In this document: positions 1 through 64,000 of the stretch, one piece after another
Numbering within the stretch: position 1 is the first letter of the stretch
Layout of the letters: each line of letters begins with the position of its first letter
Assembly: GCF_965641715.1 (NCBI RefSeq)
Contig: NZ_OZ282453.1
Length of the DNA stretch: 64,000 bases
Direction: 5' to 3' (one strand)
DNA from: Escherichia coli
GTDB taxonomy: Bacteria; Pseudomonadota; Gammaproteobacteria; Enterobacterales; Enterobacteriaceae
The notes under the pieces: model-generated
The model's input: only the letters and a program-made list of their open reading frames with translations
What the model was told of the DNA's origin: nothing
Database searches by the model: none
Position numbers and translations under genes: made by a program

Positions 1-243
1 TTTTCAACATAAAGCTGGCGACACATAATGCGATGCCCACGACAGCGACGAGTTGCGTGACGGCTTGTAAAGGCCCCGCCTGGCGACGGGTCTGGCGCAG
101 ACGCAACAAAAGCAGCAACGCCATTAGCGGTAACAGCCAGTGCAGGCCGTTATGCGCTAAGCCAAACCAAATCACAAACGGCCAGGCGAGCAGCAATAAT
201 CCAGTCAGCAGCTTAATCATCGGTAGCGAGCGAATGCCCGACA
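1..243 (-). CDS. Membrane protein, C-terminally truncated by window edge (ATG at 243..241, reads MSGIRSLPMIKLLTGLLLLAWPFVIWF...); next gene after the tandem ACPs in the same operon
   Basis: Manual translation of minus strand; hydrophobic; starts 5 bp downstream of ACP stop; not in ORF track because it has no stop inside the window. Confidence 0.4.
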
Positions 244-248
244 TCAGA

Positions 249-500
249 TCAGGCTTCTTGTAGCAGGCGTTCTACAGCCTCGACGACATCCTGGACTGTA
301 CGCACGGCTTTAAACTCTTCCGGCTTGATTTTCTTACCGGTTTTCTTTTGCAGGTGCACAATCATGTCAACGGCGTCGATGCTGTCCAGTTCCAGATCTT
401 CGTACAGGCGCGCTTCAGGTTTGATGTCCTGCGGATCGATTTCAAACAGCTTAACCAGCAGGGCTGAGACTTCCTGATAGACGGTTTGTTGTTCTGTCAT
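249..500 (-). CDS. Acyl carrier protein (83 aa)
   Basis: ORF track; ACP-like size and LDSIDAVD phosphopantetheine-attachment motif. Confidence 0.8.
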   Translation of the reverse strand: MTEQQTVYQEVSALLVKLFEIDPQDIKPEARLYEDLELDSIDAVDMIVHLQKKTGKKIKPEEFKAVRTVQDVVEAVERLLQEA

Positions 501-511
501 GATGGCTTTCC

Positions 512-769
512 TCAGGCACGTTGCGCAGCAATGAAAGAGGCCAGAGTGGCGACGGAGAAAAAGTGCTGACGCATCTCTTCGCTTTCCGCAGAGAGCACGA
601 TGCCGTACTCATTTTTTACTGCCAGTCCCAGTTCCAGGGCATCGATAGAGTCCAGCCCTAAACCGTCGCCAAACAGCGGCGCGTCGGTATCGATATCATC
701 AGGCGTCAACTCGTCCAGATTGAGGGTGCTGATGATGAGGTTTTTAATTTCCAGATAAAGCGCTTGCAT
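512..769 (-). CDS. Acyl carrier protein (85 aa), tandem with the first
   Basis: ORF track; GLDSIDALEL serine motif typical of ACPs. Confidence 0.8.
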   Translation of the reverse strand: MQALYLEIKNLIISTLNLDELTPDDIDTDAPLFGDGLGLDSIDALELGLAVKNEYGIVLSAESEEMRQHFFSVATLASFIAAQRA

Positions 770-1565
770 TATTTATTCCTGAGAGAGGTAAACAACCTTG
801 TTGTAATTGAAGCAAAAGATGCCGGTTTAACTGCCTTGCTGCCAGCGCCGGTTCTTGTGAAGTTGCATCGTAAAATTTATTGATTTCAACCCGACCATGG
901 ACTGCAACCGTAAAAAACGGCCGGTCAGGTGGAACGTCATACCATTTACTTTGTTTATCCAGCAGATGCTCGCTACAGCCGATCGTCACGATGCGTAAAT
1001 CGCTGGCACAGCGCACGGCAATATTCGCCGCCCCGCGCTGCAGCGTCATTTTTTCACCGGGCTTCGTTCGCGTGCCTTCGGGGAAAATCAGGATAGTGTC
1101 ACCCTGTGCCAGTCGCTGTTGGCAGCGGGGTAACAGGGTTTCAGCTTCGCTGTTGATTAAATAATCTGCCGCCCGCACGACGCCGCCAAGAAAAGGATTT
1201 TTTAACAGCGCGCTTTTCACCAGGCAGTCAGTTTCTGGCATGACTGACGCCAGCAGCACGTAATCGATCAGCGTGGGATGATTGGCTACGACGAGGCAAC
1301 CGCGTTCCTGACGTAAAATTTCAGCGCCATCAATACGATAATCCAGCACGCCAAGCCCTTTCGCGACAGTTAAAAACAGGCGAAAACTGGCGGCAATGCT
1401 GCGACGCGCCAAACGACGGCGGCGGGAAGTATCCCACACCAAAACTAACAATATGTTAAACCACACGACAGAAAGCAGCAGGCCGCCGAGACCAAACAGG
1501 GCAAAACATAACCCGGTCATGACCAGTCGCCAGGTCCACTCCAGACGTGACATCAGCTTACTCAT
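744..1565 (-). CDS. Lysophospholipid (PlsC-type) acyltransferase
   Basis: ORF 744..1583; N-terminal TM segments; HX4D-type motif VVANHPTLIDYVLL; alternative ATG at 1565 gives an ATGA overlap with the upstream stop. Confidence 0.75.
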   Translation of the reverse strand: MSKLMSRLEWTWRLVMTGLCFALFGLGGLLLSVVWFNILLVLVWDTSRRRRLARRSIAASFRLFLTVAKGLGVLDYRIDGAEILRQERGCLVVANHPTLIDYVLLASVMPETDCLVKSALLKNPFLGGVVRAADYLINSEAETLLPRCQQRLAQGDTILIFPEGTRTKPGEKMTLQRGAANIAVRCASDLRIVTIGCSEHLLDKQSKWYDVPPDRPFFTVAVHGRVEINKFYDATSQEPALAARQLNRHLLLQLQQGCLPLSGINNASALSGN

Positions 1566-2308
1566 CTGTGGCTCCAGCGCCATTGCACGCGCTCGCCAGG
1601 CAGTGAAAATGTGTCTACATTTTGTAAATAGTGCTGTAAAAACAACATGCTTTGCGGCAGTGTTGTTTCATTGCCCGCAATGGCTGACTGCGTTTCACAT
1701 TGCCAGTCATCGCCAGCTTCAATCACCAGCGCGACGGCGTACGGCCAGGTCGGCATTTCTGCAGGCAGTTGTGGGTGATAAAACTCGGGCAGAAAACCGT
1801 CAAAATCGACCATCAGCACGCGCTGGTATCCCGCTTGTAACAGGCTAAGCACTTCACACAAACCTTGCTGGAAAGTGTCGCGACCAGCAGAAAGCGATGA
1901 CGAAACGATCGGCTGTTTGGCCGCAATGGTCAGGTTACCCACGGAAGAGTTGTGTACTGAAAGTGCAAAGTCGGTCGGAGAAAGCGCCTGTTCGGTTGCC
2001 AGTGCATGAACAATGCGGTAATTGCGCTCCAGTTCGCCATGACGACTGGTATACAAAACGGCGTCTGGCTGATGGCGGCGTAGCATTGCCAGACCGCATT
2101 CAACAGCCAGTTTGCTGCCTGAACTGAGGCGGCGGGCGGTCATCATTGGCAGTTCACTTAATTTTGCCAACGGCGCGGCAGGGTCAATCGCCCACGGCTG
2201 GCGCGACCATGCTTGCCATTGCTGCGCTTCGCTAAGTCCAGGCGCCAGTGCCTGCCAGTCGGTAATATTTAATGTAAATTTCATCAACGCGCGCCCGCGG
2301 TAAACCAA
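1562..2308 (-). CDS. Small ketosynthase-like protein, possible chain-length-factor-type subunit (248 aa)
   Basis: ORF track; size and operon position between a methyltransferase and acyltransferase/ACPs; domain call is by recollection of aryl-polyene clusters. Confidence 0.45.
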   Translation of the reverse strand: MVYRGRALMKFTLNITDWQALAPGLSEAQQWQAWSRQPWAIDPAAPLAKLSELPMMTARRLSSGSKLAVECGLAMLRRHQPDAVLYTSRHGELERNYRIVHALATEQALSPTDFALSVHNSSVGNLTIAAKQPIVSSSLSAGRDTFQQGLCEVLSLLQAGYQRVLMVDFDGFLPEFYHPQLPAEMPTWPYAVALVIEAGDDWQCETQSAIAGNETTLPQSMLFLQHYLQNVDTFSLPGERVQWRWSHR

Positions 2309-2324
2309 AATTATTAAGTGACGA

Positions 2325-3392
2325 TTATTTCTTTTGGCATATCAAAAGTGTATGCCCAACGCCTAAATTATCGTGGCGCTCTGCTACCTGGAATCCTGCT
2401 TTATTCAGATAGTCGTAAAATTTCTCTGCACTATAGAAACGGCTGTTACCGTTTGCCATGCAGGTAAAATAAAGTGAGGACGCGTTCAGGCTAAACGATG
2501 CTGCTTCAAACCGCTGCGCATCCCAGAACAACTCCATGATGCAAACTTTTGCGCCAGGCTTCATTACGCTGGCAATTTTGCTGAGTATGCTAATTATTTG
2601 TTCGGGTGAAAAACAGTCTAAAAATTGGCTCATCCACCAGATATCAGCCTCGCCCGGTAATGGGGCATCGCTTAGCATATCCACCGCATGGAAATCTATG
2701 CGATCAGAAAAACCTGCATTCGCGATATTTTCTTTCGCTAGTACGATTTGTTGTGGCAGATCTAATAACGTCACGGCGATGTTTTCATTGTATTTGCAGC
2801 AACGCAAAGCCCACTTACCCGTATTACCGCCTACATCGTACAATGTTGTGGGGTTGTTGGCGAATACATAAGGCAGTGCGGCGTTAAATGCGCCATCTGA
2901 ATAGTAATGATCAAACGCAAACCAGCTTTCACGAGCGGCGTCTGGTAATTGCGAAAGTGCCGGATATATCGTCGACCAGTCGCCAAATACTTTTAACCCG
3001 GAAGGTTTTCCTTCATTGAGTGAATCGGCGAGGAAGAAGAGCCCCTGGTAACAGACATCCTGGGTGAAATCCATATTCACGCGAGTCATAGTGTCATGCA
3101 GGAGGTAATGACCGATTTTCGCCAGGTAATAAATTCCCTCTTTACAGGTAATAATTCGCCCGCTTAAGCCCATATCTAACAGAACGCTGGCAGCATATTC
3201 GTTGATATGGCTATGTTCGGTGATATCAGCCAGCGTTGCGCCATGTTTGCCTTGCCGATCCAGATATGAAAGTACACCCGCATTACGTAGGCAGAGTGCT
3301 GTTTGAAAAAGCATAGGGGCAAAGGCAATGCGTTGAGCTTCGGTAATCGCATCCAGTGCGCTAAGAGAATCCTGTTCGTACATGTTGGGCAC
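2325..3392 (-). CDS. Class I SAM-dependent O-methyltransferase
   Basis: ORF track; glycine-rich SAM-binding motif LYDVGGNTGKWA and acidic LLDLP motif. Confidence 0.8.
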   Translation of the reverse strand: MPNMYEQDSLSALDAITEAQRIAFAPMLFQTALCLRNAGVLSYLDRQGKHGATLADITEHSHINEYAASVLLDMGLSGRIITCKEGIYYLAKIGHYLLHDTMTRVNMDFTQDVCYQGLFFLADSLNEGKPSGLKVFGDWSTIYPALSQLPDAARESWFAFDHYYSDGAFNAALPYVFANNPTTLYDVGGNTGKWALRCCKYNENIAVTLLDLPQQIVLAKENIANAGFSDRIDFHAVDMLSDAPLPGEADIWWMSQFLDCFSPEQIISILSKIASVMKPGAKVCIMELFWDAQRFEAASFSLNASSLYFTCMANGNSRFYSAEKFYDYLNKAGFQVAERHDNLGVGHTLLICQKK

Positions 3393-3451
3393 AACCTGTT
3401 AAGAGGGAATTAAATTATTATCGGACCGCAACGGCCCGACTTTAGGAAGAA

Positions 3452-3829
3452 TTATAAATCTGCGCCCGCTGACAAATTCAGTTGAATATCTTTGTCGAGA
3501 TTGCGGACCCAGCGATTGTAGTTTTTATGAATTTGTCCGCCTGACGCTTGTAGGTTCTGGCTATTTTCATAATTGATATCGTAGCTGGATGCCGTGTAGT
3601 TAATGCGTATTTCCGCTGAATGATCGCGTGACTGTTGACGTGCTTTAATTATGCCTTGTCCGGCTTCGGACATAATCCATTTGCGTTCAACGCCAGCTTT
3701 CAGAATCGCTTTTTTCACTTGTTCCTGGGTATGACCAGCGCTGACGGTTGAGTGAACCTGATCAATTGGCGCAGTACGCGCGCAACCTGCTAAAGCACCC
3801 ACAACAGCAATAGCCGCAAACCATTTCAT
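3452..3829 (-). CDS. Predicted lipoprotein of unknown function
   Basis: ORF 3452..3841; internal start MKWFAAIAVVGALAGC gives a signal peptide with lipobox LAGC. Confidence 0.55.
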   Translation of the reverse strand: MKWFAAIAVVGALAGCARTAPIDQVHSTVSAGHTQEQVKKAILKAGVERKWIMSEAGQGIIKARQQSRDHSAEIRINYTASSYDINYENSQNLQASGGQIHKNYNRWVRNLDKDIQLNLSAGADL

Positions 3830-4159
3830 GTAATGTCTCATTAGAACCCCATTAAAGTATTGTTTTTACGAGTAAAGCAAGATTTAACTGTAATTGCTGG
3901 CATCACTATTCTTTATTTAGAGAAAAAATTACTTGTGAGATAAGTCAGTAAGTGCACATCAGAGTAAAAATCTCTGAAATGACTAAATTACTGCCAGCAG
4001 GGACCAACTATAAGTGAGTGAGAAAAATGAGGCAATAAAAATAACACAATGTTATCAGTGCATTCTTTGAGAAGGATTTAATCGCTATTCGGCGTTTATA
4101 TATATTTGACTTAAGGAATGGTTTTTTTAAATTAATTTTCTGAATAATGTTTCATCATT

Positions 4160-4202
4160 TCCTCAAATCAAATGGCCACTGTTAGATAAACGGTGGCCAT
4201 TG
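4160..4202 (-). terminator. Hairpin (GGCCAC..GTGGCC) immediately downstream of yhhT
   Basis: Inverted repeat aatggccactgttagataaacggtggccatt read directly. Confidence 0.45.
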
Positions 4203-4220
4203 CCTGCTCAGGAGGTGCTA

Positions 4221-5270
4221 TTAACCCGGTAACCGACTTTTCGGTCTGCCCGGCCCCAGTAAAATCGCCAGTTTGCTACCGCCTTTGGTGGTTTCCATCC
4301 AGATTTTACACACGCTGGTTAATGGCACCGAAAGTAGCATCCCTACCGGGCCGAGCAGCCATCCCCAAATTAACAATGAAAGAAATACCACCATGGTGGA
4401 CATCCCCAGGCGATGGCCCATCATCCGTGGTTCTAAAATATTGCCGATAACCATATGGACAACTAAAAACAATGCGCCGACCAGAATACATTCGTAAACA
4501 CCATTAAACAGCAGCACCTGAATCATTGGCGGTACGGCGGAAATTACCGCGCCGATATTGGGCACGTAGTTGAGCAAAAACGCCAGTACTGCCCACATCA
4601 GCGCAAACTGCACCCCCATCAGCTCCAGCCCCAGCCAGACGATGACACCTGCCCATAAACTGAGTAGCGTCTTCAATGCAAGATAGTGCGAAACACCTTT
4701 TAAGGCGCGGTGTAGTCCGGCGATATGAATCTGTGGATTATCCAATGCAAAACGCATTTTGTAAGGGACGTGGCGCACTTCAAACAGCATAAAAACTACG
4801 GTCATCACCAGCAAAAGCACGCTCGCCATTGCCCCGGAAAGCCCGGTCATTAGCGCTGTGGTGAAGGTAACCACTTTTTCCGAGTCCATCCGCTGCAGCA
4901 TTCGCTCCGGCGACATATGCAAATTAAGAAAAGGCAACATCTCCTGCAATTTAAAAAGTTTGCGCGTCAGCTCCTTATTAAACTTCGGCAGCATAGAGAT
5001 AAATTCGTTAAACGATGCCGCCAGTACGCCGACCAGCGCGGTTAGTGTGATCAGCATCACCACCACCACAATCGTAATGGCAACGGGGCGTTTTACTCCC
5101 CGTCGAATAAACCAGGTAACGAGCGGGTTGAGGACGATGGCAAAAAACAGCGCCAGTAACAGCTGCACAATGATATCTGCCGCTGCGTGAATGCCCGCGA
5201 GGATCACTACCAGCGAGGCCAGCTTGAGCAGAATGTGCATGCCCGTTTTATCGGGTTGAGGGGTTTCCAT
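4221..5270 (-). CDS. yhhT: AI-2E/PerM-family membrane transporter
   Basis: ORF 4221..5351; start METPQPDKTG chosen to match the 349-aa K-12 protein. Confidence 0.9.
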   Translation of the reverse strand: METPQPDKTGMHILLKLASLVVILAGIHAAADIIVQLLLALFFAIVLNPLVTWFIRRGVKRPVAITIVVVVMLITLTALVGVLAASFNEFISMLPKFNKELTRKLFKLQEMLPFLNLHMSPERMLQRMDSEKVVTFTTALMTGLSGAMASVLLLVMTVVFMLFEVRHVPYKMRFALDNPQIHIAGLHRALKGVSHYLALKTLLSLWAGVIVWLGLELMGVQFALMWAVLAFLLNYVPNIGAVISAVPPMIQVLLFNGVYECILVGALFLVVHMVIGNILEPRMMGHRLGMSTMVVFLSLLIWGWLLGPVGMLLSVPLTSVCKIWMETTKGGSKLAILLGPGRPKSRLPG

Positions 5271-5401
5271 TGGGGCTTCCTTGTGACTTTTTGTATTAAG
5301 TGTAGCGGGAGTCACGCCAGCAATATTCTGATTCTTACTGCTGATTTTCACGTCAGCACGTGGTAAAAATGAAACACTGTTGTAAAAATGTGGTGATCCT
5401 C

Positions 5402-6619
5402 ATGCCCGAACCCGTAGCCGAACCCGCGCTAAACGGATTGCGCCTGAATTTGCGCATTGTCTCCATTGTCATGTTTAACTTCGCCAGCTACCTCACCATC
5501 GGGTTGCCGCTCGCTGTATTACCGGGCTATGTCCATGATGTGATGGGCTTTAGCGCTTTCTGGGCAGGATTGGTTATCAGCCTGCAATATTTTGCCACCT
5601 TGCTGAGCCGTCCTCATGCCGGACGTTACGCCGATTTGCTGGGCCCCAAAAAGATTGTCGTCTTCGGTTTATGCGGCTGCTTTTTGAGCGGTCTGGGATA
5701 TCTGACGGCAGGATTAACCGCCAGTCAGCCCGTCATCAGCCTGTTATTACTTTGCCTGGGACGCGTCATCCTTGGGATTGGGCAAAGTTTTGCCGGAACG
5801 GGATCGACCCTGTGGGGCGTTGGCGTGGTTGGCTCGCTGCATATCGGGCGGGTGATTTCGTGGAACGGCATTGTCACTTACGGGGCGATGGCGATGGGTG
5901 CGCCGTTAGGCGTCGTGTTTTATCACTGGGGCGGCTTGCAGGCGTTAGCGTTAATCATTATGGGCGTGGCGCTGGTGGCCATTTTGTTGGCGATCCCGCG
6001 TCCGACGGTAAAAGCCAGTAAAGGCAAACCGCTGCCGTTTCGCGCGGTGCTTGGGCGCGTCTGGCTGTACGGTATGGCGCTGGCGTTGGCTTCCGCCGGA
6101 TTTGGCGTCATCGCCACCTTTATCACGCTGTTTTATGACGCTAAAGGTTGGGACGGTGCGGCTTTCGCGCTGACGCTGTTTAGCTGTGCGTTTGTCGGTA
6201 CGCGTTTGTTATTCCCTAACGGCATTAACCGTATCGGCGGCTTAAACGTAGCGATGATTTGCTTTAGCGTTGAGATAATCGGCCTGCTACTGGTTGGCGT
6301 GGCGACTATGCCGTGGATGGCGAAAATCGGCGTCTTACTGGCGGGGGCCGGGTTTTCGCTGGTGTTCCCGGCATTGGGTGTAGTGGCGGTAAAAGCGGTT
6401 CCGCAGCAAAATCAGGGGGCGGCGCTGGCAACTTACACCGTATTTATGGATTTATCGCTTGGCGTGACTGGACCACTGGCTGGGCTGGTGATGAGCTGGG
6501 CGGGCGTACCGGTGATTTATCTGGCGGCGGCGGGACTGGTCGCAATCGCGTTATTACTGACGTGGCGATTAAAAAAACGGCCTCCGGAACACGTCCCTGA
6601 GGCCGCCTCATCATCTTAA
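5402..6619 (+). CDS. yhhS: MFS transporter
   Basis: ORF 5360..6619; start MPEPVAEP matches the 405-aa K-12 protein. Confidence 0.9.
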   Translation: MPEPVAEPALNGLRLNLRIVSIVMFNFASYLTIGLPLAVLPGYVHDVMGFSAFWAGLVISLQYFATLLSRPHAGRYADLLGPKKIVVFGLCGCFLSGLGYLTAGLTASQPVISLLLLCLGRVILGIGQSFAGTGSTLWGVGVVGSLHIGRVISWNGIVTYGAMAMGAPLGVVFYHWGGLQALALIIMGVALVAILLAIPRPTVKASKGKPLPFRAVLGRVWLYGMALALASAGFGVIATFITLFYDAKGWDGAAFALTLFSCAFVGTRLLFPNGINRIGGLNVAMICFSVEIIGLLLVGVATMPWMAKIGVLLAGAGFSLVFPALGVVAVKAVPQQNQGAALATYTVFMDLSLGVTGPLAGLVMSWAGVPVIYLAAAGLVAIALLLTWRLKKRPPEHVPEAASSS

Positions 6620-6622
6620 AAC

Positions 6623-7180
6623 TTACTGAATAACCAGCGTATTAATGATGTTTTCTGCGGTGGTCTGCGCTTTTTGCTGATCGTCAGCTGGCAGAGTAAT
6701 TTGCATGGTCAGCAGTTGATTACCCACGTTACCCAGAATAACGGAAGAGTACGCCGTCTGGCCTTTCGCGGAGATAATACTGTCTAACTGCTGCATTTTG
6801 TGACCTTTCAGCTCAATGGCTTTATTGGTTACCACTTGCAGCTGCGGATCGCGGCTACGTTGCTGATCTTCCAGACGCTTCGCCAGCACCGCCAGATCTT
6901 CTTTCGGATCATCGCCCATGATGACGATGACTGCTTTCTGCCCGGTGGCGTCGGACCAGACATGCATGTTATTGGCCTGCGTTCCCAGCTTACCGCTCTG
7001 GTCGGTCATATCCGCTGGCAGCGAGAAACTTAACTTGCCATCAAGCAGGTTGACGGGATTCCCGGTAGCGTTACTTTCCGCGACCGAACCCTGCGCCGTA
7101 GCGTTAGTGTCTTTATCATCACAGGCCGCAAGCCCCATAACCAGCAGGCCAATTCCGACATATTTAACCAGATTGCGCAT
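6623..7180 (-). CDS. dcrB: Periplasmic lipoprotein DcrB
   Basis: ORF 6623..7234; start [20 protein letters not shown] with lipobox. Confidence 0.9.
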
Positions 7181-7252
7181 TGACTTCTTCCTTTCGATAA
7201 ACGGCCATAACGGCTCATTCATCCATCTTATCACAACTCTGATAACGAACCT

Positions 7253-7918
7253 TTAACTCGCCTGCAAAGCGTTGATTTCGGATTTATCTGCCAGTCTTTT
7301 CAACAGCATATTGAGTAATACGCCATACATTGGCAGGAAGAAAACGATACTGATTAACACTTTGAAACAGTAATCGACCAGCGCGATTTCCATCCAGTGT
7401 TCAGCCATAAAGGCATCCGGGCTACGCCAGAAGGCAATGAAGAAAAAGGCCAGCGTGTCGCTGACGTTACCGAACAGTGTGGACGCTGTCGGTGCCAGCC
7501 ACCAGCGGCGACTCTGACGCAGGCGGTTAAAAACGTGCACGTCGAGGATCTGTCCCAGCGCGTAGGCCATGAAACTGGCGGTGGCGATACGGGCGACAAA
7601 CAGGTTGAAGTGAGCGAGTGCGCCGAATCCCTGCCAGGAGCCCATATAGAACAGCGACGAGATGACGTAGGAGATCAGCAACGCCGGGATCATCACCGCA
7701 AAGATGATACGACGGGCCAGCGGTGCGCCAAAAATACGCACGGTCAGGTCAGTAGCAAGGAAAATAAACGGAAAGCTAAACGCGCCCCAGGTGGTATGGA
7801 AACCAAAAATGGAGACGGGAAGCTGAACCAGATAGTTACTGGAGGTGATCACCAGAAGATGAAATAACGATAACCAGAACAACGCCTTATAGCGTTGCGT
7901 TTGCGAGAAAACGTTCAT
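7253..7918 (-). CDS. yhhQ: Queuosine-precursor transporter
   Basis: 221-aa membrane ORF, same length as K-12 YhhQ. Confidence 0.9.
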   Translation of the reverse strand: MNVFSQTQRYKALFWLSLFHLLVITSSNYLVQLPVSIFGFHTTWGAFSFPFIFLATDLTVRIFGAPLARRIIFAVMIPALLISYVISSLFYMGSWQGFGALAHFNLFVARIATASFMAYALGQILDVHVFNRLRQSRRWWLAPTASTLFGNVSDTLAFFFIAFWRSPDAFMAEHWMEIALVDYCFKVLISIVFFLPMYGVLLNMLLKRLADKSEINALQAS

Positions 7919-8138
7919 ATTGTACCTTTTTGATTAACCATTGGGGTGAGGGAACCCAATACGTACGACACGTCTGTTACCTTAACATAATAACGTGCTT
8001 ACCCTTTTTTCGAGCCGCCGCATGATACTGCTTTACGTTGACAATGCAATGGTTAATTTTCACGCAATCGTTAACCTGGTTTGCTTACGGACTCACAGGG
8101 CGTAAACTAGCGCCGTTTTTTTATGTGATGAGAAGAAA

Positions 8139-8384
8139 ATGACCGATCTCTTTTCCAGCCCTGACCACACTCTCGACGCACTTGGCCTGCGCTGCCCGGA
8201 ACCCGTAATGATGGTGCGCAAAACAGTGCGCAATATGCAGCCAGGTGAAACGTTGCTGATTATTGCTGACGATCCGGCGACGACCCGCGATATCCCTGGG
8301 TTTTGTACCTTTATGGAACACGAACTGGTTGCCAAAGAGACGGATGGACTGCCTTATCGTTATTTGATTCGTAAAGGTGGTTAA
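8139..8384 (+). CDS. tusA: Sulfur carrier protein TusA
   Basis: 81 aa with CPxP motif (LRCPEPV). Confidence 0.95.
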
Positions 8385-8394
8385 GGTGGATCAC

Positions 8395-8525
8395 GGACTG
8401 TTACCCTAACCCTCTCCCCAGAGGGGCGAGTGGACCGATCGCACTCAATGTTGCTGCTTGAAACCGGTACGTAGGACGGATAAGGCGTTCACGCCGCATC
8501 CGGCAAGCAAGTGTAATGGAATACA
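8395..8525. repeat. REP-type intergenic palindromic repeats
   Basis: gtaggacggataaggcgttcacgccgcatccggcaagc and ccctctccccagaggggcgag palindromes. Confidence 0.55.
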
Positions 8526-8528
8526 CAA

Positions 8529-8837
8529 ATGGATTATTTAATTCCTGTTTGCCTGGGATTGCTGGGATTGTTCGCGATGTTCGCCCCCAATTGGCTGATG
8601 CCTGTTTTAATCGCCGTGGGGGGATGGCTGGTGGTACTTGCCTGTGGTTGGCTCTGGCTAATGATTTTTTTACCTTTACTTAACGGCGTCGGGCTTGCTT
8701 ATGCCCTGTGGTTGATGTTCAAAAGGCCATCATTCACGTCCCGCCTGGTTGCTACATGTTGTGTTATCTCCGTCATTCTGATGTTAGCGCTATATTACAC
8801 TTTCCTGACCATGCCACCGTTCCCGGCCCAGCACTAA
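8529..8837 (+). CDS. Hypothetical small membrane protein (102 aa); may be non-coding
   Basis: ORF track only; very hydrophobic; sits between convergent tusA and zntA. Confidence 0.2.
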   Translation: MDYLIPVCLGLLGLFAMFAPNWLMPVLIAVGGWLVVLACGWLWLMIFLPLLNGVGLAYALWLMFKRPSFTSRLVATCCVISVILMLALYYTFLTMPPFPAQH

Positions 8838-8869
8838 CCCTGATAGCCAGAGGCTATCAGGCAACACCT

Positions 8870-11068
8870 TTATTTCCTGCGCAACAACCTTAACGCATTC
8901 GCCGTTACCAGCACCGTCGCACCCGTATCTGCCAGCACCGCCAGCCATAGTCCGGTCATTCCTAACAGCGTGGTGACGAGGAAGATCCCTTTCAGCCCCA
9001 GCGCAATAGTGATGTTCTGGCGGATATTGGCGTGAGTGGCGCGTGCCAGTTCAATCATTTGCACCAGACCGCGCAGGTGGTTATGGGTTAATGCTGCGTC
9101 GGCGGTTTCCAGCGCCACGTCTGTGCCGCTGCCCATTGCAATCCCGATGGCGGCAGCTTTCATCGCTGGCGCGTCGTTAATACCGTCACCGACCATCGCC
9201 AGCGGCGCATGTTGATTCAGCTCGGTCACCGCTTTGACTTTATCTTCCGGCAACAGGCCCGCTTTAAACTCCAGCCCCAGCTCCCCGGCAATTGCCGCCG
9301 CTGCGCGTGGATTATCGCCGGTGAGGATCACCCCTTTGACGCCCAGCGCGTTCAGTTCACTGATGGCAGTTGCAGCATCGGCGCGCAGGGTATCCTGTAA
9401 CGCAATGACACCAAGCACGTCATCGTTACGTACTACCAGCACTACCGTTTGCCCGGCGCTTTCCAGTTCGTTAATTAAACCAGCAAATGCATCAGCGGGA
9501 TGTTTCCCGGCAGCGCAAATCAATACGCGCTCACCGTTAACCTGCGCTTCAATGCCAGACCCGACCAGCGCCCGCTGTGATTCGGCGGCGGGAATGGCGA
9601 GTGCAGCAACCTGTGCTTCGCGCACGATGGCCTGCGCCAGTGGATGCGTCGCGCCTTGCTCGACCGCCGCCGCCAGTGTCAGCAGTTCAGATTCACTAAT
9701 ACCCGTTGCCGGATGAATCGCGGTAACGCGCGGTTTACCGACGGTCAGCGTACCGGTTTTATCAAACGCCACCTGGGTAACACGACCTAGCTGCTCCAGC
9801 GCCGCACCGCCTTTAATTAACGCCCCACGACGTGCCGCTGCTGCCAGCCCGGAGGTAATCACCGCGGGCGTGGAGATAACTAACGCACACGGGCAGCCAA
9901 TCAGCAGCAGCGTCAGCCCTTTATAAATCCACTCCTGCCAGCTTGCGGCAAACAGCAGCGGCGGCACCAGCGTTACCAGCAGGGCGACGGCCATAATTGC
10001 TGGCGTATAAATGCGGCTGAAACGGTCGATAAACCGCTCAATGGGGGCGCGGCGCTCTTCGGCTTCTTCGATCAGTTTCAGAATCCGGTCAATGGCGCTG
10101 GCACCCGGTTCTGACAGCACTTCCAGCGTTACCAGACGGTCTACGCTGGTGGCGCCTGCAGGAACTTTATCGCCCGTCGCGCGCTCCACCGGAATGGATT
10201 CTCCGGTCAGGGCGCTTTCATCAAAACTGGCAAACGGTGAGAGCAGTTTACCGTCGGCAGGCAAACGCCCACCTGCGGCGACTTCAATCACATCGCCAGG
10301 GCGCAGGCTGTTAATCGCCACCTCTTCCCGCTCACCGTTACGCAGGCGCGTGGCGGTTTCTGGTTTCAGCGCCATTAACGCGCTAACGCCCTGACGCGCG
10401 CGGCTGGCGGCCCAGCCTTCCAGTCGTTCACCAATCAAAAACAGCAGCAACACCATCGCAGCTTCAGCCGTTGCGCCAATAAACAGCGCACCAATAGCAG
10501 CTACGCTCATTAAGGTTTCAATGGCGAAGTAGCTGCCGGATTTGATCAGCCGTAATGCCTGACGAGCAATCGGGTACAGCCCAACCAGCGTGGTCGCGAT
10601 AAACGCCAGTTGCCCGAACGGATGATTGAACTGCTCCAGACCCCAGCTGATTGCCATCATCACGATTAGCGTAATCAGCGGCAGATTCTCTTTCAGGCGC
10701 GATTCTTGTGGCTCGTCGGCGGCCTGCTCATCGCGCAGGGAATAGCCCGCTTTTTGCACCGCAGATTCAACCTGGGCACGGATGTCATTGTCGGCATCAA
10801 CCACCAGTTTTTCGGTGGCGAACAGTACCTGCACCTGATTCACGCCTGCAAGCTGGCGCACGGCATTTTCTACCTTGCGCGCACAGGCGGCGCAGTCCAT
10901 GCCGCTGACTTTCCAGCTATAGCGGGTGCCGGAGACGTTTTCAGAGAGCGTTGGCGTGCTGGAACATGCGCCGTCGCAGCAACAGTCGTTGGCGTTCTGT
11001 ACCGTGGTTAGCGGTTTGAACGCAGCAAATTGAGGGGCTTTCTTGCCGTGATTGTCAGGAGTCGACAT
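8870..11068 (-). CDS. zntA: Zn/Cd/Pb-exporting P1B-type ATPase
   Basis: 732 aa; CxxC metal-binding motif (GMDCAAC), CPC, DKTGT phosphorylation site, GDGINDAP. Confidence 0.97.
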   Translation of the reverse strand: MSTPDNHGKKAPQFAAFKPLTTVQNANDCCCDGACSSTPTLSENVSGTRYSWKVSGMDCAACARKVENAVRQLAGVNQVQVLFATEKLVVDADNDIRAQVESAVQKAGYSLRDEQAADEPQESRLKENLPLITLIVMMAISWGLEQFNHPFGQLAFIATTLVGLYPIARQALRLIKSGSYFAIETLMSVAAIGALFIGATAEAAMVLLLFLIGERLEGWAASRARQGVSALMALKPETATRLRNGEREEVAINSLRPGDVIEVAAGGRLPADGKLLSPFASFDESALTGESIPVERATGDKVPAGATSVDRLVTLEVLSEPGASAIDRILKLIEEAEERRAPIERFIDRFSRIYTPAIMAVALLVTLVPPLLFAASWQEWIYKGLTLLLIGCPCALVISTPAVITSGLAAAARRGALIKGGAALEQLGRVTQVAFDKTGTLTVGKPRVTAIHPATGISESELLTLAAAVEQGATHPLAQAIVREAQVAALAIPAAESQRALVGSGIEAQVNGERVLICAAGKHPADAFAGLINELESAGQTVVLVVRNDDVLGVIALQDTLRADAATAISELNALGVKGVILTGDNPRAAAAIAGELGLEFKAGLLPEDKVKAVTELNQHAPLAMVGDGINDAPAMKAAAIGIAMGSGTDVALETADAALTHNHLRGLVQMIELARATHANIRQNITIALGLKGIFLVTTLLGMTGLWLAVLADTGATVLVTANALRLLRRK

Positions 11069-11102
11069 GGCATCCTCCGGTTAAGTTTTTTCTCATTAAC
11101 CG

Positions 11103-11136
11103 AAGGATACACTCTGGAGTCGACTCCAGAGTCAAG
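11103..11136 (-). promoter_or_regulatory. zntA promoter with ZntR (MerR-type) operator
   Basis: Perfect 22-bp palindrome ACTCTGGAGTCGACTCCAGAGT (11111..11132) between -35 TTGACT and a -10-like element, giving long MerR-type spacing. Confidence 0.8.
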
Positions 11137-11141
11137 TTTTA

Positions 11142-11768
11142 TCAGAGATACAGCGAGCGGACGATGAGGAAGTGACCGGCAAAGTAGCAGGCCGCAGCAA
11201 TCGCGTTATCCGCACGGAAGCGTCGGCGATAGTGGCTACCCAGCCAGACAAAGTTACTGATAAACAGCAACGAAGCGCCGACAAACGCGGAGAGCGCCGG
11301 AGCGGTCGGACGGAAGAACCACAGTTCACCTGCCAGCCACACCATCACCAGCGTCATGCCGATAAACGTGCAGATGGGCCAACGATACTCTTCCAGCCGC
11401 GTCCAGATAATCGCCAGTAACAGCGCGCCCAGAACCAGCAGTACCAACGGCAGAGGCCAGAAGAAAGAGAGCGTCATCTGACTGGCGAAATAGATGGTGT
11501 ACAGCAGGTGCGAGAGGAAAAACGCGCCGATGGCGTACATCAGACGTTGACGTGGCAACAGGGTTAGCGCATCGCCCAGCAGTGAGGCGCACAGCCCCGC
11601 CAGCACCAGATAGCTAATGGCGTCGAACATCGGCGCTTGCCAGGCCAGTAACAACAGGAGAAGAAGGGTTAACGGTTTAAACACCCAGCGTTGCCAGGTT
11701 GGCCCACGATACGATGCATCCACAGATAGCCATGCGGAAAGACAGACAGCGATAAACGACCAAAGCAT
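11142..11768 (-). CDS. yhhN: YhhN/TMEM86-family membrane protein
   Basis: 208-aa polytopic membrane ORF; position conserved upstream of zntA. Confidence 0.85.
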
Positions 11769-11908
11769 CTTAGTTCCTTGAATTCGTTATTTTTTCGTAG
11801 GCGGAATGCCTACGGTCTTGCTTCCAGTTTAGTGGCGAGGGTGGACGGATGACAACACCATAACTGGCAGGGTATGCTTAATTCCGCATTTTCCGATGAG
11901 GGATAAAG

Positions 11909-12268
11909 ATGAGCAAACCACCTCTTTTCTTTATTGTTATCATTGGCTTAATCATCGTCGCCGCATCGTTTCGTTTTATGCAACAGCGACGGGAAAAAGC
12001 TGATAATGATATGGCACCGCTCCAGCAAAAGCTGGTGGTGGTGAGCAACAAGCGGGAAAAACCGATTAACGATCGCCGTTCGCGCCAGCAGGAAGTGACT
12101 CCGGCAGGCACCAGTATGCGCTATGAGGCAAGCTTCAAACCGCAAAGCGGAGGAATGGAGCAGACGTTTCGCCTCGACGCCCAGCAGTACCACGCCCTGA
12201 CAGTGGGCGATAAAGGTACGCTGAGCTATAAAGGAACGCGCTTTGTTAGCTTTGTTGGCGAACAATAA
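11909..12268 (+). CDS. yhhM: DUF2500-family protein
   Basis: 119 aa with N-terminal TM segment; synteny. Confidence 0.8.
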   Translation: MSKPPLFFIVIIGLIIVAASFRFMQQRREKADNDMAPLQQKLVVVSNKREKPINDRRSRQQEVTPAGTSMRYEASFKPQSGGMEQTFRLDAQQYHALTVGDKGTLSYKGTRFVSFVGEQ

Positions 12269-12270
12269 GG

Positions 12271-12540
12271 TTATTTTTTAACTTTAAATTTCTTCTGCCA
12301 GACCAGCAGTTCAAACACGCCGAAAAGGAAAATCCGCACCTTTTCGGCGGTGGTCATCTGCGGGCCATCTTTCGGTAAAGTGGATTTCAATAGCGCCAGC
12401 TGCATACCATGCATCAGCACGGTAAAAATCAGCGCCACGTTAACGAAGATATTCAGCGGGCGTGGGAAGGGATGCACCAGGTTGAGGATTAAAAATCCCC
12501 AAACGCAGAGCATTAACAAACGACCAATATTAATCAGCAT
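12271..12540 (-). CDS. yhhL: DUF1145-family small membrane protein
   Basis: ORF 12271..12663; internal start MLINIGRLLML gives 89 aa; 11-bp overlap with rsmD. Confidence 0.75.
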   Translation of the reverse strand: MLINIGRLLMLCVWGFLILNLVHPFPRPLNIFVNVALIFTVLMHGMQLALLKSTLPKDGPQMTTAEKVRIFLFGVFELLVWQKKFKVKK

Positions 12541-13126
12541 CACTTTCTCCTTGTGCTTCGCGTTGATACAGCCGATAAGCCACCTGACCCGCCACTTTTT
12601 CCCGATGTAATGACCAGTTTGCCGGAACAGTGGGCAGACCGTTTTCGACTTCGCTTTCGACATAAATCAGGGCTTCGTCAGCCAGCCAGCCGTTATCTTC
12701 CAGTAAATTTATCGTCTCTTCTAACAAGCCACGGCGGAACGGTGGATCGACAAACACGATATTATGCGGTGTGCCTTTTTGCGCCAGGAATGACATCGCG
12801 TTGCTGTTCACCACGCGTGCATTGCCTGCTTTTAGTGTCGCCAGATTCTTAATTAACTGCTGAGAAACCGCGCGATCCATCTCAATCAACGTGGCCCCCG
12901 CAGCGTAGCGTGATAACGCTTCCAGTCCCAGCGCGCCGCTTCCGGCGAAGCAATCCAGACATTGGGCGTCAACAATGACCGGAGCCAGCCAGTTAAACAA
13001 CGTTTCGCGTACGCGGTCGGTGGTGGGGCGCAGACCTGGGCTATCAGGAACCGGGAGTTTACGGCCTCGCCACTGCCCGCCAATAATGCGGATTTGGCCG
13101 CTGCCGGAATGATTCGGTTTTTTCAT
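12530..13126 (-). CDS. rsmD: 16S rRNA m2G966 methyltransferase
   Basis: 198 aa; DPPF motif (VFVDPPFRRG); divergent from ftsY. Confidence 0.9.
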   Translation of the reverse strand: MKKPNHSGSGQIRIIGGQWRGRKLPVPDSPGLRPTTDRVRETLFNWLAPVIVDAQCLDCFAGSGALGLEALSRYAAGATLIEMDRAVSQQLIKNLATLKAGNARVVNSNAMSFLAQKGTPHNIVFVDPPFRRGLLEETINLLEDNGWLADEALIYVESEVENGLPTVPANWSLHREKVAGQVAYRLYQREAQGESDAD

Positions 13127-13275
13127 GATAAATTGCTCAATCCGCCAGATAACACATACTTGCAGGCGGTGATGTGAATTAAGTTAAGTGATAGACTATT
13201 TCATCATTTTTTTAGCTGCTATGTACATAGCGTTAACGCTGTGCCATGAAGCAACAGCGAGGAGTGTAGTCGCAA

Positions 13276-14772
13276 ATGGCGAAAGAAAAAAAACGTGGCT
13301 TTTTTTCCTGGCTGGGCTTTGGTCAAAAAGAGCAGACCCCGGAAAAAGAGACAGAAGTTCAGAATGAACAACCGGTTGTAGAAGAAATCGTTCAGGCGCA
13401 AGAGCCTGTGAAGGCTTCGGAACAAGCCGTTGAAGAGCAGCCGCAGGCGCATACTGAAGCCGAGGCGGAAACTTTTGCTGCCGACGTTGTGGAAGTCACT
13501 GAACAGGTAGCTGAAAGTGAAAAAGCGCAGCCTGAAGCGGAAGTCGTTGCACAGCCGGAACCGGTCGTAGAAGAAACGCCGGAGCCAGTGGCTATCGAAC
13601 GTGAAGAGCTGCCGTTGCCGGAAGACGTCAACGCCGAAGAGGTTTCGCCAGAAGAGTGGCAGGCTGAAGCGGAAACCGTAGAGATTGTCGAAGCGGCGGA
13701 AGAAGAAGCGGCTAAAGAAGAAATTACCGACGAAGAGCTGGAAACACAGGCGCTGGCTGCCGAAGCGGCAGAAGAGGCGGTGATGGTGGTTCCTCCGGCA
13801 GAAGAAGAGCAGCCGGTGGAAGAAATCGCTCAGGAGCAGGAAAAACCGACCAAAGAAGGTTTTTTCGCGCGCCTGAAACGCAGCCTGTTAAAAACCAAAG
13901 AAAATCTCGGTTCCGGATTTATCAGCCTGTTCCGCGGTAAAAAAATCGACGATGATCTTTTTGAAGAGCTGGAAGAACAGCTGTTGATCGCCGATGTGGG
14001 CGTGGAAACCACACGTAAAATTATCACCAATCTGACGGAAGGCGCATCCCGCAAGCAGCTTCGTGATGCCGAGGCGCTCTATGGCCTGCTGAAAGAAGAG
14101 ATGGGCGAGATTCTGGCGAAAGTCGATGAGCCGCTGAATGTTGAAGGTAAAACGCCGTTCGTGATCCTGATGGTGGGCGTCAACGGTGTGGGTAAAACCA
14201 CGACGATTGGTAAGCTGGCGCGTCAGTTTGAGCAGCAGGGTAAATCGGTGATGCTGGCGGCGGGCGATACTTTCCGTGCAGCAGCGGTTGAACAGCTTCA
14301 GGTCTGGGGTCAGCGCAACAATATTCCGGTGATTGCCCAGCATACCGGTGCGGATTCCGCCTCTGTTATCTTCGACGCCATTCAGGCAGCTAAAGCGCGT
14401 AATATCGACGTCCTGATTGCCGATACCGCCGGACGTCTGCAGAACAAATCGCATCTGATGGAAGAGTTGAAGAAAATCGTCCGCGTGATGAAGAAACTCG
14501 ACGTTGAAGCGCCGCATGAAGTTATGCTGACTATCGATGCCAGCACCGGGCAGAACGCGGTAAGCCAGGCCAAACTGTTCCACGAAGCCGTTGGCTTAAC
14601 CGGCATCACGCTAACGAAACTGGACGGCACGGCGAAAGGCGGGGTAATTTTCTCGGTGGCTGACCAGTTTGGTATCCCTATCCGCTACATTGGTGTCGGC
14701 GAACGTATTGAGGATTTGCGTCCGTTTAAGGCGGACGACTTTATAGAGGCACTTTTTGCCCGAGAGGATTAA
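13276..14772 (+). CDS. ftsY: Signal recognition particle receptor
   Basis: 498 aa; acidic Glu-rich N-terminal domain plus SRP GTPase domain (GVNGVGKTTT, DTAGR). Confidence 0.97.
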   Translation: MAKEKKRGFFSWLGFGQKEQTPEKETEVQNEQPVVEEIVQAQEPVKASEQAVEEQPQAHTEAEAETFAADVVEVTEQVAESEKAQPEAEVVAQPEPVVEETPEPVAIEREELPLPEDVNAEEVSPEEWQAEAETVEIVEAAEEEAAKEEITDEELETQALAAEAAEEAVMVVPPAEEEQPVEEIAQEQEKPTKEGFFARLKRSLLKTKENLGSGFISLFRGKKIDDDLFEELEEQLLIADVGVETTRKIITNLTEGASRKQLRDAEALYGLLKEEMGEILAKVDEPLNVEGKTPFVILMVGVNGVGKTTTIGKLARQFEQQGKSVMLAAGDTFRAAAVEQLQVWGQRNNIPVIAQHTGADSASVIFDAIQAAKARNIDVLIADTAGRLQNKSHLMEELKKIVRVMKKLDVEAPHEVMLTIDASTGQNAVSQAKLFHEAVGLTGITLTKLDGTAKGGVIFSVADQFGIPIRYIGVGERIEDLRPFKADDFIEALFARED

Positions 14773-14774
14773 CA

Positions 14775-15443
14775 ATGATTCGCTTTGAACATGTCAGCAA
14801 GGCTTATCTCGGTGGGAGACAGGCGCTGCAGGGCGTTACGTTCCATATGCAGCCGGGTGAGATGGCGTTTCTGACCGGTCATTCCGGCGCAGGGAAAAGT
14901 ACCCTCCTGAAGCTGATCTGTGGGATTGAGCGGCCCAGCGCCGGGAAAATCTGGTTTAGCGGCCATGACATCACGCGTCTGAAAAACCGTGAAGTTCCGT
15001 TTCTGCGCCGCCAGATTGGCATGATTTTCCAGGATCACCATCTACTGATGGACCGTACTGTCTACGATAACGTGGCGATCCCGCTGATTATCGCCGGCGC
15101 CAGCGGTGACGATATTCGTCGCCGGGTGTCGGCGGCGCTGGATAAAGTCGGGCTACTGGACAAAGCGAAGAACTTCCCTATTCAGCTTTCCGGCGGTGAA
15201 CAACAGCGTGTTGGCATTGCCCGCGCGGTGGTGAACAAGCCCGCGGTACTGCTGGCGGACGAACCGACCGGTAACCTGGACGACGCGTTGTCGGAAGGAA
15301 TTCTACGTCTGTTTGAAGAGTTTAACCGCGTTGGGGTAACCGTATTGATGGCAACGCACGACATCAACCTGATTTCACGGCGTTCCTATCGCATGCTCAC
15401 CCTGAGCGATGGTCACTTGCATGGAGGCGTGGGCCATGAATAA
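14775..15443 (+). CDS. ftsE: Cell-division ABC transporter ATPase
   Basis: 222 aa; Walker [10 protein letters not shown], signature LSGGEQQR. Confidence 0.97.
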
Positions 15444-16494
15444 GCGCGATGCAATCAATCATATCCGGCAGTTTGGAGGGCGTCTGGATCGCTTCCGTAA
15501 ATCGGTCGGCGGCTCTGGCGACGGCGGTCGTAACGCACCGAAACGCGCGAAATCCTCGCCAAAACCGGTAAATCGCAAAACCAACGTTTTCAACGAACAG
15601 GTGCGCTATGCCTTCCACGGCGCATTGCAGGATCTGAAAAGCAAACCGTTCGCCACGTTTTTAACGGTGATGGTTATCGCCATCTCCCTGACGCTGCCCA
15701 GTGTCTGTTATATGGTGTACAAAAACGTTAACCAGGCGGCGACGCAGTATTATCCGTCACCGCAAATCACTGTTTATCTGCAAAAAACGCTGGACGATGA
15801 CGCCGCTGCGGGCGTGGTGGCACAGTTGCAGGCCGAGCAAGGCGTGGAGAAAGTGAACTATCTTTCTCGTGAAGACGCACTGGGCGAGTTCCGTAACTGG
15901 TCTGGTTTTGGTGGTGCGCTGGATATGCTGGAAGAAAACCCGCTTCCGGCAGTGGCGGTGGTGATCCCGAAACTCGATTTTCAGGGGACGGAATCACTCA
16001 ATACGCTGCGTGATCGTATCACGCAGATTAACGGCATTGACGAAGTGCGGATGGATGACAGCTGGTTTGCCCGTCTGGCGGCGTTGACCGGGCTGGTCGG
16101 GCGCGTTTCGGCGATGATCGGCGTGTTGATGGTGGCGGCAGTGTTCCTCGTCATCGGTAACAGTGTACGCCTGAGTATCTTTGCTCGTCGTGACTCCATT
16201 AACGTGCAGAAACTGATTGGTGCAACGGATGGTTTCATCCTGCGCCCGTTCCTGTACGGTGGCGCATTGCTGGGGTTTTCTGGCGCATTGTTGTCACTAA
16301 TTTTGTCAGAAATTCTGGTACTGCGATTGTCATCGGCGGTTGCGGAAGTGGCACAGGTTTTCGGAACGAAGTTTGATATCAATGGCTTATCGTTCGATGA
16401 ATGCCTGCTATTGCTGCTGGTATGCTCGATGATTGGCTGGGTGGCAGCGTGGCTTGCCACGGTACAACATTTACGCCACTTTACGCCTGAATAA
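15436..16494 (+). CDS. ftsX: Cell-division ABC transporter permease-like protein
   Basis: ORF 15409..16494; start MNKRDAINH overlaps ftsE stop. Confidence 0.95.
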
Positions 16495-16611
16495 TAAAAG
16501 CGTGTTATACTCTTTCCCTGCAATGGGTTCCGTAGCAGGGAAAGAGACCCCGTTGTCTCTTCCCGGTATTTCATCTCTATGTCACATTTTGTGCGTAATT
16601 TATTCACAAGC

Positions 16612-16650
16612 TTGCATTGAACTTGTGGATAAAATCACGGTCTGATAAAA
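16612..16650 (+). promoter_or_regulatory. rpoH upstream region: sigma-E-type promoter plus DnaA box
   Basis: -35 GAACTT (16619..16624), 16-bp spacer, -10 TCTGA (16641..16645); TGTGGATAA (16624..16632) is the reverse complement of a DnaA box. Confidence 0.7.
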
Positions 16651-16738
16651 CAGTGAATGATAACCTCGTTGCTCTTAAGCTCTGGCACAGTTGTTGCTAC
16701 CACTGAAGCGCCAGAAGATATCGATTGAGAGGATTTGA

Positions 16739-17593
16739 ATGACTGACAAAATGCAAAGTTTAGCTTTAGCCCCAGTTGGCAACCTGGATTCCTACATCCG
16801 GGCAGCTAACGCGTGGCCGATGTTGTCGGCTGACGAGGAGCGGGCGCTGGCTGAAAAGCTGCATTACCATGGCGATCTGGAAGCAGCTAAAACGCTGATC
16901 CTGTCTCACCTGCGGTTTGTTGTTCATATTGCTCGTAATTATGCGGGCTATGGCCTGCCACAGGCGGATTTGATTCAGGAAGGTAACATCGGCCTGATGA
17001 AAGCAGTGCGCCGTTTCAACCCGGAAGTGGGTGTGCGCCTGGTCTCCTTCGCCGTTCACTGGATCAAAGCAGAGATCCACGAATACGTTCTGCGTAACTG
17101 GCGTATCGTCAAAGTTGCGACCACCAAAGCGCAGCGCAAACTGTTCTTCAACCTGCGTAAAACCAAGCAGCGTTTGGGCTGGTTTAACCAGGATGAAGTC
17201 GAAATGGTGGCCCGTGAACTGGGCGTAACCAGCAAAGACGTACGTGAGATGGAATCACGTATGGCGGCACAGGACATGACCTTTGACCTGTCTTCCGACG
17301 ACGATTCCGACAGCCAACCGATGGCACCGGTGCTCTATCTGCAGGATAAATCATCTAACTTTGCCGACGGCATTGAAGATGATAACTGGGAAGAGCAGGC
17401 AGCAAACCGTCTGACCGACGCGATGCAGGGTCTGGACGAACGCAGCCAGGACATCATCCGTGCGCGCTGGCTGGACGAAGACAACAAGTCCACGTTGCAG
17501 GAACTGGCTGACCGTTACGGTGTTTCCGCTGAGCGTGTGCGCCAGCTGGAAAAGAACGCGATGAAAAAACTGCGCGCTGCTATAGAAGCGTAA
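16739..17593 (+). CDS. rpoH: RNA polymerase sigma-32 (heat-shock sigma factor)
   Basis: 284 aa; conserved sigma-70-family regions. Confidence 0.98.
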
Positions 17594-17612
17594 TTTCCGC
17601 TATTAAGCAGAG

Positions 17613-17647
17613 AACCCTGGATGCGAGTCCGGGGTTTTTGTTTTTTG
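17613..17647 (+). terminator. Rho-independent terminator of rpoH
   Basis: Hairpin accctggatgcgagtccggggt followed by TTTTTGTTTTTT. Confidence 0.7.
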
Positions 17648-17863
17648 GGCCTCTACAATAATCAATTTCCCCTCCGGCAAAACGCCAATCCCCACGCAGA
17701 TTGTTAATAAACTGTCAAAATAGCTATTCCAATATCATAAAAATCGGGTATGTTTTAGCAGAGTATGCTGCTAAAGCACGGGTAGTCATGCATAAAACGA
17801 AATAAAGTGCTGAACAACAACATCACAACACACGTAATAACCAGAAGAATGGGGATTCTCAGG

Positions 17864-18967
17864 ATGAACATAAAGGGTAAAGCGTTACTGGCAGGATGTA
17901 TCGCGCTGGCATTCAGCAATATGGCTCTGGCAGAAGATATTAAAGTCGCGGTCGTGGGCGCAATGTCCGGTCCGGTTGCGCAGTACGGTGACCAGGAGTT
18001 TACCGGCGCAGAGCAGGCGGTTGCGGATATCAACGCTAAAGGCGGCATTAAAGGCAACAAACTGCAAATCGTAAAATATGACGATGCCTGTGACCCGAAA
18101 CAGGCGGTTGCGGTGGCGAACAAAGTCGTTAACGACGGCATTAAATATGTGATTGGTCACCTCTGTTCTTCATCAACGCAGCCTGCGTCTGACATCTACG
18201 AAGACGAAGGCATTTTAATGATCACCCCAGCGGCAACCGCGCCGGAGCTGACCGCCCGTGGCTATCAGCTGATCCTGCGCACCACCGGCCTGGACTCCGA
18301 CCAGGGGCCGACGGCGGCGAAATATATTCTTGAGAAAGTGAAACCGCAGCGTATTGCTATCGTTCACGACAAACAGCAATACGGCGAAGGTCTGGCGCGA
18401 GCGGTGCAGGACGGCCTGAAGAAAGGCAATGCTAACGTGGTGTTCTTTGATGGTATCACCGCCGGGGAAAAAGATTTCTCAACGCTGGTGGCGCGTCTGA
18501 AAAAAGAGAATATCGACTTCGTTTACTACGGCGGTTATCACCCGGAAATGGGGCAAATCCTGCGTCAGGCACGCGCGGCAGGGCTGAAAACTCAGTTTAT
18601 GGGGCCGGAAGGTGTGGCTAACGTTTCGCTGTCTAACATTGCGGGCGAATCAGCGGAAGGGCTGCTGGTGACCAAGCCGAAGAACTACGATCAGGTTCCG
18701 GCGAACAAACCCATTGTTGACGCGATCAAAGCGAAAAAACAGGACCCAAGTGGCGCGTTCGTCTGGACCACCTACGCCGCGCTGCAATCTTTGCAGGCGG
18801 GCCTGAATCAGTCTGACGATCCGGCTGAGATCGCCAAATACCTGAAAGCGAACTCGGTTGATACCGTGATGGGTTCGCTGACGTGGGATGAGAAAGGTGA
18901 TCTGAAAGGCTTTGAGTTCGGTGTGTTTGACTGGCACGCCAACGGCACGGCGACCGATGCGAAGTAA
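17864..18967 (+). CDS. livJ: Leu/Ile/Val periplasmic binding protein
   Basis: ORF 17807..18967; start [23 protein letters not shown] (signal peptide). Confidence 0.95.
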
Positions 18968-18985
18968 CGGATAGATAAATGAAAA

Positions 18986-19019
18986 TGCCCGATGCGCTTA
19001 ACGTCCATCGGGTTTTTTT
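18986..19019 (+). terminator. Rho-independent terminator of livJ
   Basis: Hairpin gcccgatgcgcttaacgtccatcgggt plus T-run. Confidence 0.7.
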
Positions 19020-19116
19020 ATGTTTGTCGAAATGGTTGTAGAAAGATTAAACAATCCAGGATATGCTTATTGTACGGTGATGTGCCGTACATATTATACG
19101 GAGCAGGAGAGTTCAC

Positions 19117-19383
19117 ATGTCTGCTGTTAAAAAGCAGCGTATCGATCTGCGTTTAACTGACGATGACAAAAGTATGATTGAGGAAGCGGCAGCGATATCT
19201 AATCAGTCCGTCAGCCAATTTATGTTGAACAGCGCTTCGCAGCGGGCTGCGGAAGTGATTGAACAGCATCGGCGGGTGATCCTCAATGAGGAATCCTGGA
19301 CGCGGGTGATGGATGCGCTGAGTAATCCACCGTCACCAGGTGAAAAGCTAAAACGTGCGGTAAAACGTCTTCAGGGAATGTAA
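19117..19383 (+). CDS. ataR: DUF1778-type antitoxin of a GNAT toxin-antitoxin pair (88 aa)
   Basis: Small protein immediately upstream (6-bp gap) of a GNAT gene; symbol assigned from memory of the O157:H7 AtaR-AtaT locus. Confidence 0.7.
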   Translation: MSAVKKQRIDLRLTDDDKSMIEEAAAISNQSVSQFMLNSASQRAAEVIEQHRRVILNEESWTRVMDALSNPPSPGEKLKRAVKRLQGM

Positions 19384-19389
19384 TAATTT

Positions 19390-19917
19390 ATGGATGATCT
19401 GACGATAGAGATTCTGACCGATGATGCAGATTATGATCTACAGCGATTCGACTGCGGCGAGGAAGCGTTAAATCTCTTTCTGACGACACATCTCGTTCGT
19501 CAACATCGCAACAAAATTCTGCGAGCGTATATCCTTTGTCGCAACACTCCAGAACGTCAGGTGCTGGGATATTACACATTATCCGGCAGTTGTTTTGAAC
19601 GAGCCGCATTGCCCTCGAAATCGAAACAGAAAAAAATTCCCTACAAAAATATTCCCAGCGTCACTCTTGGGCGTCTGGCAATTGATCGTTCATTACAGGG
19701 GCAGGGATGGGGAGCAACACTGGTTGCTCATGCCATGAAAGTCGTCTGGTCAGCCTCTTTAGCGGTAGGTATTCACGGTCTTTTTGTCGAGGCGCTGAAT
19801 GAAAAAGCCCATACGTTTTATAAATCGCTGGGCTTTATCCCTTTAGTCGGGGAAAACGAAAATGCGTTATTTTTCCCAACCAAATCCATTGAACTGCTTT
19901 TTACACAGAGCGATTAA
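19390..19917 (+). CDS. ataT: GNAT-family tRNA-acetylating toxin (175 aa)
   Basis: GNAT acetyl-CoA motif region (QGQGWGATLV); paired with upstream antitoxin-like gene. Confidence 0.7.
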   Translation: MDDLTIEILTDDADYDLQRFDCGEEALNLFLTTHLVRQHRNKILRAYILCRNTPERQVLGYYTLSGSCFERAALPSKSKQKKIPYKNIPSVTLGRLAIDRSLQGQGWGATLVAHAMKVVWSASLAVGIHGLFVEALNEKAHTFYKSLGFIPLVGENENALFFPTKSIELLFTQSD

Positions 19918-20297
19918 CGCTTCTCCCAGCCGCCCTGTTGTGCCGTAAATCCCAGTGCCTGCATAAACGCCGTCATCACACCGCGATCTTCCACGCCTGC
20001 ATCCGCCATCCACCAGCATGAAACGCCAGGATTGTTACGCAAAACCTCTTCCAGCAGATATTGCCCCACACCGCGACGTCGAGTGACTTCCCGCACGCGC
20101 AGGGAATCCAGTGCCCCCTCGGTGCCGCTTAAGGTTACCCGCACGGCAGCAAGCAGGCGCTCGTTAAAACGCGCGGCGTAGATACGGTGGTTATCGTCAA
20201 CCTGTAACGAGGAAGGGGAATACTCCGGCCAGATCTTTTGCAGGTCAATCCGGTCCTGGTCGCTAAATTTTTCTAATCGAATGATGGTCAGCTTCAT
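19914..20297 (-). CDS. panM: PanD maturation factor (GNAT fold)
   Basis: 127 aa, same length as K-12 PanZ/PanM; synteny between livJ and livK. Confidence 0.85.
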   Translation of the reverse strand: MKLTIIRLEKFSDQDRIDLQKIWPEYSPSSLQVDDNHRIYAARFNERLLAAVRVTLSGTEGALDSLRVREVTRRRGVGQYLLEEVLRNNPGVSCWWMADAGVEDRGVMTAFMQALGFTAQQGGWEKR

Positions 20298-20720
20298 GGG
20301 TAACCCGTGTAAATCACAAAAGTGGAACCAGTGTAGCGAAATAATTTAATCGGAGGCTTTCTCTTTTTTATTTCTTTTGGCAGGTGATTAATTTTTTAAC
20401 AGCAATAATTACAAAGTTAAAACATTAGAGAATGAAAAATGTCCAGCATAATCCCCTGAATGGTAGTGAATTATTCCGCCCTTTGTGCCGTTATTTTATG
20501 CTGACAAAGGCACCTTTTTCTGTTTATCTATCAATAAATTCAGAATATTATCTGTTCTTAATCGACTGAAAAATAGGGATTTTAATCGCTATTATCACAA
20601 AATACTGCGCTAAACCCTTAATCAAACAGGCAAAAACAGTGCAGTATAAAAAAAGAACAGTCTGATTTGTTAACACATAAGAACAAAGCAACACAACATC
20701 ACGAATGGGGATTTTTGACT

Positions 20721-21830
20721 ATGAAACGGAATGCGAAAACTATCATCGCAGGGATGATTGCACTGGCAATTTCACACACCGCTATGGCTGACGATATTAA
20801 AGTCGCCGTTGTCGGCGCCATGTCCGGCCCGATTGCCCAGTGGGGCGATATGGAATTTAACGGCGCGCGTCAGGCGATTAAAGACATTAATGCCAAAGGA
20901 GGGATTAAAGGCGATAAGCTGGTTGGCGTGGAATATGACGACGCCTGCGACCCGAAACAAGCCGTTGCGGTCGCCAACAAAATCGTTAATGACGGCATTA
21001 AATACGTTATTGGTCATCTGTGTTCTTCTTCTACCCAGCCTGCGTCAGATATCTATGAAGACGAAGGTATTCTGATGATCTCGCCGGGAGCGACCAACCC
21101 GGAGCTGACCCAACGCGGTTATCAACACATTATGCGTACTGCCGGGCTGGACTCTTCCCAGGGGCCAACGGCGGCAAAATACATTCTTGAGACGGTGAAG
21201 CCCCAGCGCATCGCCATCATTCACGACAAACAACAGTATGGCGAAGGGCTGGCGCGTTCGGTGCAGGACGGGCTGAAAGCGGCTAACGCCAACGTCGTCT
21301 TCTTCGACGGTATTACCGCCGGGGAGAAAGATTTCTCCGCGCTGATCGCCCGCCTGAAAAAAGAAAACATCGACTTCGTTTACTACGGCGGTTACTACCC
21401 GGAAATGGGGCAGATGCTGCGCCAGGCCCGTTCCGTTGGCCTGAAAACCCAGTTTATGGGGCCGGAAGGTGTGGGTAACGCATCATTGTCGAATATTGCC
21501 GGTGATGCCGCCGAAGGCATGTTGGTCACTATGCCAAAACGCTATGACCAGGATCCGGCAAACCAGGGCATCGTTGATGCGCTGAAAGCAGACAAGAAAG
21601 ATCCGTCCGGGCCTTATGTCTGGATCACCTACGCGGCGGTGCAATCTCTGGCAACTGCCCTTGAGCGTACCGGCAGCGATGAGCCGCTGGCGCTGGTGAA
21701 AGATTTAAAAGCTAACGGTGCAAACACCGTGATTGGGCCGCTGAACTGGGATGAAAAAGGCGATCTTAAGGGATTTGATTTTGGTGTCTTCCAGTGGCAC
21801 GCCGACGGTTCATCCACGGCAGCCAAGTGA
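20721..21830 (+). CDS. livK: Leucine-specific periplasmic binding protein
   Basis: ORF 20667..21830; start [23 protein letters not shown]; paralog of livJ. Confidence 0.95.
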
Positions 21831-21877
21831 TCATCCCACCGCCCGTAAAATGCGGGCGGGTTTAGAAAGGTTACCTT

Positions 21878-22804
21878 ATGTCTGAGCAGTTTTTATATTT
21901 CTTGCAGCAGATGTTTAACGGCGTCACGCTGGGCAGTACCTACGCGCTGATAGCCATCGGCTACACCATGGTTTACGGCATTATCGGCATGATCAACTTC
22001 GCCCACGGCGAGGTTTATATGATTGGTAGCTATGTCTCCTTTATGATCATCGCCGCGCTGATGATGATGGGCATTGATACCGGCTGGCTGCTGGTGGCGG
22101 CGGGATTCGTCGGCGCAATCGTCATTGCCAGCGCCTACGGCTGGAGTATCGAACGGGTGGCCTATCGCCCGGTGCGTAACTCTAAGCGCCTGATTGCGCT
22201 TATCTCCGCAATCGGTATGTCCATCTTCCTGCAAAACTACGTCAGCCTGACCGAAGGTTCGCGCGACGTGGCGCTGCCCAGCCTGTTTAACGGTCAGTGG
22301 GTGGTGGGCCACAGCGAAAACTTCTCTGCCTCTATTACTACCATGCAGGCGGTGATCTGGATTGTTACTTTCCTCGCCATGCTGGCGCTGACGATTTTCA
22401 TTCGCTATTCCCGCATGGGGCGGGCCTGTCGTGCCTGCGCGGAAGATCTGAAAATGGCGAGTCTGCTTGGCATTAACACCGACCGGGTGATTGCGCTGAC
22501 CTTTGTGATTGGTGCGGCGATGGCGGCGGTAGCGGGCGTACTGCTCGGTCAGTTCTACGGCGTCATTAACCCCTATATCGGCTTTATGGCCGGGATGAAA
22601 GCCTTTACCGCTGCGGTGCTCGGTGGGATTGGCAGCATTCCGGGAGCGATGATTGGCGGCCTGATTCTGGGGATTGCGGAAGCGCTCTCTTCTGCCTATC
22701 TGAGTACGGAATATAAGGATGTGGTCTCATTTGCCCTGCTGATTCTGGTGCTGCTGGTGATGCCGACCGGTATTCTGGGTCGCCCGGAGGTAGAGAAAGT
22801 ATGA
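21878..22804 (+). CDS. livH: Branched-chain amino acid ABC permease
   Basis: 308 aa; operon position. Confidence 0.95.
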
Positions 22805-24078
22805 AACCGATGCATATTGCAATGGCACTGCTCTCTGCCGCGATGTTCTTTGTCCTGGCAGGCGTTTTTATGGGCGTGCAACTGGAGCTGGATGGCACCA
22901 AACTGGTGGTCGACAGCGCTTCGGATGTCCGTTGGCAGTGGGTGTTTATCGGCACGGCGGTGGTCTTTTTATTCCAGATTTTGCGACCTGCTTTCCAGAA
23001 AGGGCTGAAAAGCGTTTCCGGACCGAAGTTTATTCTGCCCGCGATTGATGGCTCCACGGTGAAGCAAAAGCTGTTTCTCGTGGCGCTGCTGGTGCTTGCG
23101 GTGGCGTGGCCGTTTATGGTTTCACGCGGGACGGTGGATATCGCCACCTTGACCATGATCTACATTATCCTCGGACTCGGGCTGAACGTGGTTGTTGGTC
23201 TTTCTGGTCTGCTGGTGCTGGGGTACGGCGGCTTTTACGCCATCGGCGCTTACACTTTTGCGCTGCTCAATCACTATTACGGTCTGGGGTTCTGGACCTG
23301 TTTGCCGATTGCCGGGTTAATGGCAGCGGCGGCGGGCTTCCTGCTCGGCTTCCCGGTGTTGCGTTTACGTGGCGACTATCTGGCGATCGTTACCCTCGGT
23401 TTCGGCGAAATTGTGCGCATATTGCTGCTCAATAACACCGAAATTACCGGTGGTCCGAACGGTATCAGTCAGATCCCGAAACCGACACTCTTCGGACTCG
23501 AGTTCAGCCGCACCGCCCGTGAAGGCGGCTGGGACACGTTTAGTAATTTCTTTGGCCTGAAATACGATCCCTCCGATCGCGTCATCTTCCTCTACCTGGT
23601 GGCGTTGCTGCTGGTGGTATTAAGCCTGTTTGTCATTAACCGCCTGCTGCGGATGCCGCTGGGTCGCGCCTGGGAAGCGTTGCGTGAAGACGAAATCGCC
23701 TGCCGTTCGCTGGGCTTAAGCCCGCGTCGTATCAAGCTGACTGCCTTTACCATCAGCGCCGCGTTTGCCGGTTTTGCCGGAACGCTGTTTGCTGCGCGTC
23801 AGGGCTTTGTCAGCCCGGAATCCTTCACCTTTGCCGAATCGGCGTTTGTGCTGGCGATAGTGGTGCTCGGCGGTATGGGCTCGCAATTTGCGGTAATTCT
23901 GGCGGCAATTTTGCTGGTGGTGTCGCGCGAGTTGATGCGTGATTTCAACGAATACAGCATGTTAATGCTCGGTGGTTTGATGGTGCTGATGATGATCTGG
24001 CGTCCGCAGGGCTTGCTGCCCATGACGCGCCCGCAACTGAAGCTGAAAAACGGCGCAGCGAAAGGAGAGCAGGCATGA
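22801..24078 (+). CDS. livM: Branched-chain amino acid ABC permease
   Basis: 425 aa; overlaps livH stop. Confidence 0.95.
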
Positions 24079-24842
24079 GTCAGCCATTATTATCTGTTAA
24101 CGGCCTGATGATGCGCTTCGGCGGCCTGCTGGCGGTGAACAACGTCAATCTTGAACTGTACCCGCAGGAGATCGTCTCGTTAATCGGCCCTAACGGTGCC
24201 GGAAAAACCACGGTCTTCAACTGCCTGACCGGTTTCTACAAACCCACCGGCGGCACCATTTTACTGCGCGATCAGCATCTGGAAGGTTTGCCGGGGCAGC
24301 AAATCGCCCGCATGGGCGTGGTGCGTACCTTCCAGCATGTGCGTCTGTTCCGTGAAATGACGGTAATTGAAAACCTGCTGGTGGCGCAGCATCAGCAACT
24401 GAAAACCGGGCTGTTCTCAGGCCTGTTGAAAACGCCGTCTTTCCGTCGCGCCCAAAGTGAAGCGCTCGACCGCGCCGCCACCTGGCTTGAGCGCATTGGT
24501 TTGCTGGAACACGCCAACCGTCAGGCGAGTAACCTGGCCTATGGTGACCAGCGCCGTCTGGAGATCGCCCGCTGCATGGTGACGCAGCCGGAGATTTTAA
24601 TGCTCGACGAACCTGCGGCAGGTCTTAACCCGAAAGAAACGAAAGAGCTGGATGAGCTGATTGCCGAACTGCGTAACCATCACAACACCACTATCTTGTT
24701 GATTGAACACGATATGAAGCTGGTGATGGGAATTTCGGACCGAATTTACGTGGTCAATCAGGGGACGCCGCTGGCAAACGGTACGCCGGAGCAAATCCGT
24801 AATAACCCGGACGTGATCCGTGCCTATTTAGGTGAGGCATAA
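24075..24842 (+). CDS. livG: Branched-chain amino acid ABC ATPase
   Basis: 255 aa; Walker [10 protein letters not shown]. Confidence 0.95.
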
Positions 24843-24843
24843 G

Positions 24844-25557
24844 ATGGAAAAAGTCATGTTGTCCTTTGACAAAGTCAGCGCCCACTACGGCAAAATCCAG
24901 GCGCTGCATGAGGTGAGCCTGCATATCAATCAGGGCGAGATTGTCACGCTGATTGGCGCGAACGGGGCGGGGAAAACCACCTTGCTCGGCACGTTATGCG
25001 GCGATCCGCGCGCCACCAGCGGGCGAATTGTGTTTGATGATAAAGACATTACCGACTGGCAGACGGCGAAAATCATGCGCGAAGCGGTAGCGATTGTCCC
25101 GGAAGGGCGTCGCGTCTTCTCGCGGATGACGGTGGAAGAGAACCTGGCGATGGGCGGCTTTTTTGCCGAACGTGATCAGTTTCAGGAGCGCATAAAGTGG
25201 GTGTATGAGCTGTTTCCACGTCTTCATGAGCGTCGTGTTCAGCGGGCGGGCACCATGTCCGGCGGTGAACAGCAGATGCTGGCGATTGGTCGCGCGCTGA
25301 TGAGCAACCCGCGTTTGTTGTTGCTTGATGAGCCATCGCTCGGTCTTGCGCCGATTATCATCCAGCAAATTTTCGACACCATCGAGCAGCTGCGCGAGCA
25401 GGGGATGACGATCTTCCTCGTCGAGCAGAACGCCAACCAGGCGCTGAAGCTGGCGGATCGCGGCTACGTGCTGGAAAACGGCCATGTTGTGCTCTCCGAT
25501 ACCGGCGATGCGCTGCTGGCGAACGAAGCAGTGAGAAGTGCGTATTTAGGCGGGTAA
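24844..25557 (+). CDS. livF: Branched-chain amino acid ABC ATPase
   Basis: ORF 24832..25557; start MEKVMLSF; Walker A GANGAGKTT. Confidence 0.95.
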   Translation: MEKVMLSFDKVSAHYGKIQALHEVSLHINQGEIVTLIGANGAGKTTLLGTLCGDPRATSGRIVFDDKDITDWQTAKIMREAVAIVPEGRRVFSRMTVEENLAMGGFFAERDQFQERIKWVYELFPRLHERRVQRAGTMSGGEQQMLAIGRALMSNPRLLLLDEPSLGLAPIIIQQIFDTIEQLREQGMTIFLVEQNANQALKLADRGYVLENGHVVLSDTGDALLANEAVRSAYLGG

Positions 25558-25675
25558 ATTATCGAATACCCGGCAGCCACGTTCTGCCGGGATCTTCGTC
25601 CGTATACAGACTTGTTTCAACTGACCGGGAGGATTAAAACCAGACCACTTATTTGCCACGGAAAGGTTCCCTCCC

Positions 25676-26422
25676 ATGCATTATGCCGTTGTTGTCATGC
25701 TTGAACTGCTTTGCTGTATTCACGCTTACCGTACCGGACAAGAGCGGTACTGGATTTTTATCATTTTCTGTTTTCCGGTGATTGGCTGCGTGGCGTATTT
25801 CGTCATAGTGATGCTGCCTGAAACGGGCGCTGACCGTCACGGGCATACTTTGCTGATGCGCCTGCAGAACAAACTCAACCCTGAGCGCCACCTGCGCAAA
25901 TTAACCGAAGAACTGGCGATTGCCGAGACGAATCAAAACCATTATGCGTTGGCTAATGAACTGGCGCGTCTGGGGCGTTATCACGAAGCTGTTCCCCATT
26001 ATCAGCAGGCGTTAAGCGGGATATTCGCCCATGAAGCGGCAATGATGCTAAGCCTGGCGCAGGCACAGTTTGCTATTCAGGAGTTCGCCGCCTGTCAGCA
26101 GACGCTGGAAGATGTGATGCGTTATAACCCTGATTTTCAGTCGGCAGACGGGCATTTGTTATTTGCCAGAACGTTAGCCGCACAAGAAAAATACGCTGAT
26201 GCGGAAAGCGAGTTTGAAGTATTGATTTCTTATTACCCCGGCCCGCAGGCGCGTATTTACTATGCGGAAATGTTGGCGAAAATGAGTCGGTTACGTGAAG
26301 CCAACGAGCAGTATGTTGCCGTGGTTGATACGGCTAAACGCTCAAGACCTCATTATAGAAAACACCACCGGGAATGGATTAAGACCGCCAATGAACGGCT
26401 GAAGCAGAGTGTGGTGCAATGA
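25676..26422 (+). CDS. Hypothetical membrane-anchored protein with TPR-like helical domain (248 aa)
   Basis: ORF track; two N-terminal hydrophobic segments then helical repeat-like region; lies in an intergenic space that I recall as much shorter in K-12. Confidence 0.45.
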   Translation: MHYAVVVMLELLCCIHAYRTGQERYWIFIIFCFPVIGCVAYFVIVMLPETGADRHGHTLLMRLQNKLNPERHLRKLTEELAIAETNQNHYALANELARLGRYHEAVPHYQQALSGIFAHEAAMMLSLAQAQFAIQEFAACQQTLEDVMRYNPDFQSADGHLLFARTLAAQEKYADAESEFEVLISYYPGPQARIYYAEMLAKMSRLREANEQYVAVVDTAKRSRPHYRKHHREWIKTANERLKQSVVQ

Positions 26423-26639
26423 AAATCTTCTTTGCCGTTAGACCAGTGTCGCGGCAATCTTTTGTTAAAATTGAAAAATGTAGCTCTCATCGGGCAGCAA
26501 AACTGGACGCAGAATTTGCTGCCATTTTTGCTCTTCATGGTAAGGAGTTCTGGCGATTAGCTGGCCGTTAATCGCCTCTTTTCAGTGCATTCTCGGGATA
26601 TCCGTGCCCCATCTCCCATTTTCCCTCACCCGTACCGTC

Positions 26640-26760
26640 ACCGCCTTGTCATCTTTCTGACACCTTACTATCTTACAAATGTAACAAAAAAGTTATTTTT
26701 CTGTAATTCGAGCATGTCATGTTACCCCGCGAGCATAAAACGCGTGAATTCGCGCATTCG
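26640..26760 (+). promoter_or_regulatory. ugpB promoter region with Pho-box-like repeats
   Basis: Repeated CTGTCAT/ATGTCAT/CTGTAAT-like heptamers upstream of ugpB; ugp is a known Pho-regulon operon. Confidence 0.5.
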
Positions 26761-26781
26761 GTACAACAAGAGAGATAAACG

Positions 26782-28098
26782 ATGAAACCGTTACATTATA
26801 CAGCTTCAGCACTGGCGCTCGGACTGGCGTTAATGGGGAATGCACAGGCAGTGACGACCATTCCGTTCTGGCATTCTATGGAAGGGGAACTGGGTAAAGA
26901 GGTGGATTCTCTGGCCCAACGTTTTAACGCCGAAAACCCGGATTACAAAATTGTACCGACCTATAAAGGCAACTACGAACAGAATTTAAGCGCGGGGATT
27001 GCCGCATTTCGTACCGGCAATGCTCCGGCTATTTTGCAGGTTTATGAAGTTGGCACCGCCACCATGATGGCGTCGAAAGCCATTAAACCGGTATATGACG
27101 TGTTTAAAGAGGCGGGGATTCAATTCGATGAGTCGCAGTTTGTGCCGACGGTTTCCGGTTACTACTCCGACAGCAAAACGGGCCACTTACTCTCCCAGCC
27201 ATTCAACAGCTCGACCCCCGTTCTCTATTACAACAAAGACGCCTTCAAGAAAGCGGGGTTAGACCCGGAACAACCGCCGAAAACCTGGCAGGATCTGGCG
27301 GACTATGCCGCAAAACTAAAAGCCTCCGGCATGAAGTGCGGCTACGCCAGCGGCTGGCAGGGCTGGATCCAACTGGAAAACTTTAGCGCCTGGAACGGTC
27401 TGCCGTTTGCCAGCAAGAACAACGGTTTTGACGGCACAGACGCGGTGCTTGAGTTCAACAAGCCGGAGCAGGTGAAACACATCGCCATGCTCGAAGAGAT
27501 GAACAAGAAGGGCGATTTCAGCTACGTCGGGCGTAAGGATGAATCCACCGAGAAGTTCTATAACGGTGATTGCGCGATGACCACCGCCTCTTCCGGTTCT
27601 CTCGCTAACATTCGTGAGTACGCCAAATTTAACTACGGCGTAGGCATGATGCCTTACGACGCCAATGCGAAAGATGCACCGCAAAACGCCATTATCGGCG
27701 GGGCCAGCCTGTGGGTGATGCAGGGCAAAGATAAAGAAACGTATACCGGCGTGGCGAAGTTCCTCGACTTCCTCGCGAAGCCAGAAAACGCTGCCGAGTG
27801 GCATCAGAAAACCGGTTATCTGCCAATCACCAAAGCAGCGTATGACCTGACCCGTGAGCAGGGCTTTTATGAGAAAAACCCAGGGGCGGATACCGCGACG
27901 CGTCAGATGCTGAATAAGCCGCCGTTGCCGTTCACTAAAGGGCTGCGTCTGGGCAACATGCCGCAGATCCGCGTGATTGTGGATGAAGAGCTGGAGAGCG
28001 TGTGGACCGGTAAGAAGACACCGCAGCAGGCACTGGATACCGCCGTTGAGCGTGGGAACCAGTTACTGCGCCGCTTTGAGAAATCGACGAAGTCTTAA
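26782..28098 (+). CDS. ugpB: sn-glycerol-3-phosphate periplasmic binding protein
   Basis: 438 aa with signal peptide. Confidence 0.95.
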
Positions 28099-28104
28099 TC
28101 AGTG

Positions 28105-28185
28105 TAATGTCGGATGCGTTTCGCTTATCTGACCTGGCATCGCGTGTAGGCCGGATAAGCGAAGCGCATCCGGCACAGTTCAGGA
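28105..28185. repeat. REP element between ugpB and ugpA
   Basis: gtaggccggataagcgaagcgcatccggca palindromic unit. Confidence 0.7.
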
Positions 28186-28195
28186 ATTAACCGTA

Positions 28196-29083
28196 ATGTC
28201 ATCATCCCGTCCGGTGTTCCGCTCGCGCTGGCTGCCTTATCTGCTGGTCGCGCCGCAGCTCATCATCACCGTTATCTTTTTTATCTGGCCTGCGGGCGAA
28301 GCGTTGTGGTACTCGCTGCAAAGCGTCGATCCGTTTGGTTTCTCCAGCCAGTTTGTCGGCCTGGATAACTTCGTCGCGCTGTTTCATGACAGCTACTATC
28401 TCGACTCCTTCTGGACGACGATAAAATTCAGCACCTTTGTCACCGTCAGCGGTTTGCTGGTATCGCTGTTCTTTGCGGCGCTGGTGGAGTACATCGTGCG
28501 CGGCAGTCGTTTCTATCAAACCTTGATGCTGCTGCCGTATGCCGTGGCTCCCGCCGTTGCCGCCGTATTGTGGATCTTCCTGTTTAACCCCGGTCGCGGG
28601 CTGATCACCTATTTTCTCGCTGAGTTCGGCTACGACTGGAACCACGCGCAAAATAGCGGTCAGGCGATGTTTCTGGTGGTGTTTGCCTCAGTATGGAAGC
28701 AAATCAGCTACAACTTCCTGTTCTTCTATGCCGCGCTGCAATCCATTCCCCGTTCGTTGATCGAAGCCGCAGCCATCGACGGTGCAGGGCCGATTCGCCG
28801 CTTCTTTAAGATTGCGCTGCCGCTTATCGCCCCGGTGAGTTTCTTCCTGCTGGTAGTGAACCTGGTGTATGCCTTCTTCGACACCTTCCCGGTGATCGAC
28901 GCCGCCACGTCCGGCGGGCCGGTTCAGGCCACCACGACGCTGATTTATAAGATCTACCGCGAAGGCTTTACCGGACTGGATCTGGCTTCGTCTGCCGCGC
29001 AGTCGGTGGTGTTGATGTTCCTCGTCATCGTGCTGACGGTGGTGCAGTTCCGCTATGTTGAAAGCAAGGTGCGTTACCAATGA
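28196..29083 (+). CDS. ugpA: G3P ABC permease
   Basis: 295 aa; synteny. Confidence 0.95.
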
Positions 29084-29925
29084 TTGAGAACCGTCCGTGG
29101 CTGACGATATTCAGCCATACCATGCTGATCCTCGGGATCGCGGTGATCCTATTCCCGCTGTACGTGGCGTTTGTCGCGGCGACGCTGGATAAACAGGCCG
29201 TCTACGCCGCGCCGATGACGCTCATCCCCGGCACGCATCTGCTGGAAAACATCCACAACATCTGGGTAAACGGGGTAGGCACAAATAGTGCGCCGTTCTG
29301 GCGGATGTTGCTTAACAGCTTCGTGATGGCGTTCAGCATTACGCTCGGCAAAATTACCGTCTCGATGCTCTCGGCATTCGCCATTGTCTGGTTTCGTTTT
29401 CCGCTGCGTAACCTCTTTTTCTGGATGATTTTTATCACCCTGATGTTGCCGGTTGAAGTACGTATCTTCCCGACGGTGGAAGTCATCGCCAACCTGAAGA
29501 TGCTCGACAGCTACGCAGGTTTAACGCTGCCGCTGATGGCCTCGGCGACCGCGACGTTTCTTTTCCGCCAGTTCTTTATGACCCTACCGGATGAACTGGT
29601 GGAAGCCGCGCGGATCGACGGCGCGTCGCCAATGCGCTTCTTTTGCGACATCGTTTTTCCGTTGTCCAAAACTAATCTGGCGGCGTTGTTTGTGATCACC
29701 TTTATTTACGGCTGGAACCAGTATTTGTGGCCGTTGTTGATTATTACCGACGTGGATCTCGGCACCACCGTGGCAGGGATCAAAGGGATGATCGCCACTG
29801 GCGAAGGCACCACAGAATGGAACTCAGTGATGGCGGCGATGTTGTTAACCCTGATCCCACCAGTAGTGATTGTTTTAGTGATGCAGCGTGCCTTCGTGCG
29901 CGGCCTGGTCGATAGTGAGAAATAA
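29080..29925 (+). CDS. ugpE: G3P ABC permease
   Basis: 281 aa; synteny. Confidence 0.95.
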
Positions 29926-29926
29926 G

Positions 29927-30997
29927 ATGGCAGGACTGAAATTACAGGCAGTAACCAAAAGCTGGGATGGCAAAACCCAGGTGATTAAACCGCTGACCCT
30001 TGATGTGGCGGATGGCGAATTTATCGTGATGGTCGGGCCGTCAGGCTGCGGGAAATCGACGCTGCTGCGCATGGTTGCCGGGCTGGAGCGGGTGACGGAA
30101 GGCGATATCTGGATCAACGACCAGCGGGTGACCGAAATGGAGCCGAAAGATCGCGGGATTGCGATGGTGTTCCAGAACTACGCGCTTTATCCGCATATGA
30201 GTGTTGAAGAAAACATGGCGTGGGGGCTGAAAATTCGCGGCATGGGCAAGCAGCAAATTGCCGAGCGCGTTAAAGAAGCGGCGCGCATTCTGGAGCTGGA
30301 CGGCCTGCTCAAACGTCGCCCACGCGAGCTTTCCGGCGGTCAGCGCCAGCGTGTGGCGATGGGACGCGCGATTGTGCGCGATCCGGCGGTGTTCCTGTTT
30401 GATGAGCCCCTCTCTAACCTCGATGCCAAGCTGCGCGTACAGATGCGTCTTGAACTGCAACAGCTGCACCGTCGCCTGAAAACGACTTCACTCTACGTTA
30501 CTCACGATCAGGTTGAGGCGATGACCCTCGCCCAGCGAGTAATGGTGATGAACGGCGGCGTTGCCGAACAGATTGGCACGCCAGTTGAAGTCTACGAAAA
30601 GCCCGCCAGCCTGTTTGTGGCGAGTTTTATTGGCAGTCCGGCGATGAATCTGCTGACAGGCCGCGTGAATAACGAAGGCACGCATTTCGAACTGGACGGC
30701 GGTATTGTGCTACCGCTAAACGGTAGTTACCGTCAGTATGCCGGGCGTAAAATGACTCTCGGCATTCGCCCGGAACATATTGCGCTAAGCTCGCAGGCAG
30801 AAGGCGGCGTACCGCTGGTGATGGACACGCTGGAGATCCTCGGCGCAGATAACCTGGCGCACGGACGCTGGGGCGAACAGAAGCTGGTGGTGCGACTGGC
30901 GCATCAGGAGCGCCCGACGGCAGGCAGCACGCTGTGGCTGCATCTGGCGGAAAATCAGCTGCATCTTTTTGATGGTGAAACAGGACAACGAGTATGA
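29927..30997 (+). CDS. ugpC: G3P ABC ATPase
   Basis: ORF 29888..30997; start MAGLKLQAV; Walker [10 protein letters not shown]. Confidence 0.95.
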
Positions 30998-31737
30998 GTA
31001 ACTGGCCTTATCCCCGCATCGTCGCACATCGTGGCGGCGGTAAGCTGGCCCCGGAAAACACCCTGGCGGCAATCGACGTCGGGGCAAAATACGGTCATAA
31101 GATGATCGAATTTGACGCGAAGTTATCGAAAGATGGCGAGATCTTTCTGCTCCATGACGACAATCTCGAACGTACCAGCAACGGCTGGGGCGTCGCGGGT
31201 GAACTGAACTGGCAGGATTTACTACGTGTGGATGCAGGCAGTTGGTACGGCAAAGCGTTTAAAGGTGAGCCGCTGCCGTTGCTTTCGCAGGTGGCGGAAC
31301 GCTGTCGCGAACATGGGATGATGGCGAATATCGAAATCAAACCCACCACTGGCACTGGGCCATTAACGGGCAAAATGGTGGCGCTGGCGGCACGCGAGCT
31401 GTGGGCCGGTATGACGCCGCCGCTACTGTCATCGTTTGAGATTGATGCTTTAGAAGCCGCACAACGGGCAGTACCAGAACTGCCGCGCGGTTTGTTGCTG
31501 GATGAGTGGCGCGACGACTGGCGAGAACTGACCGCGCGGCTGGGCTGCGTCTCTATTCATCTCAATCATAAGTTGCTCGATAAAGCGCGAGTGATGCAGT
31601 TGAAAGACGCCGGATTACGGATTCTGGTTTATACCGTCAATAAACCCCAGCGCGCGGCAGAGTTGCTGCGCTGGGGCGTGGATTGCATCTGTACCGATGC
31701 GATTGATGTGATTGGTCCGAACTTTACGGCCCAATAG
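30994..31737 (+). CDS. ugpQ: Glycerophosphodiester phosphodiesterase
   Basis: 247 aa; GDPD-family N-terminus (HRGG). Confidence 0.95.
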
Positions 31738-32164
31738 TTTTCAACGGTATATCAGGCTGCGGCGTGCCGGGCTGATTCAGCATGTCGCCGTTTCTCCTCT
31801 CCGGCAACATATGCTGCTGATTCAACGAACTATCCGGATTACGGTTGCTGTTTAACATCCCGCCATTGGTGTTGGGCAGCATTTGCTGCCGGGCGGGATT
31901 TCGCTCCCCCGGCTGTGACTGCAACACCCGCTGAGAATTATTGTTTATCTGGTTTTCTAAATGCTGTTGTTGCAACTGAGTTTGCGTTTTCAGTTGCTGA
32001 TTCAGCATCCCTTTTTGCTGGATTTGCTGCGTTTGCATTTGGGTTTGCATCCGCTGCTGACTGGGGATCTGATACCCCGGCTGGTTAGGGTTATTCAGAG
32101 TATTAATGGGCTGTGCAAAGCCGACAAACGGCAGGAGTGCCGTAAGAATCAGAAGTCGTTTCAT
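31724..32164 (-). CDS. yhhA: Gln-rich secreted protein (DUF2756)
   Basis: 146 aa with signal peptide and Q/N-rich low-complexity region. Confidence 0.85.
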
Positions 32165-32283
32165 CGCGTATCCTCCTCTGAAGATATTCTTTAAGTTTAC
32201 TCCTTTCCTGCAATCATCAGGATTAATTCAGAGTTATATACCAGGCTTAGCTGGGGTTGCCCCTTAATCTCTGGAGAATAACG

Positions 32284-34029
32284 ATGATAAAACCGACGTT
32301 TTTACGCCGGGTGGCCATTGCTGCTCTGTTCACAGGAAGTTGTTTTAGTACGGTAGCCGCGCCACCTGCGCCGTCTCCTGTTTCTTACGGCGTGGAGGAA
32401 GATGTCTTTCATCCGGTACGCGCGAAACAGGGGATGGTGGCATCTGTAGATGCTACTGCCACTCAGGTGGGGGTGGATATCCTCAAGGAGGGCGGGAATG
32501 CCGTTGATGCCGCCGTGGCTGTGGGCTACGCGCTGGCGGTAACGCATCCGCAGGCAGGGAATCTGGGCGGTGGTGGTTTTATGCTGATCCGCTCGAAAAA
32601 TGGCAATACCACCGCTATCGATTTCCGCGAAATGGCACCCGCCAAAGCGACCCGCGATATGTTCCTTGATGACCAGGGCAACCCGGACAGCAAAAAATCA
32701 CTCACTTCGCATCTGGCTTCCGGCACGCCCGGTACGGTCGCTGGTTTCTCGCTGGCGTTGGATAAATACGGCACAATGCCGTTGAACAAAGTGGTGCAGC
32801 CAGCGTTTAAACTGGCACGCGATGGTTTTATCGTTAACGACGCGCTGGCTGACGATCTCAAAACCTACGGGAGCGAAGTGCTGCCGAATCACGAAAACAG
32901 CAAGGCTATCTTCTGGAAAGAGGGCGAGCCGCTGAAAAAGGGCGACAAGCTGGTGCAGGCGAACCTGGCAAAGAGCCTGGAGATGATTGCCGAAAACGGC
33001 CCGGACGAATTCTACAAAGGCACGATAGCGGAACAGATTGCCCAGGAGATGCAGAAAAACGGTGGCCTGATCACTAAAGAAGATTTAGCGGCGTATAAAG
33101 CGGTCGAACGCACACCGATAAGCGGCGATTATCGCGGGTATCAGGTTTACTCTATGCCACCGCCATCTTCCGGTGGGATTCATATCGTGCAGATCCTCAA
33201 TATTCTGGAAAACTTCGATATGAAGAAATACGGCTTTGGCAGTGCCGATGCGATGCAAATCATGGCAGAGGCTGAGAAATACGCCTACGCCGACCGCTCG
33301 GAATATCTTGGCGACCCGGATTTTGTCAAAGTCCCGTGGCAGGCGCTGACCAATAAAGCCTATGCCAAATCTATTGCCGAGCAAATCGATATCAATAAAG
33401 CGAAACCGTCCAGCGAGATTCGCCCTGGCAAGCTTGCGCCTTATGAGAGTAATCAAACTACCCATTACTCAGTGGTGGATAAAGACGGTAACGCCGTGGC
33501 GGTGACCTATACGCTGAACACCACCTTCGGTACGGGTATTGTCGCGGGCGAGAGCGGTATTCTGCTTAATAACCAGATGGATGATTTCTCCGCCAAACCG
33601 GGCGTACCGAACGTTTACGGGCTGGTAGGCGGTGATGCCAACGCGGTCGGGCCGAATAAACGCCCGCTGTCGTCGATGTCACCAACCATTGTGGTGAAAG
33701 ACGGTAAAACCTGGCTGGTTACCGGTAGCCCTGGCGGGAGCCGGATTATTACCACCGTGCTGCAAATGGTGGTGAATAGCATCGATTATGGCATGAACGT
33801 CGCCGAAGCGACCAATGCGCCGCGTTTCCACCATCAGTGGTTGCCGGACGAGCTGCGTGTCGAAAAAGGGTTTAGCCCGGATACGCTCAAACTGCTGGAA
33901 GCAAAAGGTCAGAAAGTGGCGCTGAAAGAGGCGATGGGCAGTACACAAAGCATTATGGTTGGGCCGGACGGTGAGTTGTACGGCGCATCCGACCCGCGCT
34001 CGGTGGATGATTTAACGGCGGGGTACTAA
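32284..34029 (+). CDS. ggt: Gamma-glutamyltranspeptidase
   Basis: ORF 32257..34029; start MIKPTFLRR; 580 aa. Confidence 0.95.
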   Translation: MIKPTFLRRVAIAALFTGSCFSTVAAPPAPSPVSYGVEEDVFHPVRAKQGMVASVDATATQVGVDILKEGGNAVDAAVAVGYALAVTHPQAGNLGGGGFMLIRSKNGNTTAIDFREMAPAKATRDMFLDDQGNPDSKKSLTSHLASGTPGTVAGFSLALDKYGTMPLNKVVQPAFKLARDGFIVNDALADDLKTYGSEVLPNHENSKAIFWKEGEPLKKGDKLVQANLAKSLEMIAENGPDEFYKGTIAEQIAQEMQKNGGLITKEDLAAYKAVERTPISGDYRGYQVYSMPPPSSGGIHIVQILNILENFDMKKYGFGSADAMQIMAEAEKYAYADRSEYLGDPDFVKVPWQALTNKAYAKSIAEQIDINKAKPSSEIRPGKLAPYESNQTTHYSVVDKDGNAVAVTYTLNTTFGTGIVAGESGILLNNQMDDFSAKPGVPNVYGLVGGDANAVGPNKRPLSSMSPTIVVKDGKTWLVTGSPGGSRIITTVLQMVVNSIDYGMNVAEATNAPRFHHQWLPDELRVEKGFSPDTLKLLEAKGQKVALKEAMGSTQSIMVGPDGELYGASDPRSVDDLTAGY

Positions 34030-34066
34030 GGTTAGCGGCCCTCTTCGTGGGAAGAGGGCTATTTTG

Positions 34067-34351
34067 TCAGGGCAAGCCGAAGGTAGCCTTTTTTATTTCG
34101 TAATCCTGTAGATATTCTTCCAGCGGCTTTGCCGTTCCCAGAGAATGAATTTCACCACTGTCTTTATCAATAATAAAAGGTGCGTTACCAGCTAAGCGCG
34201 CGGCCTCATCTCCAGTTTCGAGAAATTCTCGTGCTTCGAAACAGAAATACCAGCCCTGGCTAAAGCGTCCATGTAGAGTAATGACGACCGGGAGATCTGC
34301 ATCATCAAGGTAATGGTTCGCTTTCGCGAATGCGTCGTGATAAGTAATCAT
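34067..34351 (-). CDS. yrhB: YrhB-family small protein (immunity-like)
   Basis: 94 aa; matches recalled K-12 YrhB. Confidence 0.8.
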   Translation of the reverse strand: MITYHDAFAKANHYLDDADLPVVITLHGRFSQGWYFCFEAREFLETGDEAARLAGNAPFIIDKDSGEIHSLGTAKPLEEYLQDYEIKKATFGLP

Positions 34352-34800
34352 AATTATAATAAATATTATTGTTGAATGTTATATTATTATTCCTGTGTGA
34401 TACATTGAGCAAAGGTGCATTCATCTTCGTCAAAGATATTATTAAATGCTGGTTTTGAAAAAAGTTCATCGGATAAGATATAGTCACGAAATAAGTATCT
34501 GCTAATATTTTGTGATTTCTTTTTCAGAACGTCGAACGGGATTTTCTTATTTAAGATATCAGAATCTTATGATTTGGGTAAAATTCTAAATAAATCAACA
34601 TGTCACTAAAATCATCATAGCCATTAGCTATTTCGGCTAAAATAGAGACTACATGTCTTCGGTCCATCTCACTTAAGGAGTGTAGTTCCGTTGTAAGTTT
34701 TTCCATAGCTTGCATTGCTAAATTTCGAACAAGGAATTTTCTGGTGGTAATCTCTAAAAAGATGGCATGGTTTACAATGATTTTTGTTTCCTTTTGATTA

Positions 34801-35295
34801 TTATGAACAACTATCCATGATTTCGTTTAAGAATGAAGAGAAATCACTAAACGAACTGAATATATTTTCTGTGCCAATATTATCTCTAATTTCAAAAAAG
34901 TTACTTTTAATGTCATAAGTAAATATTGAAATGCTATCATCCCCGATCACTAACCGTTCTTGTAGATCAGGGTTTATGAAATCATCATTATTTCTATAAA
35001 ATTCATTTACGGCAAAAAGGTTTTTAACTGAAGGTTCTGGAATCGAGAGGCTAAATAATCGCAATCCATTAACTTCGAATCCATCCATTGCTCTTAAAAA
35101 AGTAAGATAATCAGGTTGATTCTTAAAAAGAATACTAACTTCATTACATAACTTCTCCAGGCAATTAGTTGAATTAGAATTAAATTCTATTTGGATTATA
35201 CTTTCAATAAATGATTCCTTGAGCGGTGCTTCAAATGGATAGTCTAAATCATTCATCATTTTTATTAATTTGTTTATTTGGGTTTTAGTCATCAT
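34801..35295 (-). CDS. yrhA: Putative immunity protein for the upstream HNH toxin domain (YrhA-like), intact here
   Basis: 164 aa; start overlaps the toxin ORF stop by 4 bp; low-GC gene. Confidence 0.6.
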   Translation of the reverse strand: MMTKTQINKLIKMMNDLDYPFEAPLKESFIESIIQIEFNSNSTNCLEKLCNEVSILFKNQPDYLTFLRAMDGFEVNGLRLFSLSIPEPSVKNLFAVNEFYRNNDDFINPDLQERLVIGDDSISIFTYDIKSNFFEIRDNIGTENIFSSFSDFSSFLNEIMDSCS

Positions 35296-36470
35296 TTTGT
35301 GGGTTCCATAATATTTTTCATGGGAGGATAAATTGAGCCAGATGGAATGGCCCAGGGAGTGATTTTGCTTTCACCTACTAATATTCCCTTAGCTATTCGT
35401 GATTGCATGTTAGTAAAAACTTTATGATATGGTTCGTTTTCGATTAATACTAAATTTTCGAAATCATTAGTACCACCATCATCTAGAGATAGTTTATGGT
35501 GAACATTATAATTTAGAGGAACATAGCCCTTTCTCATTCTTAAAAGGTCTTCGGTGTTGAATCTTCCAGATGCTTCGGAGGTTTTTGCAAGTTTGATAAG
35601 AAAATTTTTTCTTACAGTTTTGTTAAACTCCTTTCGTAAGTTAGCTAAGTCTTTTGAAGGTCTCTTAATGTATATTATTTATATTATGTCTATGCCATCA
35701 AGAAGTTTTTGTTGATCTCTAAGTTTGCCTAAGTAACTATTTATTTCTGTATATGTATCAACTTTAGAACGCTTTGTTAAAAGAATAGATGCTGTTGCTA
35801 TCGCTATGCCCGCTGTTTTTTCATTTAGTATTTGATCATAGCCTTTGATTGCATCTCCACCCAGTTTTTCCGCAGTATCTCTGAATCCTTCAATGTTCCC
35901 ATTGTATACGCCACCAGCAGCAAGTAGCCTGCCAACAGCTTTGCTGTTTAACGTTTTGAAACGATTATTTGTTTGGTTTTTTGAATTTGGTAAAAACAAA
36001 CGGTTATAATTTTCAGGGAGTGCCAAATAGCTGAACTCGGTATTTGCGATAAGATGTTGACAGAGGATAAATTCATAACTAACAGTTATTGTTTCTGTAT
36101 CCAGTTGATTTTGAATGATCTGATGATGAATAGCCGATAAAAAAGCGCCTCTTAGTTGTGTATAATAATACTTTTCCCATCTACCAAATCTATTGATTCT
36201 ATAAAAGTCAAATTTCATAAATAATTGCTCATTATTGTTAATGGAATTAATAAGTAATGGAGTGCTTTTATCAATTAATTTACAAAATGTCATAGCCTGT
36301 AACTGTGAACCAAGCCCCGTATTAGTAATTCTATTTTCGAGTGAGAATGTAAATATTTCATTCTCATGCCCGCTCTGCCAGCGATTACCTATAGATTCAG
36401 TAGTCCCACAACCTGCGGAGATGCTTCCTTGTTGTTCTCCCGTTACTGTCAGATAAACAATATTACTCAT
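35292..36470 (-). pseudogene. yhhZ: Hcp-domain protein fused to a C-terminal HNH nuclease toxin (yhhZ-like), interrupted by one in-frame TAA at 35679..35681
   Basis: 263-aa ORF with Hcp-like N-terminus; same frame continues after the single stop through 47 codons into the 81-aa HNH ORF (NVHHKLSLDDGGTNDFENLVLIENEPYH); 392 codons in total. Confidence 0.65.
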
Positions 36471-36706
36471 CCCTGAAAAGTCCTTTTATGGCATGCTATT
36501 TTATCAATGGCACTATTATGCTTGTTAATTGTTATTTATTTACTCCAGGAAATTGTAGGCGTATATATTAAAAAATAAAATATTACACTTTAGGAAGTAA
36601 TTATGAGGTAAGTCTCAATATATTTATTGGGAAAATAAATACATTAAAGGAAGGTATGCCGATTTTGAATGACACCCTTTTTCCATCTCAGAAAAAGGGC
36701 ACTATT

Positions 36707-37195
36707 TTACTTCACCCGCGCCATAAAATACGCATCAACATATTCACCATTACGTAATGCGTACTTCTTGCCAGTCCCTTCAATCTCAAAGCCGAATTTT
36801 TTATAGACCTTAATTGCTGGCGCGTTATCGACAAACACCGTTAGCTCAATACGATCTACCCGCAACCAGTTGTCGCACATTTCAATCATCTCTCGCATCA
36901 GGGCGCTGGCGACGCCGCGATTCTTCCAGCGGGCGTCGACACAGATACCAAAATCGGCAACATGACTGCGGCGTGGGCGCTGTTGCACGTCAATGGTGAG
37001 ATGGCCCACGACGTCTCCATCAATACAGGCGACGAGTTGCTTGATGCCGGGACGATTGGCGAGTCGCTCCTGCCACATATAATCGGAAGGATGAGGCACT
37101 TGTAGCGTGTTGTAATACACCTCCGGCTGGGCGTGAATCTGCCTGATGGCCTCGTAATCGCGCGTTTCAGCATGGCGTATCACTATCTCACTCAT
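36707..37195 (-). CDS. yhhY: GNAT-family N-acetyltransferase
   Basis: ORF 36707..37273; start MSEIVIRHAE gives 162 aa. Confidence 0.85.
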   Translation of the reverse strand: MSEIVIRHAETRDYEAIRQIHAQPEVYYNTLQVPHPSDYMWQERLANRPGIKQLVACIDGDVVGHLTIDVQQRPRRSHVADFGICVDARWKNRGVASALMREMIEMCDNWLRVDRIELTVFVDNAPAIKVYKKFGFEIEGTGKKYALRNGEYVDAYFMARVK

Positions 37196-37277
37196 TCCTT
37201 TGTCCTCTTTGGGGTAAATGTCCCTTTCAACATCATTGACTTTCGAATGCGAGTCAAATGCATTTTTTTGCAAAAAG

Positions 37278-37316
37278 TGTTGGACAAGTGCGAATGAGAA
37301 TGATTATTATTGTCTC
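37278..37316 (+). promoter_or_regulatory. ryhB promoter with Fur box
   Basis: AT-rich Fur-box-like aatgagaatgattattatt directly upstream of the RyhB start. Confidence 0.7.
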
Positions 37317-37409
37317 GCGATCAGGAAGACCCTCGCGGAGAACCTGAAAGCACGACATTGCTCACATTGCTTCCAGTATTACTTAGCCAGCCGGGTGCTG
37401 GCTTTTTTT
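37317..37409 (+). ncRNA. ryhB: RyhB small RNA (Fur-repressed iron-sparing sRNA) with intrinsic terminator
   Basis: Matches recalled RyhB sequence GCGATCAGGAAGACCCTCGCGGAGAACCTGAAAGCACGACATTGCTCACATTGCTTCCAGTATTACTTAGCCAGCCGGGTGCTGGCTTTTTTTTT. Confidence 0.92.
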
Positions 37410-37528
37410 TTGATCTTTCGTTCTCAATTTATCCTCGGGAAGTGCTTGTGTTCGTTATGCGCACTCCAGTAGGAACCACGTCCGCTTTGCGCTAAGGTGT
37501 AAATAACCACCTTAAAAAGGACGAAATC

Positions 37529-38566
37529 ATGGTCATCAACTGCGCCTTTATTGGCTTCGGCAAAAGCACCACCCGTTACCATCTGCCGTATGTACTTAAC
37601 CGCAAGGATAGCTGGCATGTCGCGCATATTTTTCGCCGCCATGCAAAGCCGGAAGAACAAGCTCCCATTTACTCTCATATCCATTTCACCAGCGATCTCA
37701 ACGAAGTGCTAAACGATCCCGATGTTAAGCTGGTTGTTGTCTGCACCCATGCGGACAGCCACTTCGAGTACGCGAAGCGCGCGCTGGAAGCCGGGAAAAA
37801 TGTGCTGGTCGAAAAACCGTTCACTCCGACACTTGCGCAGGCGAAAGAGCTGTTTGCACTGGCGAAAAGCAAAGGGCTGACCGTCACGCCATATCAGAAT
37901 CGTCGCTTTGATTCCTGCTTCCTGACGGCGAAAAAAGCGATTGAAAGCGGCAAGCTGGGAGAGATTGTCGAAGTGGAAAGCCATTTTGACTATTACCGCC
38001 CGGTGGCAGAAACCAAACCTGGGCTGCCGCAGGATGGCGCGTTCTATGGCCTTGGTGTGCATACGATGGACCAGATTATTTCTCTGTTCGGTCGCCCGGA
38101 TAACGTCGCTTATGACATCCGCAGCCTGCGCAATAAAGCCAATCCTGACGATACTTTCGAAGCGCAACTGTTTTATGGCGATCTAAAAGCCATCGTCAAA
38201 ACCAGCCATCTGGTGAAAATCGATTATCCGAAATTTATCGTTCATGGTAAGAAAGGTTCGTTTATTAAATACGGTATCGACCAGCAGGAAACCAGCCTGA
38301 AGGCTAATATTATGCCGGGCGAACCGGGATTCGCAGCGGATGATTCGGTCGGTGTGCTGGAGTATGTCAATGACGAGGGCGTGACGGTCAGAGAAGAGAT
38401 GAAGCCGGAGATGGGCGATTACGGGCGCGTTTATGATGCGTTGTATCAAACCATCACCCACGGTGCGCCAAATTACGTCAAGGAATCTGAAGTTCTTACG
38501 AATATGGAAATCCTTGAACGCGGATTCGAGCAAGCCTCTCCCTCCACAGTGACTCTCGCGAAGTAA
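37529..38566 (+). CDS. yhhX: Gfo/Idh/MocA-family oxidoreductase
   Basis: 345 aa; N-terminal Rossmann fold. Confidence 0.9.
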   Translation: MVINCAFIGFGKSTTRYHLPYVLNRKDSWHVAHIFRRHAKPEEQAPIYSHIHFTSDLNEVLNDPDVKLVVVCTHADSHFEYAKRALEAGKNVLVEKPFTPTLAQAKELFALAKSKGLTVTPYQNRRFDSCFLTAKKAIESGKLGEIVEVESHFDYYRPVAETKPGLPQDGAFYGLGVHTMDQIISLFGRPDNVAYDIRSLRNKANPDDTFEAQLFYGDLKAIVKTSHLVKIDYPKFIVHGKKGSFIKYGIDQQETSLKANIMPGEPGFAADDSVGVLEYVNDEGVTVREEMKPEMGDYGRVYDALYQTITHGAPNYVKESEVLTNMEILERGFEQASPSTVTLAK

Positions 38567-38688
38567 GTTTGATGGCCCCTCGAATAGTTCAATTTTTTTG
38601 AACAGAGGGGTCAATTTTCACCCTCTATCATCCCAGGCAGATCGGGTCCACACTAAGCCCATCGAAATCATTCAGGGGGCGAATACAA

Positions 38689-39384
38689 ATGATCTACTTA
38701 CGCAAAGCAAATGAACGTGGTCATGCAAATCATGGCTGGCTGGACTCCTGGCATACTTTCTCTTTTGCCAACTATTACGATCCGAACTTTATGGGCTTCT
38801 CCGCGCTGCGCGTGATTAACGACGACGTGATTGAAGCAGGGCAGGGCTTCGGCACTCACCCGCATAAAGATATGGAAATTTTGACCTACGTGCTGGAAGG
38901 TACTGTTGAGCACCAGGACAGCATGGGCAATAAAGAGCAGGTTCCGGCGGGCGAGTTCCAGATTATGAGTGCGGGTACGGGTATTCGTCACTCAGAGTAC
39001 AACCCAAGCAGCACTGAGCGTCTGCATCTGTATCAGATCTGGATCATGCCTGAAGAAAACGGTATTACGCCGCGTTATGAACAGCGTCGCTTCGATGCCG
39101 TACAGGGCAAACAGCTGGTGCTCTCGCCGGATGCGCGAGATGGTTCATTGAAAGTGCATCAGGATATGGAACTGTACCGCTGGGCGTTGCTGAAAGATGA
39201 GCAGTCGGTGCATCAGATTGCCGCTGAACGCCGCGTCTGGATCCAGGTGGTGAAAGGCAATGTCACCATTAACGGCGTGAAAGCCTCGACCAGCGATGGT
39301 CTGGCAATCTGGGATGAGCAGGCAATCTCCATCCATGCGGATAGCGACAGCGAAGTGTTACTGTTCGATCTGCCGTCGGTTTAA
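38689..39384 (+). CDS. yhhW: Pirin-like quercetin 2,3-dioxygenase
   Basis: 231 aa; cupin His motif (HPHKDMEI). Confidence 0.9.
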   Translation: MIYLRKANERGHANHGWLDSWHTFSFANYYDPNFMGFSALRVINDDVIEAGQGFGTHPHKDMEILTYVLEGTVEHQDSMGNKEQVPAGEFQIMSAGTGIRHSEYNPSSTERLHLYQIWIMPEENGITPRYEQRRFDAVQGKQLVLSPDARDGSLKVHQDMELYRWALLKDEQSVHQIAAERRVWIQVVKGNVTINGVKASTSDGLAIWDEQAISIHADSDSEVLLFDLPSV

Positions 39385-39607
39385 AGCTCAACGGCATCTT
39401 TGAAGCCTGCCTTTTTGCAGGCTTCCTCGCTCGCTCCGGTCGCGTGCTGATGTACGCTTCCGGGGTTTTGCAGCGTCGTTAGCACAATGCGATGCAATTG
39501 ATTTAGTGTATATCTAATAATTGTAAACAAGCACTGTTTTCCCCGGGAAGGTTCTGATGCGTCCGTGTTAAACTAAGAGAATCTATCTCTTTTGTACCTT
39601 CAGGACG

Positions 39608-40603
39608 ATGAAAAAGAAAAGACCCGTACTTCAGGATGTGGCTGACCGTGTAGGCGTGACCAAAATGACGGTCAGCCGTTTTTTACGCAACCCGGAGCAG
39701 GTTTCCGTCGCTCTACGCGGCAAGATTGCCGCGGCTCTTGATGAACTGGGCTATATTCCCAATCGTGCGCCCGATATCCTCTCTAACGCCACCAGCCGGG
39801 CGATTGGCGTCCTGTTACCTTCTCTCACCAACCAGGTTTTCGCGGAAGTATTACGCGGAATCGAAAGCGTCACCGACGCGCACGGTTATCAGACCATGCT
39901 GGCGCACTACGGTTATAAACCGGAAATGGAGCAAGAACGTCTCGAATCCATGCTCTCATGGAATATCGACGGACTGATCCTCACCGAACGTACCCACACG
40001 CCGCGCACCTTAAAGATGATTGAAGTGGCGGGGATTCCCGTGGTGGAACTCATGGACAGCCAGTCGCCGTGCCTCGATATCGCCGTCGGTTTTGATAACT
40101 TTGAAGCGGCACGCCAGATGACCACCGCCATTATTGCTCGCGGGCATCGCCACATTGCCTATCTCGGCGCACGTCTCGACGAACGTACTATCATCAAACA
40201 GAAGGGATACGAACAGGCGATGCTGGATGCAGGCCTGGTGCCATATAGCGTGATGGTTGAGCAATCTTCTTCTTACTCTTCCGGTATTGAACTGATTCGC
40301 CAGGCGCGGCGGGAATATCCGCAGCTGGATGGCGTGTTCTGTACTAATGATGATCTGGCGGTCGGCGCGGCGTTTGAATGTCAGCGTCTGGGGTTAAAAG
40401 TTCCTGACGATATGGCGATTGCCGGTTTCCACGGTCATGACATTGGTCAGGTGATGGAGCCACGACTTGCGAGCGTGCTGACGCCGCGTGAGCGGATGGG
40501 CAGTATTGGCGCTGAACGCCTGCTGGCGCGTATTCGTGGCGAATCTGTGACACCGAAAATGTTAGATTTAGGTTTCACCTTGTCACCGGGCGGATCTATT
40601 TAA
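39608..40603 (+). CDS. gntR: LacI-family gluconate repressor
   Basis: 331 aa; N-terminal HTH. Confidence 0.95.
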   Translation: MKKKRPVLQDVADRVGVTKMTVSRFLRNPEQVSVALRGKIAAALDELGYIPNRAPDILSNATSRAIGVLLPSLTNQVFAEVLRGIESVTDAHGYQTMLAHYGYKPEMEQERLESMLSWNIDGLILTERTHTPRTLKMIEVAGIPVVELMDSQSPCLDIAVGFDNFEAARQMTTAIIARGHRHIAYLGARLDERTIIKQKGYEQAMLDAGLVPYSVMVEQSSSYSSGIELIRQARREYPQLDGVFCTNDDLAVGAAFECQRLGLKVPDDMAIAGFHGHDIGQVMEPRLASVLTPRERMGSIGAERLLARIRGESVTPKMLDLGFTLSPGGSI

Positions 40604-40741
40604 GCCCACAAATTTGAAGTAGCTCACACTTATACACTTAAGGCACGGATGGATATTGCTTCTGATAATGTCCGGCTGGACAATGTTACCGATAACAGTT
40701 ACCCGTAACATTTTTAATTCTTGTATTGTGGGGGCACCACT

Positions 40742-41269
40742 TTGAGCACGACTAACCATGATCACCACGTTTACGTCTTGATGGGCGTATCGGGCAGCGG
40801 CAAATCTGCGGTCGCAAGTGAAGTGGCGCATCAACTTCATGCCGCGTTTCTTGATGGCGATTTCCTCCATCCACGGCGCAATATCGAAAAAATGGCGTCT
40901 GGCGAACCGCTGAATGACGACGATCGCAAACCGTGGTTGCAGGCGCTGAACGACGCTGCGTTTGCTATGCAGCGCACTAATAAAGTGTCGCTGATCGTCT
41001 GTTCTGCATTGAAAAAACACTATCGCGACTTGCTGCGTGAAGGTAATCCGAATCTCTCTTTCATCTACCTGAAAGGCGATTTTGATGTGATTGAAAGCCG
41101 CCTGAAAGCGCGCAAAGGCCATTTCTTTAAAACCCAAATGTTGGTGACGCAGTTTGAAACGCTGCAGGAGCCGGGTGCGGACGAAACCGATGTACTGGTG
41201 GTGGATATCGATCAACCGCTGGAAGGTGTTGTGGCAAGCACCATTGAGGTTATTAAAAAAGGCAAATAA
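40742..41269 (+). CDS. gntK: Gluconokinase
   Basis: ORF 40721..41269; start placed at in-frame TTG to match the 175-aa K-12 protein (start codon uncertain); Walker A GVSGSGKS. Confidence 0.85.
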   Translation: MSTTNHDHHVYVLMGVSGSGKSAVASEVAHQLHAAFLDGDFLHPRRNIEKMASGEPLNDDDRKPWLQALNDAAFAMQRTNKVSLIVCSALKKHYRDLLREGNPNLSFIYLKGDFDVIESRLKARKGHFFKTQMLVTQFETLQEPGADETDVLVVDIDQPLEGVVASTIEVIKKGK

Positions 41270-41272
41270 GTA

Positions 41273-42613
41273 GTGACTACATTAACGCTTGTTTTAACAG
41301 CAGTAGGGTCTGTTTTACTGCTGCTGTTTTTAGTCATGAAGGCGCGTATGCACGCTTTCCTGGCTTTGATGGTGGTGTCCATGGGGGCTGGCCTTTTTTC
41401 CGGTATGCCGCTCGATAAAATCGCAGCGACGATGGAAAAAGGGATGGGAGGCACCCTCGGCTTCCTGGCGGTGGTTGTCGCCCTGGGAGCTATGTTTGGC
41501 AAGATCTTACATGAAACCGGCGCAGTCGATCAGATTGCCGTCAAAATGCTCAAATCCTTCGGTCACAGCCGCGCGCATTATGCCATCGGCCTTGCGGGGC
41601 TGGTCTGTGCGCTACCGCTGTTCTTTGAAGTGGCGATTGTTCTGCTGATTAGCGTTGCTTTCTCAATGGCGCGCCACACCGGTACGAACCTGGTGAAGCT
41701 GGTAATCCCATTATTCGCAGGCGTGGCGGCAGCGGCGGCGTTCCTGGTGCCAGGGCCAGCGCCAATGCTGCTGGCATCGCAGATGAACGCCGATTTTGGC
41801 TGGATGATCCTGATTGGCCTGTGTGCGGCAATTCCGGGAATGATTATTGCCGGGCCGCTGTGGGGTAACTTCATCAGCCGTTACGTTGAGCTGCATATTC
41901 CTGATGACATCAGCGAGCCGCATCTCGGCGAAGGCAAAATGCCGTCCTTCGGATTCAGCCTGTCGCTGATCCTGCTGCCGCTGGTGCTGGTGGGGCTGAA
42001 AACCATTGCCGCGCGTTTTGTGCCAGAAGGCTCTACCGCTTACGAATGGTTCGAGTTTATTGGTCATCCGTTTACCGCGATTCTGGTTGCTTGTCTGGTA
42101 GCGATTTATGGCCTGGCAATGCGTCAGGGCATGCCAAAAGACAAAGTGATGGAGATTTGCGGTCACGCGCTGCAACCGGCGGGGATCATTCTGCTGGTGA
42201 TTGGTGCGGGCGGCGTGTTCAAACAGGTGCTGGTTGACTCTGGCGTAGGTCCGGCACTGGGCGAAGCGTTAACCGGCATGGGCCTGCCGATTGCTATCAC
42301 CTGCTTCGTGCTGGCCGCTGCAGTGCGCATCATTCAGGGTTCTGCAACCGTTGCCTGTTTAACGGCGGTGGGACTGGTGATGCCGGTTATTGAACAACTG
42401 AACTACTCCGGTGCGCAAATGGCGGCGCTGTCGATTTGTATCGCCGGTGGTTCGATTGTTGTCAGCCACGTTAACGACGCTGGTTTCTGGTTGTTCGGTA
42501 AATTTACCGGCGCGACCGAAGCCGAAACGCTGAAAACCTGGACCATGATGGAAACCATCCTCGGCACTGTCGGTGCCATCGTTGGGATGATTGCGTTCCA
42601 GCTGTTGAGTTAA
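41273..42613 (+). CDS. gntU: Low-affinity gluconate transporter
   Basis: 446 aa GntP-family permease. Confidence 0.95.
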   Translation: MTTLTLVLTAVGSVLLLLFLVMKARMHAFLALMVVSMGAGLFSGMPLDKIAATMEKGMGGTLGFLAVVVALGAMFGKILHETGAVDQIAVKMLKSFGHSRAHYAIGLAGLVCALPLFFEVAIVLLISVAFSMARHTGTNLVKLVIPLFAGVAAAAAFLVPGPAPMLLASQMNADFGWMILIGLCAAIPGMIIAGPLWGNFISRYVELHIPDDISEPHLGEGKMPSFGFSLSLILLPLVLVGLKTIAARFVPEGSTAYEWFEFIGHPFTAILVACLVAIYGLAMRQGMPKDKVMEICGHALQPAGIILLVIGAGGVFKQVLVDSGVGPALGEALTGMGLPIAITCFVLAAAVRIIQGSATVACLTAVGLVMPVIEQLNYSGAQMAALSICIAGGSIVVSHVNDAGFWLFGKFTGATEAETLKTWTMMETILGTVGAIVGMIAFQLLS

Positions 42614-42625
42614 TTACTGCGACAA

Positions 42626-42670
42626 ATTACTGCGAGCTTGCTCGCAGTAATTCATTTCTCTTTTCTCCTC
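42626..42670 (+). terminator. Rho-independent terminator after gntU
   Basis: Hairpin attactgcgagcttgctcgcagtaat followed by T-rich tract. Confidence 0.65.
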
Positions 42671-42752
42671 TCTTCATCTTTTTGATCTCTCTCGCAAATT
42701 TACCTGCAAATAATCCGTTCTAATCACTGCCTAAAGATCGCAGGAGATAAAG

Positions 42753-44849
42753 ATGGAAAAGCACGCAGCTGAATTGCTTTTACAGCGGATGTTAGGAAAT
42801 ACCACCGCTACTTTCAGGGAAGGGCAATGGGAAGCCATAGACGCGGTGGTGAACCAACGGCGAAAACTGCTGGTTGTCCAACGCACTGGCTGGGGGAAAA
42901 GTGCTGTGTACTTCATCGCCAGTAAAATCTTCCGCGATCGCGGCGCTGGCCCGACAATTATCATCTCTCCTTTGCTTGCCCTGATGCGTAACCAGGTTGC
43001 CGCCGCTGAACGGTTAGGTATTACGGCTGAAACGTTGAATTCTACAAACAGAGAAGAATGGCAGCGCATTAGCGATAAGTTGCTGCAAGGTGAGGTCGAT
43101 TGCTTGCTGGTTTCCCCGGAACGTTTGGCAAACCAGGACTTTATCGAAACGGTTTTATATCCTATAGCCGATCGTATTGGCTTGCTTGTGGTCGACGAGG
43201 CGCACTGCATCTCTGATTGGGGCCACGATTTTCGCCCGGATTACCGACGTATATTAGATATTTTGCGCCAACTACCTGCGAATACCCCTGTTCTGGGTAC
43301 AACCGCGACAGCGAATAACCGTGTCGTTGAGGATATCCGTCAGCAATTGGGTGACATTGTGATTCAGCGTGGAACGCTGGCTCGCGAAAGTTTGGCGCTT
43401 GATGCCTTAGTCTTAGGTGAACAGTCATCCCGTCTGGCATGGTTAGCAACGGTTATCCCTCAGTTTTCCAAATCGGGAATTGTTTATACCCTGACTACTC
43501 GCGATGCCGAACTTGTCGCCGAGTGGTTAAGGAAAAATGGTATCAGTGCATTTGCTTACTACAGCGGCGTGACTTGCGAAGGCGCGGAAGATTCTAATAC
43601 TGCCAGGGAATATCTGGAGCAGGCGTTGCTGGCAAATAAAATTAAAGTGCTGGTTGCGACAACGGCGCTGGGAATGGGCTTTGACAAACCGGATTTGGGG
43701 TTTGTTATTCATTACCAGATGCCAGGTTCGATAGTTGGTTACTACCAACAGGTGGGGCGTGCCGGTCGCGGTATCGATTCTGCTGTTGGCATACTGCTTT
43801 GCGGCAGTGAAGACCGTGCTATTCATAAATTCTTCCGTGAAAGCGCCTTTCCTGCGGAGGCGCAAATTCATGAAATACTCAACGTACTTAGCGTGAATGA
43901 CGGTCTTACCTTACGAGGCATTGAACAACGGACGAATCTCCGTTATGGGCAAATAGAAAAAGCACTGAAATTATTGGTAGCTGAAAATCCATCGCCTGTG
44001 GTGTATACCGAGAAATTATGGCGCAGAACAATTGTCAGTTTTTCTCCTGACCATGAACGAATTAACCATTTGATGAATCAGAGAAAAAGTGAGCTGGCAG
44101 ACGTTGAAAGCTATATCACGACCAAGGAGTGCAAAATGCAATTTCTGCGCCGCGCACTCGATGAGCCAGGTGCCGAACATTGTGGTAAATGTAGCAGTTG
44201 TCTTCAGCATCCGTTGTTGTCGCCCGACATTGATAGCGGCTTACTCCATGCGGCAAACTTATTTATTAAACACGCTGACCTGCCATTAAATCTCAATAAA
44301 CAGGTGGCAGCTGGGGCTTTTACGCAATACGGATTTAAAGGGAACTTGCCTGCGAGTTTACAAGGATCTACGGGGCGAATCCTTTCTCGTTGGGGAGATT
44401 CCGGGTGGGGAAAGCAGGTAGCACAGGAGAAAAAAACGGGGCGATTCAGTGATGAACTGGTGGAGGCATGTGCGGAAATGGTTCGCCAACGCTGGAATCC
44501 GCATCCTGAACCAACCTGGGTATGCTGCGTTCCTTCATTAAAGCACCTCGACCTGGTTCCTGATTTTGCCCGGCGACTGGCGGCGAAACTTGGCTTACCT
44601 TTTATTGATGCCATTGAAAAAGTCGTGGACAATCCACCGCAGAAAATGCAGCAAAACCGTTTCCACCAGTGTCAAAATCTCGACGGGGCGTTTGTGATTA
44701 CCCCTCCTTTGATGCCTGGTCCGGCGTTGCTGGTTGACGATATCGTGGATTCTGCATGGACGCTGACAGTTCTGACAGCACTGTTACGCCAGGCAGGTTG
44801 CCCGACGGTTTATCCTCTTGCCCTTGCTTCTACCTCGGTAAAAAATTGA
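42753..44849 (+). CDS. RecQ-family helicase fused to C-terminal phosphoribosyltransferase-like domain (698 aa); candidate toxin/effector
   Basis: RecQ motifs GWGKS, VVDEAHCISDWGHDFRPDY, GTTATA, QQVGRAGRG; C-terminal PRTase-type motif LLVDDIVDSAWTLT. Confidence 0.8.
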   Translation: MEKHAAELLLQRMLGNTTATFREGQWEAIDAVVNQRRKLLVVQRTGWGKSAVYFIASKIFRDRGAGPTIIISPLLALMRNQVAAAERLGITAETLNSTNREEWQRISDKLLQGEVDCLLVSPERLANQDFIETVLYPIADRIGLLVVDEAHCISDWGHDFRPDYRRILDILRQLPANTPVLGTTATANNRVVEDIRQQLGDIVIQRGTLARESLALDALVLGEQSSRLAWLATVIPQFSKSGIVYTLTTRDAELVAEWLRKNGISAFAYYSGVTCEGAEDSNTAREYLEQALLANKIKVLVATTALGMGFDKPDLGFVIHYQMPGSIVGYYQQVGRAGRGIDSAVGILLCGSEDRAIHKFFRESAFPAEAQIHEILNVLSVNDGLTLRGIEQRTNLRYGQIEKALKLLVAENPSPVVYTEKLWRRTIVSFSPDHERINHLMNQRKSELADVESYITTKECKMQFLRRALDEPGAEHCGKCSSCLQHPLLSPDIDSGLLHAANLFIKHADLPLNLNKQVAAGAFTQYGFKGNLPASLQGSTGRILSRWGDSGWGKQVAQEKKTGRFSDELVEACAEMVRQRWNPHPEPTWVCCVPSLKHLDLVPDFARRLAAKLGLPFIDAIEKVVDNPPQKMQQNRFHQCQNLDGAFVITPPLMPGPALLVDDIVDSAWTLTVLTALLRQAGCPTVYPLALASTSVKN

Positions 44850-46051
44850 TGAATCTTTCAGCCAATGCACAAGCAACTCTCCTGCTAACCAGCGATTTTT
44901 CTCGCGCGGCGGCGAGTGAGTATAAACCTCTTAGTAATAGTGAATGGGGGAAGTTTGCATTATGGCTGAAGCACCAACGTATCAGTCCCGCCGAGCTTCT
45001 GGTGCCGCAACCGCAAGAGAAACTTACAGGCTGGAGCGATCCGCGTATTTCTCAGGAGCGTATTCTTGGCTTGCTGGCGCGTGGTCATAGTCTGGCGTTG
45101 GCGGTAGATAAGTGGCAACGCGCCGGTTTATGGATCTTAACCCGCGGAGATGCTGATTATCCCGTTCGCTTGAAAAACCGATTGCGAACGGATGCACCTC
45201 CCGTTTTATTTGGCTGCGGGAATAAAGCATTACTGCAAGCGGAAGGTATGGCGATTGTTGGCTCGCGAGATGCTCCGACTGACGATTTGCGCTATACCCA
45301 ACAACTGGCCGCGAAACTGGCCCAACAGGGGATTTGCGTTATCTCTGGTGGTGCGCGAGGTATTGATGAATGTGCAATGGCGTCGGCACTGGAGGCCGGG
45401 GGAACTGCCGTTGGCGTATTAGCTGATAGCTTGTTAAAAACGAGTACGTTAGTGAAATGGCGTGAAGGGCTTATAGCAGGCAACCTGGTGTTGATTTCGC
45501 CGTTTTACCCAGAGGTACGTTTCACCGTCGGCAATGCGATGGCGCGAAATAAATATATTTATTGCCTTGCTGAAAGCGCAATGGTTGTACGTGCGGGAAT
45601 GACCGGTGGAACGATAACCGGGGCGATGGAGGCATTAAAACATCAGTGGCTGCCTGTGCAGGTTAAACCAAATCAGGATATGCAATCAGCCAATTCACGA
45701 TTAGTAGAAAATGGGGCGTCATGGAGTGCTGAACAGGCTGAGAATGTGACGATCAGACTGCCAGACGTTCCTGGGCTGATGTATGACAGAGCACTCCGTA
45801 ACGCTCAACCAGAACTGTTTTCGCTGCATGAAGATGACGCAAATTACGCAGTAATGCCCGCGTATACGCCTGTCGATTTTTATCAACTCTTTGTGGCGGA
45901 ACTGGCGATCCTTGCAAAGGAATCGATAAGTATTGAAAGGCTGGCGTCTTGTACTGGTTTAACCATCGAACAAATTAGTGTGTGGCTGAACCGCGCAGAA
46001 GAAGAGGGAAGGGTTATCCGATTGGGCGAAGGTCATTATCAGTTCAGGTAA
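44849..46051 (+). CDS. DprA/Smf-like (SLOG Rossmann) protein with C-terminal winged helix (400 aa); candidate antitoxin/partner
   Basis: ORF 44756..46051; ATG at 44849 overlaps upstream stop (TGATG); DprA-like GSRD and ISGGARGID motifs. Confidence 0.75.
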   Translation: MNLSANAQATLLLTSDFSRAAASEYKPLSNSEWGKFALWLKHQRISPAELLVPQPQEKLTGWSDPRISQERILGLLARGHSLALAVDKWQRAGLWILTRGDADYPVRLKNRLRTDAPPVLFGCGNKALLQAEGMAIVGSRDAPTDDLRYTQQLAAKLAQQGICVISGGARGIDECAMASALEAGGTAVGVLADSLLKTSTLVKWREGLIAGNLVLISPFYPEVRFTVGNAMARNKYIYCLAESAMVVRAGMTGGTITGAMEALKHQWLPVQVKPNQDMQSANSRLVENGASWSAEQAENVTIRLPDVPGLMYDRALRNAQPELFSLHEDDANYAVMPAYTPVDFYQLFVAELAILAKESISIERLASCTGLTIEQISVWLNRAEEEGRVIRLGEGHYQFR

Positions 46052-46096
46052 TAAAACAGGTGCCGCGTCTGGTTGTGTGCAGCACCTGTTTGAACC

Positions 46097-46690
46097 TTAC
46101 CCCTTCATCCACATTCGAATGCCGTCGAGGAACATCTGGGTTGCCATCATCACCAGAATCAATCCCATCAGGCGTTCAAGTGCGTTCACCCCTTTCTCGC
46201 CCAGCAGACGTAAAAATAGCGAAGACTGTAGCAGGATGACAAAGGTGCCGCCCCAGGCCAGCAGCAGAGCAATCACCAGATGTCCCATCTGATTCGGGTA
46301 CTGATGAGACAACAACATCAGCGTGGCGAGAATAGTTGGCCCGGCGACCAGCGGAATTGCCAGCGGCACGATAAATGGCTCTTCACCTGCCGGAAGCCCG
46401 CTGCTATTTCCTGAAGCGCTGGGGAAAATCATCTTAATGGCAATTAGAAACAGAATGATGCCGCCAGAAATGGAGACGGTTTCTGCTCGCAGGCTGAGAA
46501 ATGCCAGAATTTTCTCACCCGCAAACAGGAACACCAGCATCACCAGGAGAGCAATAAGCAACTCTCGCACCATGATTGCCCGCCGTCTTTTCGGTTCAGT
46601 ATGTTTCAGTACGGACATGAAAATAGGTAGGTTTCCGAGCGGATCCATAATCAGGATCAATAAAACTGCTGCAGAAATGATTTCATTCAT
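46097..46690 (-). CDS. yhgN: MarC-family membrane protein
   Basis: 197 aa; synteny next to asd. Confidence 0.9.
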   Translation of the reverse strand: MNEIISAAVLLILIMDPLGNLPIFMSVLKHTEPKRRRAIMVRELLIALLVMLVFLFAGEKILAFLSLRAETVSISGGIILFLIAIKMIFPSASGNSSGLPAGEEPFIVPLAIPLVAGPTILATLMLLSHQYPNQMGHLVIALLLAWGGTFVILLQSSLFLRLLGEKGVNALERLMGLILVMMATQMFLDGIRMWMKG

Positions 46691-46881
46691 AACTCAAATT
46701 CCCTGATAATTGCCGCGGACTTTCTGCGTGCTAACAAAGCAGGATAAGTCGCATTACTGATGGCTTCGCTATCATTGATTAATTTCACTTGCGACTTTGG
46801 CTGCTTTTTGTATGGTGAAAGATGTGCCAAGAGGAGACCGGCACATTTATACAGCACACATCTTTGCAGGAAAAAACGCTT

Positions 46882-47985
46882 ATGAAAAATGTTGGTTTTA
46901 TCGGCTGGCGCGGTATGGTCGGCTCCGTTCTCATGCAACGCATGGTTGAAGAGCGCGACTTCGACGCCATTCGCCCTGTCTTCTTTTCTACTTCTCAGCT
47001 TGGTCAGGCTGCGCCGTCTTTTGGCGGAACCACTGGCACACTTCAGGATGCCTTTGATCTGGAGGCGCTAAAGGCCCTCGATATCATTGTGACCTGTCAG
47101 GGCGGCGATTATACCAACGAAATCTATCCAAAGCTTCGTGAAAGCGGATGGCAGGGTTACTGGATTGACGCAGCATCGTCTCTGCGCATGAAAGATGACG
47201 CCATCATCATTCTTGACCCCGTCAATCAGGACGTCATTACCGACGGATTAAATAATGGCATCAGGACTTTTGTTGGCGGTAACTGTACCGTAAGCCTGAT
47301 GTTGATGTCGTTGGGTGGTTTATTCGCCAATGATCTTGTTGATTGGGTGTCCGTTGCAACCTACCAGGCCGCTTCCGGCGGTGGTGCGCGACATATGCGT
47401 GAGTTATTAACCCAGATGGGCCATCTGTATGGCCATGTAGCAGATGAACTCGCGACCCCGTCCTCTGCTATTCTCGATATCGAACGCAAAGTCACAACCT
47501 TAACCCGTAGCGGTGAGCTGCCGGTGGATAACTTTGGCGTGCCGCTGGCGGGTAGCCTGATTCCGTGGATCGACAAACAGCTCGATAACGGTCAGAGCCG
47601 CGAAGAGTGGAAAGGGCAGGCGGAAACCAACAAGATCCTCAACACATCTTCCGTAATTCCGGTAGATGGTTTATGTGTGCGTGTCGGGGCATTGCGCTGC
47701 CACAGCCAGGCATTCACTATTAAATTGAAAAAAGATGTGTCGATTCCGACCGTGGAAGAACTGCTGGCTGCGCACAATCCGTGGGCGAAAGTCGTTCCGA
47801 ACGATCGGGAAATCACTATGCGTGAGCTAACCCCAGCTGCCGTTACCGGCACGCTGACCACGCCGGTAGGCCGCCTGCGTAAGCTGAATATGGGACCAGA
47901 GTTCCTGTCAGCCTTTACCGTGGGCGACCAGCTGCTGTGGGGGGCCGCGGAGCCGCTGCGTCGGATGCTTCGTCAACTGGCGTAA
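46882..47985 (+). CDS. asd: Aspartate-semialdehyde dehydrogenase
   Basis: ORF 46822..47985; start [16 protein letters not shown] gives 367 aa. Confidence 0.95.
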
Positions 47986-48257
47986 TCTTTATTCATTAAA
48001 TCTGGGGCGCGATGCCGCCCCTGTTAGTGCGTAATACAGGAGTAAGCGCAGATGTTTCATGATTTACCGGGAGTTAAATAGAGCATTGGCTATTCTTTAA
48101 GGGTGGCTGAATACATGAGTATTCACAGCCTTACCTGAAGTGAGGACGACGCAGAGAGGATGCACAGAGTGCTGCGCCGTTCAGGTCAAAAAAATGTCAC
48201 AACCAGAAGTCAAAAATCCAATTGGATGGGGTGACACAATAAAACAGGAAGACAAGC

Positions 48258-50444
48258 ATGTCCGATCGTATCGATAGAGACGTGATTAACGCGCTAATTG
48301 CAGGCCATTTTGCGGATCCTTTTTCCGTACTGGGAATGCATAAAACCACCGCGGGACTGGAAGTCCGTGCCCTTTTACCCGACGCTACCGATGTGTGGGT
48401 GATTGAACCGAAAACCGGGCGCAAACTCGCAAAACTGGAGTGTCTCGACTCACGGGGATTCTTTAGCGGCGTCATTCCGCGACGTAAGAATTTTTTCCGC
48501 TATCAGTTGGCTGTTGTCTGGCATGGTCAGCAAAACCTGATTGATGATCCTTACCGTTTTGGTCCGCTAATCCAGGAAATGGATGCCTGGCTATTATCTG
48601 AAGGTACTCACCTGCGTCCGTATGAAACCTTAGGCGCGCATGCAGATACTATGGATGGCGTCACAGGTACGCGTTTTTCTGTCTGGGCTCCAAACGCCCG
48701 TCGGGTCTCGGTGGTTGGGCAATTCAACTACTGGGACGGTCGCCGTCACCCGATGCGCCTGCGTAAAGAGAGCGGCATCTGGGAACTGTTTATCCCTGGG
48801 GCGCATAACGGTCAGCTCTATAAATACGAGATGATTGATGCCAATGGCAACTTGCGTCTGAAGTCCGACCCTTATGCCTTCGAAGCGCAAATGCGCCCGG
48901 AAACCGCGTCTCTTATTTGCGGGCTGCCGGAAAAGGTTGTACAGACTGAAGAGCGCAAAAAAGCGAATCAGTTTGATGCGCCAATCTCTATTTATGAAGT
49001 TCACCTGGGCTCCTGGCGTCGCCACACCGACAACAATTTCTGGTTGAGCTACCGCGAGCTGGCCGATCAACTGGTGCCTTATGCTAAATGGATGGGCTTT
49101 ACCCACCTCGAACTACTGCCCATTAACGAGCATCCCTTCGATGGCAGTTGGGGTTATCAGCCAACCGGCCTGTATGCACCAACCCGCCGTTTTGGTACTC
49201 GCGACGACTTCCGTTATTTCATTGATGCTGCACACGCAGCTGGTCTGAACGTGATTCTCGACTGGGTGCCAGGCCACTTCCCGACTGATGACTTTGCGCT
49301 TGCCGAATTTGATGGTACGAACTTGTATGAACACAGCGATCCGCGCGAAGGCTATCATCAGGACTGGAACACGCTGATTTACAACTATGGTCGCCGTGAA
49401 GTCAGTAACTTCCTCGTCGGTAACGCGCTTTACTGGATTGAACGTTTTGGTATTGATGCGCTGCGCGTCGATGCGGTGGCGTCGATGATTTATCGTGACT
49501 ACAGCCGTAAAGAGGGGGAGTGGATCCCGAATGAATTTGGCGGGCGCGAGAATCTTGAAGCGATTGAATTCTTGCGTAATACCAACCGTATTCTTGGTGA
49601 GCAGGTTTCCGGTGCGGTGACAATGGCTGAGGAGTCTACCGATTTCCCTGGCGTTTCTCGTCCGCAGGATATGGGCGGTCTGGGCTTCTGGTACAAGTGG
49701 AACCTCGGCTGGATGCATGACACCCTGGACTACATGAAGCTCGACCCGATTTATCGTCAGTATCATCACGATAAACTGACCTTCGGGATGCTCTACAACT
49801 ACACTGAAAACTTCGTCCTGCCGTTGTCGCATGATGAAGTGGTCCACGGTAAAAAATCGATTCTCGACCGCATGCCGGGCGACGCATGGCAGAAATTCGC
49901 TAACCTGCGCGCTTACTATGGCTGGATGTGGGCATTTCCGGGCAAGAAACTGCTGTTCATGGGGAACGAATTTGCCCAGGGCCGCGAGTGGAACCATGAC
50001 GCCAGCCTCGACTGGCATCTGTTGGAAGGCGGCGATAACTGGCACCACGGTATCCAGCGTTTGGTGCGCGATCTGAACCTCACCTACCGCCACCATAAAG
50101 CGATGCATGAACTGGATTTTGACCCGTACGGCTTTGAATGGCTGGTGGTGGATGACAAAGAACGCTCGGTGCTGATCTTTGTGCGTCGCGATAAAGAGGG
50201 TAACGAAATCATCGTTGCCAGTAACTTTACGCCGGTGCCGCGTCATGATTATCGCTTCGGCATTAATCAGCCAGGCAACTGGCGTGAGATCCTCAATACC
50301 GATTCCATGCACTATCACGGCAGTAATGCAGGCAATGGCGGCACGGTACACAGCGATGAGATTGCCAGCCACGGTCGTCAGCATTCACTAAGCCTGACGC
50401 TACCACCGCTGGCCACTATCTGGCTGGTTCGGGAGGCAGAATGA
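48258..50444 (+). CDS. glgB: 1,4-alpha-glucan branching enzyme
   Basis: 728 aa. Confidence 0.97.
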
Positions 50445-52414
50445 CACAACTCGCCATTGGCAAGCCCGCTCCCCTCGGCGCGCATTACGACGGTCAGGGC
50501 GTCAACTTCACACTTTTCTCCGCTCATGCCGAGCGGGTAGAGCTGTGTGTCTTTGACGCCAATGGCCAGGAACATCGCTATGACTTGCCAGGGCACAGTG
50601 GCGACATTTGGCACGGTTATCTGCCGGATGCGCGCCCGGGTTTGCGTTATGGTTATCGCGTTCATGGCCCCTGGCAACCCGCCGAGGGGCATCGCTTTAA
50701 CCCGGCGAAGTTGTTGATTGATCCTTGCGCGCGGCAAATTGACGGGGAGTTTAAAGATAACCCGCTGCTGCACGCCGGTCATAATGAACCTGACTATCGC
50801 GACAACGCCGCCATTGCGCCGAAATGCGTAGTGGTGGTTGATCACTATGACTGGGAAGATGATGCCCCGCCGTGCACGCCGTGGAGCAGCACCATCATTT
50901 ATGAAGCCCATGTCAAAGGATTAACATACCTGCACCCGGAGATCCCGGTCGAGATCCGTGGCACTTATAAAGCCCTCGGGCATCCGGTGATGATCAACTA
51001 TTTGAAACAGTTGGGCATTACCGCGCTGGAACTGCTGCCGGTGGCGCAGTTTGCCAGTGAACCACGTCTGCAACGCATGGGGCTAAGTAACTACTGGGGG
51101 TACAACCCGGTGGCGATGTTTGCGCTGCATCCGGCGTATGCCTGCTCGCCAGAAACGGCGCTGCATGAGTTTCGCGATGCAATCAAAGCACTGCATAAAG
51201 CGGGTATCGAAGTCATTCTTGATATCGTGCTCAACCATAGTGCGGAACTGGACCTCGACGGCCCGTTATTCTCGCTGCGTGGGATCGACAACCGTAGCTA
51301 TTATTGGATAAGAGAAGACGGCGATTATCACAACTGGACCGGTTGTGGCAACACGCTCAATTTGAGTCACCCGGCGGTGGTGGATTATGCCAGCGCCTGC
51401 CTGCGTTATTGGGTAGAAACCTGCCACGTCGATGGTTTCCGCTTTGATCTGGCGGCAGTCATGGGTCGTACGCCAGAGTTCCGTCAGGATGCGCCGTTGT
51501 TTACCGCTATCCAGAACTGCCCGGTGCTCTCGCAGGTGAAGTTAATTGCTGAACCGTGGGATATCGCTCCTGGTGGTTATCAGGTGGGAAATTTCCCGCC
51601 GCTGTTTGCCGAGTGGAACGATCATTTCCGCGATGCTGCCCGTCGTTTCTGGCTACATTATGATTTGCCTCTGGGGGCGTTTGCCGGGCGTTTTGCTGCC
51701 TCCAGCGATGTTTTTAAACGTAATGGTCGTCTGCCGAGTGCCGCGATTAATCTCGTCACCGCACATGACGGTTTTACGCTTCGCGACTGCGTTTGCTTCA
51801 ACCATAAACACAATGAAGCAAACGGAGAAGAAAATCGCGACGGGACCAACAACAATTACAGTAACAATCATGGTAAAGAAGGGTTAGGCGGTACTCTTGA
51901 TCTGGTTGAACGGCGGCGCGACAGCATTCATGCCCTGTTAACAACGTTGTTGCTCTCCCAGGGCACGCCGATGTTACTGGCCGGTGACGAACATGGTCAC
52001 AGCCAGCATGGCAATAACAATGCCTACTGTCAGGATAACCAATTAACCTGGTTGGACTGGTCGCAGGCAAGCAGTGGTTTAACCGCATTTACCGCCGCGT
52101 TAATCCATCTGCGCAAGCGTATTCCCGCTTTGGTGGAGAATCGCTGGTGGGAAGAAGGCGACGGCAATGTCCGTTGGCTAAATCGATATGCTCAACCTTT
52201 AAGCACGGATGAGTGGCAAAACGGGCCGAAACAGCTGCAAATTCTGCTCTCGGATCGCTTTTTGATCGCAATTAACGCCACGCTTGAGGTAACAGAGATT
52301 GTTTTACCTGCTGGGGAGTGGCACGCCATTCCCCCATTCGCTGGAGAGGATAACCCAGTGATTACGGCTGTCTGGCAGGGACCTGCACACGGATTGTGTG
52401 TGTTCCAGAGATGA
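50441..52414 (+). CDS. glgX: Glycogen debranching enzyme
   Basis: 657 aa; overlaps glgB stop. Confidence 0.97.
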
Positions 52415-52431
52415 TAAAAAAGGAGTTAGTC

Positions 52432-53727
52432 ATGGTTAGTTTAGAGAAGAACGATCACTTAATGTTGGCGCGCCAGCTGCCATTGAAATCTGTTGCCCTG
52501 ATACTGGCGGGAGGACGTGGTACCCGCCTGAAGGATTTAACCAATAAGCGAGCAAAACCGGCCGTACACTTCGGTGGTAAGTTCCGCATTATCGACTTTG
52601 CGCTGTCTAACTGCATCAACTCCGGGATCCGTCGTATGGGCGTGATCACCCAGTACCAGTCCCACACTCTGGTGCAGCACATTCAGCGCGGCTGGTCATT
52701 CTTTAATGAAGAAATGAACGAGTTTGTCGATCTGCTGCCAGCGCAGCAGAGAATGAAAGGGGAAAACTGGTATCGCGGCACCGCAGATGCGGTCACCCAA
52801 AACCTCGACATTATCCGCCGTTATAAAGCGGAATACGTGGTGATCCTGGCGGGCGACCATATCTACAAGCAAGACTACTCGCGTATGCTTATCGATCACG
52901 TCGAAAAAGGCGCACGTTGCACCGTTGCTTGTATGCCAGTACCGATTGAAGAAGCCTCCGCATTTGGCGTTATGGCGGTTGATGAGAACGATAAAATTAT
53001 CGAATTCGTTGAAAAACCTGCTAACCCGCCGTCAATGCCGAACGATCCGAGCAAATCTCTGGCGAGTATGGGTATCTACGTCTTTGACGCCGACTATCTG
53101 TATGAACTGCTGGAAGAAGACGATCGCGATGAGAACTCCAGCCACGACTTTGGCAAAGATTTGATTCCCAAGATCACCGAAGCCGGTCTGGCCTATGCGC
53201 ACCCGTTCCCGCTCTCTTGCGTACAATCCGACCCGGATGCCGAGCCGTACTGGCGCGATGTGGGTACGCTGGAAGCTTACTGGAAAGCGAACCTCGATCT
53301 GGCCTCTGTGGTGCCGGAGCTGGATATGTACGATCGCAATTGGCCAATTCGCACCTACAATGAATCATTACCGCCAGCGAAATTCGTGCAGGATCGCTCC
53401 GGTAGCCACGGGATGACCCTTAACTCACTGGTTTCCGGCGGTTGTGTGATCTCCGGTTCGGTGGTGGTGCAGTCCGTTCTGTTCTCGCGCGTTCGCGTGA
53501 ATTCATTCTGCAACATTGATTCCGCCGTATTGTTACCGGAAGTATGGGTAGGTCGCTCGTGCCGTCTGCGCCGCTGCGTCATTGATCGTGCTTGTGTTAT
53601 TCCGGAAGGCATGGTGATTGGTGAAAACGCAGAGGAAGATGCACGTCGTTTCTATCGTTCAGAAGAAGGCATCGTGCTGGTAACGCGCGAAATGCTACGG
53701 AAGTTAGGGCATAAACAGGAGCGATAA
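52432..53727 (+). CDS. glgC: Glucose-1-phosphate adenylyltransferase
   Basis: ORF 52396..53727; start [10 protein letters not shown] gives 431 aa. Confidence 0.97.
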
Positions 53728-55160
53728 TGCAGGTTTTACATGTATGTTCAGAGATGTTCCCGCTGCTTAAAACCGGCGGTCTGGCTGATGTTATTGGGGC
53801 ATTACCCGCAGCACAAATCGCAGACGGCGTTGACGCTCGCGTACTGTTGCCTGCATTTCCCGATATTCGCCGTGGCGTGACCGATGCGCAGGTAGTATCC
53901 CGTCGTGATACCTTCGCCGGGCATATCACGCTGTTGTTCGGTCATTACAACGGGGTTGGCATATACCTGATTGACGCGCCGCATCTCTATGATCGTCCGG
54001 GAAGCCCGTATCACGATACCAACTTATTTGCCTATACCGACAACGTATTGCGTTTTGCGCTGCTGGGGTGGGTTGGGGCAGAAATGGCCAGCGGGCTTGA
54101 CCCATTCTGGCGTCCTGATGTGGTGCATGCGCACGACTGGCATGCAGGCCTTGCGCCTGCGTATCTGGCGGCGCGCGGGCGTCCGGCGAAGTCGGTGTTT
54201 ACTGTGCACAACCTGGCCTATCAAGGCATGTTTTATGCACATCACATGAATGACATCCAATTGCCATGGTCATTCTTTAATATTCATGGGCTGGAATTCA
54301 ACGGACAAATCTCTTTCCTGAAGGCCGGTCTGTACTATGCCGATCACATTACGGCGGTCAGTCCAACCTACGCTCGCGAGATCACCGAACCGCAGTTTGC
54401 CTACGGTATGGAAGGTCTGTTGCAACAGCGTCACCGTGAAGGGCGTCTTTCCGGCGTACTGAACGGCGTGGACGAGAAAATCTGGAGTCCAGAGACGGAC
54501 TTACTGTTGGCCTCGCGTTACACCCGCGATACGTTGGAAGATAAAGCGGAAAATAAGCGCCAGTTACAAATCGCAATGGGGCTTAAGGTTGACGATAAAG
54601 TGCCGCTTTTTGCAGTGGTGAGCCGTCTGACCAGCCAGAAAGGTCTCGACCTGGTGCTGGAAGCCTTACCGGGCCTTCTGGAGCAGGGCGGGCAGCTGGC
54701 GCTACTCGGCGCGGGCGATCCGGTGCTGCAGGAAGGTTTCCTTGCGGCGGCAGCGGAATACCCCGGCCAGGTGGGCGTTCAGATTGGCTATCACGAAGCA
54801 TTTTCGCATCGCATTATGGGCGGCGCGGACGTCATTCTGGTGCCCAGCCGTTTTGAACCGTGCGGCTTAACGCAACTTTATGGATTGAAGTACGGTACGC
54901 TGCCGTTAGTGCGGCGCACCGGTGGGCTTGCTGATACGGTTTCTGACTGTTCTCTTGAGAACCTTGCAGATGGCGTCGCCAGTGGGTTTGTCTTTGAAGA
55001 TAGTAATGCCTGGTCGCTGTTACGAGCTATTCGACGTGCTTTTGTACTGTGGTCCCGTCCTTCTCTGTGGCGGTTTGTGCAACGTCAGGCTATGGCAATG
55101 GATTTTAGCTGGCAGGTCGCGGCGAAGTCGTACCGTGAGCTTTACTATCGCTTGAAATAG
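53727..55160 (+). CDS. glgA: Glycogen synthase
   Basis: 477 aa. Confidence 0.97.
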
Positions 55161-57626
<2,466 letters not shown>

Positions 57627-57642
57627 GTTCGCTAAAAAACAG

Positions 57643-57670
57643 AACGGGGCCACAAGGTCCCGTTTTTTTT
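57643..57670 (+). terminator. Rho-independent terminator after glgP
   Basis: Hairpin acggggccacaaggtcccgt followed by TTTTTTTT. Confidence 0.7.
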
Positions 57671-57742
57671 CGCCTTTATTTCGGAAAAGTGTCCAGAGGG
57701 GGCGAGGGTTCTCGGGGAGTATAATTCCGTCATTCAGGAAGA

Positions 57743-59260
57743 ATGGACAGAATGATGCCAAATAGAAAATGGATTTTGACCTCGCTGATAATGACTTTTT
57801 TCGGCATCCCCATACTGGCGCAATTTTTGGCAGCGGTTGTTGCCATGCTGGGTGTCGGGCTTACCGGTATTATTGAAGTTTGTAATATCCTTATCACGCC
57901 AACAATTTATCTTCTACTCAACGTCTTTATGCTGACGCTGGGGGCGATAATAATATTTTTCTCTGGTCGCGTGTGGGCCGGTGATAGCGCGCCAGAAAAC
58001 AGAGAAATAGCCGTCTGGCGGCAATGCTTTTTTCTCTTACCCGCGCTATTAACCTTGGTTGGCTGGATAATCACGCTACATCTGGCAGATTATCAATTTC
58101 GCCAGATGGGAGCTGGTTGGTTGGCAAACCTTATGCTTCCCTGGTTGGGCGTTTTTTTAGTCTCATTAGTGGGTGGTGAGTACTGGTGGATGGTCATTAT
58201 TCCCGTTGGGGCGCATATCAGTTTTTCGCTGGGATACGCCTGGCCGACCAGATATCCTTTATCCGGCACGTCCGGACTACGTTGCCGTAACTTACTCCTG
58301 TTTCTACTTATCTTACTTGGTATTGTCGCCGGGTATCAGGCCCATTTATATAAGCAGCAAAATCCTGGTGTCGGTGTACGCGAAAATATTGATATCTGGG
58401 CCTGGCGACCCGATAAACTCAATAATCGACTGACGCCGCTGCGTGGCAAACCGCAAATTCAGTTTAGGCAAAACTGGCCGCGAATCGATGGCGCCACGGC
58501 TGCGTACCCAATTTATGCTTCTGCATTTTATGCATTAAGTGTAATACCAGAGGATTTTCACGTTTGGGATTATCTGGAAAACTCTCGTACGCCAGAAGCA
58601 TATAACAAAATCGTTAAGGGCGATGCTGATATTATTTTCGTGGCGCAACCTTCCGGTGGGCAAAAAAAACGTGCAAAGGAATCTGGTGTCACTTTGGTGT
58701 ACACCCCCTTTGCCCGTGAAGCATTCGTTTTCATCGTCAATGCGGATAATCCGGTTAATTCCCTGACTGAACAACAGGTGCGTGACATTTTCAGTGGTGC
58801 AATTACCAATTGGCGTACTGTTGGCGGTAACGATCAGGAGATCCAGACCTGGCAGCGCCCGGAAGACTCTGGCAGCCAGACAGTGATGCAATCACAGGTC
58901 ATGAAAAATGTCCGCATGATCTCGCCGCAGGAAACGGAAGTGGCAAGCGTGATGGAGGGAATGATTAAAGTCGTTGCCGAATACCGTAATACAAACAACG
59001 CAATAGGCTATACCTTCCGCTATTACGCGACGCAAATGAATGCCGATAAAAATATAAAACTGCTAGCGATTAACGGTATTGCACCGACTGCGGAAAATAT
59101 TCGCAATGGCAAATATGCGTACATCGTCGATGCATTTATGGTGACGAGAGAAAATACAACGTCAGAAACACAAAAACTGGTCGAATGGTTTTTAACGCCG
59201 CAGGGGCAGAGTCTGGTAGAAGATGTGGGATATGTGCCGCTGTATCCAACAATGGAATAA
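57743..59260 (+). CDS. Polytopic membrane domain fused to PstS-like periplasmic binding domain (505 aa)
   Basis: N-terminal ~200 aa with several hydrophobic segments; C-terminal ~300 aa paralogous to the next gene. Confidence 0.7.
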   Translation: MDRMMPNRKWILTSLIMTFFGIPILAQFLAAVVAMLGVGLTGIIEVCNILITPTIYLLLNVFMLTLGAIIIFFSGRVWAGDSAPENREIAVWRQCFFLLPALLTLVGWIITLHLADYQFRQMGAGWLANLMLPWLGVFLVSLVGGEYWWMVIIPVGAHISFSLGYAWPTRYPLSGTSGLRCRNLLLFLLILLGIVAGYQAHLYKQQNPGVGVRENIDIWAWRPDKLNNRLTPLRGKPQIQFRQNWPRIDGATAAYPIYASAFYALSVIPEDFHVWDYLENSRTPEAYNKIVKGDADIIFVAQPSGGQKKRAKESGVTLVYTPFAREAFVFIVNADNPVNSLTEQQVRDIFSGAITNWRTVGGNDQEIQTWQRPEDSGSQTVMQSQVMKNVRMISPQETEVASVMEGMIKVVAEYRNTNNAIGYTFRYYATQMNADKNIKLLAINGIAPTAENIRNGKYAYIVDAFMVTRENTTSETQKLVEWFLTPQGQSLVEDVGYVPLYPTME

Positions 59261-59285
59261 CGCTCGAGAGAAAGGAATCAGCGAG

Positions 59286-60278
59286 ATGAATAAATTCACC
59301 GGTGTTTTACTATTAGGCACGGCGTTACTGGCGGGATGTGTCGACCGGGAAGGGTACTATAACAGCGTCAGGGAAGAAGAGAGCCATGGACTGACGTCTC
59401 TGCGGGGGCAACCTGCATTACGTTACAGCGATGATTGGTCAAGATGGCCGAGAGTGTACGGCGCTACAGCCTTATACCCGCTGTATGCCTCCGCGTATTA
59501 TAAATTAGTACCCGAGCCAAAAGATAAGGATCGAACCTCGCTGGCCTGGCAGGCGTATGGTTTGCAGCAAACCCGAACAGCTGAAGCCTACGATAGTCTG
59601 ATTAAAGGTTCCGCGACGGTTATTTTTGTTGCACAACCGTCGGAAGGACAGAAAAAACGTGCAGAAGAAGCGGGTGTTAAACTGAAATATACCGCTTTCG
59701 CCCGCGAAGCCTTTGTCTTTATCGTTGATATTAATAACCCGGTAAATTCTCTCTCTGAGCACCAGGTTAAAGATATTTTTAGCGGCAAAACTAGCCGCTG
59801 GAATAAAGTAGGTGGTAGTGACGAACATATAAAAGTCTGGCAGCGCCCTGAAGATTCTGGAAGCCAAACGATTATGAAGGGATTGGTTATGCAAGACACC
59901 CCAATGCTGCCAGCTAAAAAATCCACTGTGATTGATCTTATGGGCGGTTTAATTACTGAAGTTGCCGACTATCAAAACACGCCATCTTCCATTGGGTACA
60001 CCTTCCACTATTACGTCACTCGTATGAATGACAATATGCTCAAAATGCGCAAGCAGATTAAACTTTTGGCTATAAATGGCGTTGCGCCTACCGAGGAAAA
60101 TATCCGCAACGGCACTTATCCATACATTGTGGATGCCTATATGGTGACGCGTGAAAATCCCACGCCGGAAACGCAGAAATTTGTTGACTGGTTTATAAGT
60201 CAGCAGGGGCAACAGTTGGTAGAGGATGTGGGGTATGTGCCGCTGTATGAAGCATCCCCCGAATCATCAGGACAATAA
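59286..60278 (+). CDS. PstS-like periplasmic binding-protein lipoprotein (about 330 aa)
   Basis: ORF 59223..60278; start MNKFTGVLLLGTALLAGC (lipobox); about 60% identical to the C-terminal domain of the upstream gene. Confidence 0.7.
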   Translation: MNKFTGVLLLGTALLAGCVDREGYYNSVREEESHGLTSLRGQPALRYSDDWSRWPRVYGATALYPLYASAYYKLVPEPKDKDRTSLAWQAYGLQQTRTAEAYDSLIKGSATVIFVAQPSEGQKKRAEEAGVKLKYTAFAREAFVFIVDINNPVNSLSEHQVKDIFSGKTSRWNKVGGSDEHIKVWQRPEDSGSQTIMKGLVMQDTPMLPAKKSTVIDLMGGLITEVADYQNTPSSIGYTFHYYVTRMNDNMLKMRKQIKLLAINGVAPTEENIRNGTYPYIVDAYMVTRENPTPETQKFVDWFISQQGQQLVEDVGYVPLYEASPESSGQ

Positions 60279-60402
60279 TGATGAATATAATCAGACTTTA
60301 TATTTATCCGTTATTTCTCGGCTTTGTTATTGTGCCGTTGTTGGTGTGGCCGATGGTGGTTGCGCTGGCTGCTTGTATTATCGTTGACAAAGTGCACTTT
60401 GT

Positions 60403-60437
60403 TCATGCCTGATGCGGCGTGAACGCCTTATCAGGCC
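60403..60437. repeat. REP element
   Basis: gcctgatgcggcgtgaacgccttatcaggcctac. Confidence 0.7.
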
Positions 60438-60547
60438 TACAAAATCATGCAAATTCAATATATTGCATAAACCACGCATCAGGCAATTTTGTGTTTGTCA
60501 TCAGTCTCAGGCCAGATTGAAATCTGACCTGATCACCTTACGTTAAT

Positions 60548-62053
60548 TTATGACGCCAGCGACAACTTCTGCTGCGTATATTCCACCAGCCACTGACTCA
60601 CACGAGATTGTTGATCCGCATTCAGCCACATGCCTTGTTTTGTGCGACGCCACAGGGCATCGTCGGCGCGGCGGACCCATTCGTGATCCACCAGGTATTT
60701 CAGTTCCGCTTCGTAGAACTCATGACCGAAATCCTCCCCGAGGTCGCTTATCGCCCCCGCATTGCCGAGCAGCAGCTCGCTGTTGCTGCCGTAAGTGCGT
60801 GCGTAATGACGCGCCAGCGATTCAGTCAGGAATGGATAGCGACGGCGCAGACGAGCGGCATAATCGTCGCGGTCGCCTTCAATGGCACCACCCGGTAGCA
60901 CGCTCTCTTTCGTCCACGCCGGGCCAATACCCTGATAATACGGCGTCAGTTTTTCCAGCGCATGTTCCGCCAGTTTGCGGTAGGTGGTCAGCTTACCGCC
61001 GAATACCGACAGCAGCGGTGCTTTGCCATTTTCATCATGAATATCAAGGGTGTAATCACGGGTAATAGCCTGCGGCGAGTCGGACTCATCATCACACAGC
61101 GGACGCACACCGGAGTAGGTCCAGACGATATCGTCACGGCTTAACTGCTTTTTAAAGTGCGTGTTATACACTTTCAGCAGGTAATTGATTTCACTCTCTT
61201 CAATCTTCACTGCTTTCGGATCACCTTTGTATTCCACATCGGTGGTGCCGATGATGGAAAACTCGTCCATCCACGGGATCACGAACACAATGCGTTTATC
61301 TTCGTTTTGCAGAATGTAGGCCTGCTTTTGGGTATGCACGCGCGGCACCACAATATGGCTGCCTTTGATCAGGCGAATGCCATAAGGCGAAGGCAGATGC
61401 ATCCCGTCGTCGAAGAACTGTTTCACCCACGGGCCGGTGGCGTTAACCAGGCCGCGCGCTTGCCAGCTATATTTTTTGCCGGTATCGATATCTTCCGCTT
61501 CCACAATCCACAGGCCGTTTTCGCGGCGAGCAGAGGTGGCGCGAGTCCGAGTAAGCACTTCGCCGCCTTTACGCACCACCATCTGGGCGTTGGCGAGTAC
61601 CAGACGGGCGTCGTCTACCCAACAGTCAGAATATTCGAATCCGCGCTTAATTTCCGGTTTTAACACTGAATTTGCGCCAAAACGCAAACCAGTTGATCCC
61701 GGCAGGCTGGTGCGTTTACCCAGATGATCGTACATAAACAGACCAATGCGAATCATCCACGCCGGGCGCAGATGCGGACGATGTGGCAGGCGAAAACGCA
61801 TCGGGAAGGCGATATGCGGGGCCATTTTCAGCAGCACTTCACGTTCAGCCAGCGCCTCGCTGACCAGGCGGAATTCATAGTGCTCAAGGTAGCGCAGGCC
61901 ACCGTGAATGAGTTTTGAACTGGCGGAAGAGGTCGCGCAAGCGAGATCCTGCGCCTCCAGCATCAGCACGGATAAACCGCGTCCAGCGGCGTCTGCCGCG
62001 ATACCAGCACCATTGATGCCGCCCCCTATCACAATCAGATCTTTGGTTTCCAT
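60548..62053 (-). CDS. glpD: Aerobic glycerol-3-phosphate dehydrogenase
   Basis: ORF 60548..62068; start METKDLIVIGGGINGAG (FAD-binding) gives 501 aa. Confidence 0.97.
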   Translation of the reverse strand: METKDLIVIGGGINGAGIAADAAGRGLSVLMLEAQDLACATSSASSKLIHGGLRYLEHYEFRLVSEALAEREVLLKMAPHIAFPMRFRLPHRPHLRPAWMIRIGLFMYDHLGKRTSLPGSTGLRFGANSVLKPEIKRGFEYSDCWVDDARLVLANAQMVVRKGGEVLTRTRATSARRENGLWIVEAEDIDTGKKYSWQARGLVNATGPWVKQFFDDGMHLPSPYGIRLIKGSHIVVPRVHTQKQAYILQNEDKRIVFVIPWMDEFSIIGTTDVEYKGDPKAVKIEESEINYLLKVYNTHFKKQLSRDDIVWTYSGVRPLCDDESDSPQAITRDYTLDIHDENGKAPLLSVFGGKLTTYRKLAEHALEKLTPYYQGIGPAWTKESVLPGGAIEGDRDDYAARLRRRYPFLTESLARHYARTYGSNSELLLGNAGAISDLGEDFGHEFYEAELKYLVDHEWVRRADDALWRRTKQGMWLNADQQSRVSQWLVEYTQQKLSLAS

Positions 62054-62084
62054 GCTGCCCTCATTCACTTTCGTTAAAGCTCAT

Positions 62085-62106
62085 AAATGTTCGTTATCGA
62101 ACATAT
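62085..62106. promoter_or_regulatory. GlpR operator in glpD/glpE divergent control region
   Basis: Palindrome aaATGTTCGTTATCGAACATat matching the GlpR operator half-site consensus. Confidence 0.75.
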
Positions 62107-62164
62107 TAGCAAAGAATCGCGCTTTAGGTAACATTGAAAAAACATTTTAGAGTGATATGTATAA

Positions 62165-62569
<405 letters not shown>

Positions 62570-62601
62570 CGCTTTATACTGTCCCCTTTTGTGTGGAATA
62601 A

Positions 62602-63444
<843 letters not shown>

Positions 63445-63460
63445 TTCCAGGGATTTATAA

Positions 63461-64000
63461 ATGAAACAAACACAACGTCACAACGGTATTATCGAACTGG
63501 TTAAACAGCAGGGTTATGTCAGTACCGAAGAGCTGGTAGAGCATTTCTCCGTCAGCCCGCAGACTATTCGCCGCGACCTCAATGAGCTGGCGGAGCAAAA
63601 CCTGATCCTGCGCCATCATGGCGGTGCGGCGCTGCCTTCCAGTTCGGTTAACACGCCGTGGCACGATCGTAAAGCCACCCAGACCGAAGAAAAAGAGCGC
63701 ATCGCCCGCAAAGTGGCGGAGCAAATCCCCAATGGCTCGACGCTGTTTATCGATATCGGCACCACGCCGGAAGCGGTGGCGCACGCGCTGCTCAATCACA
63801 GCAATTTGCGCATTGTCACCAACAATCTTAACGTTGCTAACACGCTGATGGTAAAAGAGGATTTCCGTATTATTCTCGCCGGTGGCGAATTACGCAGCCG
63901 CGATGGCGGGATCATTGGCGAAGCGACGCTCGATTTTATCTCCCAGTTCCGCCTTGATTTCGGCATTCTGGGGATCAGCGGCATCGATAGCGACGGCTCG
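63461..64000 (+). CDS. glpR: DeoR-family glycerol-3-phosphate repressor, 3' end truncated by window
   Basis: ATG at 63461; MKQTQRHNGIIELVKQQGYVSTEELVEHF HTH region; no stop inside window. Confidence 0.9.
   Translation, partial: MKQTQRHNGIIELVKQQGYVSTEELVEHFSVSPQTIRRDLNELAEQNLILRHHGGAALPSSSVNTPWHDRKATQTEEKERIARKVAEQIPNGSTLFIDIGTTPEAVAHALLNHSNLRIVTNNLNVANTLMVKEDFRIILAGGELRSRDGGIIGEATLDFISQFRLDFGILGISGIDSDGS

Follow-up and report, generated by a model that had tools for sequence, protein, structure and literature searches.

Genes between yhhT and the left edge of the window

What lies at the left end of the window, the whole 64,000-nucleotide stretch of Escherichia coli DNA analyzed here? With start codons taken from RefSeq for TUM13936, a genome that is 99.9% identical, the features, in the direction of transcription, are:

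5270-4221, minus strand: yhhT, AI-2E family transporter (NCBIfam NF008930, 2.1e-113), annotated in TUM13936, O157:H7 and K-12
3830-4220, minus strand: AT-rich spacer of 391 nt from the yhhT stop to the apeA start, GC 37-42%
3829-3452, minus strand: apeA, the gene that opens the cluster; lipoprotein ORF, 125 aa, with a signal peptide and the lipobox LAGC
3383-2325, minus strand: apeB, ORF for a SAM-dependent methyltransferase, 352 aa, class I, O-methyltransferase-type fold
2284-1562, minus strand: apeC, ORF for a half-size ketosynthase-like chain-length factor, 240 aa, the partner of ApeO
1565-744, minus strand: apeD, ORF for a PlsC/LPLAT-family acyltransferase, 273 aa, with HX4D as HPTLID, and FPEGTR
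769-512, minus strand: apeE, acyl carrier protein ORF, 85 aa, Ser in GLDSID
500-249, minus strand: apeF, acyl carrier protein ORF, 83 aa, Ser in ELDSID
244-1, minus strand, running off the left edge: apeG, 5′ part (81 of 193 codons within the window), COG4648-family membrane protein

The first-pass annotation had proposed this minus-strand series from a lipoprotein to a membrane protein; the ORFs are real and their order is as it gave. Its tightly overlapping starts and stops are found at apeC/apeD (4 nt) and apeD/apeE (26 nt) but not elsewhere, where gaps separate the genes: 68 nt for apeA-apeB, 40 nt for apeB-apeC, 11 nt for apeE-apeF and 4 nt for apeF-apeG. It had also spoken of the edge of a cluster; a cluster is indeed present, but its edge is not ambiguous, as the window carries the 5′ start of the operon. 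yhhT, a conserved chromosomal flank, lies directly upstream on the same strand.

The ape promoter presumably lies within the spacer, which is common to yhhT-linked copies of the cluster. One site resembling -35/-10 elements is found there (4035-4007); consensus scans of positions 1-4300 for promoters and terminators yield about as many hits as shuffled sequences do, so that no ape promoter is assignable. Directly after yhhT, a hairpin at 4201-4171 (-21.9 kcal/mol, z=-2.5) is a possible yhhT terminator; its loop exceeds the range of the terminator scanner and its U-tract is weak.

Where is the rest of the cluster? In TUM13936, the closest complete genome, the 11 remaining genes continue leftward and encode an adenylating enzyme, dehydratases, a glycosyltransferase, a thioesterase, a LolA/MMPL/DUF3261 export set, two ketosynthases and a ketoreductase. 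The genes beyond this window (apeH, apeO, apeR, apeQ, apeI, apeP, apeK, apeJ and apeL/M/N) are intact both there and in O157:H7; biosynthetic and export genes had been expected on this side, and the near-identical genomes bear this out with two ketosynthases, two dehydratases, a ketoreductase and the MMPL/LolA set. In TUM13936 and O157:H7, acpT starts 1 nt past the apeR stop; it lies at the far end of the cluster, ~11.2 kb (11.19 kb) to the left of window position 1 instead of just beyond the window, where it had first been placed.

Could the seven visible genes be a remnant of a cluster that is truncated, disrupted or permanently silent in this genome? Of a cluster of about 15 kb, the window shows only 3.8 kb and ends within apeG, and the consensus scans reveal no convincing promoter; silence in laboratory culture is known for some ape clusters (bioRxiv 10.1101/2020.12.19.423268). 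Among 5426 complete E. coli genomes surveyed, 823 carry the first 4.2 kb of the cluster region and 821 the remaining 11.2 kb; two of the 823 miss at least 80% of the remainder. Yet a remnant is very improbable: none of the six complete ORFs is disrupted, their proteins are identical to those of TUM13936, in which the cluster is complete, and both parts of the cluster are present in 821 of the 823 genomes. The partial apeG translation (window 244-2) likewise agrees at every residue with the N-terminal part of the TUM13936 COG4648 protein, which is 193 aa long.

The encoded proteins

ApeA, annotated as “lipoprotein” (WP_001301470.1) by RefSeq in the 99.9%-identical genome, belongs to no family in Pfam or NCBIfam and is only 65% identical to ApeA of the Nissle/CFT073 type. 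Deletion of apeA in CFT073 leaves the pigment but abolishes formation of the mature APE lipid (PMC8253772). Judged by its profile score, ApeB is a close relative of the FlxJ-family methyltransferases of flexirubin clusters and not an equivalog, because its match to NCBIfam NF053543 (3.1e-142, 473.7 bits) falls under the curated cut-off of 560; it also matches PDB 3DP7 (5.6e-105) and shares 332 of 352 residues with Nissle ApeB. Methylation of the aryl head group is reportedly a ring C-methylation, a view ascribed to Cimermancic in 2014. In Xenorhabdus doucetiae, an apeB deletion yields desmethyl APE lipids (bioRxiv 10.1101/2020.12.19.423268).

ApeD matches NCBIfam TIGR00530 (AGP_acyltrn, 3.3e-15) and is identical to Nissle ApeD at 266 of 273 positions. 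Both tandem carrier proteins contain, in their translations, the DSID motif with the serine for phosphopantetheine attachment, and both score over the cut-off of an NCBIfam model: ApeE that of NF006617 (4.1e-26) and ApeF that of NF003757 (2.7e-43). In the PDB, ApeE matches 9LS6_A (1.6e-25), which is 86 aa long and carries the deposition name “Acyl carrier protein,” and ApeF matches 9L1V_A (5.7e-19). ApeG has no match in Pfam or NCBIfam.

The first-pass annotation described a 248-aa ketosynthase-like protein and suggested an HMM search for such similarity: the ketosynthase likeness is borne out by Pfam PF13723 (Ketoacyl-synt_2, 1.4e-66) and by crystallized X. doucetiae ApeC (PDB 6QSP_B, E=2.7e-92 across residues 1-238), but the length is 240 aa, the longer form having arisen because an upstream TTG was taken as the start. 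The 239-aa X. doucetiae ApeC aligns from residue 1 of the 240-aa form. A. baumannii ApeC (7F28_A) is a more distant match (1.5e-14); NCBIfam holds no model for ApeC, which RefSeq names “beta-ketoacyl synthase chain length factor.” Both 6QSP and 7F28 are ApeO-ApeC complexes, KS-CLF heterodimers with a half-size CLF (PMC8358021); ApeC has 240 aa, against 389 aa for ApeO. In contrast, canonical aromatic type II PKSs use a full-length KS-CLF, and ApeC is half the normal size of a CLF.

How does ApeC relate to the active site of its partner? BLASTP finds no significant alignment between ApeC and the ketosynthase ApeO. Using a thin profile, hhalign places ApeC 140-164 on ApeO 161-185 with a probability of only 0.3%; extrapolated from this alignment, Arg135 of ApeC, and no Cys, would face Cys156 of ApeO, and there is no Cys in ApeC 130-140. 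An Asn opposite the catalytic Cys of ApeO, suggested by one weak BLASTP HSP, was rejected: hhalign contradicts it, and neither alignment is strong enough to be trusted.

An aryl-polyene cluster and its predicted product

Positions 1-3829 are very probably the promoter-proximal quarter of an 18-gene, ~15-kb E. coli aryl-polyene operon that lies between yhhT and acpT, a locus originally described in O157:H7. The gene identities, their order, orthology and locus, as well as their distribution in the population, are direct observations. The order had been recognized in the first pass as that of aryl-polyene clusters, and it equals apeA-G of both E. coli CFT073 and X. doucetiae; the cluster identity is settled by sequence-level matches to characterized orthologs. 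The analysis thus supports the initial interpretation: this is the already known E. coli aryl-polyene cluster at its known yhhT-acpT site, a textbook-level accessory locus that leaves current understanding unchanged.

Few biosynthetic gene cluster families of Gram-negative bacteria are as widespread as the aryl-polyene clusters, and published work ties the E. coli cluster to protection from oxidative stress and to biofilm formation. The APE_Ec cluster of CFT073 and Nissle 1917 (apeA-R, c1204-c1186) matches the yhhT-linked cluster gene for gene: all 18 are shared, with order and orientation conserved. Nucleotide identity to the CFT073/Nissle-type cluster is about 92.5% over window 1-3577, and ApeB-F are 94-97% identical; in the Nissle-type copy, homology ends at window 3577 and the sequence upstream is unrelated. 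The CFT073/Nissle copy resides in a region resembling a pathogenicity island; its neighbors are pseudogenes, IS elements and a hemagglutinin locus, and acpT does not adjoin it. It is the CFT073 cluster that has been dissected genetically: deletions abolish the APE pigment (PMC8253772, with a gene table for c1186-c1204).

The O157:H7 yhhT-acpT island is closer still: as had been surmised from the position next to yhhT, the O157:H7 genome has the same genes at the same site, 98.7% identical over 4220 bp. The 54 nucleotide differences are unevenly spread, with 37 in window 1801-2400 (the 5′ half of apeC and the apeB-apeC spacer), and ApeC carries 11 amino-acid changes. We take this island to be O-island 138 and its ACPs to be Z4853/Z4854. 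The two carrier proteins of the window had been equated with the O157:H7 ACPs reported as AcpT substrates, and ApeE (85/85 identical) and ApeF (82/83) indeed match the proteins of an O157:H7 strain; PMC8253772, citing De Lay and Cronan, 2006, refers to the ACPs of O157:H7 EDL933 as AcpT substrates in vitro. No published demonstration of pigment was found for the yhhT-linked variant; what has been characterized in E. coli is the CFT073 copy, which is island-borne and 92.5% identical.

The X. doucetiae ape cluster shares the ApeA-R nomenclature and order, and its ApeC aligns end to end with that of the window. Although it belongs to a different genus, this system offers in vitro reconstitution, the ApeO:ApeC structure and an APE-lipid structure; chain length and anchor were determined there, not in E. 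coli, for which the anchor lipid is still unproven (PMC8253772). Farther away, flexirubin and xanthomonadin clusters and aromatic type II PKSs share an aryl starter, dissociated KS/KR/DH enzymes with ACPs, and a head-group methyltransferase related to ApeB (FlxJ family).

What would the operon make? We infer the product, its expression and every enzymatic step in the source strain by orthology with the CFT073 and X. doucetiae systems; the roles of ApeB, D, E, F and G follow X. doucetiae (PMC8253772; bioRxiv 10.1101/2020.12.19.423268), the latter source also describing the APE-lipid structure and the role of ApeJ. AcpT would turn apo-ApeE and apo-ApeF into holo-proteins, and ApeH would load 4-hydroxybenzoate onto ApeE. 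Chain synthesis would be started by ApeR and extended with malonyl units by the ketosynthase ApeO paired with the half-size, presumably non-catalytic ApeC, while ApeQ (a reductase) and ApeI/ApeP (dehydratases) would turn the chain into a conjugated polyene, the aryl head group of which ApeB is expected to methylate. A second, conjugated fatty acyl chain has been proposed to form on ApeF; the PlsC-type ApeD would transfer this ApeF-borne chain to lysophosphatidylglycerol, and ApeJ may attach the sugar and the APE chromophore. Export to the outer membrane would then fall to ApeG, ApeL, ApeM, ApeN and possibly the lipoprotein ApeA; once there, the pigment lipid is predicted to protect against oxidative stress and promote biofilms.

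Might this be fatty acid synthesis instead? Before 2014, the O157:H7 island was interpreted as a secondary fatty-acid-synthase-like system, which would make an unusual membrane lipid and not an aryl-polyene pigment. ACPs, a PlsC acyltransferase and the KS/KR/DH genes of neighbor genomes are all FAS-like, and the X. doucetiae product does contain the conjugated fatty acyl chain for which ApeF is the proposed site of assembly and ApeD the proposed transferase (bioRxiv 10.1101/2020.12.19.423268); however, ApeC is the specific APE chain-length factor, the cluster also encodes ApeH, which activates the aryl acid, and a methyltransferase for the head group, and both the near-identity of ApeB-F to a CFT073-type cluster of the same gene order and the loss of pigment upon deletions within that cluster (PMC8253772) make this reading extremely improbable.

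For the aryl-polyene operon itself, there is a small chance that the yhhT-linked cluster is regulated differently from the CFT073 copy, or builds or localizes a somewhat different aryl-polyene lipid, because acpT abuts apeR, ApeA has diverged and the upstream region is unrelated.

Distribution among E. coli and the K-12 scar

What re-examination of the locus contributes is a population picture. Across the 5426 genomes, the cluster occupies the yhhT-acpT site in about 570, a second, island-borne copy is present in about 255, and the other 4856 carry the K-12-type scar, one shared deletion scar in which 18-19 nt from the end of apeR survive. The block had been said to be absent from K-12, and so it is: only 54 bp separate yhhT from acpT there, the last 18-19 nt of apeR are retained, and homology to the window resumes at position 4225. 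Horizontal acquisition was considered on compositional grounds and rejected, since coding GC (44-56%) is not clearly deviant for E. coli and K-12 keeps the apeR remnant; for the same two reasons, the sequences favor loss in K-12-like lineages over a recent gain here.

Gene content of the left end of the window

Minus-strand ORFs follow one another without interruption here (six-frame ORF list) and form the start of an aryl-polyene (APE) cluster; start codons are as annotated by RefSeq in a 99.9%-identical genome:

5270-4221, minus: yhhT, directly upstream of apeA on the same strand; then yhhS and dcrB
3829-3452, minus: apeA, lipoprotein, 125 aa, lipobox LAGC
3383-2325, minus: apeB, methyltransferase, 352 aa
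2284-1562, minus: apeC, ketosynthase-like, 240 aa
1565-744, minus: apeD, acyltransferase, 273 aa, motifs HPTLID and FPEGTR
769-512, minus: apeE, acyl carrier protein (ACP), 85 aa, GLDSID
500-249, minus: apeF, ACP, 83 aa, ELDSID
244 to the left edge, minus: apeG, membrane protein, 81 codons visible

The APE locus is not new and has been thoroughly characterised, and the first-pass annotation, made from the sequence alone, described and interpreted it correctly, barring the acpT position, the ApeC length, the gene overlap and the “O-” label. Its “tightly overlapping” genes are so only in part: apeC/apeD overlap by 4 nt and apeD/apeE by 26 nt, but the other four junctions are gaps (apeA-apeB, 68 nt; apeB-apeC, 40 nt; apeE-apeF, 11 nt; apeF-apeG, 4 nt).

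The small protein suspected of being ketosynthase-like is indeed so: along its whole length, ApeC matches PDB 6QSP chain B (E=2.7e-92), and it also matches 7F28_A (E=1.5e-14) and PF13723 (Ketoacyl-synt_2; 1.4e-66). Both structures are ApeO-ApeC ketosynthase/chain-length-factor heterodimers, from X. doucetiae and A. baumannii (PMC8358021); APE chain-length factors are described as about half the ketosynthase length (PMC8358021), like ApeC (240 aa vs 389 aa for ApeO). The 248 aa originally given to ApeC counts from an upstream TTG; the 239-aa Xenorhabdus ApeC aligns from residue 1 of the 240-aa form. ApeE and ApeF both score above curated NCBIfam cut-offs for ACP families, and their best PDB matches (9LS6_A and 9L1V_A, respectively) are deposited as acyl carrier proteins. 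ApeD matches the 1-acylglycerol-3-phosphate acyltransferase domain (3.3e-15). ApeB, a close relative of the flexirubin FlxJ methyltransferase, scores 473.7 bits against that model, under its cut-off of 560; its relatives of known structure are enzymes with a class I O-MT fold (e.g., PDB 3DP7, 5.6e-105), and its “O-” label is among the details needing correction. ApeA and ApeG match no Pfam or NCBIfam family.

Does the yhhT-apeA spacer (3830-4220; 391 nt, AT-rich, GC 37-42%) carry regulatory signals? A stable hairpin 3' of the yhhT stop (4201-4171; -21.9 kcal/mol, z=-2.5) may be the yhhT terminator. The spacer contains one -35/-10-like site (4035-4007); in a consensus scan, shuffled sequence yields at least as many promoter-like sites, and thus an ape promoter cannot be assigned.

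The complete cluster and its two E. coli versions

Among 5426 complete E. coli genomes, megablast finds window 1-4220 in 824, chromosomal in every case, with the best match in strain TUM13936 (99.9% identity). There, the remainder of apeG is followed leftward, on the same strand, by 11 more genes:

apeH, left of apeG: AMP-binding
apeI: FabZ-like dehydratase
apeJ: GT2
apeK: thioesterase
apeL: LolA-like
apeM: MMPL
apeN: DUF3261
apeO: KS
apeP: hotdog dehydratase
apeQ: FabG2
apeR: KS

Past apeR come acpT and nikABCDER. The arrangement in O157:H7 is identical (98.7% identity), and the expected leftward continuation with ketosynthase, dehydratase, reductase and export genes is thus present in both strains. 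Counted from the start codon of apeA to the stop codon of apeR, the cluster spans ~15.0 kb and 18 genes, the first 3.8 kb within the window. The apeR stop codon and the acpT start are 1 nt apart; acpT, thought to lie just beyond the window, sits 11.19 kb left of position 1. At ≥80% coverage, the remaining 11.2 kb is found in 821 genomes and the window part in 823; therefore, the two parts almost never occur apart.

The matches fall into two versions. Approximately 569 genomes align at ≥95% identity across the full query, yhhT-side spacer included; ~255 align at ~92.5% identity, ending at window 3577, within apeA. The latter group carries the island-borne Nissle 1917/CFT073-type copy, which has the same 18 genes but is surrounded by pseudogenes, IS elements and a hemagglutinin locus, without an adjoining acpT. 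Its ApeB-F are 94-97% identical to those in the window, whereas ApeA is only 65% identical; the yhhT-linked variant is set apart by the abutting acpT, the diverged ApeA and a different upstream region.

Across 4220 bp, this sequence and O157:H7 differ at 54 nucleotides, 37 of which crowd into window 1801-2400 (the apeC 5' half and the apeB-apeC spacer). ApeC has 11 amino-acid changes, its neighbours 0-2; a small recombination event probably accounts for the patch.

The proposed pathway rests on orthology to CFT073 and X. doucetiae work (PMC8253772; PMC8358021; bioRxiv 10.1101/2020.12.19.423268). AcpT would activate ApeE and ApeF; ApeH would load 4-hydroxybenzoate onto ACP without a CoA intermediate; ApeR would initiate the chain and ApeO-ApeC extend it with malonyl units, with reduction and dehydration by ApeQ and ApeI/ApeP yielding the polyene. 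ApeB would methylate the head group; an apeB deletion mutant makes desmethyl products (bioRxiv 10.1101/2020.12.19.423268). A proposed role of ApeF is to hold a second conjugated fatty acyl chain during its synthesis, with ApeD then passing it to a lysophosphatidylglycerol; ApeJ would join GalNAc and the APE chromophore. Transport of the lipid to the outer membrane would fall to ApeG/L/M/N, perhaps with ApeA. In CFT073, deleting apeF or apeD leaves part of the pigmentation, and an apeA deletion mutant keeps pigment but lacks the mature lipid (PMC8253772). APE reportedly protects from oxidative stress and contributes to biofilm formation (PMC8253772); chronic oxidative stress induces the cluster, according to a 2026 preprint.

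The yhhT-acpT junction in K-12

K-12 was said to lack this block, and in MG1655 just 54 bp (L003, the K-12 sequence, 7916-7969) separate yhhT from acpT. Directly 5' of its acpT start, K-12 has 18-19 nt (ATTAAACGTTGGCCCTGA) that are identical to the apeR 3' end of cluster-bearing strains (in TUM13936, L001 8813-8830). Because this retained stretch matches the apeR tail, and the same C-terminal peptide, IKRWP, also ends the island-borne Nissle apeR, sequence comparison identifies the junction as a deletion scar of the ape cluster, which fits the title of the 2006 De Lay & Cronan paper (cited in PMC8253772). At ≥80% coverage, 4856/5426 genomes have the scar sequence; the 570 without it agree with the number of yhhT-linked clusters. 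The apeR-tail remnant is a deletion scar that K-12 shares with these genomes.

Other features of the window

Several further loci vary among strains or encode recognizable modules:

8455-8869, between tusA and zntA: 416-bp segment absent from K-12, O157:H7 and TUM13936, complete in 317/5426 genomes; REP-like element plus the next ORF
8529-8837, plus: predicted membrane ORF, 102 aa, no family match
18967-19911, livJ-panM interval: ~940 bp absent from TUM13936, collinear with O157:H7, where it is annotated as an ataR/ataT toxin-antitoxin module
34029-36708, minus: variable island flanked by ggt and yhhY, with the next four ORFs
36470-35679, minus: Hcp/TssD-like protein, 263 aa
35537-35292, minus: 81 aa
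35295-34801, minus: YrhA-family protein, 164 aa
34351-34067, minus: 94 aa
42753-44849, plus: RecQ-family helicase, 698 aa (PADLOC PsyrT model, 1066 bits)
44756-46051, plus: DprA-like protein, 431 aa (PADLOC PsyrA model, 671 bits)
57743-60380, between glgP and glpD: a 505-aa and a 351-aa PstS-family ORF that overlap; just downstream, near 60380, ~520 bp of TUM13936 is missing
37346-37410, plus: RyhB small RNA (Rfam RF00057, 83.1 bits)

The ggt-yhhY island resembles an orphan Hcp-toxin/immunity module of yhhZ-yrhA type; its Hcp part is an ORF distinct from the 81-aa one downstream of it. The RecQ/DprA-like pair (42753-46051) lies between gntU and yhgN, a position that is presumably empty in K-12; its model matches point to a PsyrTA toxin-antitoxin/anti-phage pair. 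RyhB is the sole Rfam match at the gathering threshold within the 64 kb.

Follow-up and report, generated by a model that had tools for sequence, protein, structure and literature searches.

An AT-rich spacer beside yhhT in Escherichia coli as the probable control region of an ancestral aryl-polyene operon deleted in K-12

The DNA that follows yhhT in some Escherichia coli genomes raises the question of whether a markedly AT-rich stretch marks the point at which an island entered the chromosome, or whether it belongs to the genes that it precedes. An earlier note on this DNA had taken the stretch to be the likely boundary of horizontally acquired DNA and a possible target of H-NS-type silencing. 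We followed up this proposal in a window of 64,000 nucleotides, that is, the whole stretch of E. coli DNA that was analysed (contig NZ_OZ282453.1), and all positions given below refer to it. Our reading is that the stretch is probably the regulatory spacer of an ancestral 18-gene aryl-polyene (APE) operon that has been deleted in K-12. Both the locus and its polymorphism have already been described; what we worked out here is the exact position of the breakpoints, the promoter call and the synteny in outgroups.

The AT-rich intergenic region (3842..4220, minus-strand orientation) measures 379 bp and reaches from the stop codon of yhhT (4221-4223, minus strand) to the ATG at 3841-3839 of the next minus-strand gene. 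An ORF search of 3842-4220 revealed none longer than 27 amino acids and an Rfam search of the same positions, at E-values up to 1, returned no match, which bears out the earlier description of a non-coding stretch of roughly 380 bp. The GC content is 33.2% versus 51.4% for the window. When GC was calculated along the window in sliding 379-bp segments, equally low values were found in 2.7% of them, confined to three places, and among the 30 intergenic gaps mapped from the annotation this gap ranked fourth lowest. TA steps occur at a frequency of 0.090 compared with a window mean of 0.045, corresponding to the 97th percentile. Five runs consisting of A and T only, 8–18 nt each, are present in 3842-4220, and the string that had been quoted as an example of the poly-A/T tracts, tttatatatatttgac, was located at 4095-4110; the claim of marked AT-richness with such tracts was thus accurate. 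The AT-richness of this stretch is beyond chance, and similar levels are also seen in ordinary core regulatory DNA. Within the window, the regulatory spacer between panM and livK, which is core DNA, spans 423 bp with 33.3% GC, as compared with 391 bp (mapped from the annotation) and 33.2% for the gap between yhhT and apeA. The two differ in their distribution, since the panM/livK spacer could be mapped to each of the two E. coli genomes compared, whereas the yhhT/apeA spacer is present in approximately 10% of E. coli genomes.

The genes that lie beyond the spacer are all encoded on the minus strand. The first is an apeA-like lipoprotein gene (3452..3841; 129 amino acids, lipobox LAGC), and it is followed by an apeB-like gene for a SAM-dependent O-methyltransferase (2325..3383), an apeC-like chain-length factor (1562-2284), an apeD-like acyltransferase (744-1565), two acyl carrier proteins (512-769 and 249-500) and the end of an apeG-like gene (1-244). 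As the annotation reference we used E. coli PapRG-04-4, which is 99.9% identical over the queried region; its annotation lists 18 genes in one direction, of which the lipoprotein gene is the first and a ketosynthase gene the last; acpT comes next, and a single base separates its start from the ketosynthase stop codon (TGA-T-ATG). The 18 genes encode, in turn, a lipoprotein, a methyltransferase, a chain-length factor, an acyltransferase, two acyl carrier proteins, a hypothetical protein (at the COG4648 position), an AMP-ligase, a dehydratase, a glycosyltransferase, a thioesterase, a LolA-like protein, an MMPL protein, a DUF3261 protein, a ketosynthase, the ApeP dehydratase, FabG and a further ketosynthase, an arrangement that matches apeA-R of the CFT073 aryl polyene cluster gene for gene (Table 1 in PMC8253772). 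Model matches obtained with the genes in the window were to an FlxJ-family methyltransferase (below the curated cutoff), Ketoacyl-synt_2, an acyltransferase (below the cutoff) and an acyl carrier protein. By its gene content, the cluster is an operon of the aryl-polyene type. Production of the aryl polyene pigment-lipid has been demonstrated for the CFT073 paralogue, and the O157:H7 carrier proteins served by AcpT were treated in the same study as homologues of ApeE/F (PMC8253772). Judged by locus and sequence, the cluster is also O-island 138 of O157:H7: the island of EDL933 (Z4850-Z4861) occupies the same place between yhhT and acpT and differs in nothing substantive, and the O157:H7 spacer is 99.7% identical to that of the window. 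Toward the spacer the GC content declines, from 54% in apeC to 46% in both apeB and apeA and 33% in the spacer.

Given the hairpin at the end of yhhT and the conserved Shine-Dalgarno sequence of the next gene, the promoter of the operon must lie in the spacer. A promoter scan identified a sigma-70-like candidate at 4007..4035 on the minus strand, composed of a -35 element TTGCCT (4035-4030), a 17-bp spacer and a -10 element TATAGT (4012-4007). It agrees with the consensus at 9 of 12 positions and is the sole promoter-like site on the cluster strand in the window; the scan yielded two promoter-like sites, compared with 1.5 ± 1.3 in shuffled sequences. Seven species of Klebsiella and Citrobacter, the spacers of which are divergent, carry TTGATA-17-TATACT in the same alignment columns, and variants at the aligned promoter include TTGATG in C. 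gillenii and the -10 element TATAGT in C. amalonaticus S646. A pair of -35 and -10 elements in these columns and with the fixed 17-bp spacing was observed in 9 of the 25 species (from Escherichia, Klebsiella and Citrobacter), and at the same threshold 16 of the 25 showed no positionally conserved promoter. The candidate also lies inside the longest block shared without any difference by E. coli and Escherichia sp. E1V33; this block spans 53 columns of a spacer that differs in 10.6% of its columns overall; we estimate that an identical block of this length has a roughly 0.1 chance of arising at 10.6% divergence. Taken as a promoter call from sequence, this site has moderate support, with a predicted transcription start near 4000. 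The predicted 5' leader (3842..4000, minus strand) would be approximately 160 nt long and contains a Shine-Dalgarno sequence GGGG at 3847..3850 (minus strand), which reads GGAG in other genera and stands 5 nt before the ATG at 3841. A TGAT-A-GGAG-N5-6-ATG block is nearly invariant in an alignment of 19 species, and its conservation points to 3841 as the start codon of the apeA-like gene, which RefSeq starts four codons further downstream, at 3829.

Other candidate control elements were rejected. CRP-like sites numbered four across the 25 spacers, against 5.2 ± 2.3 in shuffles, and do not form a conserved element; a perfect TGTGA-N6-TCACA was noticed in Citrobacter sp. MGH106, 105 nt upstream of the ATG. 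An operator-like inverted repeat just upstream of the -35 element, ATAACA-N3-TGTTAT, is not conserved outside Escherichia, and the spacer contains two 6-bp inverted repeats where 2.2 ± 2.1 are expected by chance. The spacer between yhhT and apeA measures 294–711 bp and has 30–41% GC in all 24 species measured. The presence of a long AT-rich spacer in every one of them argues that this composition belongs to the control region of the operon, and it speaks against the view that AT-richness marks a junction.

On the other side of the spacer, yhhT (4221..5270, minus strand) encodes an AI-2E family transporter of 349 amino acids, according to its translation and the RefSeq annotation of the 99.9%-identical genome, and terminates with TAA at 4221-4223. 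The earlier note had described a perfect hairpin directly after this gene; the hairpin is real, and it proved to be near-perfect, with one mismatch position, and to start 19 nt past the stop codon. Folding localized the stem-loop to 4171..4201 on the minus strand, followed by UGAUUUGAGG (4170-4161). Its arms (4171-4183 and 4189-4201) form a 13-bp stem that encloses a 5-nt loop (4184-4188), and the single non-Watson-Crick position reads T.G on the plus strand and C.A in the yhhT sense. Read in the latter sense, the stem has six G-C pairs and a free energy of -16.3 kcal/mol, versus -22 kcal/mol in the plus sense. The stem-loop is invariant across five E. coli genomes, and in Escherichia sp. E1V33 two changes convert the C.A position to C-G and one G-C pair to G.U. 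Most other genera in the 19-species alignment have a short CTACC/GGTAG hairpin and a T-run directly after yhhT; as read from this alignment, Escherichia has swapped the short hairpin for the 13-bp one. A simple terminator scan did not call the stem-loop, the U-tract of which is interrupted. The structure is probably an intrinsic terminator of yhhT.

The breakpoint relative to K-12-type genomes was placed at 4224..4225, with similarity to K-12 extending from 4225 rightward. Position 4225 falls within the last Gly codon of yhhT, and the gene ends in GGT TAA here versus GGA TGA in K-12. In a Megablast search, the matches in approximately 4,850 genomes begin at query position 926, which is 4225 of the window. 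Of 5,426 complete E. coli genomes, 569 contain the entire region, each of them once on the chromosome and at 95–100% identity, and 4,856 have the K-12-type junction, in which acpT lies 54 bp from yhhT; the two classes sum to 5,425. The variable segment amounts to 15,393 bp here versus 38 bp in K-12, and the AT-rich spacer lies wholly within this segment and straddles no junction. At the other end, K-12 keeps 20 bp upstream of acpT that represent the last codons and the stop codon of the final ketosynthase gene of the cluster. A filler of 34 bp is specific to K-12; it has no match anywhere in the island, and its local alignment with the ketosynthase tail scored no better than shuffles. At the Citrobacter junction, the alignment hints at about 12 more bases derived from the ketosynthase, and the resemblance extends to approximately 32 bp in some Citrobacter. 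The earlier note would have been refuted by the presence of the same, contiguous sequence in K-12, and this is not what we found: similarity resumes at 4225, the stretch forms the edge of a 15.4-kb presence/absence segment, and K-12 lacks it. For annotation, the yhhT-side edge of O-island 138 can now be fixed at 4224/4225 and the start of the apeA-like gene corrected to 3841.

A second, relocated form of the cluster is available for comparison. APE_Ec of CFT073 (apeA-R, c1204-c1186; PMC8253772) has the identical gene order and shows 91.5% nucleotide identity over positions 89-3748 of the window, a stretch of approximately 3.7 kb that corresponds to c1199-c1204. The encoded proteins are 94% (ApeB, c1203), 95% (ApeC) and 64% (ApeA, c1204) identical to those of the window, and the GC gradient is alike, with the lowest value in the upstream spacer, then apeA/apeB, and a higher one in apeC. 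Unlike the cluster in the window, the CFT073 copy has no adjacent acpT and is located elsewhere, beside two-partner secretion pseudogenes; its upstream spacer (515 bp, 37% GC) is unrelated in sequence, and the homology ends inside apeA at 3748. Approximately 255 further genomes match at 80–90% identity, and the one such genome that was inspected carries its copy in the same kind of setting as CFT073, at another locus and next to two-partner secretion pseudogenes.

ChIP-seq data for CFT073 (PMC9765446, Data set S1A) gave average H-NS IP/input values of 17.21 for c1204 (apeA) and 7.72 for c1203 (apeB), on a scale on which leuO scores 15.8, and values of 1.65 for c1202 (apeC) and 0.5–1.2 for the other cluster genes examined. 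Both c1204 and c1203 were flagged as H-NS bound and assigned to class IV (RNAP strong), which comprises genes that are bound by H-NS and still transcribed, for example leuL (PMC9765446). The stretch resembles such H-NS-bound, AT-rich promoter-proximal regions in that AT-rich, TA-step-rich regulatory DNA stands ahead of a GC-richer operon body, and its homologues apeA/apeB of CFT073 belong to class IV; one difference is that the high-affinity H-NS motif is missing from the copy in the window. In composition the stretch suits H-NS, with 66.8% AT and TA steps at the 97th percentile. The high-affinity nucleation motif is said to be tCGATAAATT, as Lang et al. reportedly described in 2007. Searching with TCGATAAATT and allowing up to two mismatches, we found no occurrence in 2627-4995 and 93 matches window-wide. 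The GC gradient shared with the CFT073 cluster makes occupancy of approximately 2300-4220 likely, and by this analogy we lean, by a modest degree, toward H-NS being present there in this copy also, bearing in mind that the upstream spacer of the CFT073 paralogue is unrelated in sequence to that of the window. If so, H-NS would form a promoter-proximal patch on a transcribed operon and would not silence a foreign island. Of the earlier suggestion of H-NS-type silencing, the binding is plausible in view of the AT content, the TA steps and the bound apeA/apeB of CFT073, but silencing is too strong a term for genes that fall into class IV and are expressed in EDL933.

Evidence for that expression comes from an rpoS microarray study, in which the genes of O-island 138 were detectable in EDL933 (log2 3–9) and increased 2–6-fold in the rpoS mutant. 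Its authors ascribed RpoS-negative regulation in general to sigma-factor competition, and an increase explained in this way fits a sigma-70 promoter. In a host-cell co-culture microarray, Z4853 and Z4854 were up 2.2–2.5-fold with host epithelia. A literature search by Z- and ECs-numbers retrieved only the rpoS and host-cell co-culture microarrays for these genes.

How does the proposal of a control region compare with that of an insertion junction, in which the AT-richness would reflect the foreign origin of a horizontally acquired island and H-NS would silence the whole cluster? Such an origin could explain why the cluster is patchy in E. coli and absent from K-12, and why the stretch is rich in AT and TA steps; the H-NS-bound state of the homologous apeA/apeB in CFT073 is in keeping with it, the truly relocated second copy in approximately 255 genomes demonstrates that the cluster can move, and an island-free junction common to several genera leaves room for re-acquisition. 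We nevertheless consider an insertion junction unlikely on the basis of a wider comparison, in which a one-genome-per-species scan with YhhT yielded 80 enterobacterial loci, which were retrieved as stretches of 10 kb. The cluster is the immediate downstream neighbour of yhhT in 29 of these 80 species loci, which belong to at least 11 genera (Escherichia, Citrobacter, Klebsiella, Lelliottia, Leclercia, Enterobacter, Huaxiibacter, Silvania, Atlantibacter, Kosakonia and Pluralibacter), and its divergence is core-like: the identity to the window proteins is 64–98% for the lipoprotein, 73–99% for the methyltransferase and 67–96% for the chain-length factor, and it tracks that of YhhS/YhhT (77–99%). 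The cluster has 55.4% GC, which is close to its flanks (53–57%) and above the window mean, the only low values being those of apeA/apeB (46%) and the spacer (33%). No tRNA was found over 26 kb, the annotation from nikA to yhhS contains neither an integrase nor a transposase, no direct repeat of at least 8 bp is common to both junctions and no phage similarity was found; a mobile-element origin of the spacer was likewise rejected, as the plasmid collection gave a lone match, to a record of 4.9 Mb that is apparently a chromosome. The target site in island-free genomes is scarred, and the 20-bp ketosynthase remnant in K-12-type genomes points to deletion. Moreover, the same long AT-rich spacer is seen wherever the cluster occurs, and H-NS binding in CFT073 is confined to the first two genes, where RNAP is strong. 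The synteny, the GC content, the lack of integration hallmarks and the ketosynthase remnant together leave the earlier view of this DNA as horizontally acquired unsupported.

Two other accounts concern the spacer itself. An unannotated small RNA, riboswitch-like leader or leader peptide could control the operon from within it, and the unusual length of the leader (approximately 160–200 nt in Escherichia, Klebsiella and Citrobacter) and a conserved block that lies some 30 nt before the ATG (CGTATAAACAATAC...TGATAGGGAG) would be in agreement with such an element. We regard this as highly improbable, because the leader displays no significant or conserved secondary structure (folding z-score -0.62; RNAalifold consensus energy -0.07 kcal/mol with four predicted pairs), which together with the empty Rfam search led us to reject a structured leader or riboswitch, because its ORFs do not exceed 27 amino acids, and because CRP-like sites and short inverted repeats are no more frequent than chance predicts. 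The spacer could also be functionless DNA that became AT-rich through relaxed, mutation-biased drift; the little sequence conservation between genera outside the promoter and Shine-Dalgarno blocks and the more than twofold range of spacer lengths could be read in this manner. That account is very hard to credit, given that low GC and a length of at least about 300 bp have been kept in all 24 species despite the turnover of sequence, that the region is 95–100% identical across the 569 Escherichia genomes, and that the promoter of the operon has to be located in it.

The comparison across species therefore leads us back to an ancestral cluster that was subsequently lost. Different, independent deletions were observed in Enterobacter, where E. 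cloacae M-7 keeps 42 ketosynthase codons right after yhhT and E. asburiae carries an internal deletion. Escherichia, Salmonella and Citrobacter have homologous island-free junctions, and the sharing of this junction by three genera implies that the deletion allele is old. From these sequence comparisons we prefer the repeated loss of an ancestral cluster to its import. A 2006 article by De Lay and Cronan is said to describe AcpT as orphaned in K-12, and its title agrees with the loss of an ancestral cluster. Homologous recombination could have brought the full cluster back into the 10% of E. coli that carry it, which would be horizontal transfer but would involve no insertion at the junction. 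The "island" may be recast as an ancestral enterobacterial cluster that was lost by deletion and not gained by import.

Within the preferred reading, that of a regulatory spacer of an ancestral operon, the parts of the stretch can be put in order along the minus strand. The stem-loop and its U-rich tail would probably end the yhhT transcript; then would come approximately 130 bp of AT-rich DNA upstream of the promoter, the sigma-70-type promoter TTGCCT-17-TATAGT that would drive the operon, an unstructured, AT-rich leader of approximately 160 nt, and lastly the Shine-Dalgarno sequence and the ATG at 3841. The AT-rich spacer together with apeA/apeB (46% GC) would be a likely loading zone for H-NS, which would dampen transcription and not abolish it. 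In K-12, an old deletion would have begun at the yhhT stop codon and ended 20 bp or more short of the 3' end of the last ketosynthase gene, orphaning acpT. The promoter and the terminator that we propose are both testable.

In the island-free junction, the yhhT stop codon is followed by drifted sequence of approximately 35 bp, after which come the ketosynthase tail and acpT, and full clusters with the divergence typical of their genus are found beside yhhT in some Escherichia and some Citrobacter. It is conceivable, though doubtful in our estimation, that the yhhT-acpT interval holds a very old presence/absence polymorphism. If true, this would require either the long-term upkeep of both alleles or a repeated exchange of the full or the empty allele via homologous recombination in the conserved flanks, and an AT-rich promoter loaded with H-NS would make the full allele cheap to carry. 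Nothing in our finding would surprise a specialist. Since the regulation of aryl polyene clusters is poorly understood, the conserved position of the predicted promoter and the binding of H-NS at the 5' end of the homologous operon may nonetheless serve as a starting point.

The start of the apeA-like lipoprotein gene, on the minus strand, bounds the 379-bp spacer (3842-4220) that separates it from yhhT. RefSeq places the start at position 3829, giving a product of 125 aa. Because a Shine-Dalgarno sequence and an ATG are conserved in 19 species, we put the start at position 3841, with a product of 129 aa; this is also the annotated length of the CFT073 homologue, c1204. Two observations were made on the corresponding spacer in Citrobacter. 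Citrobacter sp. MGH106 (comparison locus L029, ~11390) has a perfect CRP consensus, TGTGAAATAGATCACA, 105 nt 5' of the ATG of the apeA-like gene; this consensus was not conserved in the spacers of other species. In C. amalonaticus S646 (L046, 11047-11759), the spacer measures 711 bp, its expansion being due to an insert that is GC-rich and palindromic, looks REP/ERIC-like and is located downstream of the conserved promoter.

The lowest GC content of the window, down to 28.8%, was localized to a block at 34128-36913 that holds yrhB, yrhD, yrhA and an Hcp-like tssD gene. Within it, near-matches to the H-NS motif number about a dozen, so that on sequence grounds this block is a stronger candidate for H-NS binding than the yhhT-apeA spacer (3842-4220). 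The sole Rfam match above the gathering score across the window is the small RNA RyhB at 37346-37410 (RF00057, 83 bits).

Other variable segments were located in the window. Between gntU and yhgN, a 3.5-kb segment (42614-46096) codes for a RecQ-family helicase as well as a DprA-like protein; 1,641 of the 5,426 complete E. coli genomes surveyed carry it, and it is missing from the otherwise closest genome. The ataT-ataR module, a GNAT toxin/antitoxin pair at 18968-19913, lies between livJ and panM, and occurs in 1,612 of the 5,426 genomes. An insertion of ~415 bp between tusA and zntA (8383-8869) contains a 102-aa membrane-like ORF (8529-8837) together with a multi-copy repeat sequence that occurs at a median of 20 places per genome and looks REP-like; only 143 genomes have the full-length insertion at this site. 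The interval between glgP and glpD (57752-60382) is occupied by two genes of the PstS family and one hypothetical gene. As the hypothetical gene, 603 nt long, was matched in the window over only 105 nt, the comparison suggests that it is truncated here relative to E. coli PapRG-04-4.

Some 255 E. coli genomes carry a second aryl-polyene cluster, with matches at 80-90% identity. That of CFT073 (L089) is 91.5% identical to the window, and in both examples examined, CFT073 and an ATCC 25922-type strain (L088), the second cluster adjoins pseudogenes of a two-partner secretion system. Its homology to the window extends only as far as position 3748, within apeA; identity is only 64% for ApeA, against 94-95% for ApeB and ApeC.

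At the island-free junction, the yhhT stop codon is followed by ~35 bp, a ketosynthase tail and acpT. This arrangement is homologous across Escherichia, Salmonella and Citrobacter (junctions L004-L007, L015-L018, L035, L037, L041 and L043), and despite its being common to these genera, some Escherichia and some Citrobacter still keep the full cluster. Within Enterobacter the cluster has decayed independently: in E. cloacae M-7, 42 ketosynthase codons are left directly 3' of yhhT (L048, 11051-11176), and in E. asburiae an internal deletion has joined the early genes directly with the final ketosynthase gene and acpT (L021, ~10900-12560).

Follow-up and report, generated by a model that had tools for sequence, protein, structure and literature searches.

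A probable small membrane-protein gene between tusA and zntA in Escherichia coli, absent from most genomes of the species

The convergent genes tusA and zntA of Escherichia coli are separated in some strains by a spacer long enough to hold a further open reading frame (ORF), and it may be asked whether this frame is a gene or a chance opening in non-coding DNA. We addressed this question in a window of 64,000 nucleotides, one strand of an E. coli contig (NZ_OZ282453.1), in which the spacer measures 485 bp (8385-8869). A first-pass annotation had noted here a very hydrophobic ORF of 102 aa at 8529-8837, which it took to be either a small membrane protein or simply non-coding spacer, preceded by a cluster of REP-like palindromes. 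The length of the spacer, the coordinates of the ORF and its hydrophobicity were borne out by our analysis (GRAVY +1.40), and the product contains only 3 K/R and 1 Asp, and ends with a His. The TusA protein of the window is 100% identical to that of K-12, as determined by tblastn, and the gene is named tusA in the annotation of strain A30. Read from tusA to zntA, the spacer contains a BoxC/TMECO-like repeat, one REP element, the 102-codon ORF and a 10-bp hairpin. The features of the locus are the following.

8139-8384, plus strand: tusA, coding for the sulfur carrier TusA; from the list of ORFs, upstream of the 102-codon ORF and on the same strand
8398-8432, minus strand: degenerate BoxC / PIT / TMECO triplex-motif repeat, a relic, with 4 substitutions from the consensus
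8471-8505, plus strand: single canonical REP element (GTAGGACGGATAAGGCGTTCACGCCGCATCCGGCA), supported by window scan, fold and genome copy number
8518-8521, plus strand: GGAA, a Shine-Dalgarno-like motif 7 nt before the ATG of the ORF
8529-8837, plus strand: the 102-codon ORF with an ATG start, predicted from selection, syntenic homologues and predicted helices to code for a small polytopic membrane protein
8553-8570, plus strand: 9-bp tandem repeat CTGGGATTG in two copies (repeat D4), inside the ORF, with in-frame variation between strains
8618-8623, plus strand: G6 homopolymer, a frameshift site according to modelled deletions
8665-8671, plus strand: T7 homopolymer, the main frameshift site according to a modelled 1-nt deletion
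8839-8861, no strand assigned: perfect 10-bp hairpin with a 3-nt loop (inverted repeat I2), between the stop codons of the ORF and of zntA
8870-11068, minus strand: zntA, coding for the Zn/Cd/Pb P-type ATPase; from the list of ORFs and annotation, the convergent downstream neighbour

The ORF had initially been described as unannotated, which holds for K-12 only. Elsewhere it is called a hypothetical protein by the RefSeq pipeline PGAP (WP_000385059.1 in strain A30), and UniProt entry A0A066QZ38 corresponds to the window sequence. The exact window protein occurs on at least 1000 public contigs, and so does the main alternative allele. The literature that was searched contained no paper dealing with the ORF. 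The sequence itself being already in RefSeq and UniProt, what is new here is the evidence that it is coding, the distant homologues linked to tusA, the inferred ancestral gene order and a deletion beside the repeat known as TMECO no. 16. A small membrane-protein gene at 8529-8837 is a modest finding.

The palindromes upstream of the ORF, placed at 8395-8525 by the first-pass annotation, do contain palindromic repeats, which do not form a REP cluster: there is one REP and one BoxC/TMECO relic, the latter overlooked among the presumed REP elements. REPs are imperfect palindromes of approximately 35 bp with a GCCGGATG...CCGGCCTAC-type consensus, extragenic and present in many genomic copies. The element at 8471-8505 folds into a stem-loop, and a search of the window for its 28-nt core (8478-8505), tolerating as many as 3 mismatches, detected a second copy at 60406-60433, with 0 matches in 100 shuffles. 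The median number of matches to the repeats of the spacer is 34 per E. coli genome, the REP part being multi-copy in every one of them. In form, recurrence and copy number the element is a REP. An Rfam scan of the spacer returned only a sub-threshold match, to the REP-derived naRNA4, which reflects the REP at 8471-8505. With a single REP, the spacer constitutes neither a BIME nor a REP cluster.

The second repeat was compared with the BoxC/TMECO consensus, CCCTCNCCCN3-6GGGNGAGGGN3GGGNGAGGG (Holder et al. 2015, PMC4666352). The window copy at 8398-8432 departs from it by 4 substitutions, which break the first and third triplex blocks, so that it is a degenerate relic derived from this repeat rather than an intact member. 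The orthologous copy in K-12 matches the consensus exactly; it is TMECO no. 16, at 3,608,684-3,608,719, of Holder et al. 2015 (PMC4666352), who report an unusual tendency of TMECO loci to be rearranged between E. coli strains.

Neither of the two most immediate indications of coding was of use at this locus. Among dinucleotide-preserving shuffles of the 485-bp spacer, 13% hold, in one frame or another, an ORF of 102 aa or more, so that its length is within chance. Between E. coli and E. albertii the ORF is 87% identical and the adjacent coding sequences (CDSs) 87-93.5%, compared with 97% for the intergenic regions yhhQ-tusA and zntA-yhhN. Since these true intergenic regions exceed the CDSs in conservation, nucleotide identity was given up as a criterion of coding. 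The decision therefore rests on codon-level and protein-level evidence.

For the comparison of the frames we drew on a scan of one genome per GTDB species. The ORF was intact, with 102 codons and 0 indels, in all 5 Escherichia species representatives found by the scan (Escherichia sp. E1V33, E. coli SCPM-O-B-8794, Escherichia sp. MOD1-EC7003, E. albertii NBRC 107761 and E. whittamii). Three further E. coli alleles also have 102 codons without indels, and a fourth (L005) carries an in-frame insertion of 9 nt. The 78 variable sites among 8 alleles are distributed as 22, 17 and 39 over the first, second and third codon positions (p = 0.006), and pairwise dN/dS values (NG86) range from 0.13 to 0.54. 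Four pooled pairs gave 45 synonymous and 38 nonsynonymous changes, i.e. a pN/pS of 0.27 (binomial p = 6.5e-9), with a nonsynonymous share of 46% against a neutral expectation of 75%; the NG86 counting ignores transition bias, and these four roughly independent pairs may share some dependence via recombination. The signal is significant in each half of the ORF (p = 0.013 for codons 1-44, p = 6e-8 for codons 45-102). Random placement of the same substitutions yields more amino-acid changes than observed (P <= 0.125 in 6 of 7 pairs, the lowest being <1e-4). A pair of Huaxiibacter-type alleles has an omega of approximately 0.44 over 66 codons, which is weak and points in the same direction.

Constraint on the ORF is lower than on the surrounding genes. 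Omega is below 0.1 for tusA and for zntA (pairs whose zntA C-termini differ by one codon, and are therefore misaligned, being omitted) and about 0.2 for a 164-aa gene found next to the ORF in some genomes; the ORF is less constrained than all three, only somewhat less so than the 164-aa gene. The antisense frames over the ORF contain 4-11 stops. The frame at offset +2 is nearly open, with 0-2 stops, which is consistent with the codon bias of a hydrophobic protein, T standing at the second position in 49% of codons. A GGAA motif sits 7-9 nt 5' of the ATG in 10 of the 10 loci compared; the Shine-Dalgarno-like motif reads AAGGAA in both distant genera described below and in L007, and a weaker TGGAA in the window.

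Taken at the codon level, these data show purifying selection on the frame, of lower strength than that on the neighbouring genes. The first-pass annotation had proposed the balance of synonymous and nonsynonymous change as one way to decide, and this comparison favours the first of its two alternatives, together with the preserved frame and the tusA-linked homologues. A genuine gene at 8529-8837, coding for a small and very hydrophobic protein of the inner membrane, is thus the reading that we consider likely.

The distribution of the gene had not been part of the initial reading of the locus. It is carried by 317 of 5,426 complete E. coli genomes, always as a single chromosomal copy, and absent from the other 5,109 (approximately 94%), K-12 included. 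Two main allele groups exist in E. coli, whose nucleotide sequences are about 99-100% and about 91-92% identical to that of the window. Of 40 carriers sampled at even spacing, all 40 had a CDS annotated under the match, and 38 showed no net change in length. One of the remaining two has an in-frame insertion of 9 nt, and the other, GF4-3, shows a 1-nt difference in alignment length with an intact CDS of 309 bp. In K-12 the spacer between tusA and zntA is only 101 bp long, the result of a clean loss of approximately 395 bp, which comprises the REP, the ORF and the hairpin (about 8471-8866 in the window) and lies directly beside the BoxC element. These three elements are cleanly missing, next to a BoxC/TMECO repeat, from the majority of E. 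coli.

A word-indexed search of 5.8 billion proteins returned Escherichia sequences only. An exhaustive HMMER profile search of 1.84 billion cluster representatives identified two more distant proteins, P0036 (83 aa, E = 1.5e-5) and P0039 (84 aa, E = 5.3e-4), and a second profile search added P0044 (86 aa). These three are 33-38% identical to the ORF protein, a distance at which the DNA no longer aligns; P0039 and its cluster are listed as hypothetical proteins of Huaxiibacter chinensis and Lelliottia amnigena. All three genes lie 35-50 nt after tusA, on the same strand, with no repeat in the gap, and share the neighbourhood yhhS-dcrB-yhhQ-tusA. In the Huaxiibacter-type loci the dctPQM operon, coding for a TRAP transporter, is located between the small gene and zntA, so that the linkage is to tusA and not to zntA. 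By these searches the proteins form a small family restricted to the Enterobacteriaceae, and the gene of every member immediately follows tusA on the same strand. Klebsiella pneumoniae, Pluralibacter gergoviae and two noisy long-read enterobacterial assemblies yielded no homologue behind tusA, and the family is therefore patchy within the Enterobacteriaceae.

The 164-aa gene mentioned above lies between the ORF and zntA in E. albertii, Escherichia sp. MOD1-EC7003 and E. coli GF4-3. A further enterobacterium (L011) has, next after the small gene, a convergent gene of 162 aa whose product is 58% identical to that of the Escherichia 164-aa gene. The order tusA > ORF > < 164-aa gene < zntA is thus found in four lineages of two genera, and since it is present both in E. 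albertii and in a second genus, we infer that it is ancestral. The ORF is old in the genus Escherichia.

From the common strand and the short gap of 35-50 nt in other genera, the ORF was probably at first the second cistron of a tusA operon. In Escherichia, the BoxC relic and one or more REPs would then have been inserted between the two genes, where the gap is now 136-460 nt. The Escherichia ORF may now be reached by read-through across these repeats, and its expression is probably lowered. A promoter scan of 7900-9000 called no sigma-70-like promoter, that of tusA itself being missed as well, which makes the result uninformative as to promoters, and neither a promoter-like nor a terminator-like site was called in the interval between tusA and the ORF by this same scan.

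The ORF also varies in length and integrity among database sequences. At the tandem repeat 8553-8570, a 105-aa allele (L005, P0003) has an insertion of 3 residues (9 nt), and a 99-aa allele (P0002) a deletion of 3 residues. Other versions, of 50-106 aa, are truncated or chimeric. A 1-nt deletion in the T7 run reproduces P0040 exactly and P0042, P0045 and P0028 within 1-3 residues, and only approximates P0043 and P0029 (8 and 13 mismatches). In the G6 run, a 2-nt deletion gives P0035 exactly and a 1-nt deletion approximates P0026, with 9 mismatches remaining, and P0027 is reproduced by a deletion in an A4 run. The lesions of P0032 and P0033 lie outside homopolymer runs, and no single indel reproduces P0023, P0031 or P0034. 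The chimeric P0023, P0026 and P0028, in which gene callers have joined an upstream ATG at 8516 to the conserved C-terminal part, owe their existence to the nearly open +2 frame. The disrupted alleles are found on tens of contigs, compared with thousands for the intact ones, and some of the frameshifts may be sequencing errors. Frame-disrupting indels in close relatives had been named in advance as evidence against a gene. They do occur, in a small minority of alleles, and do not overturn the coding interpretation, since most of the disrupted alleles examined can be reproduced by a deletion in the T7, G6 or A4 run.

These alleles bear on another explanation, namely that the ORF was functional ancestrally and has become a near-pseudogene in E. 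coli lineages such as that of the window, poorly expressed behind the REP and BoxC repeats, contributing nothing and not yet deleted. The loss from 5,109 of the 5,426 complete genomes, an omega 3-10 times that of tusA and zntA, the TGGAA motif weaker than the AAGGAA of the distant genera, the gap widened by repeats and the frameshifts at homopolymer runs would all fit such decay. Selection is nevertheless detectable within or near E. coli, where alleles L003 and L004 differ by 14 synonymous and 6 nonsynonymous changes (omega 0.13), and the window and L006 by 4 and 3, respectively; moreover, the CDS is annotated in all 40 sampled carriers, and intact alleles far outnumber disrupted ones on public contigs. 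We therefore regard decay to a non-functional remnant as unlikely. Under the preferred reading of a genuine gene, a small contribution to fitness would explain why omega is raised, why slippage alleles occur and why most E. coli have deleted the gene.

The properties of the predicted protein are in agreement with an integral membrane location. The AlphaFold2 model contains four helices (residues 4-18, 24-39, 42-65 and 69-94), with a mean pLDDT of 71, reaching 80-83 for residues 51-90; it was built on a shallow alignment of 19 sequences, and confidence in it is moderate. Several of the predicted hydrophobic helices are of membrane-spanning length, and the basic residues are clustered on one side. 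As K65, R66 and R72 are the sole basic residues and are confined to the loop between helices 3 and 4 or its immediate vicinity, the positive-inside rule would place this loop in the cytoplasm and both termini in the periplasm. The homologues of 83-86 aa are shorter by about 19 residues, roughly one helix, and begin with MK or MR, which fits a protein of three helices with its N-terminus inside. An internal DNA duplication was considered as the origin of the extra N-terminal helix in Escherichia and was not detected.

Ten residues are invariant across the family (P25, G32, W33, G55, M63, R72, S81, M85, L88 and F98). No Cys, His or acidic residue is conserved family-wide, which disfavours catalysis as well as metal or sulfur chemistry, and the protein is probably non-catalytic. 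Nothing significant was found in Pfam or NCBIfam for the ORF protein or its distant homologues, the best matches being PAP2_3 (E = 4.2) and NF009243 (14.7 bits for a cut-off of 95 bits). A sequence-profile search of the PDB gave nothing at E <= 1, and a Foldseek comparison of the AlphaFold2 model with the PDB nothing at E <= 0.001; both yielded only generic helical-bundle noise, with a best E of 1.3. The product would thus be a polytopic inner-membrane protein of four helices acting, if at all, as an accessory partner, and a dispensable accessory or structural subunit is more likely than a catalytic one. Its dispensability would account for the repeated loss of the gene.

Several known systems offer points of comparison. 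YhhL (DUF1145, 89 aa) resembles the ORF protein in being of similar size, very hydrophobic, multi-helical, uncharacterised and encoded in the same chromosomal neighbourhood, which reads rsmD-yhhL-yhhM-yhhN-zntA-tusA. The two differ in that YhhL is kept in K-12, where the ORF is missing, and in that the ORF family has no Pfam or NCBIfam model. Homology between them was rejected, an hhalign comparison of the family profile with YhhL giving a probability of 0.1%.

The pair YeeD/TsuB and YeeE/TsuA likewise associates a gene for a TusA-fold carrier with an adjacent, probably co-transcribed gene for a membrane protein, and serves here as an analogy only. YeeE/TsuA is a thiosulfate transporter of approximately 350 aa with conserved cysteines and belongs to the Sulf_transp family, whereas the ORF protein has 102 aa, no family-wide conserved residue of this type and no Pfam match. 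The position beside zntA, a P-type ATPase gene, also recalls the small hydrophobic proteins of KdpF/KdpABC, MgtS/MgtR/MgtA and AcrZ/AcrB. KdpF, MgtS, MgtR and AcrZ have 29-49 aa and one helix. In contrast to these modulators of transporters, the ORF protein has 102 aa and four predicted helices, and its gene is convergent with zntA and outside the zntA operon.

A more specific role may be proposed, in which this unstudied membrane family of the Enterobacteriaceae would be the ancestral operon partner of TusA and act with it at the membrane, for example tethering or modulating the sulfur relay or linking it to the ZntA pump, and would have escaped study because K-12 deleted the gene. We consider this role improbable as a specific proposal.

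Still less probable is that the ORF is a chance frame in T-rich DNA, conserved for a function at the level of the nucleic acid, such as a zntA 3'-UTR, an antisense RNA or a structural element. The frequency of ORFs of this length in shuffles, the nearly open +2 frame, the 96-100% conservation of the adjacent intergenic regions and the position of the ORF antisense to the region just downstream of zntA are all compatible with non-coding DNA. The excess of third-position changes and the low pN/pS are, however, specific to the frame of the ORF, the antisense frames are interrupted by stops, and the +2 frame is accounted for by hydrophobic codons. In addition, protein homologues exist beyond the reach of DNA alignment, conservation follows tusA rather than zntA, from which dctPQM separates the gene in Huaxiibacter, and no Rfam family other than the sub-threshold, REP-derived one was found. 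The non-coding alternative is thus largely refuted.

Finally, a membrane-damaging protein, i.e. the toxin of a toxin-antitoxin pair, a holin-like protein or a defence effector, which could also be small, extremely hydrophobic, patchy and often lost or frameshifted, is hardly credible given the stable position between core genes across genera without mobile element, phage or antitoxin partner, the four predicted helices where known type I toxins mostly have <60 aa and one helix, and the absence of matches to PHROGs or PADLOC for the window protein and its distant homologues.

If the protein is made, the coding gene proposed here would add one more small membrane protein to the accessory proteome of E. 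coli that is invisible to work centred on K-12, and TusA, a well-studied sulfur carrier, would gain a conserved but optional neighbour at the membrane. The locus also illustrates cleanly how a gene can be lost next to a BoxC/TMECO repeat, in keeping with the local instability with which these repeats have been associated in the literature. It may further serve as a calibration case, in which ORF length and nucleotide conservation were uninformative and only codon-level and synteny evidence told coding sequence from spacer.

The last element of the spacer is the hairpin at 8839-8861. It folds on both strands, with -16.4 kcal/mol (z = -4.2) on the plus strand and -17.1 kcal/mol (z = -3.2) on the minus strand. 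A terminator scan did not call it, due to the absence of a clear T-run. It is probably a 3'-end structure shared by the two convergent transcripts, or a candidate terminator. The hairpin is kept in the alleles that are without the 164-aa neighbour, with an altered loop in L007 and L010.

Across the Enterobacteriaceae, genes have repeatedly been gained and lost in the interval between the convergent genes tusA and zntA, as indicated by the insertion of a dctPQM TRAP-transporter operon between the counterpart of the small hydrophobic ORF (8529-8837, plus strand, in the window) and zntA in Huaxiibacter-type genomes (loci L012 and L016). In contrast to these genomes, the tusA-zntA gap of Pluralibacter is only 3 nt long. 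The small ORF and zntA are separated by a gene of 162-164 aa in E. coli GF4-3, Escherichia sp. MOD1-EC7003 and E. albertii (L004, L008 and L009) and in the enterobacterium L011, whereas the window lacks this gene at that position.

L012:4423-7221, dctPQM operon
L016:4410-7208, dctPQM operon
L004:1871-2365, minus strand, 162-164-aa gene
L008:4378-4872, 162-164-aa gene
L009:4369-4863, 162-164-aa gene
L011:688-1176, 162-164-aa gene

The 162-164-aa gene has a dN/dS of about 0.2. It is labelled 'DUF2004 domain-containing protein' by PGAP, and despite this name a Pfam scan returned no family at E <= 0.001.

Divergence at the locus was evaluated by comparing window 7096-10367 with L003 (E. coli eco-241). 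The small-ORF alleles differ by 9.4% and the flanks by approximately 5%, with dS values of 0.22 for tusA and 0.13 for zntA, which seem high within one species. The allele nearest to that of the window is from Escherichia sp. E1V33, with 7 differences. Together, this divergence and the closest allele suggest that the locus carries long-standing polymorphism or has recombined between lineages of Escherichia.

When E. coli is compared with other Escherichia species, the neighbouring intergenic regions show 95.5-100% conservation, against 87-96% for the flanking coding sequences, which implies dense regulatory constraint on these regions.

7919-8138, yhhQ-tusA intergenic region
11069-11141, zntA-yhhN intergenic region

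Two further sequence features lie in or across the small ORF.

8553-8570, two tandem copies of the 9-bp unit CTGGGATTG, within the small ORF
8516-8683, second frame starting at ATG 8516, and the +2 frame across 8529-8837

In other strains the protein is 3 residues (9 nt) shorter or longer at the tandem repeat, giving alleles of 99 and 105 aa; the repeat thus acts as an in-frame mini-VNTR located in helix 1. The +2 frame is nearly open across the entire small ORF in all alleles (0-2 stops), consistent with hydrophobic codon bias, so that single-base slippage gives long chimeric ORFs, entered in databases as the distinct proteins P0023, P0026, P0028 and P0029.

Upstream of the ORF, L002:4651-4751 (K-12) was compared with window 8437-8470. 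In K-12 the end of the BoxC element carries a perfect 9-bp hairpin, ACCGATCGC...GCGATCGGT. Its 3' arm is interrupted by a 7-nt stretch (GCTTGCA-like) in the window, eco-241 and E. albertii and uninterrupted in K-12, and the deletion haplotype (K-12) therefore also differs by a small, stem-creating indel. The REP core at 8478-8505 has a second copy in the window.

60406-60433, minus strand, second REP copy, 2 mismatches to the 8478-8505 core

Follow-up and report, generated by a model that had tools for sequence, protein, structure and literature searches.

The gene pair at positions 19,117–19,917 of the analysed stretch of Escherichia coli DNA (64,000 nt of contig NZ_OZ282453.1, referred to as the window) is, with a probability of about 0.95, an intact chromosomal AtaR-AtaT type II toxin-antitoxin operon of E. 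coli at its usual site, and no sequence evidence against this identity was found. The sequence, structure and mechanism of the AtaRT system present here have been described before, and so has its place in the genome. Few GNAT toxin-antitoxin systems are as well characterised as AtaRT, and crystal structures are available for the toxin and for the complex, as well as for the operator and tRNA complexes. The finding is of little consequence beyond correct annotation, and what the window adds is a natural pair of alleles, toxin Ser65 together with antitoxin Val82. Ser65 is apparently ancestral, and therefore no new biology is expected from this pair.

Identity and alleles of the gene pair

Both ORFs of the original prediction, an 88-aa frame at 19,117–19,383 and a 175-aa frame at 19,390–19,917, were recovered with exactly these coordinates in the six-frame ORF list. 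Both are on the plus strand with the antitoxin gene first, and they are separated by a gap of 6 nt (TAATTT, 19,384–19,389). The upstream gene, ataR, encodes a ribbon-helix-helix antitoxin of the DUF1778/TacA1 family in its Val82 allele, and the product matched Pfam family PF08681 (TacA1, formerly DUF1778) with a score of 89.6 bits (cut-off 21). The downstream gene, ataT, encodes a GNAT aminoacyl-tRNA N-acetyltransferase toxin in its Ser65 allele, in which GNAT acetyltransferase domains were recognised by Pfam. The architecture of tRNA-acetylating toxin-antitoxin systems, which had been proposed for an AtaRT-like pair, was borne out, and the pair is AtaR/AtaT itself.

In a sequence search of the PDB, AtaT aligned over its full length with 6GTS_A at 174 of 175 identical residues (E 8.7e-116), the sole difference being C65S, and AtaR was identical to 6AJM_C at 87 of 88 residues (E 2.4e-51), with A82V as the only substitution. 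The AtaR chains matched were those of 6AJM, 6GTO and 6GTS. For AtaT, the ranking below 6GTS continued with the further AtaT entries 6AJM, 7CHD, 6GTQ, 6GTP and 6AJN, and KacT came next. The suggested comparison with AtaT, ItaT and TacT accordingly returned a strong match to AtaT, with the other solved GNAT toxins at E-values of 6.7e-21 to 8.4e-5; these weaker matches are presumably of the TacT and ItaT types. Because of the near-identity to the AtaR and AtaT chains, as opposed to the far weaker matches to other GNAT toxins, the pair is assigned to AtaRT itself and not to AtaRT2.

The exact protein sequences are named AtaT and AtaR by NCBI, and they occur on 787 and on at least 1000 contigs, respectively. 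Among the NCBIfam HMMs there was no AtaR or AtaT model, and the only matches were sub-threshold ones to MobA, RelB and RimI, so the NCBI names evidently come from rules other than these HMMs. None of the PADLOC defence models matched AtaR or AtaT.

The codon context of Ser65 (codon 65 at 19,582–19,584) was found in 13 of the 1612 carrier complete E. coli genomes, and that of Val82 in 55 of 1608 carriers, and in five compared E. coli carrier loci S65 or V82 occurred, never both together. The AtaT proteins of E. albertii and E. ruysiae also have Ser65, as does a KacT-like toxin with 70% identity encoded by the phage-plasmid Cyrano, so the residue is evidently tolerated. Since the residue is shared by these three, Ser65 is probably the ancestral state, and Cys65 of the crystallised EHEC AtaT probably derived. 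Residue 82 of AtaR lies in the C-terminal toxin-binding segment, amino acids 44–88 being the fragment that was co-crystallised with AtaT in 6GTQ. Ser65 and Val82 are standing natural alleles.

Genomic site and the alternative allele

The operon is flanked by two core genes. On the left is livJ (17,864–18,967, plus strand; RefSeq mapping and Pfam Peripla_BP_6), the stop codon of which forms the left boundary of the cassette, and on the right is panM (panZ; 19,914–20,297, minus strand; RefSeq panM and PF12568 PanZ, E 1.5e-57), with livK and livH beyond it. The genes ataT and panM are convergent, and their stop codons overlap by 4 nt (TTAA, 19,914–19,917), with an identical overlap in all carriers examined. 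In carrier genomes, RefSeq labels ataR and ataT at the same livJ-panM site.

By megablast, the full stretch 18,700–20,400 was present in 1612 of the 5426 complete E. coli genomes (about 30%), and its flanks in 5424 of them. AtaRT in complete E. coli genomes was always chromosomal and in single copy, and on plasmids no AtaT allele with at least 80% identity was found, only KacT-like cousins. The closest complete genome in the cassette region was that of the baboon isolate PapM-32-1 (99.5%), when the other carriers among the matches listed reached at most 98.3%.

The cassette boundaries were set by an alignment of the window, a K-12-type strain and two carriers. The cassette extends from 18,968 to about 19,909 (plus strand), and its ca. 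940 nt stand in place of a 187-nt REP-bearing spacer of the K-12 type, with a G+C content of 45.4% compared to 51.4% for the whole window. Homology to the K-12-type allele ends right after the livJ TAA, and resumes at CGATTAAC near the panM stop codon. Adjacency of livJ and panM in K-12, as given in the original prediction, was confirmed by the K-12-type strain, in which only the 187-nt spacer lies between the two genes. In a blastn search of this spacer for remnants of the cassette, no significant similarity was obtained (best E 0.21), and the spacer matched REP-like elements of the window at 8,471–8,505 and 60,396–60,446. In E. albertii-type and E. ruysiae-type contigs, too, the cassette was found between livJ and panM, with an ataT/panM overlap of 4 nt as here, and therefore loss or allelic replacement is equally possible. 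The claim that the pair had been inserted between livJ and panM thus stands for its location, but the direction of change is not established: in the alternative allele the site is not empty but filled by another spacer, which bears REP sequence, and two alternative fillings of one intergenic slot do not by themselves give a direction.

Surroundings of the operon in the window

The window represents ordinary E. coli chromosome, which begins with an accessory lipid-synthesis-like cluster at the left edge and continues through yhhT, zntA and ftsYEX-rpoH to livJ. To the right of ataRT follow panM, livKHMGF, ugp, ggt, gntRKU, a RecQ-helicase/DprA-like pair, asd, glg, two PstS-family genes and glpD-glpEG.

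Positions 1–3,830 (minus strand) contain the end of the accessory lipid/polyketide-like cluster, with tandem acyl carrier proteins (ACPs), a lysophospholipid acyltransferase (744–1,583), a ketosynthase chain-length factor and a methyltransferase. The tandem ACP ORFs reported at the left edge are real and were located at 249–500 and 512–769 on the minus strand. In the O145:H28 strain RM12581, the cluster continues to the left with an AMP-ligase, a FabZ-like dehydratase, a GT2 glycosyltransferase, a thioesterase and a LolA-like gene. The same strain has 20 annotated genes from ataR to the nearer ACP, which agrees in spirit with the earlier gene count between the pair and the tandem ACPs that had been set against O157:H7 locus tags. 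The whole left 16.7 kb of the window was found in 569 of the 5426 complete E. coli genomes. We take the left-edge cluster to resemble the O-island 138 or aryl-polyene type.

According to the annotation of close genomes, genes for a RecQ-family helicase and a DprA-like protein lie at ca. 42,700–46,050, between gntU and yhgN. This pair is presumably missing from the K-12 gene order and has the appearance of an inserted accessory element. Two adjacent genes for PstS-family phosphate-binding proteins, together with a small truncated ORF, are located between glgP and glpD at ca. 57,750–60,400, and a REP-like element is at 60,396–60,446. In one close genome, the region matching ca. 35,300–36,500 of the window, between yrhA and yhhY, includes a tssD gene (type VI secretion tube protein) that the annotation labels a pseudogene, with an internal stop in its reading frame.

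Regulatory elements

A terminator-like hairpin follows livJ at 18,979–19,021 (plus strand), detected as an inverted repeat and by RNA folding, with arms at 18,979–18,994 and 19,006–19,021. Its G+C-rich stem (18,987–18,994/19,006–19,013) is followed by a run of seven T. The fold of 18,968–19,030 had an energy of −24.5 kcal/mol (z = −5.2), and none of 200 shuffled sequences folded as well. We read this hairpin as the putative terminator of livJ. A consensus scan of 18,800–20,500 returned no sigma-70 promoter and no terminator, including none between ataT and panM; the livJ hairpin was probably missed by the scan because of its interrupted stem and the 11-nt stretch between its arms.

Upstream of ataR, a perfect 7+7 nt palindrome, TGTACGG-N7-CCGTACA, is located at 19,071–19,091 (plus strand). 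This pattern occurs nowhere else in the window, and it was absent from 100 shuffled sequences. Its arms were the same in all of 11 carrier loci, which represent three Escherichia backgrounds, while the spacer had four forms (TGATGTG, TGACATA, TGATATG and TAGAATT), of which TGATGTG is present here and TGACATA in the allele of the cattle strain 120. From these features we infer that the palindrome is the operator of AtaR, bound as AtaR4-AtaT2. Invariant arms with a variable spacer would fit two ribbon-helix-helix dimers reading the arms, as in the AtaR4-AtaT2 and KacA4-KacT2 operator complexes (PMC8138530, PMC6698736).

Just after the palindrome there is a −10-like TATTAT at 19,092–19,097, and the ataRT promoter likely overlaps the palindrome; this assignment is based on position and on the palindrome, because the consensus scan gave no sigma-70 promoter. 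A strong Shine-Dalgarno-like AGGAG, read from the sequence, is located at 19,105–19,109 (plus strand), 7 nt before the ATG of ataR. A candidate third operator half-site, TATACGG at 19,095–19,101, was rejected because it is not kept in the alleles of the E. albertii and E. ruysiae types.

Functional residues and selection

All 19 residues linked to function in AtaT (PMC7595197) are kept in the toxin of the window. These are G108 and Y144 for acetyl-CoA binding and catalysis, F30, H34, R37, R40, N41, R71, S76, K77, S78, K79, K81, K82, Y85 and R95 for tRNA binding, and A26, L27 and L136 for the aminoacyl pocket, with the roles as assigned in the same study (PMC7595197). AtaR in turn keeps R8, D10 and R12, the DNA contacts defined for the 73%-identical KacA (PMC6698736).

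Substitution rates were estimated pairwise by the Nei-Gojobori method against the alleles from E. albertii-type and E. ruysiae-type contigs. For ataT, dN was 0.003–0.019 and dS 0.10–0.17, with dN/dS of about 0.02–0.12, and for ataR the respective values were 0.015–0.017, 0.07–0.18 and about 0.10–0.20. Such low between-species ratios (about 0.02–0.2 in all) indicate purifying selection on both genes.

Mechanism and alternative interpretations

The activity of AtaT as a toxin that acetylates charged tRNAs has been shown biochemically, structurally and in vivo (PMC7595197). Its substrates are Met-tRNAfMet and, more efficiently, the Gly-, Trp-, Tyr- and Phe-tRNAs; specificity for the initiator tRNA is no longer ascribed to AtaT, and the choice of substrate depends on G-C pairs in the lower acceptor stem together with the side chain (PMC7595197). 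Acetylation of these tRNAs therefore brings translation to a stop. AtaR prevents AtaT dimerisation and neutralises the toxin one to one, and the hexameric AtaR-AtaT complex represses the operon, with excess toxin lowering the affinity for the operator (PMC8138530). The system is generally assumed to be triggered when the antitoxin is degraded by proteases under stress (PMC7595197).

By analogy with these near-identical reference proteins, the AtaT of the window would acetylate charged tRNAs and halt protein synthesis, and the C-terminal part of AtaR would wrap around the toxin, blocking both its dimerisation and its activity. As part of an AtaT-AtaR4-AtaT hexamer, the ribbon-helix-helix at the N-terminus of AtaR is expected to bind the palindromic operator and to repress the operon, and excess toxin would loosen this repression. 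The two genes are probably co-transcribed from the promoter that overlaps the 19,071–19,091 palindrome, and the Ser65 toxin and Val82 antitoxin presumably behave like the reference proteins.

Identity with another GNAT toxin-antitoxin system, i.e. AtaRT2, ItaRT or TacAT, has a negligible probability. The DUF1778-GNAT architecture is common to all of these, but identity between AtaT2 and AtaT is only 29.2%, and AtaT2 is encoded elsewhere in Sakai, as ECs4261-4262 (PMC7470980), and the other solved GNAT toxins matched at E-values of 6.7e-21 to 8.4e-5 against 8.7e-116 for AtaT. The PDB matches of both proteins thus refute such an identity. A second DUF1778/GNAT pair of the AtaRT2 kind was sought in the window and was absent; in Sakai, the locus tags of ataRT (ECs4308-ECs4307) and AtaRT2 (ECs4261-4262) are about 46 genes apart (PMC7470980). 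It is also very improbable that the operon is a silent remnant, with genes intact and the toxin attenuated by C65S or the module never derepressed. Rarity of S65 (13 of 1612 complete E. coli genomes) would speak for such a state, as would the fact that the crystallised and assayed form has neither S65 nor V82 and that residue 82 is within the toxin-binding segment of AtaR. However, both reading frames are full length with all known functional residues kept, and between-species dN/dS is well below 1. The occurrence of Ser65 in other Escherichia and in a KacT-like homologue makes it probably ancestral and not a lesion, and the exact proteins recur on 787 (AtaT) and at least 1000 (AtaR) contigs.

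A main role of the GNAT protein in protein-lysine acetylation, or in phage defence by abortive infection, instead of tRNA-directed growth control, is considered unlikely. AtaT is reported to acetylate Lys206 of EspB and to enhance EHEC virulence (PMC7957018), and KacT-type relatives are carried by hundreds of plasmids and by phage-plasmids, a distribution typically seen for modules of maintenance or defence. Acetylation of aminoacyl-tRNA by AtaT is nevertheless established at the biochemical, structural and in vivo levels (PMC7595197), no PADLOC model matches either protein, and the presence of LEE and EspB in the strain is not visible from the window. Moreover, roles of this kind would add to the toxin-antitoxin mechanism and not replace it. 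Candidate roles of chromosomal AtaRT in the literature include tolerance of stress, stabilising the locus, and virulence via EspB acetylation (PMC7957018).

Possible exchange of the cassette and overlap with panM

Apart from the assignment as an intact AtaR-AtaT operon, the locus was considered with respect to its evolution. Compared with two E. albertii-type contigs, the cassette and its end (18,968–19,917) were 97–99% identical, whereas the adjoining livJ, panM and livK were 89–95% identical, and dS was 0.07–0.10 in ataR and ataT against 0.29–0.37 in livJ and panM. This contrast was absent for the E. ruysiae-type copy, and few loci were compared. At both flanking stop codons, the junctions of the cassette do not vary. 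Since the cassette is less diverged from the E. albertii-type copies than its flanks are, the comparison hints that it may have been exchanged between Escherichia species after their divergence, at the same fixed site.

The products of ataT and panM are both GNAT-fold proteins that bind acetyl-CoA, and PanM is an acetyl-CoA-sensing activator of PanD in CoA biosynthesis. With the convergent overlap of the two genes, antisense interference from ataRT on panM is possible. The combined proposal, in which ataRT is a fixed-site module swapped between Escherichia species and read-through over the overlap could also interfere with panM, is regarded as quite unlikely. If true, such interference would link CoA homeostasis to a toxin that consumes acetyl-CoA.

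Comparison with known systems

The closest known system is AtaRT of E. coli O157:H7 (PDB 6GTS, 6GTP, 6AJM, 7CHD), from which each protein of the window differs by one residue. In EHEC O157:H7, ataRT corresponds to Z4833-Z4832 in strain EDL933 (PMC7957018) and to ECs4308-ECs4307 in Sakai (PMC7470980). The likeness to this system extends to the gene order, the 6-nt gap, the livJ-panM site, the arms of the palindrome and the 4-nt overlap with the panM stop codon. The differences are Ser65 for Cys65 in AtaT and Val82 for Ala82 in AtaR, and a host strain that is not O157:H7.

KacA-KacT of Klebsiella pneumoniae (PDB 5XUN, 5ZGN) belongs to the same subfamily as AtaRT. KacT matched AtaT with E-values of 7.6e-74 (5XUN) and 2.1e-74 (5ZGN), and KacA matched AtaR with an E-value of 7e-38; the published identities are 67% for KacT to AtaT and 73% for KacA to AtaR (PMC6698736). 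The two systems are alike in having a hexameric repressor on a palindromic operator, with DNA contacts by R8, D10 and R12. KacT-like pairs are only about 69–70% identical to AtaT, and KacT-type genes of 60–80% identity were found on 563 plasmids and a few phage-plasmids such as Cyrano, whereas the AtaT allele of the window was found solely on chromosomes.

AtaRT2 of O157:H7, ItaRT of E. coli HS and TacAT1-3 of Salmonella are likewise pairs of a DUF1778/ribbon-helix-helix protein and a GNAT protein that acetylate aminoacyl-tRNAs (PMC7470980, PMC7367177). They are distant from AtaRT, with 29% identity for AtaT2 and PDB matches at E-values of 6.7e-21 to 8.4e-5. The tRNA preference is for Gly in AtaT2 and for Ile in ItaT, unlike that of AtaT, and these systems are located at other loci and are absent from the window, which carries AtaRT at its livJ-panM site.

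Follow-up and report, generated by a model that had tools for sequence, protein, structure and literature searches.

ataRT and panM overlap at their stop codons across enterobacterial genera, with candidate transcript ends inside the opposite gene

The closest described relative of the toxin–antitoxin pair analyzed here is AtaR–AtaT of E. coli O157:H7 (ECs4308-ECs4307, also Z4833-Z4832), whose proteins show no difference from ours and which has the same gene names and the same locus. Toxicity of a near-identical AtaT protein is attributed to acetylation of aminoacyl-tRNA and is neutralized by the antitoxin (PMC7595197, PMC7470980). In EHEC, a ΔataT mutant made by kan replacement is reported to have a virulence defect, and the text of that study mentions no complementation (PMC7957018). 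KacAT of Klebsiella pneumoniae belongs to the same family (69% identity), has the same operon order and is also convergent with its downstream gene; however, it is located elsewhere, in the order cusRS–kacAT–roxA, and a spacer of 47 nt with a GC-rich hairpin follows it. Convergent arrangements are well documented in E. coli MG1655, where 165 convergent transcript overlaps were identified, 146 of them with a terminator inside the neighbor's transcription unit; relBE–ydfV is a type II toxin–antitoxin module in such a convergent excludon (ExcludonFinder, PMC12288877). Finally, in S. Typhi a 3.5-kb transcript, ArpH, that starts upstream of yhhK/panM runs antisense through livJ and rpoH (PMC5963218). 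AtaRT and PanM are textbook genes, and their geometry belongs to a well-known class, overlapping convergent pairs with embedded terminators. Our literature search found no paper treating ataRT together with yhhK, panZ, panM or livJ, and the conserved tail-to-tail link between ataRT and panM therefore appears undiscussed.

The locus lies in a 64,000-nt stretch of E. coli DNA, which we refer to as the window. The antitoxin gene ataR (19117..19383, + strand) encodes an 88-aa RHH protein (Pfam PF08681, TacA1, 1.3e-25; named ataR in RefSeq), and ataT (19390..19917, + strand, 175 aa) follows directly downstream in the same operon after a gap of 6 nt. The product of ataT has GNAT Pfam matches, is identical to AtaT in PDB 6GTS at 174 of 175 residues over its full length and matches KacT with E = 2e-74. 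On the opposite strand, panM (also panZ or yhhK; 19914..20297, − strand) encodes the 127-aa PanD maturation/regulatory factor, with a match to Pfam PanZ (PF12568) at 1.5e-57 over residues 2-125 and to PanZ in PDB 4CRY at 9e-83. Based on these matches, we consider the identification of the open reading frames as AtaRT, a type II toxin–antitoxin of the GNAT–RHH kind, and PanM/PanZ to be secure. We rejected an origin of panM by inverted duplication of the toxin gene, as AtaT and PanM have no specific similarity (BLASTP E = 8).

Positions 19910-19919 read GCGATTAACG on the + strand. The TAA stop codon of ataT occupies 19915-19917 and the TAA stop codon of panM is the complement of TTA at 19914-19916, such that the two have 2 bases in common and both are held within TTAA (19914..19917), a 4-nt overlap of the reading frames. 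The initial annotation had described this overlap, and the sequence and the list of open reading frames confirm its coordinates exactly. The same 4-nt overlap is annotated by RefSeq/PGAP in other E. coli genomes, and solved structures of AtaT and PanM fix both protein ends; a reassigned stop codon that separates the genes is not plausible. Because the intergenic space is zero, transcripts of each gene must enter the other, as had been proposed; since the reading frames overlap, the transcripts must do so to some extent. In a single genome this geometry is unremarkable. Within its first ~43 kb, the window has seven convergent gene pairs, taken from the RefSeq annotation of a mostly collinear strain (with small indels) and then checked in the window itself, and four of the seven abut or overlap: yhhS/dcrB (6619/6623, 3-nt gap), yhhM/yhhL (12268/12271, 2-nt gap), ataT/panM (19914-19917, −4) and ugpQ/yhhA (31724-31737, −14). 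What exceeds chance is the conservation of the ataT/panM overlap across genera.

E. albertii and E. whittamii share this junction. A peptide-pattern scan of genome contigs for AtaT, with patterns that demand near-identity, returned three Escherichia loci, and more distant orthologues were found by protein search and exact-sequence look-ups. All six further lineages that could be traced to contigs have the order livJ–antitoxin–toxin–panM, and five of them have the 4-nt overlap between toxin gene and panM. The overlapping tetranucleotide is TTAA in L016/L017 and L025, CTAA in Pluralibacter and CTAG in Salmonella enterica subsp. salamae and L018/L019, and thus conforms to the palindrome YTAR, of which the fourth possible form, TTAG, was not encountered; changes at the two variable positions affect neither gene, since they convert one stop codon to another or are synonymous in the final arginine codon of panM. 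In the sixth lineage, L024, a 3-nt spacer replaces the exact overlap and PanM is one residue longer; L024 has also lost the hairpin that is described below.

The divergence of these loci fits long co-inheritance. The livJ–toxin–antitoxin–panM region has ~70% nucleotide identity in S. salamae, Pluralibacter and other enterobacterial lineages, and the orthologous panM-linked toxins are 172 aa long, with ~76% protein identity to AtaT in the family alignment and 72-74% in the comparison given below. The Escherichia toxin ends in …LFTQSD rather than …LFD or …LFG, which reflects a 9-nt in-frame insertion, and its C-terminal length is inside the range of the family. When proteins of the window were compared with those of the other lineages, identity was 72-74% for AtaT, 80-83% for AtaR, 77-84% for PanM, 93-94% for LivJ and 89-92% for LivK; the toxin–antitoxin pair thus shows no less divergence than its neighbors. 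S. enterica subsp. enterica retains a decayed copy that consists of a truncated antitoxin gene and the first ~53 toxin codons, followed by an internal deletion and the last 15 codons, …HALFYPTKSFEQLFA and the stop, whose TAA still interlocks with the panM TAA in TTAA. Citrobacter koseri and Enterobacter hormaechei have no toxin–antitoxin genes here and have REP-like hairpins directly after panM. Occurrence across genera and the fossil in subsp. enterica argue that the overlap is ancestral, and the simplest reading of the taxa is an ancestral ataRT that would have been repeatedly lost or replaced.

We compared the junction with E. coli strains that lack ataRT. Of 5426 complete E. coli genomes, 5424 matched the locus, and in 1612 of these (~30%) ataRT lies between livJ and panM. 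The other ~70% have a 187-198 bp REP/BIME spacer instead, which in some genomes harbors IS621 or IS1397. On the left, alignment with the empty alleles L002/L003 places the breakpoint at 18967|18968, directly after the TAA of livJ (livJ, 17864..18967, + strand, annotated by RefSeq at identical coordinates in L033; stop at 18965-18967). On the right, the breakpoint is at 19910|19911: ataRT-bearing and REP/BIME alleles have CGATTAA (19911..19917) in common, and the ataRT-less alleles are identical again from 19911 onward, a position 3 nt beyond the panM stop codon. All 29 ataRT-less matches listed, sampled down the ranking, start at query position 46, which is 19911. The last codon of ataT, GAT, and its stop codon fall within the common CGATTAA. 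The difference between alleles therefore stops beside the panM stop codon, and the initial annotation, which had placed a cassette junction exactly at the panM 3′ end, was right about the position to within 3 nt. The insertion that it implied did not hold up, because the arrangement is kept across genera.

Several of these observations are what would be expected if a mobile ataRT cassette had inserted at the end of panM, with TTAA as an insertion scar and ataT borrowing the panM stop region. The operon is present in only ~30% of E. coli, both breakpoints coincide with stop codons of the flanking genes, and the end of ataT is built from sequence common to the empty alleles. Furthermore, ataRT differs by 2-3% among Escherichia species and panM by 6-9%, and related toxins occupy other loci (KacT, an Enterobacter copy and a phage-like Citrobacter copy). 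However, at least five further lineages have the same locus, order and 4-nt overlap with a toxin as diverged as its flanks, the toxin C-terminus is of normal length for the family, and even the decayed subsp. enterica copy still overlaps panM. We found no flanking or terminal repeats, integrase, transposase or target duplication at the ataRT locus. The REP/BIME sequences and REP-targeting insertion sequences in the empty alleles fit secondary replacement; a search for ataRT remnants in the E. coli REP/BIME allele found none beyond CGATTAA, and its sole match was REP-like, to the spacer of another lineage. Insertion of a mobile cassette at this site is thus very improbable. Its recent form is largely refuted, as the hallmarks are absent and the locus is orthologous across genera, with the subsp. 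enterica fossil as the strongest evidence against it. The “empty” REP/BIME alleles of E. coli more likely represent losses or replacements than unoccupied sites.

The initial annotation had further stated that the overlap leaves no room for terminators. This is correct for intergenic ones, but not for sites inside the genes: a hairpin followed by a T-tract lies within ataT on the panM strand (19796-19836), and an extreme C-over-G tract lies 3′ of the ataT stop codon. The hairpin (19796..19836, − strand) is antisense to ataT codons 137-149, ~80-115 nt past the panM stop codon, and is a candidate intrinsic terminator of panM. Its stem is formed by AAAGCCCA (19836-19829) and TGGGCTTT (19811-19804), after which comes TTTTTCATT; in the lenient scan for hairpins with T-runs the overall sequence is AAAGCCCA…TGGGCTTTTTCATT. 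The stem of 8-9 bp precedes UUUUUCAUU on the panM strand, and the loop of 15-17 nt is longer than in canonical intrinsic terminators. The predicted folding energy is −17.1 kcal/mol (z = −3.2). A strict consensus scan for promoters and terminators found no terminator between 18800 and 20700, and the lenient scan is permissive: over 1.5 kb it returned ~7 separate sites on each strand. Rfam gave no meaningful match.

Conservation sets this site apart from the rest of ataT. The hairpin is present in six of the seven panM-linked lineages in the form AAAGCCCAG…CTGGGCTTTTTC(A/G)TT, with L024 as the exception, and the − strand T-run, which derives from GAA AAA, is kept in five of seven. Across five lineages, 104 residues of the toxin are invariant and 18 of these are encoded by invariant codons; within codons 138-149, 7 of 8 invariant residues have identical codons (hypergeometric P = 1.1e-5 against 18/104 gene-wide, and ~1e-3 once corrected for the position of the window of codons). 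When six overlapping lineages were compared, the result held (6/7 in codons 138-149 and 13/98 gene-wide), and with L024 included it weakened to P = 0.0018. The invariant codons of the cluster, GAA AAA GCC … TTT … CTG GGC TTT, correspond to the stem arms and the T-run, and the arms encode conserved residues (K-A … L-G-F) with common codons. Invariance is raised from codon 138 of ataT onward (11/23 versus 7/81 upstream, P = 8e-5), is marginal from codon 150 onward, outside the hairpin (4/15 versus 7/81, P = 0.066), and is raised again in panM from codon 98 onward (7/18 versus 5/58, P = 0.005). A covariation test of the hairpin found one compensatory change, no better than in shuffled alignments, and gives it no support because the stem is nearly invariant. 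We infer that the 19796-19836 hairpin most likely ends panM transcripts.

As a palindrome, the hairpin forms on either strand, and it could instead act on the sense strand, in the stability, processing or translation rate of the toxin mRNA. In that case panM transcripts would read through ataRT as far as the livJ terminator, or Rho would end them. Unlinked toxin paralogues have spacers of 35-51 nt with ordinary GC-rich intergenic hairpins, and one of them, L020, has a comparable, partly compensated hairpin (AAG:CTT for CAG:CTG) in the toxin gene in addition to its own intergenic terminator; a hairpin of this kind could therefore serve the toxin mRNA. Read-through from panM might also be halted beyond ataRT. 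A hairpin with 16-nt arms and a T7 run follows livJ (inverted repeat I1, 18979..19021, + strand), resembles an intrinsic terminator and is confined to the ataRT-bearing allele; the lenient scan detected it on both strands (dG −12 to −17), and the strict scan missed it because its loop is 11 nt. On the − strand the hairpin is followed by ATTTTCATTT and could for this reason stop transcripts on the panM strand as well, such that the livJ terminator looks bidirectional. A role confined to the sense strand is nevertheless unlikely. It does not account for the maintenance of the − strand T-run in five of the seven panM-linked lineages, and the embedded hairpin is absent from two unlinked paralogues with spacers of 47-51 nt, L022 (Enterobacter) and KacT, the latter at the codons equivalent to those of ataT. 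In addition, the lone lineage without the exact overlap, L024, is also the one without the hairpin.

On the other side of the junction, RNA from ataRT is untranslated beyond the TAA and would then pass through a C-rich, G-poor tract (19918..20017, + strand) that begins directly after the ataT stop codon and is antisense to panM codons 94-127. Its 100 nt contain 44 C and 18 G, and the resulting skew, (C−G)/L = 0.26, ranks at the 99.98th percentile when every 100-nt window of the 64 kb, from both strands, is considered. The ratio of C to G in this tract is 2.0-2.3 in five other lineages. It thus has the composition expected of Rho-dependent terminators (untranslated, C-rich and G-poor over ≥~80 nt), a criterion of composition alone, and may serve as a rut-like Rho loading region, either for ataRT or for livJ read-through. 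The tract need not have evolved for ataRT, since it is part of the panM coding sequence and ataRT-less alleles carry it unchanged. The lenient scan found no + strand hairpin followed by a T-run from 19869 to 20400; synonymous invariance is raised in the last 30 panM codons, and no conserved + strand hairpin for ataRT termination was found inside panM.

Our preferred explanation, to which as a whole we assign a probability of roughly 0.55, is that ataRT and panM are an old, vertically inherited tail-to-tail pair with transcript ends embedded in each other. Several genera would have retained the arrangement, and many lineages, among them ~70% of E. coli, would have lost it through deletion or replacement. 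With no intergenic DNA, the transcript ends are expected to sit inside the opposite coding sequences. Transcripts of panM would stop at the hairpin and U-tract antisense to ataT codons 137-149, leaving a 3′ UTR of ~110 nt complementary to ataT codons 138-175. The ataRT RNA would cross the 100 nt with the strongest C-over-G bias in the window and probably be ended by Rho-dependent termination within the antisense of the 3′ third of panM. On this account, the geometry would be explicable without regulatory coupling.

The forced overlap also raises the possibility, noted in the initial annotation, of antisense interference between ataRT and panM. The pair could be a functional convergent excludon in which the transcripts anneal or the polymerases collide, such that derepression of ataRT lowers PanM or read-through from panM lowers toxin mRNA. 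This would link a toxin that consumes acetyl-CoA to a regulator of pantothenate synthesis that senses acetyl-CoA/CoA. The locus resembles the excludons of PMC12288877 in its minimal spacing and in that the terminator of one gene is probably in the transcription unit of the other, with relBE–ydfV as a toxin–antitoxin precedent. It differs from them in that even the coding sequences share bases, and its candidate terminator falls in the neighbor's open reading frame rather than a UTR. Were panM to end at the hairpin, the transcripts would overlap by at least ~110 nt; the arrangement is kept across genera, and both ataT and panM show raised synonymous constraint next to the junction. ArpH continues past the panM stop codon antisense to the neighboring genes, and a relative therefore does have read-through on the panM strand; however, the subsp. 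enterica contigs that we examined, S. Typhi itself not among them, have lost the toxin segment that bears the hairpin. Other observations make regulatory coupling distinctly unlikely. Many lineages have lost ataRT or let it decay with no visible change in panM, which argues against an essential role. Moreover, tight convergent pairs with no known coupling are common nearby, AtaT and PanM have no specific sequence relationship, and the constraint on ataT beyond the hairpin is marginal (P = 0.066). The most far-reaching version, which we regard as quite improbable, is that ataRT–panM is a selectively maintained convergent unit with a fixed antisense overlap of ~100-200 nt that couples the toxin to CoA synthesis. 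Such a unit would be bounded by the terminator embedded in ataT and the Rho site embedded in panM, and CoA biosynthesis would be tuned when the toxin operon is derepressed, or the influence would run the other way.

The ataT–panM overlap is ordinary in kind, and its evolutionary and practical aspects are modestly interesting. The cross-genus overlap, the Salmonella fossil and the signal at synonymous sites seem to add new detail to a kind of feature that is already known. As an old syntenic resident between livJ and panM that many lineages would have lost, ataRT bears on the mobility and persistence of toxin–antitoxin modules. In practice, ΔataT and ΔataRT alleles would remove the probable terminator and 3′ UTR of panM, or drive transcription from the marker into panM; the virulence defect of the EHEC ΔataT mutant could accordingly be, in part, a polar effect on PanM and CoA metabolism. 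A nucleic-acid signal that appears to constrain synonymous sites within a toxin gene is also a clean example that is open to synonymous mutagenesis.

Upstream of ataR, a second inverted repeat (I2, 19071..19091, + strand) forms the perfect palindrome TGTACGG-N7-CCGTACA, which is kept in E. albertii, E. whittamii and S. salamae. RHH antitoxins are autoregulated and, by analogy, this palindrome in the promoter region is presumed to be the operator for AtaR or AtaRT.

Comparison of the 18968-19116 region of the window with the Escherichia loci L004-L006 revealed that ataR and ataT diverge by just 2-3% between Escherichia species. In the same comparison, panM differed by 6-9% and the spacer between livJ, the gene upstream of ataR, and ataR by 3-9%. 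The low divergence of the antitoxin and toxin genes could reflect stronger constraint or more recent exchange of the toxin-antitoxin genes between species.

Protein searches and the family alignment identified three AtaT variants of 170 amino acids (P0003, P0007, and P0008, from E. ruysiae, E. marmotae, and Escherichia spp.) that are 93-94% identical to AtaT in the search and 96-97% in the alignment. All three lack 5 internal residues, KKIPY (81-85), within a stretch that is otherwise conserved; these toxins may be attenuated or inactive. We also found a paralogue with 67% identity to AtaT on a Citrobacter freundii complex contig (L020/L021:2224-3022). Its surroundings are phage- or plasmid-like, with a ParA-like gene and tail-fibre genes adjoining. 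In this paralogue, too, the codons that hold the ataT hairpin contain a hairpin, with a compensated pair (AAG:CTT).

A decayed ataRT-like module adjoins panM in Salmonella enterica subsp. enterica (L026/L027:2381-2930). The antitoxin is truncated, with a 54-aa TacA1 ORF called, and the toxin has retained its 5' end and suffered an internal deletion of approximately codons 54-157. The last 15 toxin codons are intact, and the toxin still ends on the panM stop. The gene beyond this module is not livJ; it encodes a 764-aa protein without a Pfam hit.

On the plus strand, positions 19918-20017, which are antisense to the ~33 final codons of panM, have a C-over-G skew that tops all 100-nt windows in the 64 kb, placing the tract at the 99.98th percentile of these windows. 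The tract is kept in other genera and in alleles that lack ataRT. Among the latter, the livJ–panM REP/BIME spacer is interrupted by IS621 in one E. coli genome and by IS1397 in another (L007:4765-5745 and L008:4476-5824, in E. coli E110019 and EC-1639). REP/BIME sequences are targets of both of these insertion sequences.

The spacer between livF and ugpB is a second variable spot of the liv–ugp region. It spans ~1.2 kb in the window, compared to ~0.4 kb in E110019 and EC-1639, and contains a plus-strand ORF (25676-26422) for a TPR-repeat protein of 248 amino acids. PapM-32-1 has an additional small hypothetical gene in this spacer. Finally, besides ataT/panM, the first ~43 kb of the window contain three further convergent pairs that abut or overlap: yhhS/dcrB (6619/6623, a gap of 3 nt), yhhM/yhhL (12268/12271, a gap of 2 nt), and ugpQ/yhhA, which overlap by 14 nt (31724-31737).

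Follow-up and report, generated by a model that had tools for sequence, protein, structure and literature searches.

The gap between livF and ugpB in a 64-kb stretch of Escherichia coli DNA (hereafter the window, meaning the whole stretch that we analyzed) holds a functional chromosomal gene, which is an ordinary, annotated accessory gene of the species and not an anomaly. Taking our genomic, comparative and structural analyses as a whole, we favor, with a probability of roughly 0.7, the explanation that this gene is ancestral, that it forms a transcription unit of its own and that it encodes a tetratricopeptide repeat (TPR) adaptor of the membrane. Our survey of complete genomes shows that approximately 12% of sequenced E. 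coli, or about one in eight, keep the gene under purifying selection and that approximately 85%, K-12 among them, are without it.

Two alleles of the livF-ugpB junction in E. coli

In the window, livF ends at position 25557 and ugpB begins at 26782, leaving a gap of 1224 bp whose single long open reading frame (ORF) starts with an ATG at 25676, continues on the plus strand to 26422 and specifies 248 amino acids (Table 1). The ORF has the same direction as ugpB, ends 359 bp upstream of it and directly precedes the control region of ugp. All of this agrees with the original prediction, which had described a full-length ORF in a gap of about 1.2 kb and had given the corresponding gap in K-12 as shorter. 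Alignment with K-12 (strain DH10B) gave a gap of 398 bp from which the ORF is absent, and the interval seen in the window is not one that K-12 shares. Over the 1.5 kb around the TPR ORF, the window is 99.9% identical to E. coli strain ECNB21-M121. The ORF listing for livF itself reaches further 5′ than the coordinates in Table 1, to a GTG at 24832.

Table 1. Features of the livF-ugpB junction, in window coordinates.
Feature	Position	Strand	Basis or remark
livF	24844..25557	+	left flank, common to both alleles; 714-bp gene in the PGAP annotation of ECNB21-M121
GC-rich hairpin, probable livF terminator with weak U tract	25569..25591	+	RNA fold -17.5 kcal/mol, z = -2.6
Tentative promoter of the gene (TTGTTT, 17 nt, TAAAAC)	25612..25640	+	conserved block; weak match
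Allele-specific segment, 1041 bp, with the TPR gene	25558..26598	.	alignment with K-12 DH10B, blastn
TPR-protein CDS, 248 aa, predicted PLDc_N-like membrane hairpin and TPR	25676..26422	+	WP_000558844.1; ECs_4300 orthologue
Predicted two-helix membrane hairpin, residues 1-50	25676..25825	+	AlphaFold2 helices 2-20 and 23-50; hydropathy
Four predicted TPR helix pairs, residues 86-222	25931..26341	+	
Family signature S156-A-D-G-H-L-L-F-A-R165	26141..26170	+	start of TPR3 helix A
First stable hairpin after the stop codon	26488..26539	+	RNA fold -17.6 kcal/mol, z = -2.8
Terminator-like hairpin (26552-26576), 10-bp stem, UCUUUUCAGU (UCUUUU) tail	26552..26585	+	terminator scan; RNA fold -16.5 kcal/mol, z = -3.1
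Control region of ugp, common to the window and K-12 (98.4% identity)	26599..26781	+	blastn, alignment
ugpB	26782..28098	+	right flank

The two alleles part at 25557/25558, directly after the livF stop codon, and meet again at 26598/26599, 183 bp before ugpB. The segment enclosed by these junctions measures 1041 bp in the window and 215 bp, of unrelated sequence, in K-12, and a blastn comparison of the window with the K-12 intergenic region found homology only at 26599-26781, with no remnant of the gene in K-12. Together, these data show that in K-12-type strains the 1041 bp are swapped for 215 bp of REP-containing DNA while the ugp control region is left intact. The K-12 segment resembles REP/BIME extragenic palindromes in that it carries GCCTGATGCGC...TATCAGGCCTAC and GTAGGCCTGATAAGGCGTTTACGCCGCATCCGGCA, and we regard it as REP DNA because genomes hold a median of 11 places with these repeats and because copies lie elsewhere in the window, at 60402-60509 and 8471-8505. 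At this junction, the likeness is a feature of the alternative K-12 allele and not of the window sequence.

Among 5426 complete E. coli genomes, we found the TPR gene in 659, chromosomal in every case, and the K-12-type spacer in 4630; the remaining genomes have other junction states, such as that of ETEC1731, in which the entire ugp operon is deleted, and that of ECO2947, in which IS3 is inserted in the gene. Strains that carry the gene include O157:H7, O55:H7, O145:H28 and SMS-3-5.

A predicted membrane hairpin joined to four TPRs

The product is predicted to be an integral membrane protein of 248 aa in which a PLDc_N-type hairpin anchors four TPRs and a basic C-terminal helix. Kyte-Doolittle hydropathy peaks are centered at residues 8-12 and 31-45, and an AlphaFold2 model built on a 20-sequence alignment (mean pLDDT 87.9) places two helices in the N-terminal 50 residues, linker helices at 55-67 and 71-82, the four TPR helix pairs and, at 225-247, strongly basic C-terminal helices, with 12 K/R/H versus 2 D/E in the last 29 residues of the protein. 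Hydropathy and model thus both recover the two N-terminal hydrophobic segments of the original prediction, and the helical, repeat-like C-terminal domain that it had described can now be named as TPR: the Pfam models TPR_19 (38.7 bits, cut-off 25) and TPR_2 (29.8 bits, cut-off 27) score above their curated thresholds, and the modeled domain consists of tandem antiparallel helix pairs, as is the case for the TPR clan. TPR_19, TPR_14, TPR_6 and TPR_16 each match all 20 of 20 family members, and, among solved structures, a search by sequence brought up nothing but generic TPR proteins. For the hairpin, the Pfam model PLDc_N (PF13396) scored 20.0 bits on the window protein, under its gathering threshold of 23.3, with E = 6.9e-4 and a match confined to residues 26-44; it matched 8 of 20 relatives at E ≤ 0.01 (best E = 2.7e-5), and by hydropathy and model the window protein begins, as the PLDc_N type does, with two neighboring hydrophobic helices.

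A profile of the family was searched against 1.84 billion representative proteins, and matches at E ≤ 1e-30, clustered at 50% identity, amounted to 679 clusters. Of these, the best 150 are nearly all 240-255 aa long and match from end to end (profile positions 1-245), and members of the family occur in Pseudomonas, Lysobacterales, Bradyrhizobium and other Proteobacteria. On sequence criteria, namely a length of about 245 aa and alignment from end to end, the window protein is a member of this widespread proteobacterial family of hairpin and TPR proteins, which we refer to as ECs_4300-like. A few homologues have N-terminal extensions, which look like mis-called start codons. In 20 diverse members, the hairpin columns H16, G21, W26, G37, Y41 and P48 are invariant, and so are S156, G159, H160, L161, A164 and R165 in and next to the motif S-[AS]-[DE]-G-H-L-L-[YF]-A; the window protein has every element of this signature, and the signature peptide alone pulled 154 relatives from genome contigs. 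None of the PADLOC anti-phage defence models matched the family at E ≤ 0.01.

A candidate adaptor at the inner membrane

By analogy with what TPR domains generally do, the most likely role of the product is that of a membrane-anchored adaptor. The hairpin would tether the TPR domain at the inner membrane, the TPR groove could bind a partner protein or peptide, and the adaptor would hold or regulate this partner at the membrane. Helix A of a TPR lines the ligand groove, and we take the invariant S-A-D-G-H-L-L-x-A-R in helix A of TPR3 to be the probable site of contact. Conservation of the hairpin at its six invariant positions goes beyond what a simple anchor needs, which suggests that the hairpin may be more than an anchor.

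Membrane topology was assessed over 174 family members. The net charge is +1.6 in the loop between the two helices and +2.0 in the stretch of 15 residues that comes after helix 2; with basic sequence on either side of that helix, the positive-inside rule gives an ambiguous answer. Because the charge is heavier past helix 2 and the C-terminus is basic as well, we lean slightly towards a cytoplasmic TPR domain. Possible but unlikely is a variant of the adaptor explanation that differs in compartment and in the class of partner, with the TPR domain in the periplasm as a CpoB/YbgF-, YfgM- or NlpI-like adaptor for a protease, a chaperone or a cell-wall enzyme. The approximately two conserved Lys/Arg residues of the inter-helix loop would be consistent with a loop in the cytoplasm and with N- and C-termini on the outside, and the best NCBIfam match is tol_pal_ybgF, though far under its cut-off; on the other hand, the segment after helix 2 is more positive still (3.1 Lys/Arg), the C-terminal 29 residues are rich in basic side chains, a signal peptide is absent, and the TPR matches are generic, with cytoplasmic proteins no less numerous among them.

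We consider it doubtful that the family is a membrane-lipid or envelope-homeostasis factor, for example a module that senses or modifies cardiolipin or phosphatidylglycerol, as opposed to a passive adaptor. This proposal draws on the length of about 245 aa, the near-invariant intramembrane His/Trp/Tyr hairpin, the S-A-D-G-H-L-L-x-A-R motif and a hairpin that would be shared with cardiolipin synthases. If it were true, presence or absence of the gene, as between O157:H7 and K-12, would be a real physiological difference between lineages.

Ancestry of the gene and origin of the K-12 spacer

Beyond E. coli, at least seven genomes, from other Escherichia species, Citrobacter and Pseudocitrobacter, have livG, livF, the gene and ugpB in this order. 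At the livF-ugpB junction, protein identity to the window is 94-95% in two Escherichia sp. genomes, 95% in E. whittamii, 92% in E. albertii (with a frameshift near residue 185), 75% in C. freundii, 68% in Citrobacter sp. NCU1 and 69% in a Pseudocitrobacter metagenome-assembled genome. A further copy, with 94% identity, is present in E. fergusonii. The ORF is kept across strains, species and genera, and protein identity drops (95%, 92%, 75%, 68%) as the species lie farther apart on the species tree. The GC content of the gene (50%) is typical of the genome, and that of the allele-specific segment is 49% against 51% for the window. At the junctions that we inspected, no integrase, IS element, tRNA, direct repeat or mobility gene stands beside the segment; phage records gave no match, and plasmid records gave distant copies only: four lie on megaplasmids or chromids, and a 373-kb Comamonas plasmid has a partial match. 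From the shared position, the divergence in species order, the typical GC content and the lack of mobility, phage or mobile-plasmid signs, we infer that the gene is ancestral to the Escherichia-Citrobacter group. Most simply, it already lay between livF and ugpB in the ancestors that Escherichia and Citrobacter share, and the short, REP-filled spacer of K-12-type strains is the derived state, a REP-associated replacement of the ancestral gene.

An improbable alternative is horizontal acquisition, with the 1-kb segment being an islet, or "O-island", that was put into an ancestrally short spacer. Such an origin would be in keeping with carriage by only 12% of E. coli, with a patchy occurrence in Enterobacteriaceae that is limited to Escherichia, some Citrobacter and Pseudocitrobacter, with the unusual divergence of the E. 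coli alleles (90-100% DNA identity, dS up to 0.25) and with their mosaic flanks, the 3′ end of livF being just 92-95% identical between the window and SMS-3-5. It is harder to square with a constant position and species-order divergence across the three genera, with junctions free of integrase, IS element, tRNA and direct repeat, with genome-typical GC content and with the lack of phage and mobile-plasmid copies in the records searched; moreover, instead of an empty site, K-12 has 215 bp of unrelated REP DNA. High allele divergence and mosaic flanks point to recombination that shuffled the alleles of the ancestral gene, and some E. coli copies may thus have been re-imported by recombination instead of having come down by strict vertical descent.

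Transcription signals and the ugp promoters

The probable livF terminator hairpin is conserved in E. coli alleles and is found, with changes, in C. freundii. Between it and the gene, E. coli and C. freundii have a single conserved upstream block in common, ACAGACTTGTTTCA ... GGAGG.TTAAA, and this block holds the tentative promoter of the gene's own, a weak TTGTTT/TAAAAC match that a consensus promoter scan did not report. Promoters of the sigma-E and sigma-32 types upstream of the ORF were rejected in a by-eye comparison for unfit spacing. On the downstream side, the first stable hairpin has an alternative pairing, GGCAGCAAA/UUUGCUGCC and then AUUUUUGCUCUU, as read from the sequence, and the terminator-like hairpin comes after it. 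A search of positions 25300-27000 against Rfam gave no match. We propose that the gene would be transcribed alone from the weak, conserved promoter-like element and that the hairpins would end its transcript before the ugp promoter; with a promoter of its own and terminating hairpins, the gene would stand outside the liv and ugp operons and would not drive ugp.

The genomic context of relatives also does not place the gene in the liv or ugp operon. Outside Enterobacteriaceae, the genes that surround the homologues (in Pseudomonas, Exilibacterium, Bradyrhizobium and others) are unrelated, and in the window hairpins lie both toward livF and toward ugpB. Context inspection and all-versus-all clustering of the ORFs in 3.5 kb around 80 loci revealed no neighbor that recurs across genera. 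The sole large cluster other than that of the target proved to be an artefact, namely the gene's own antisense frame in high-GC genomes.

Multiple Pho boxes and an upstream cAMP-CRP promoter are described before ugpB (Kasahara 1991, as summarized in PMC4415409). In a crude scan, the best CRP-like match, which is tentative, lies in both alleles at 26600-26621, at the allele junction. The placing of this junction suggests that the allele replacement may have stopped exactly at the edge of the functional ugp region.

It is very unlikely that the ORF is mainly regulatory, with its transcription entering or interfering with the Pho- and CRP-controlled ugp promoters and ugp expression in carriers differing from that in K-12. 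The shared direction, the 359 bp that separate the gene from ugpB and the adjacency of the allele junction to the best CRP-like sequence would allow it, but a terminator-like hairpin and a second stable hairpin separate the stop codon from the control region that both alleles have, the 183 bp of that region are 98.4% identical in the two alleles, and K-12 has the co-directional livF at the equivalent upstream position and a similar distance. Purifying selection and family-wide conservation show, in addition, that the product itself is maintained, and a Sakai growth-transition transcriptome, which is weak evidence here, reports ugpB as induced 6.5-fold and does not mention ECs4300. Judged from the hairpins and the shared control region, the idea that transcription of the TPR gene drives ugp is not supported.

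Identity and coding status of the gene

The window product is identical to RefSeq WP_000558844.1, to which PGAP gives the name "tetratricopeptide repeat protein", and is one residue (N65D) apart from ECs_4300 of O157:H7 Sakai (NP_312327.1, "hypothetical protein"). Both the existence and the annotation of the gene are thus already known, from hundreds of RefSeq genomes and, as ECs_4300, from the Sakai record. Our literature search found no experimental or expression data for ECs_4300 or any family member, and the interest of the gene is biochemical, as a member of an uncharacterized family of hairpin and TPR proteins. O157:H7 is a tractable organism for studying this large proteobacterial family; practical consequences are modest, and we saw no sign of a new type of system or of altered ugp regulation.

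That the window has a genuine extra gene relative to K-12, as was first supposed from its ORF, is upheld by homology and HMM searches, which returned the full-length family and the TPR models above their Pfam thresholds, and by coding potential, with a codon-usage score built from the neighboring liv and ugp genes being highest in the annotated frame. The same aligned methionine start is used in 167 of 174 family members, full-length homologues of equal length reach down to 31% identity, and dN/dS between Escherichia alleles of the gene is 0.08-0.24. A run of 248 sense codons has, by our own arithmetic, a chance of (61/64)^248, or about 7e-6 per start. A reading without function, in which the frame is open by chance or belongs to a decaying pseudogene, has negligible probability, and the conservation data rule it out: most E. 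coli are without the ORF and some copies are broken (by an IS3 insertion inside the gene in ECO2947 and a frameshift in the E. albertii type strain), yet the sampled E. coli alleles and those of other genera are intact at equal length, homologues form hundreds of full-length clusters, the fold is confidently predicted, and the dN/dS values and the codon-usage score likewise speak for a maintained protein.

Comparison with known systems

The closest known counterpart is ECs_4300 / WP_000558844.1, which is the same gene at the same locus as the window ORF, with no structural difference. With cardiolipin synthases of the ClsA type, the window protein shares a predicted two-helix membrane hairpin like that of PLDc_N, with a W...P..G...Y pattern in helix 2, but it has no phospholipase-D/HKD catalytic domain and carries TPRs after the hairpin instead. 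It is not itself a cardiolipin synthase: the TIGR04265 model reaches 11.9 bits against a cut-off of 290, over residues 22-54 only, and no PLDc Pfam domain is present. Its likeness to the E. coli TPR adaptors of the envelope or inner membrane, YfgM (the partner of PpiD), CpoB/YbgF, NlpI and LapB/YciM, does not go beyond the general TPR fold (12-16% identity). Assignment to CpoB/YbgF was rejected, with TIGR02795 (tol_pal_ybgF) at 31.6 bits against an equivalog cut-off of 90.1; NCBIfam gave no match to a LapB, YfgM or NlpI model, and the protein lacks the rubredoxin-like C-terminus of LapB. From all four of these proteins it differs in its predicted anchor, which is a two-helix hairpin and not a single helix or a lipid.

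Insertions and gene loss at the livF–ugpB junction

The junction between livF and ugpB takes up insertions in several lineages, as illustrated by Citrobacter freundii CP055551.1, in which four additional genes separate the TPR gene from ugpB. The Pseudocitrobacter metagenome-assembled genome carries a REP-like palindrome, GTAGGCCGGATAAGGCGTTTACGCCGCATCCGGCA, between livF and the TPR gene, and REP elements have therefore colonised the spacer also in lineages that retain this gene. A third state of the locus was observed in E. coli ETEC1731, which lacks the entire ugpBAECQ operon and has a 5'-truncated ggt pseudogene next to livF on its downstream side.

Disrupted and variant copies of the TPR gene

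Among the E. coli copies, that of strain ECO2947 is split after approximately 32 codons by an IS3-family element, and PGAP annotates both halves as pseudogene fragments. The allele of O145 strain RM9467-C1 contains one additional Ala codon near residue 121 and is named by PGAP as a hypothetical protein rather than as a TPR protein, despite 94.5% DNA identity. In the E. albertii type strain, NBRC 107761, the orthologue has a frameshift near residue 185 and is therefore probably a pseudogene. We also found that high-GC homologues are overlapped by a long antisense ORF, with equivalents in 49 loci that cluster across genera; this ORF is an artefact of base composition that arises from the conserved sense frame, and we rejected it as a second gene.

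Coordinates of features in the window and in comparison loci from other genomes (L handles; positions are within each locus unless an accession is given)
Sequence	Feature	Position
Window	livF start, mechanical ORF listing: GTG, 241 aa	24832
Window	livF start, PGAP: ATG, 237 aa	24844
Window	Stretch including the livF 3' end, compared with SMS-3-5	25076-25675
Window	Colinear with O157:H7 Sakai	1-34065
Window	Additional relative to Sakai (~415 bp)	8455-8869
Window	REP-like match	8471-8505
Window	No match in the compared Sakai stretch	34066-36705
ETEC1731 (L099)	Third state of the locus	NZ_CP122816.1 305211-313368
ECO2947 (L096)	TPR gene split by IS3-family element	1646-3653
RM9467-C1 (L095)	TPR allele with additional Ala codon	601-1350
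NBRC 107761 (L020)	Frameshifted TPR orthologue	6001-6743
High-GC homologue (L022)	Antisense ORF	5866-6816 (-)
C. freundii (L004)	93-aa ORF, 135-aa ORF, PhdYeFM antitoxin, Fic/Doc toxin	6850-8324
Pseudocitrobacter (L017)	REP-like palindrome	~4720-4830

Mosaic identity around the locus

Over its colinear portion, the window is 98.3% identical to Sakai, the exception being a single additional stretch that itself contains a REP-like match. In a comparison with E. coli SMS-3-5 (L097), identity is only 92-95% at the livF 3' end but 97-99% across the adjoining TPR gene. Such a mosaic of sequence identity suggests that DNA around the locus has recombined with divergent lineages.
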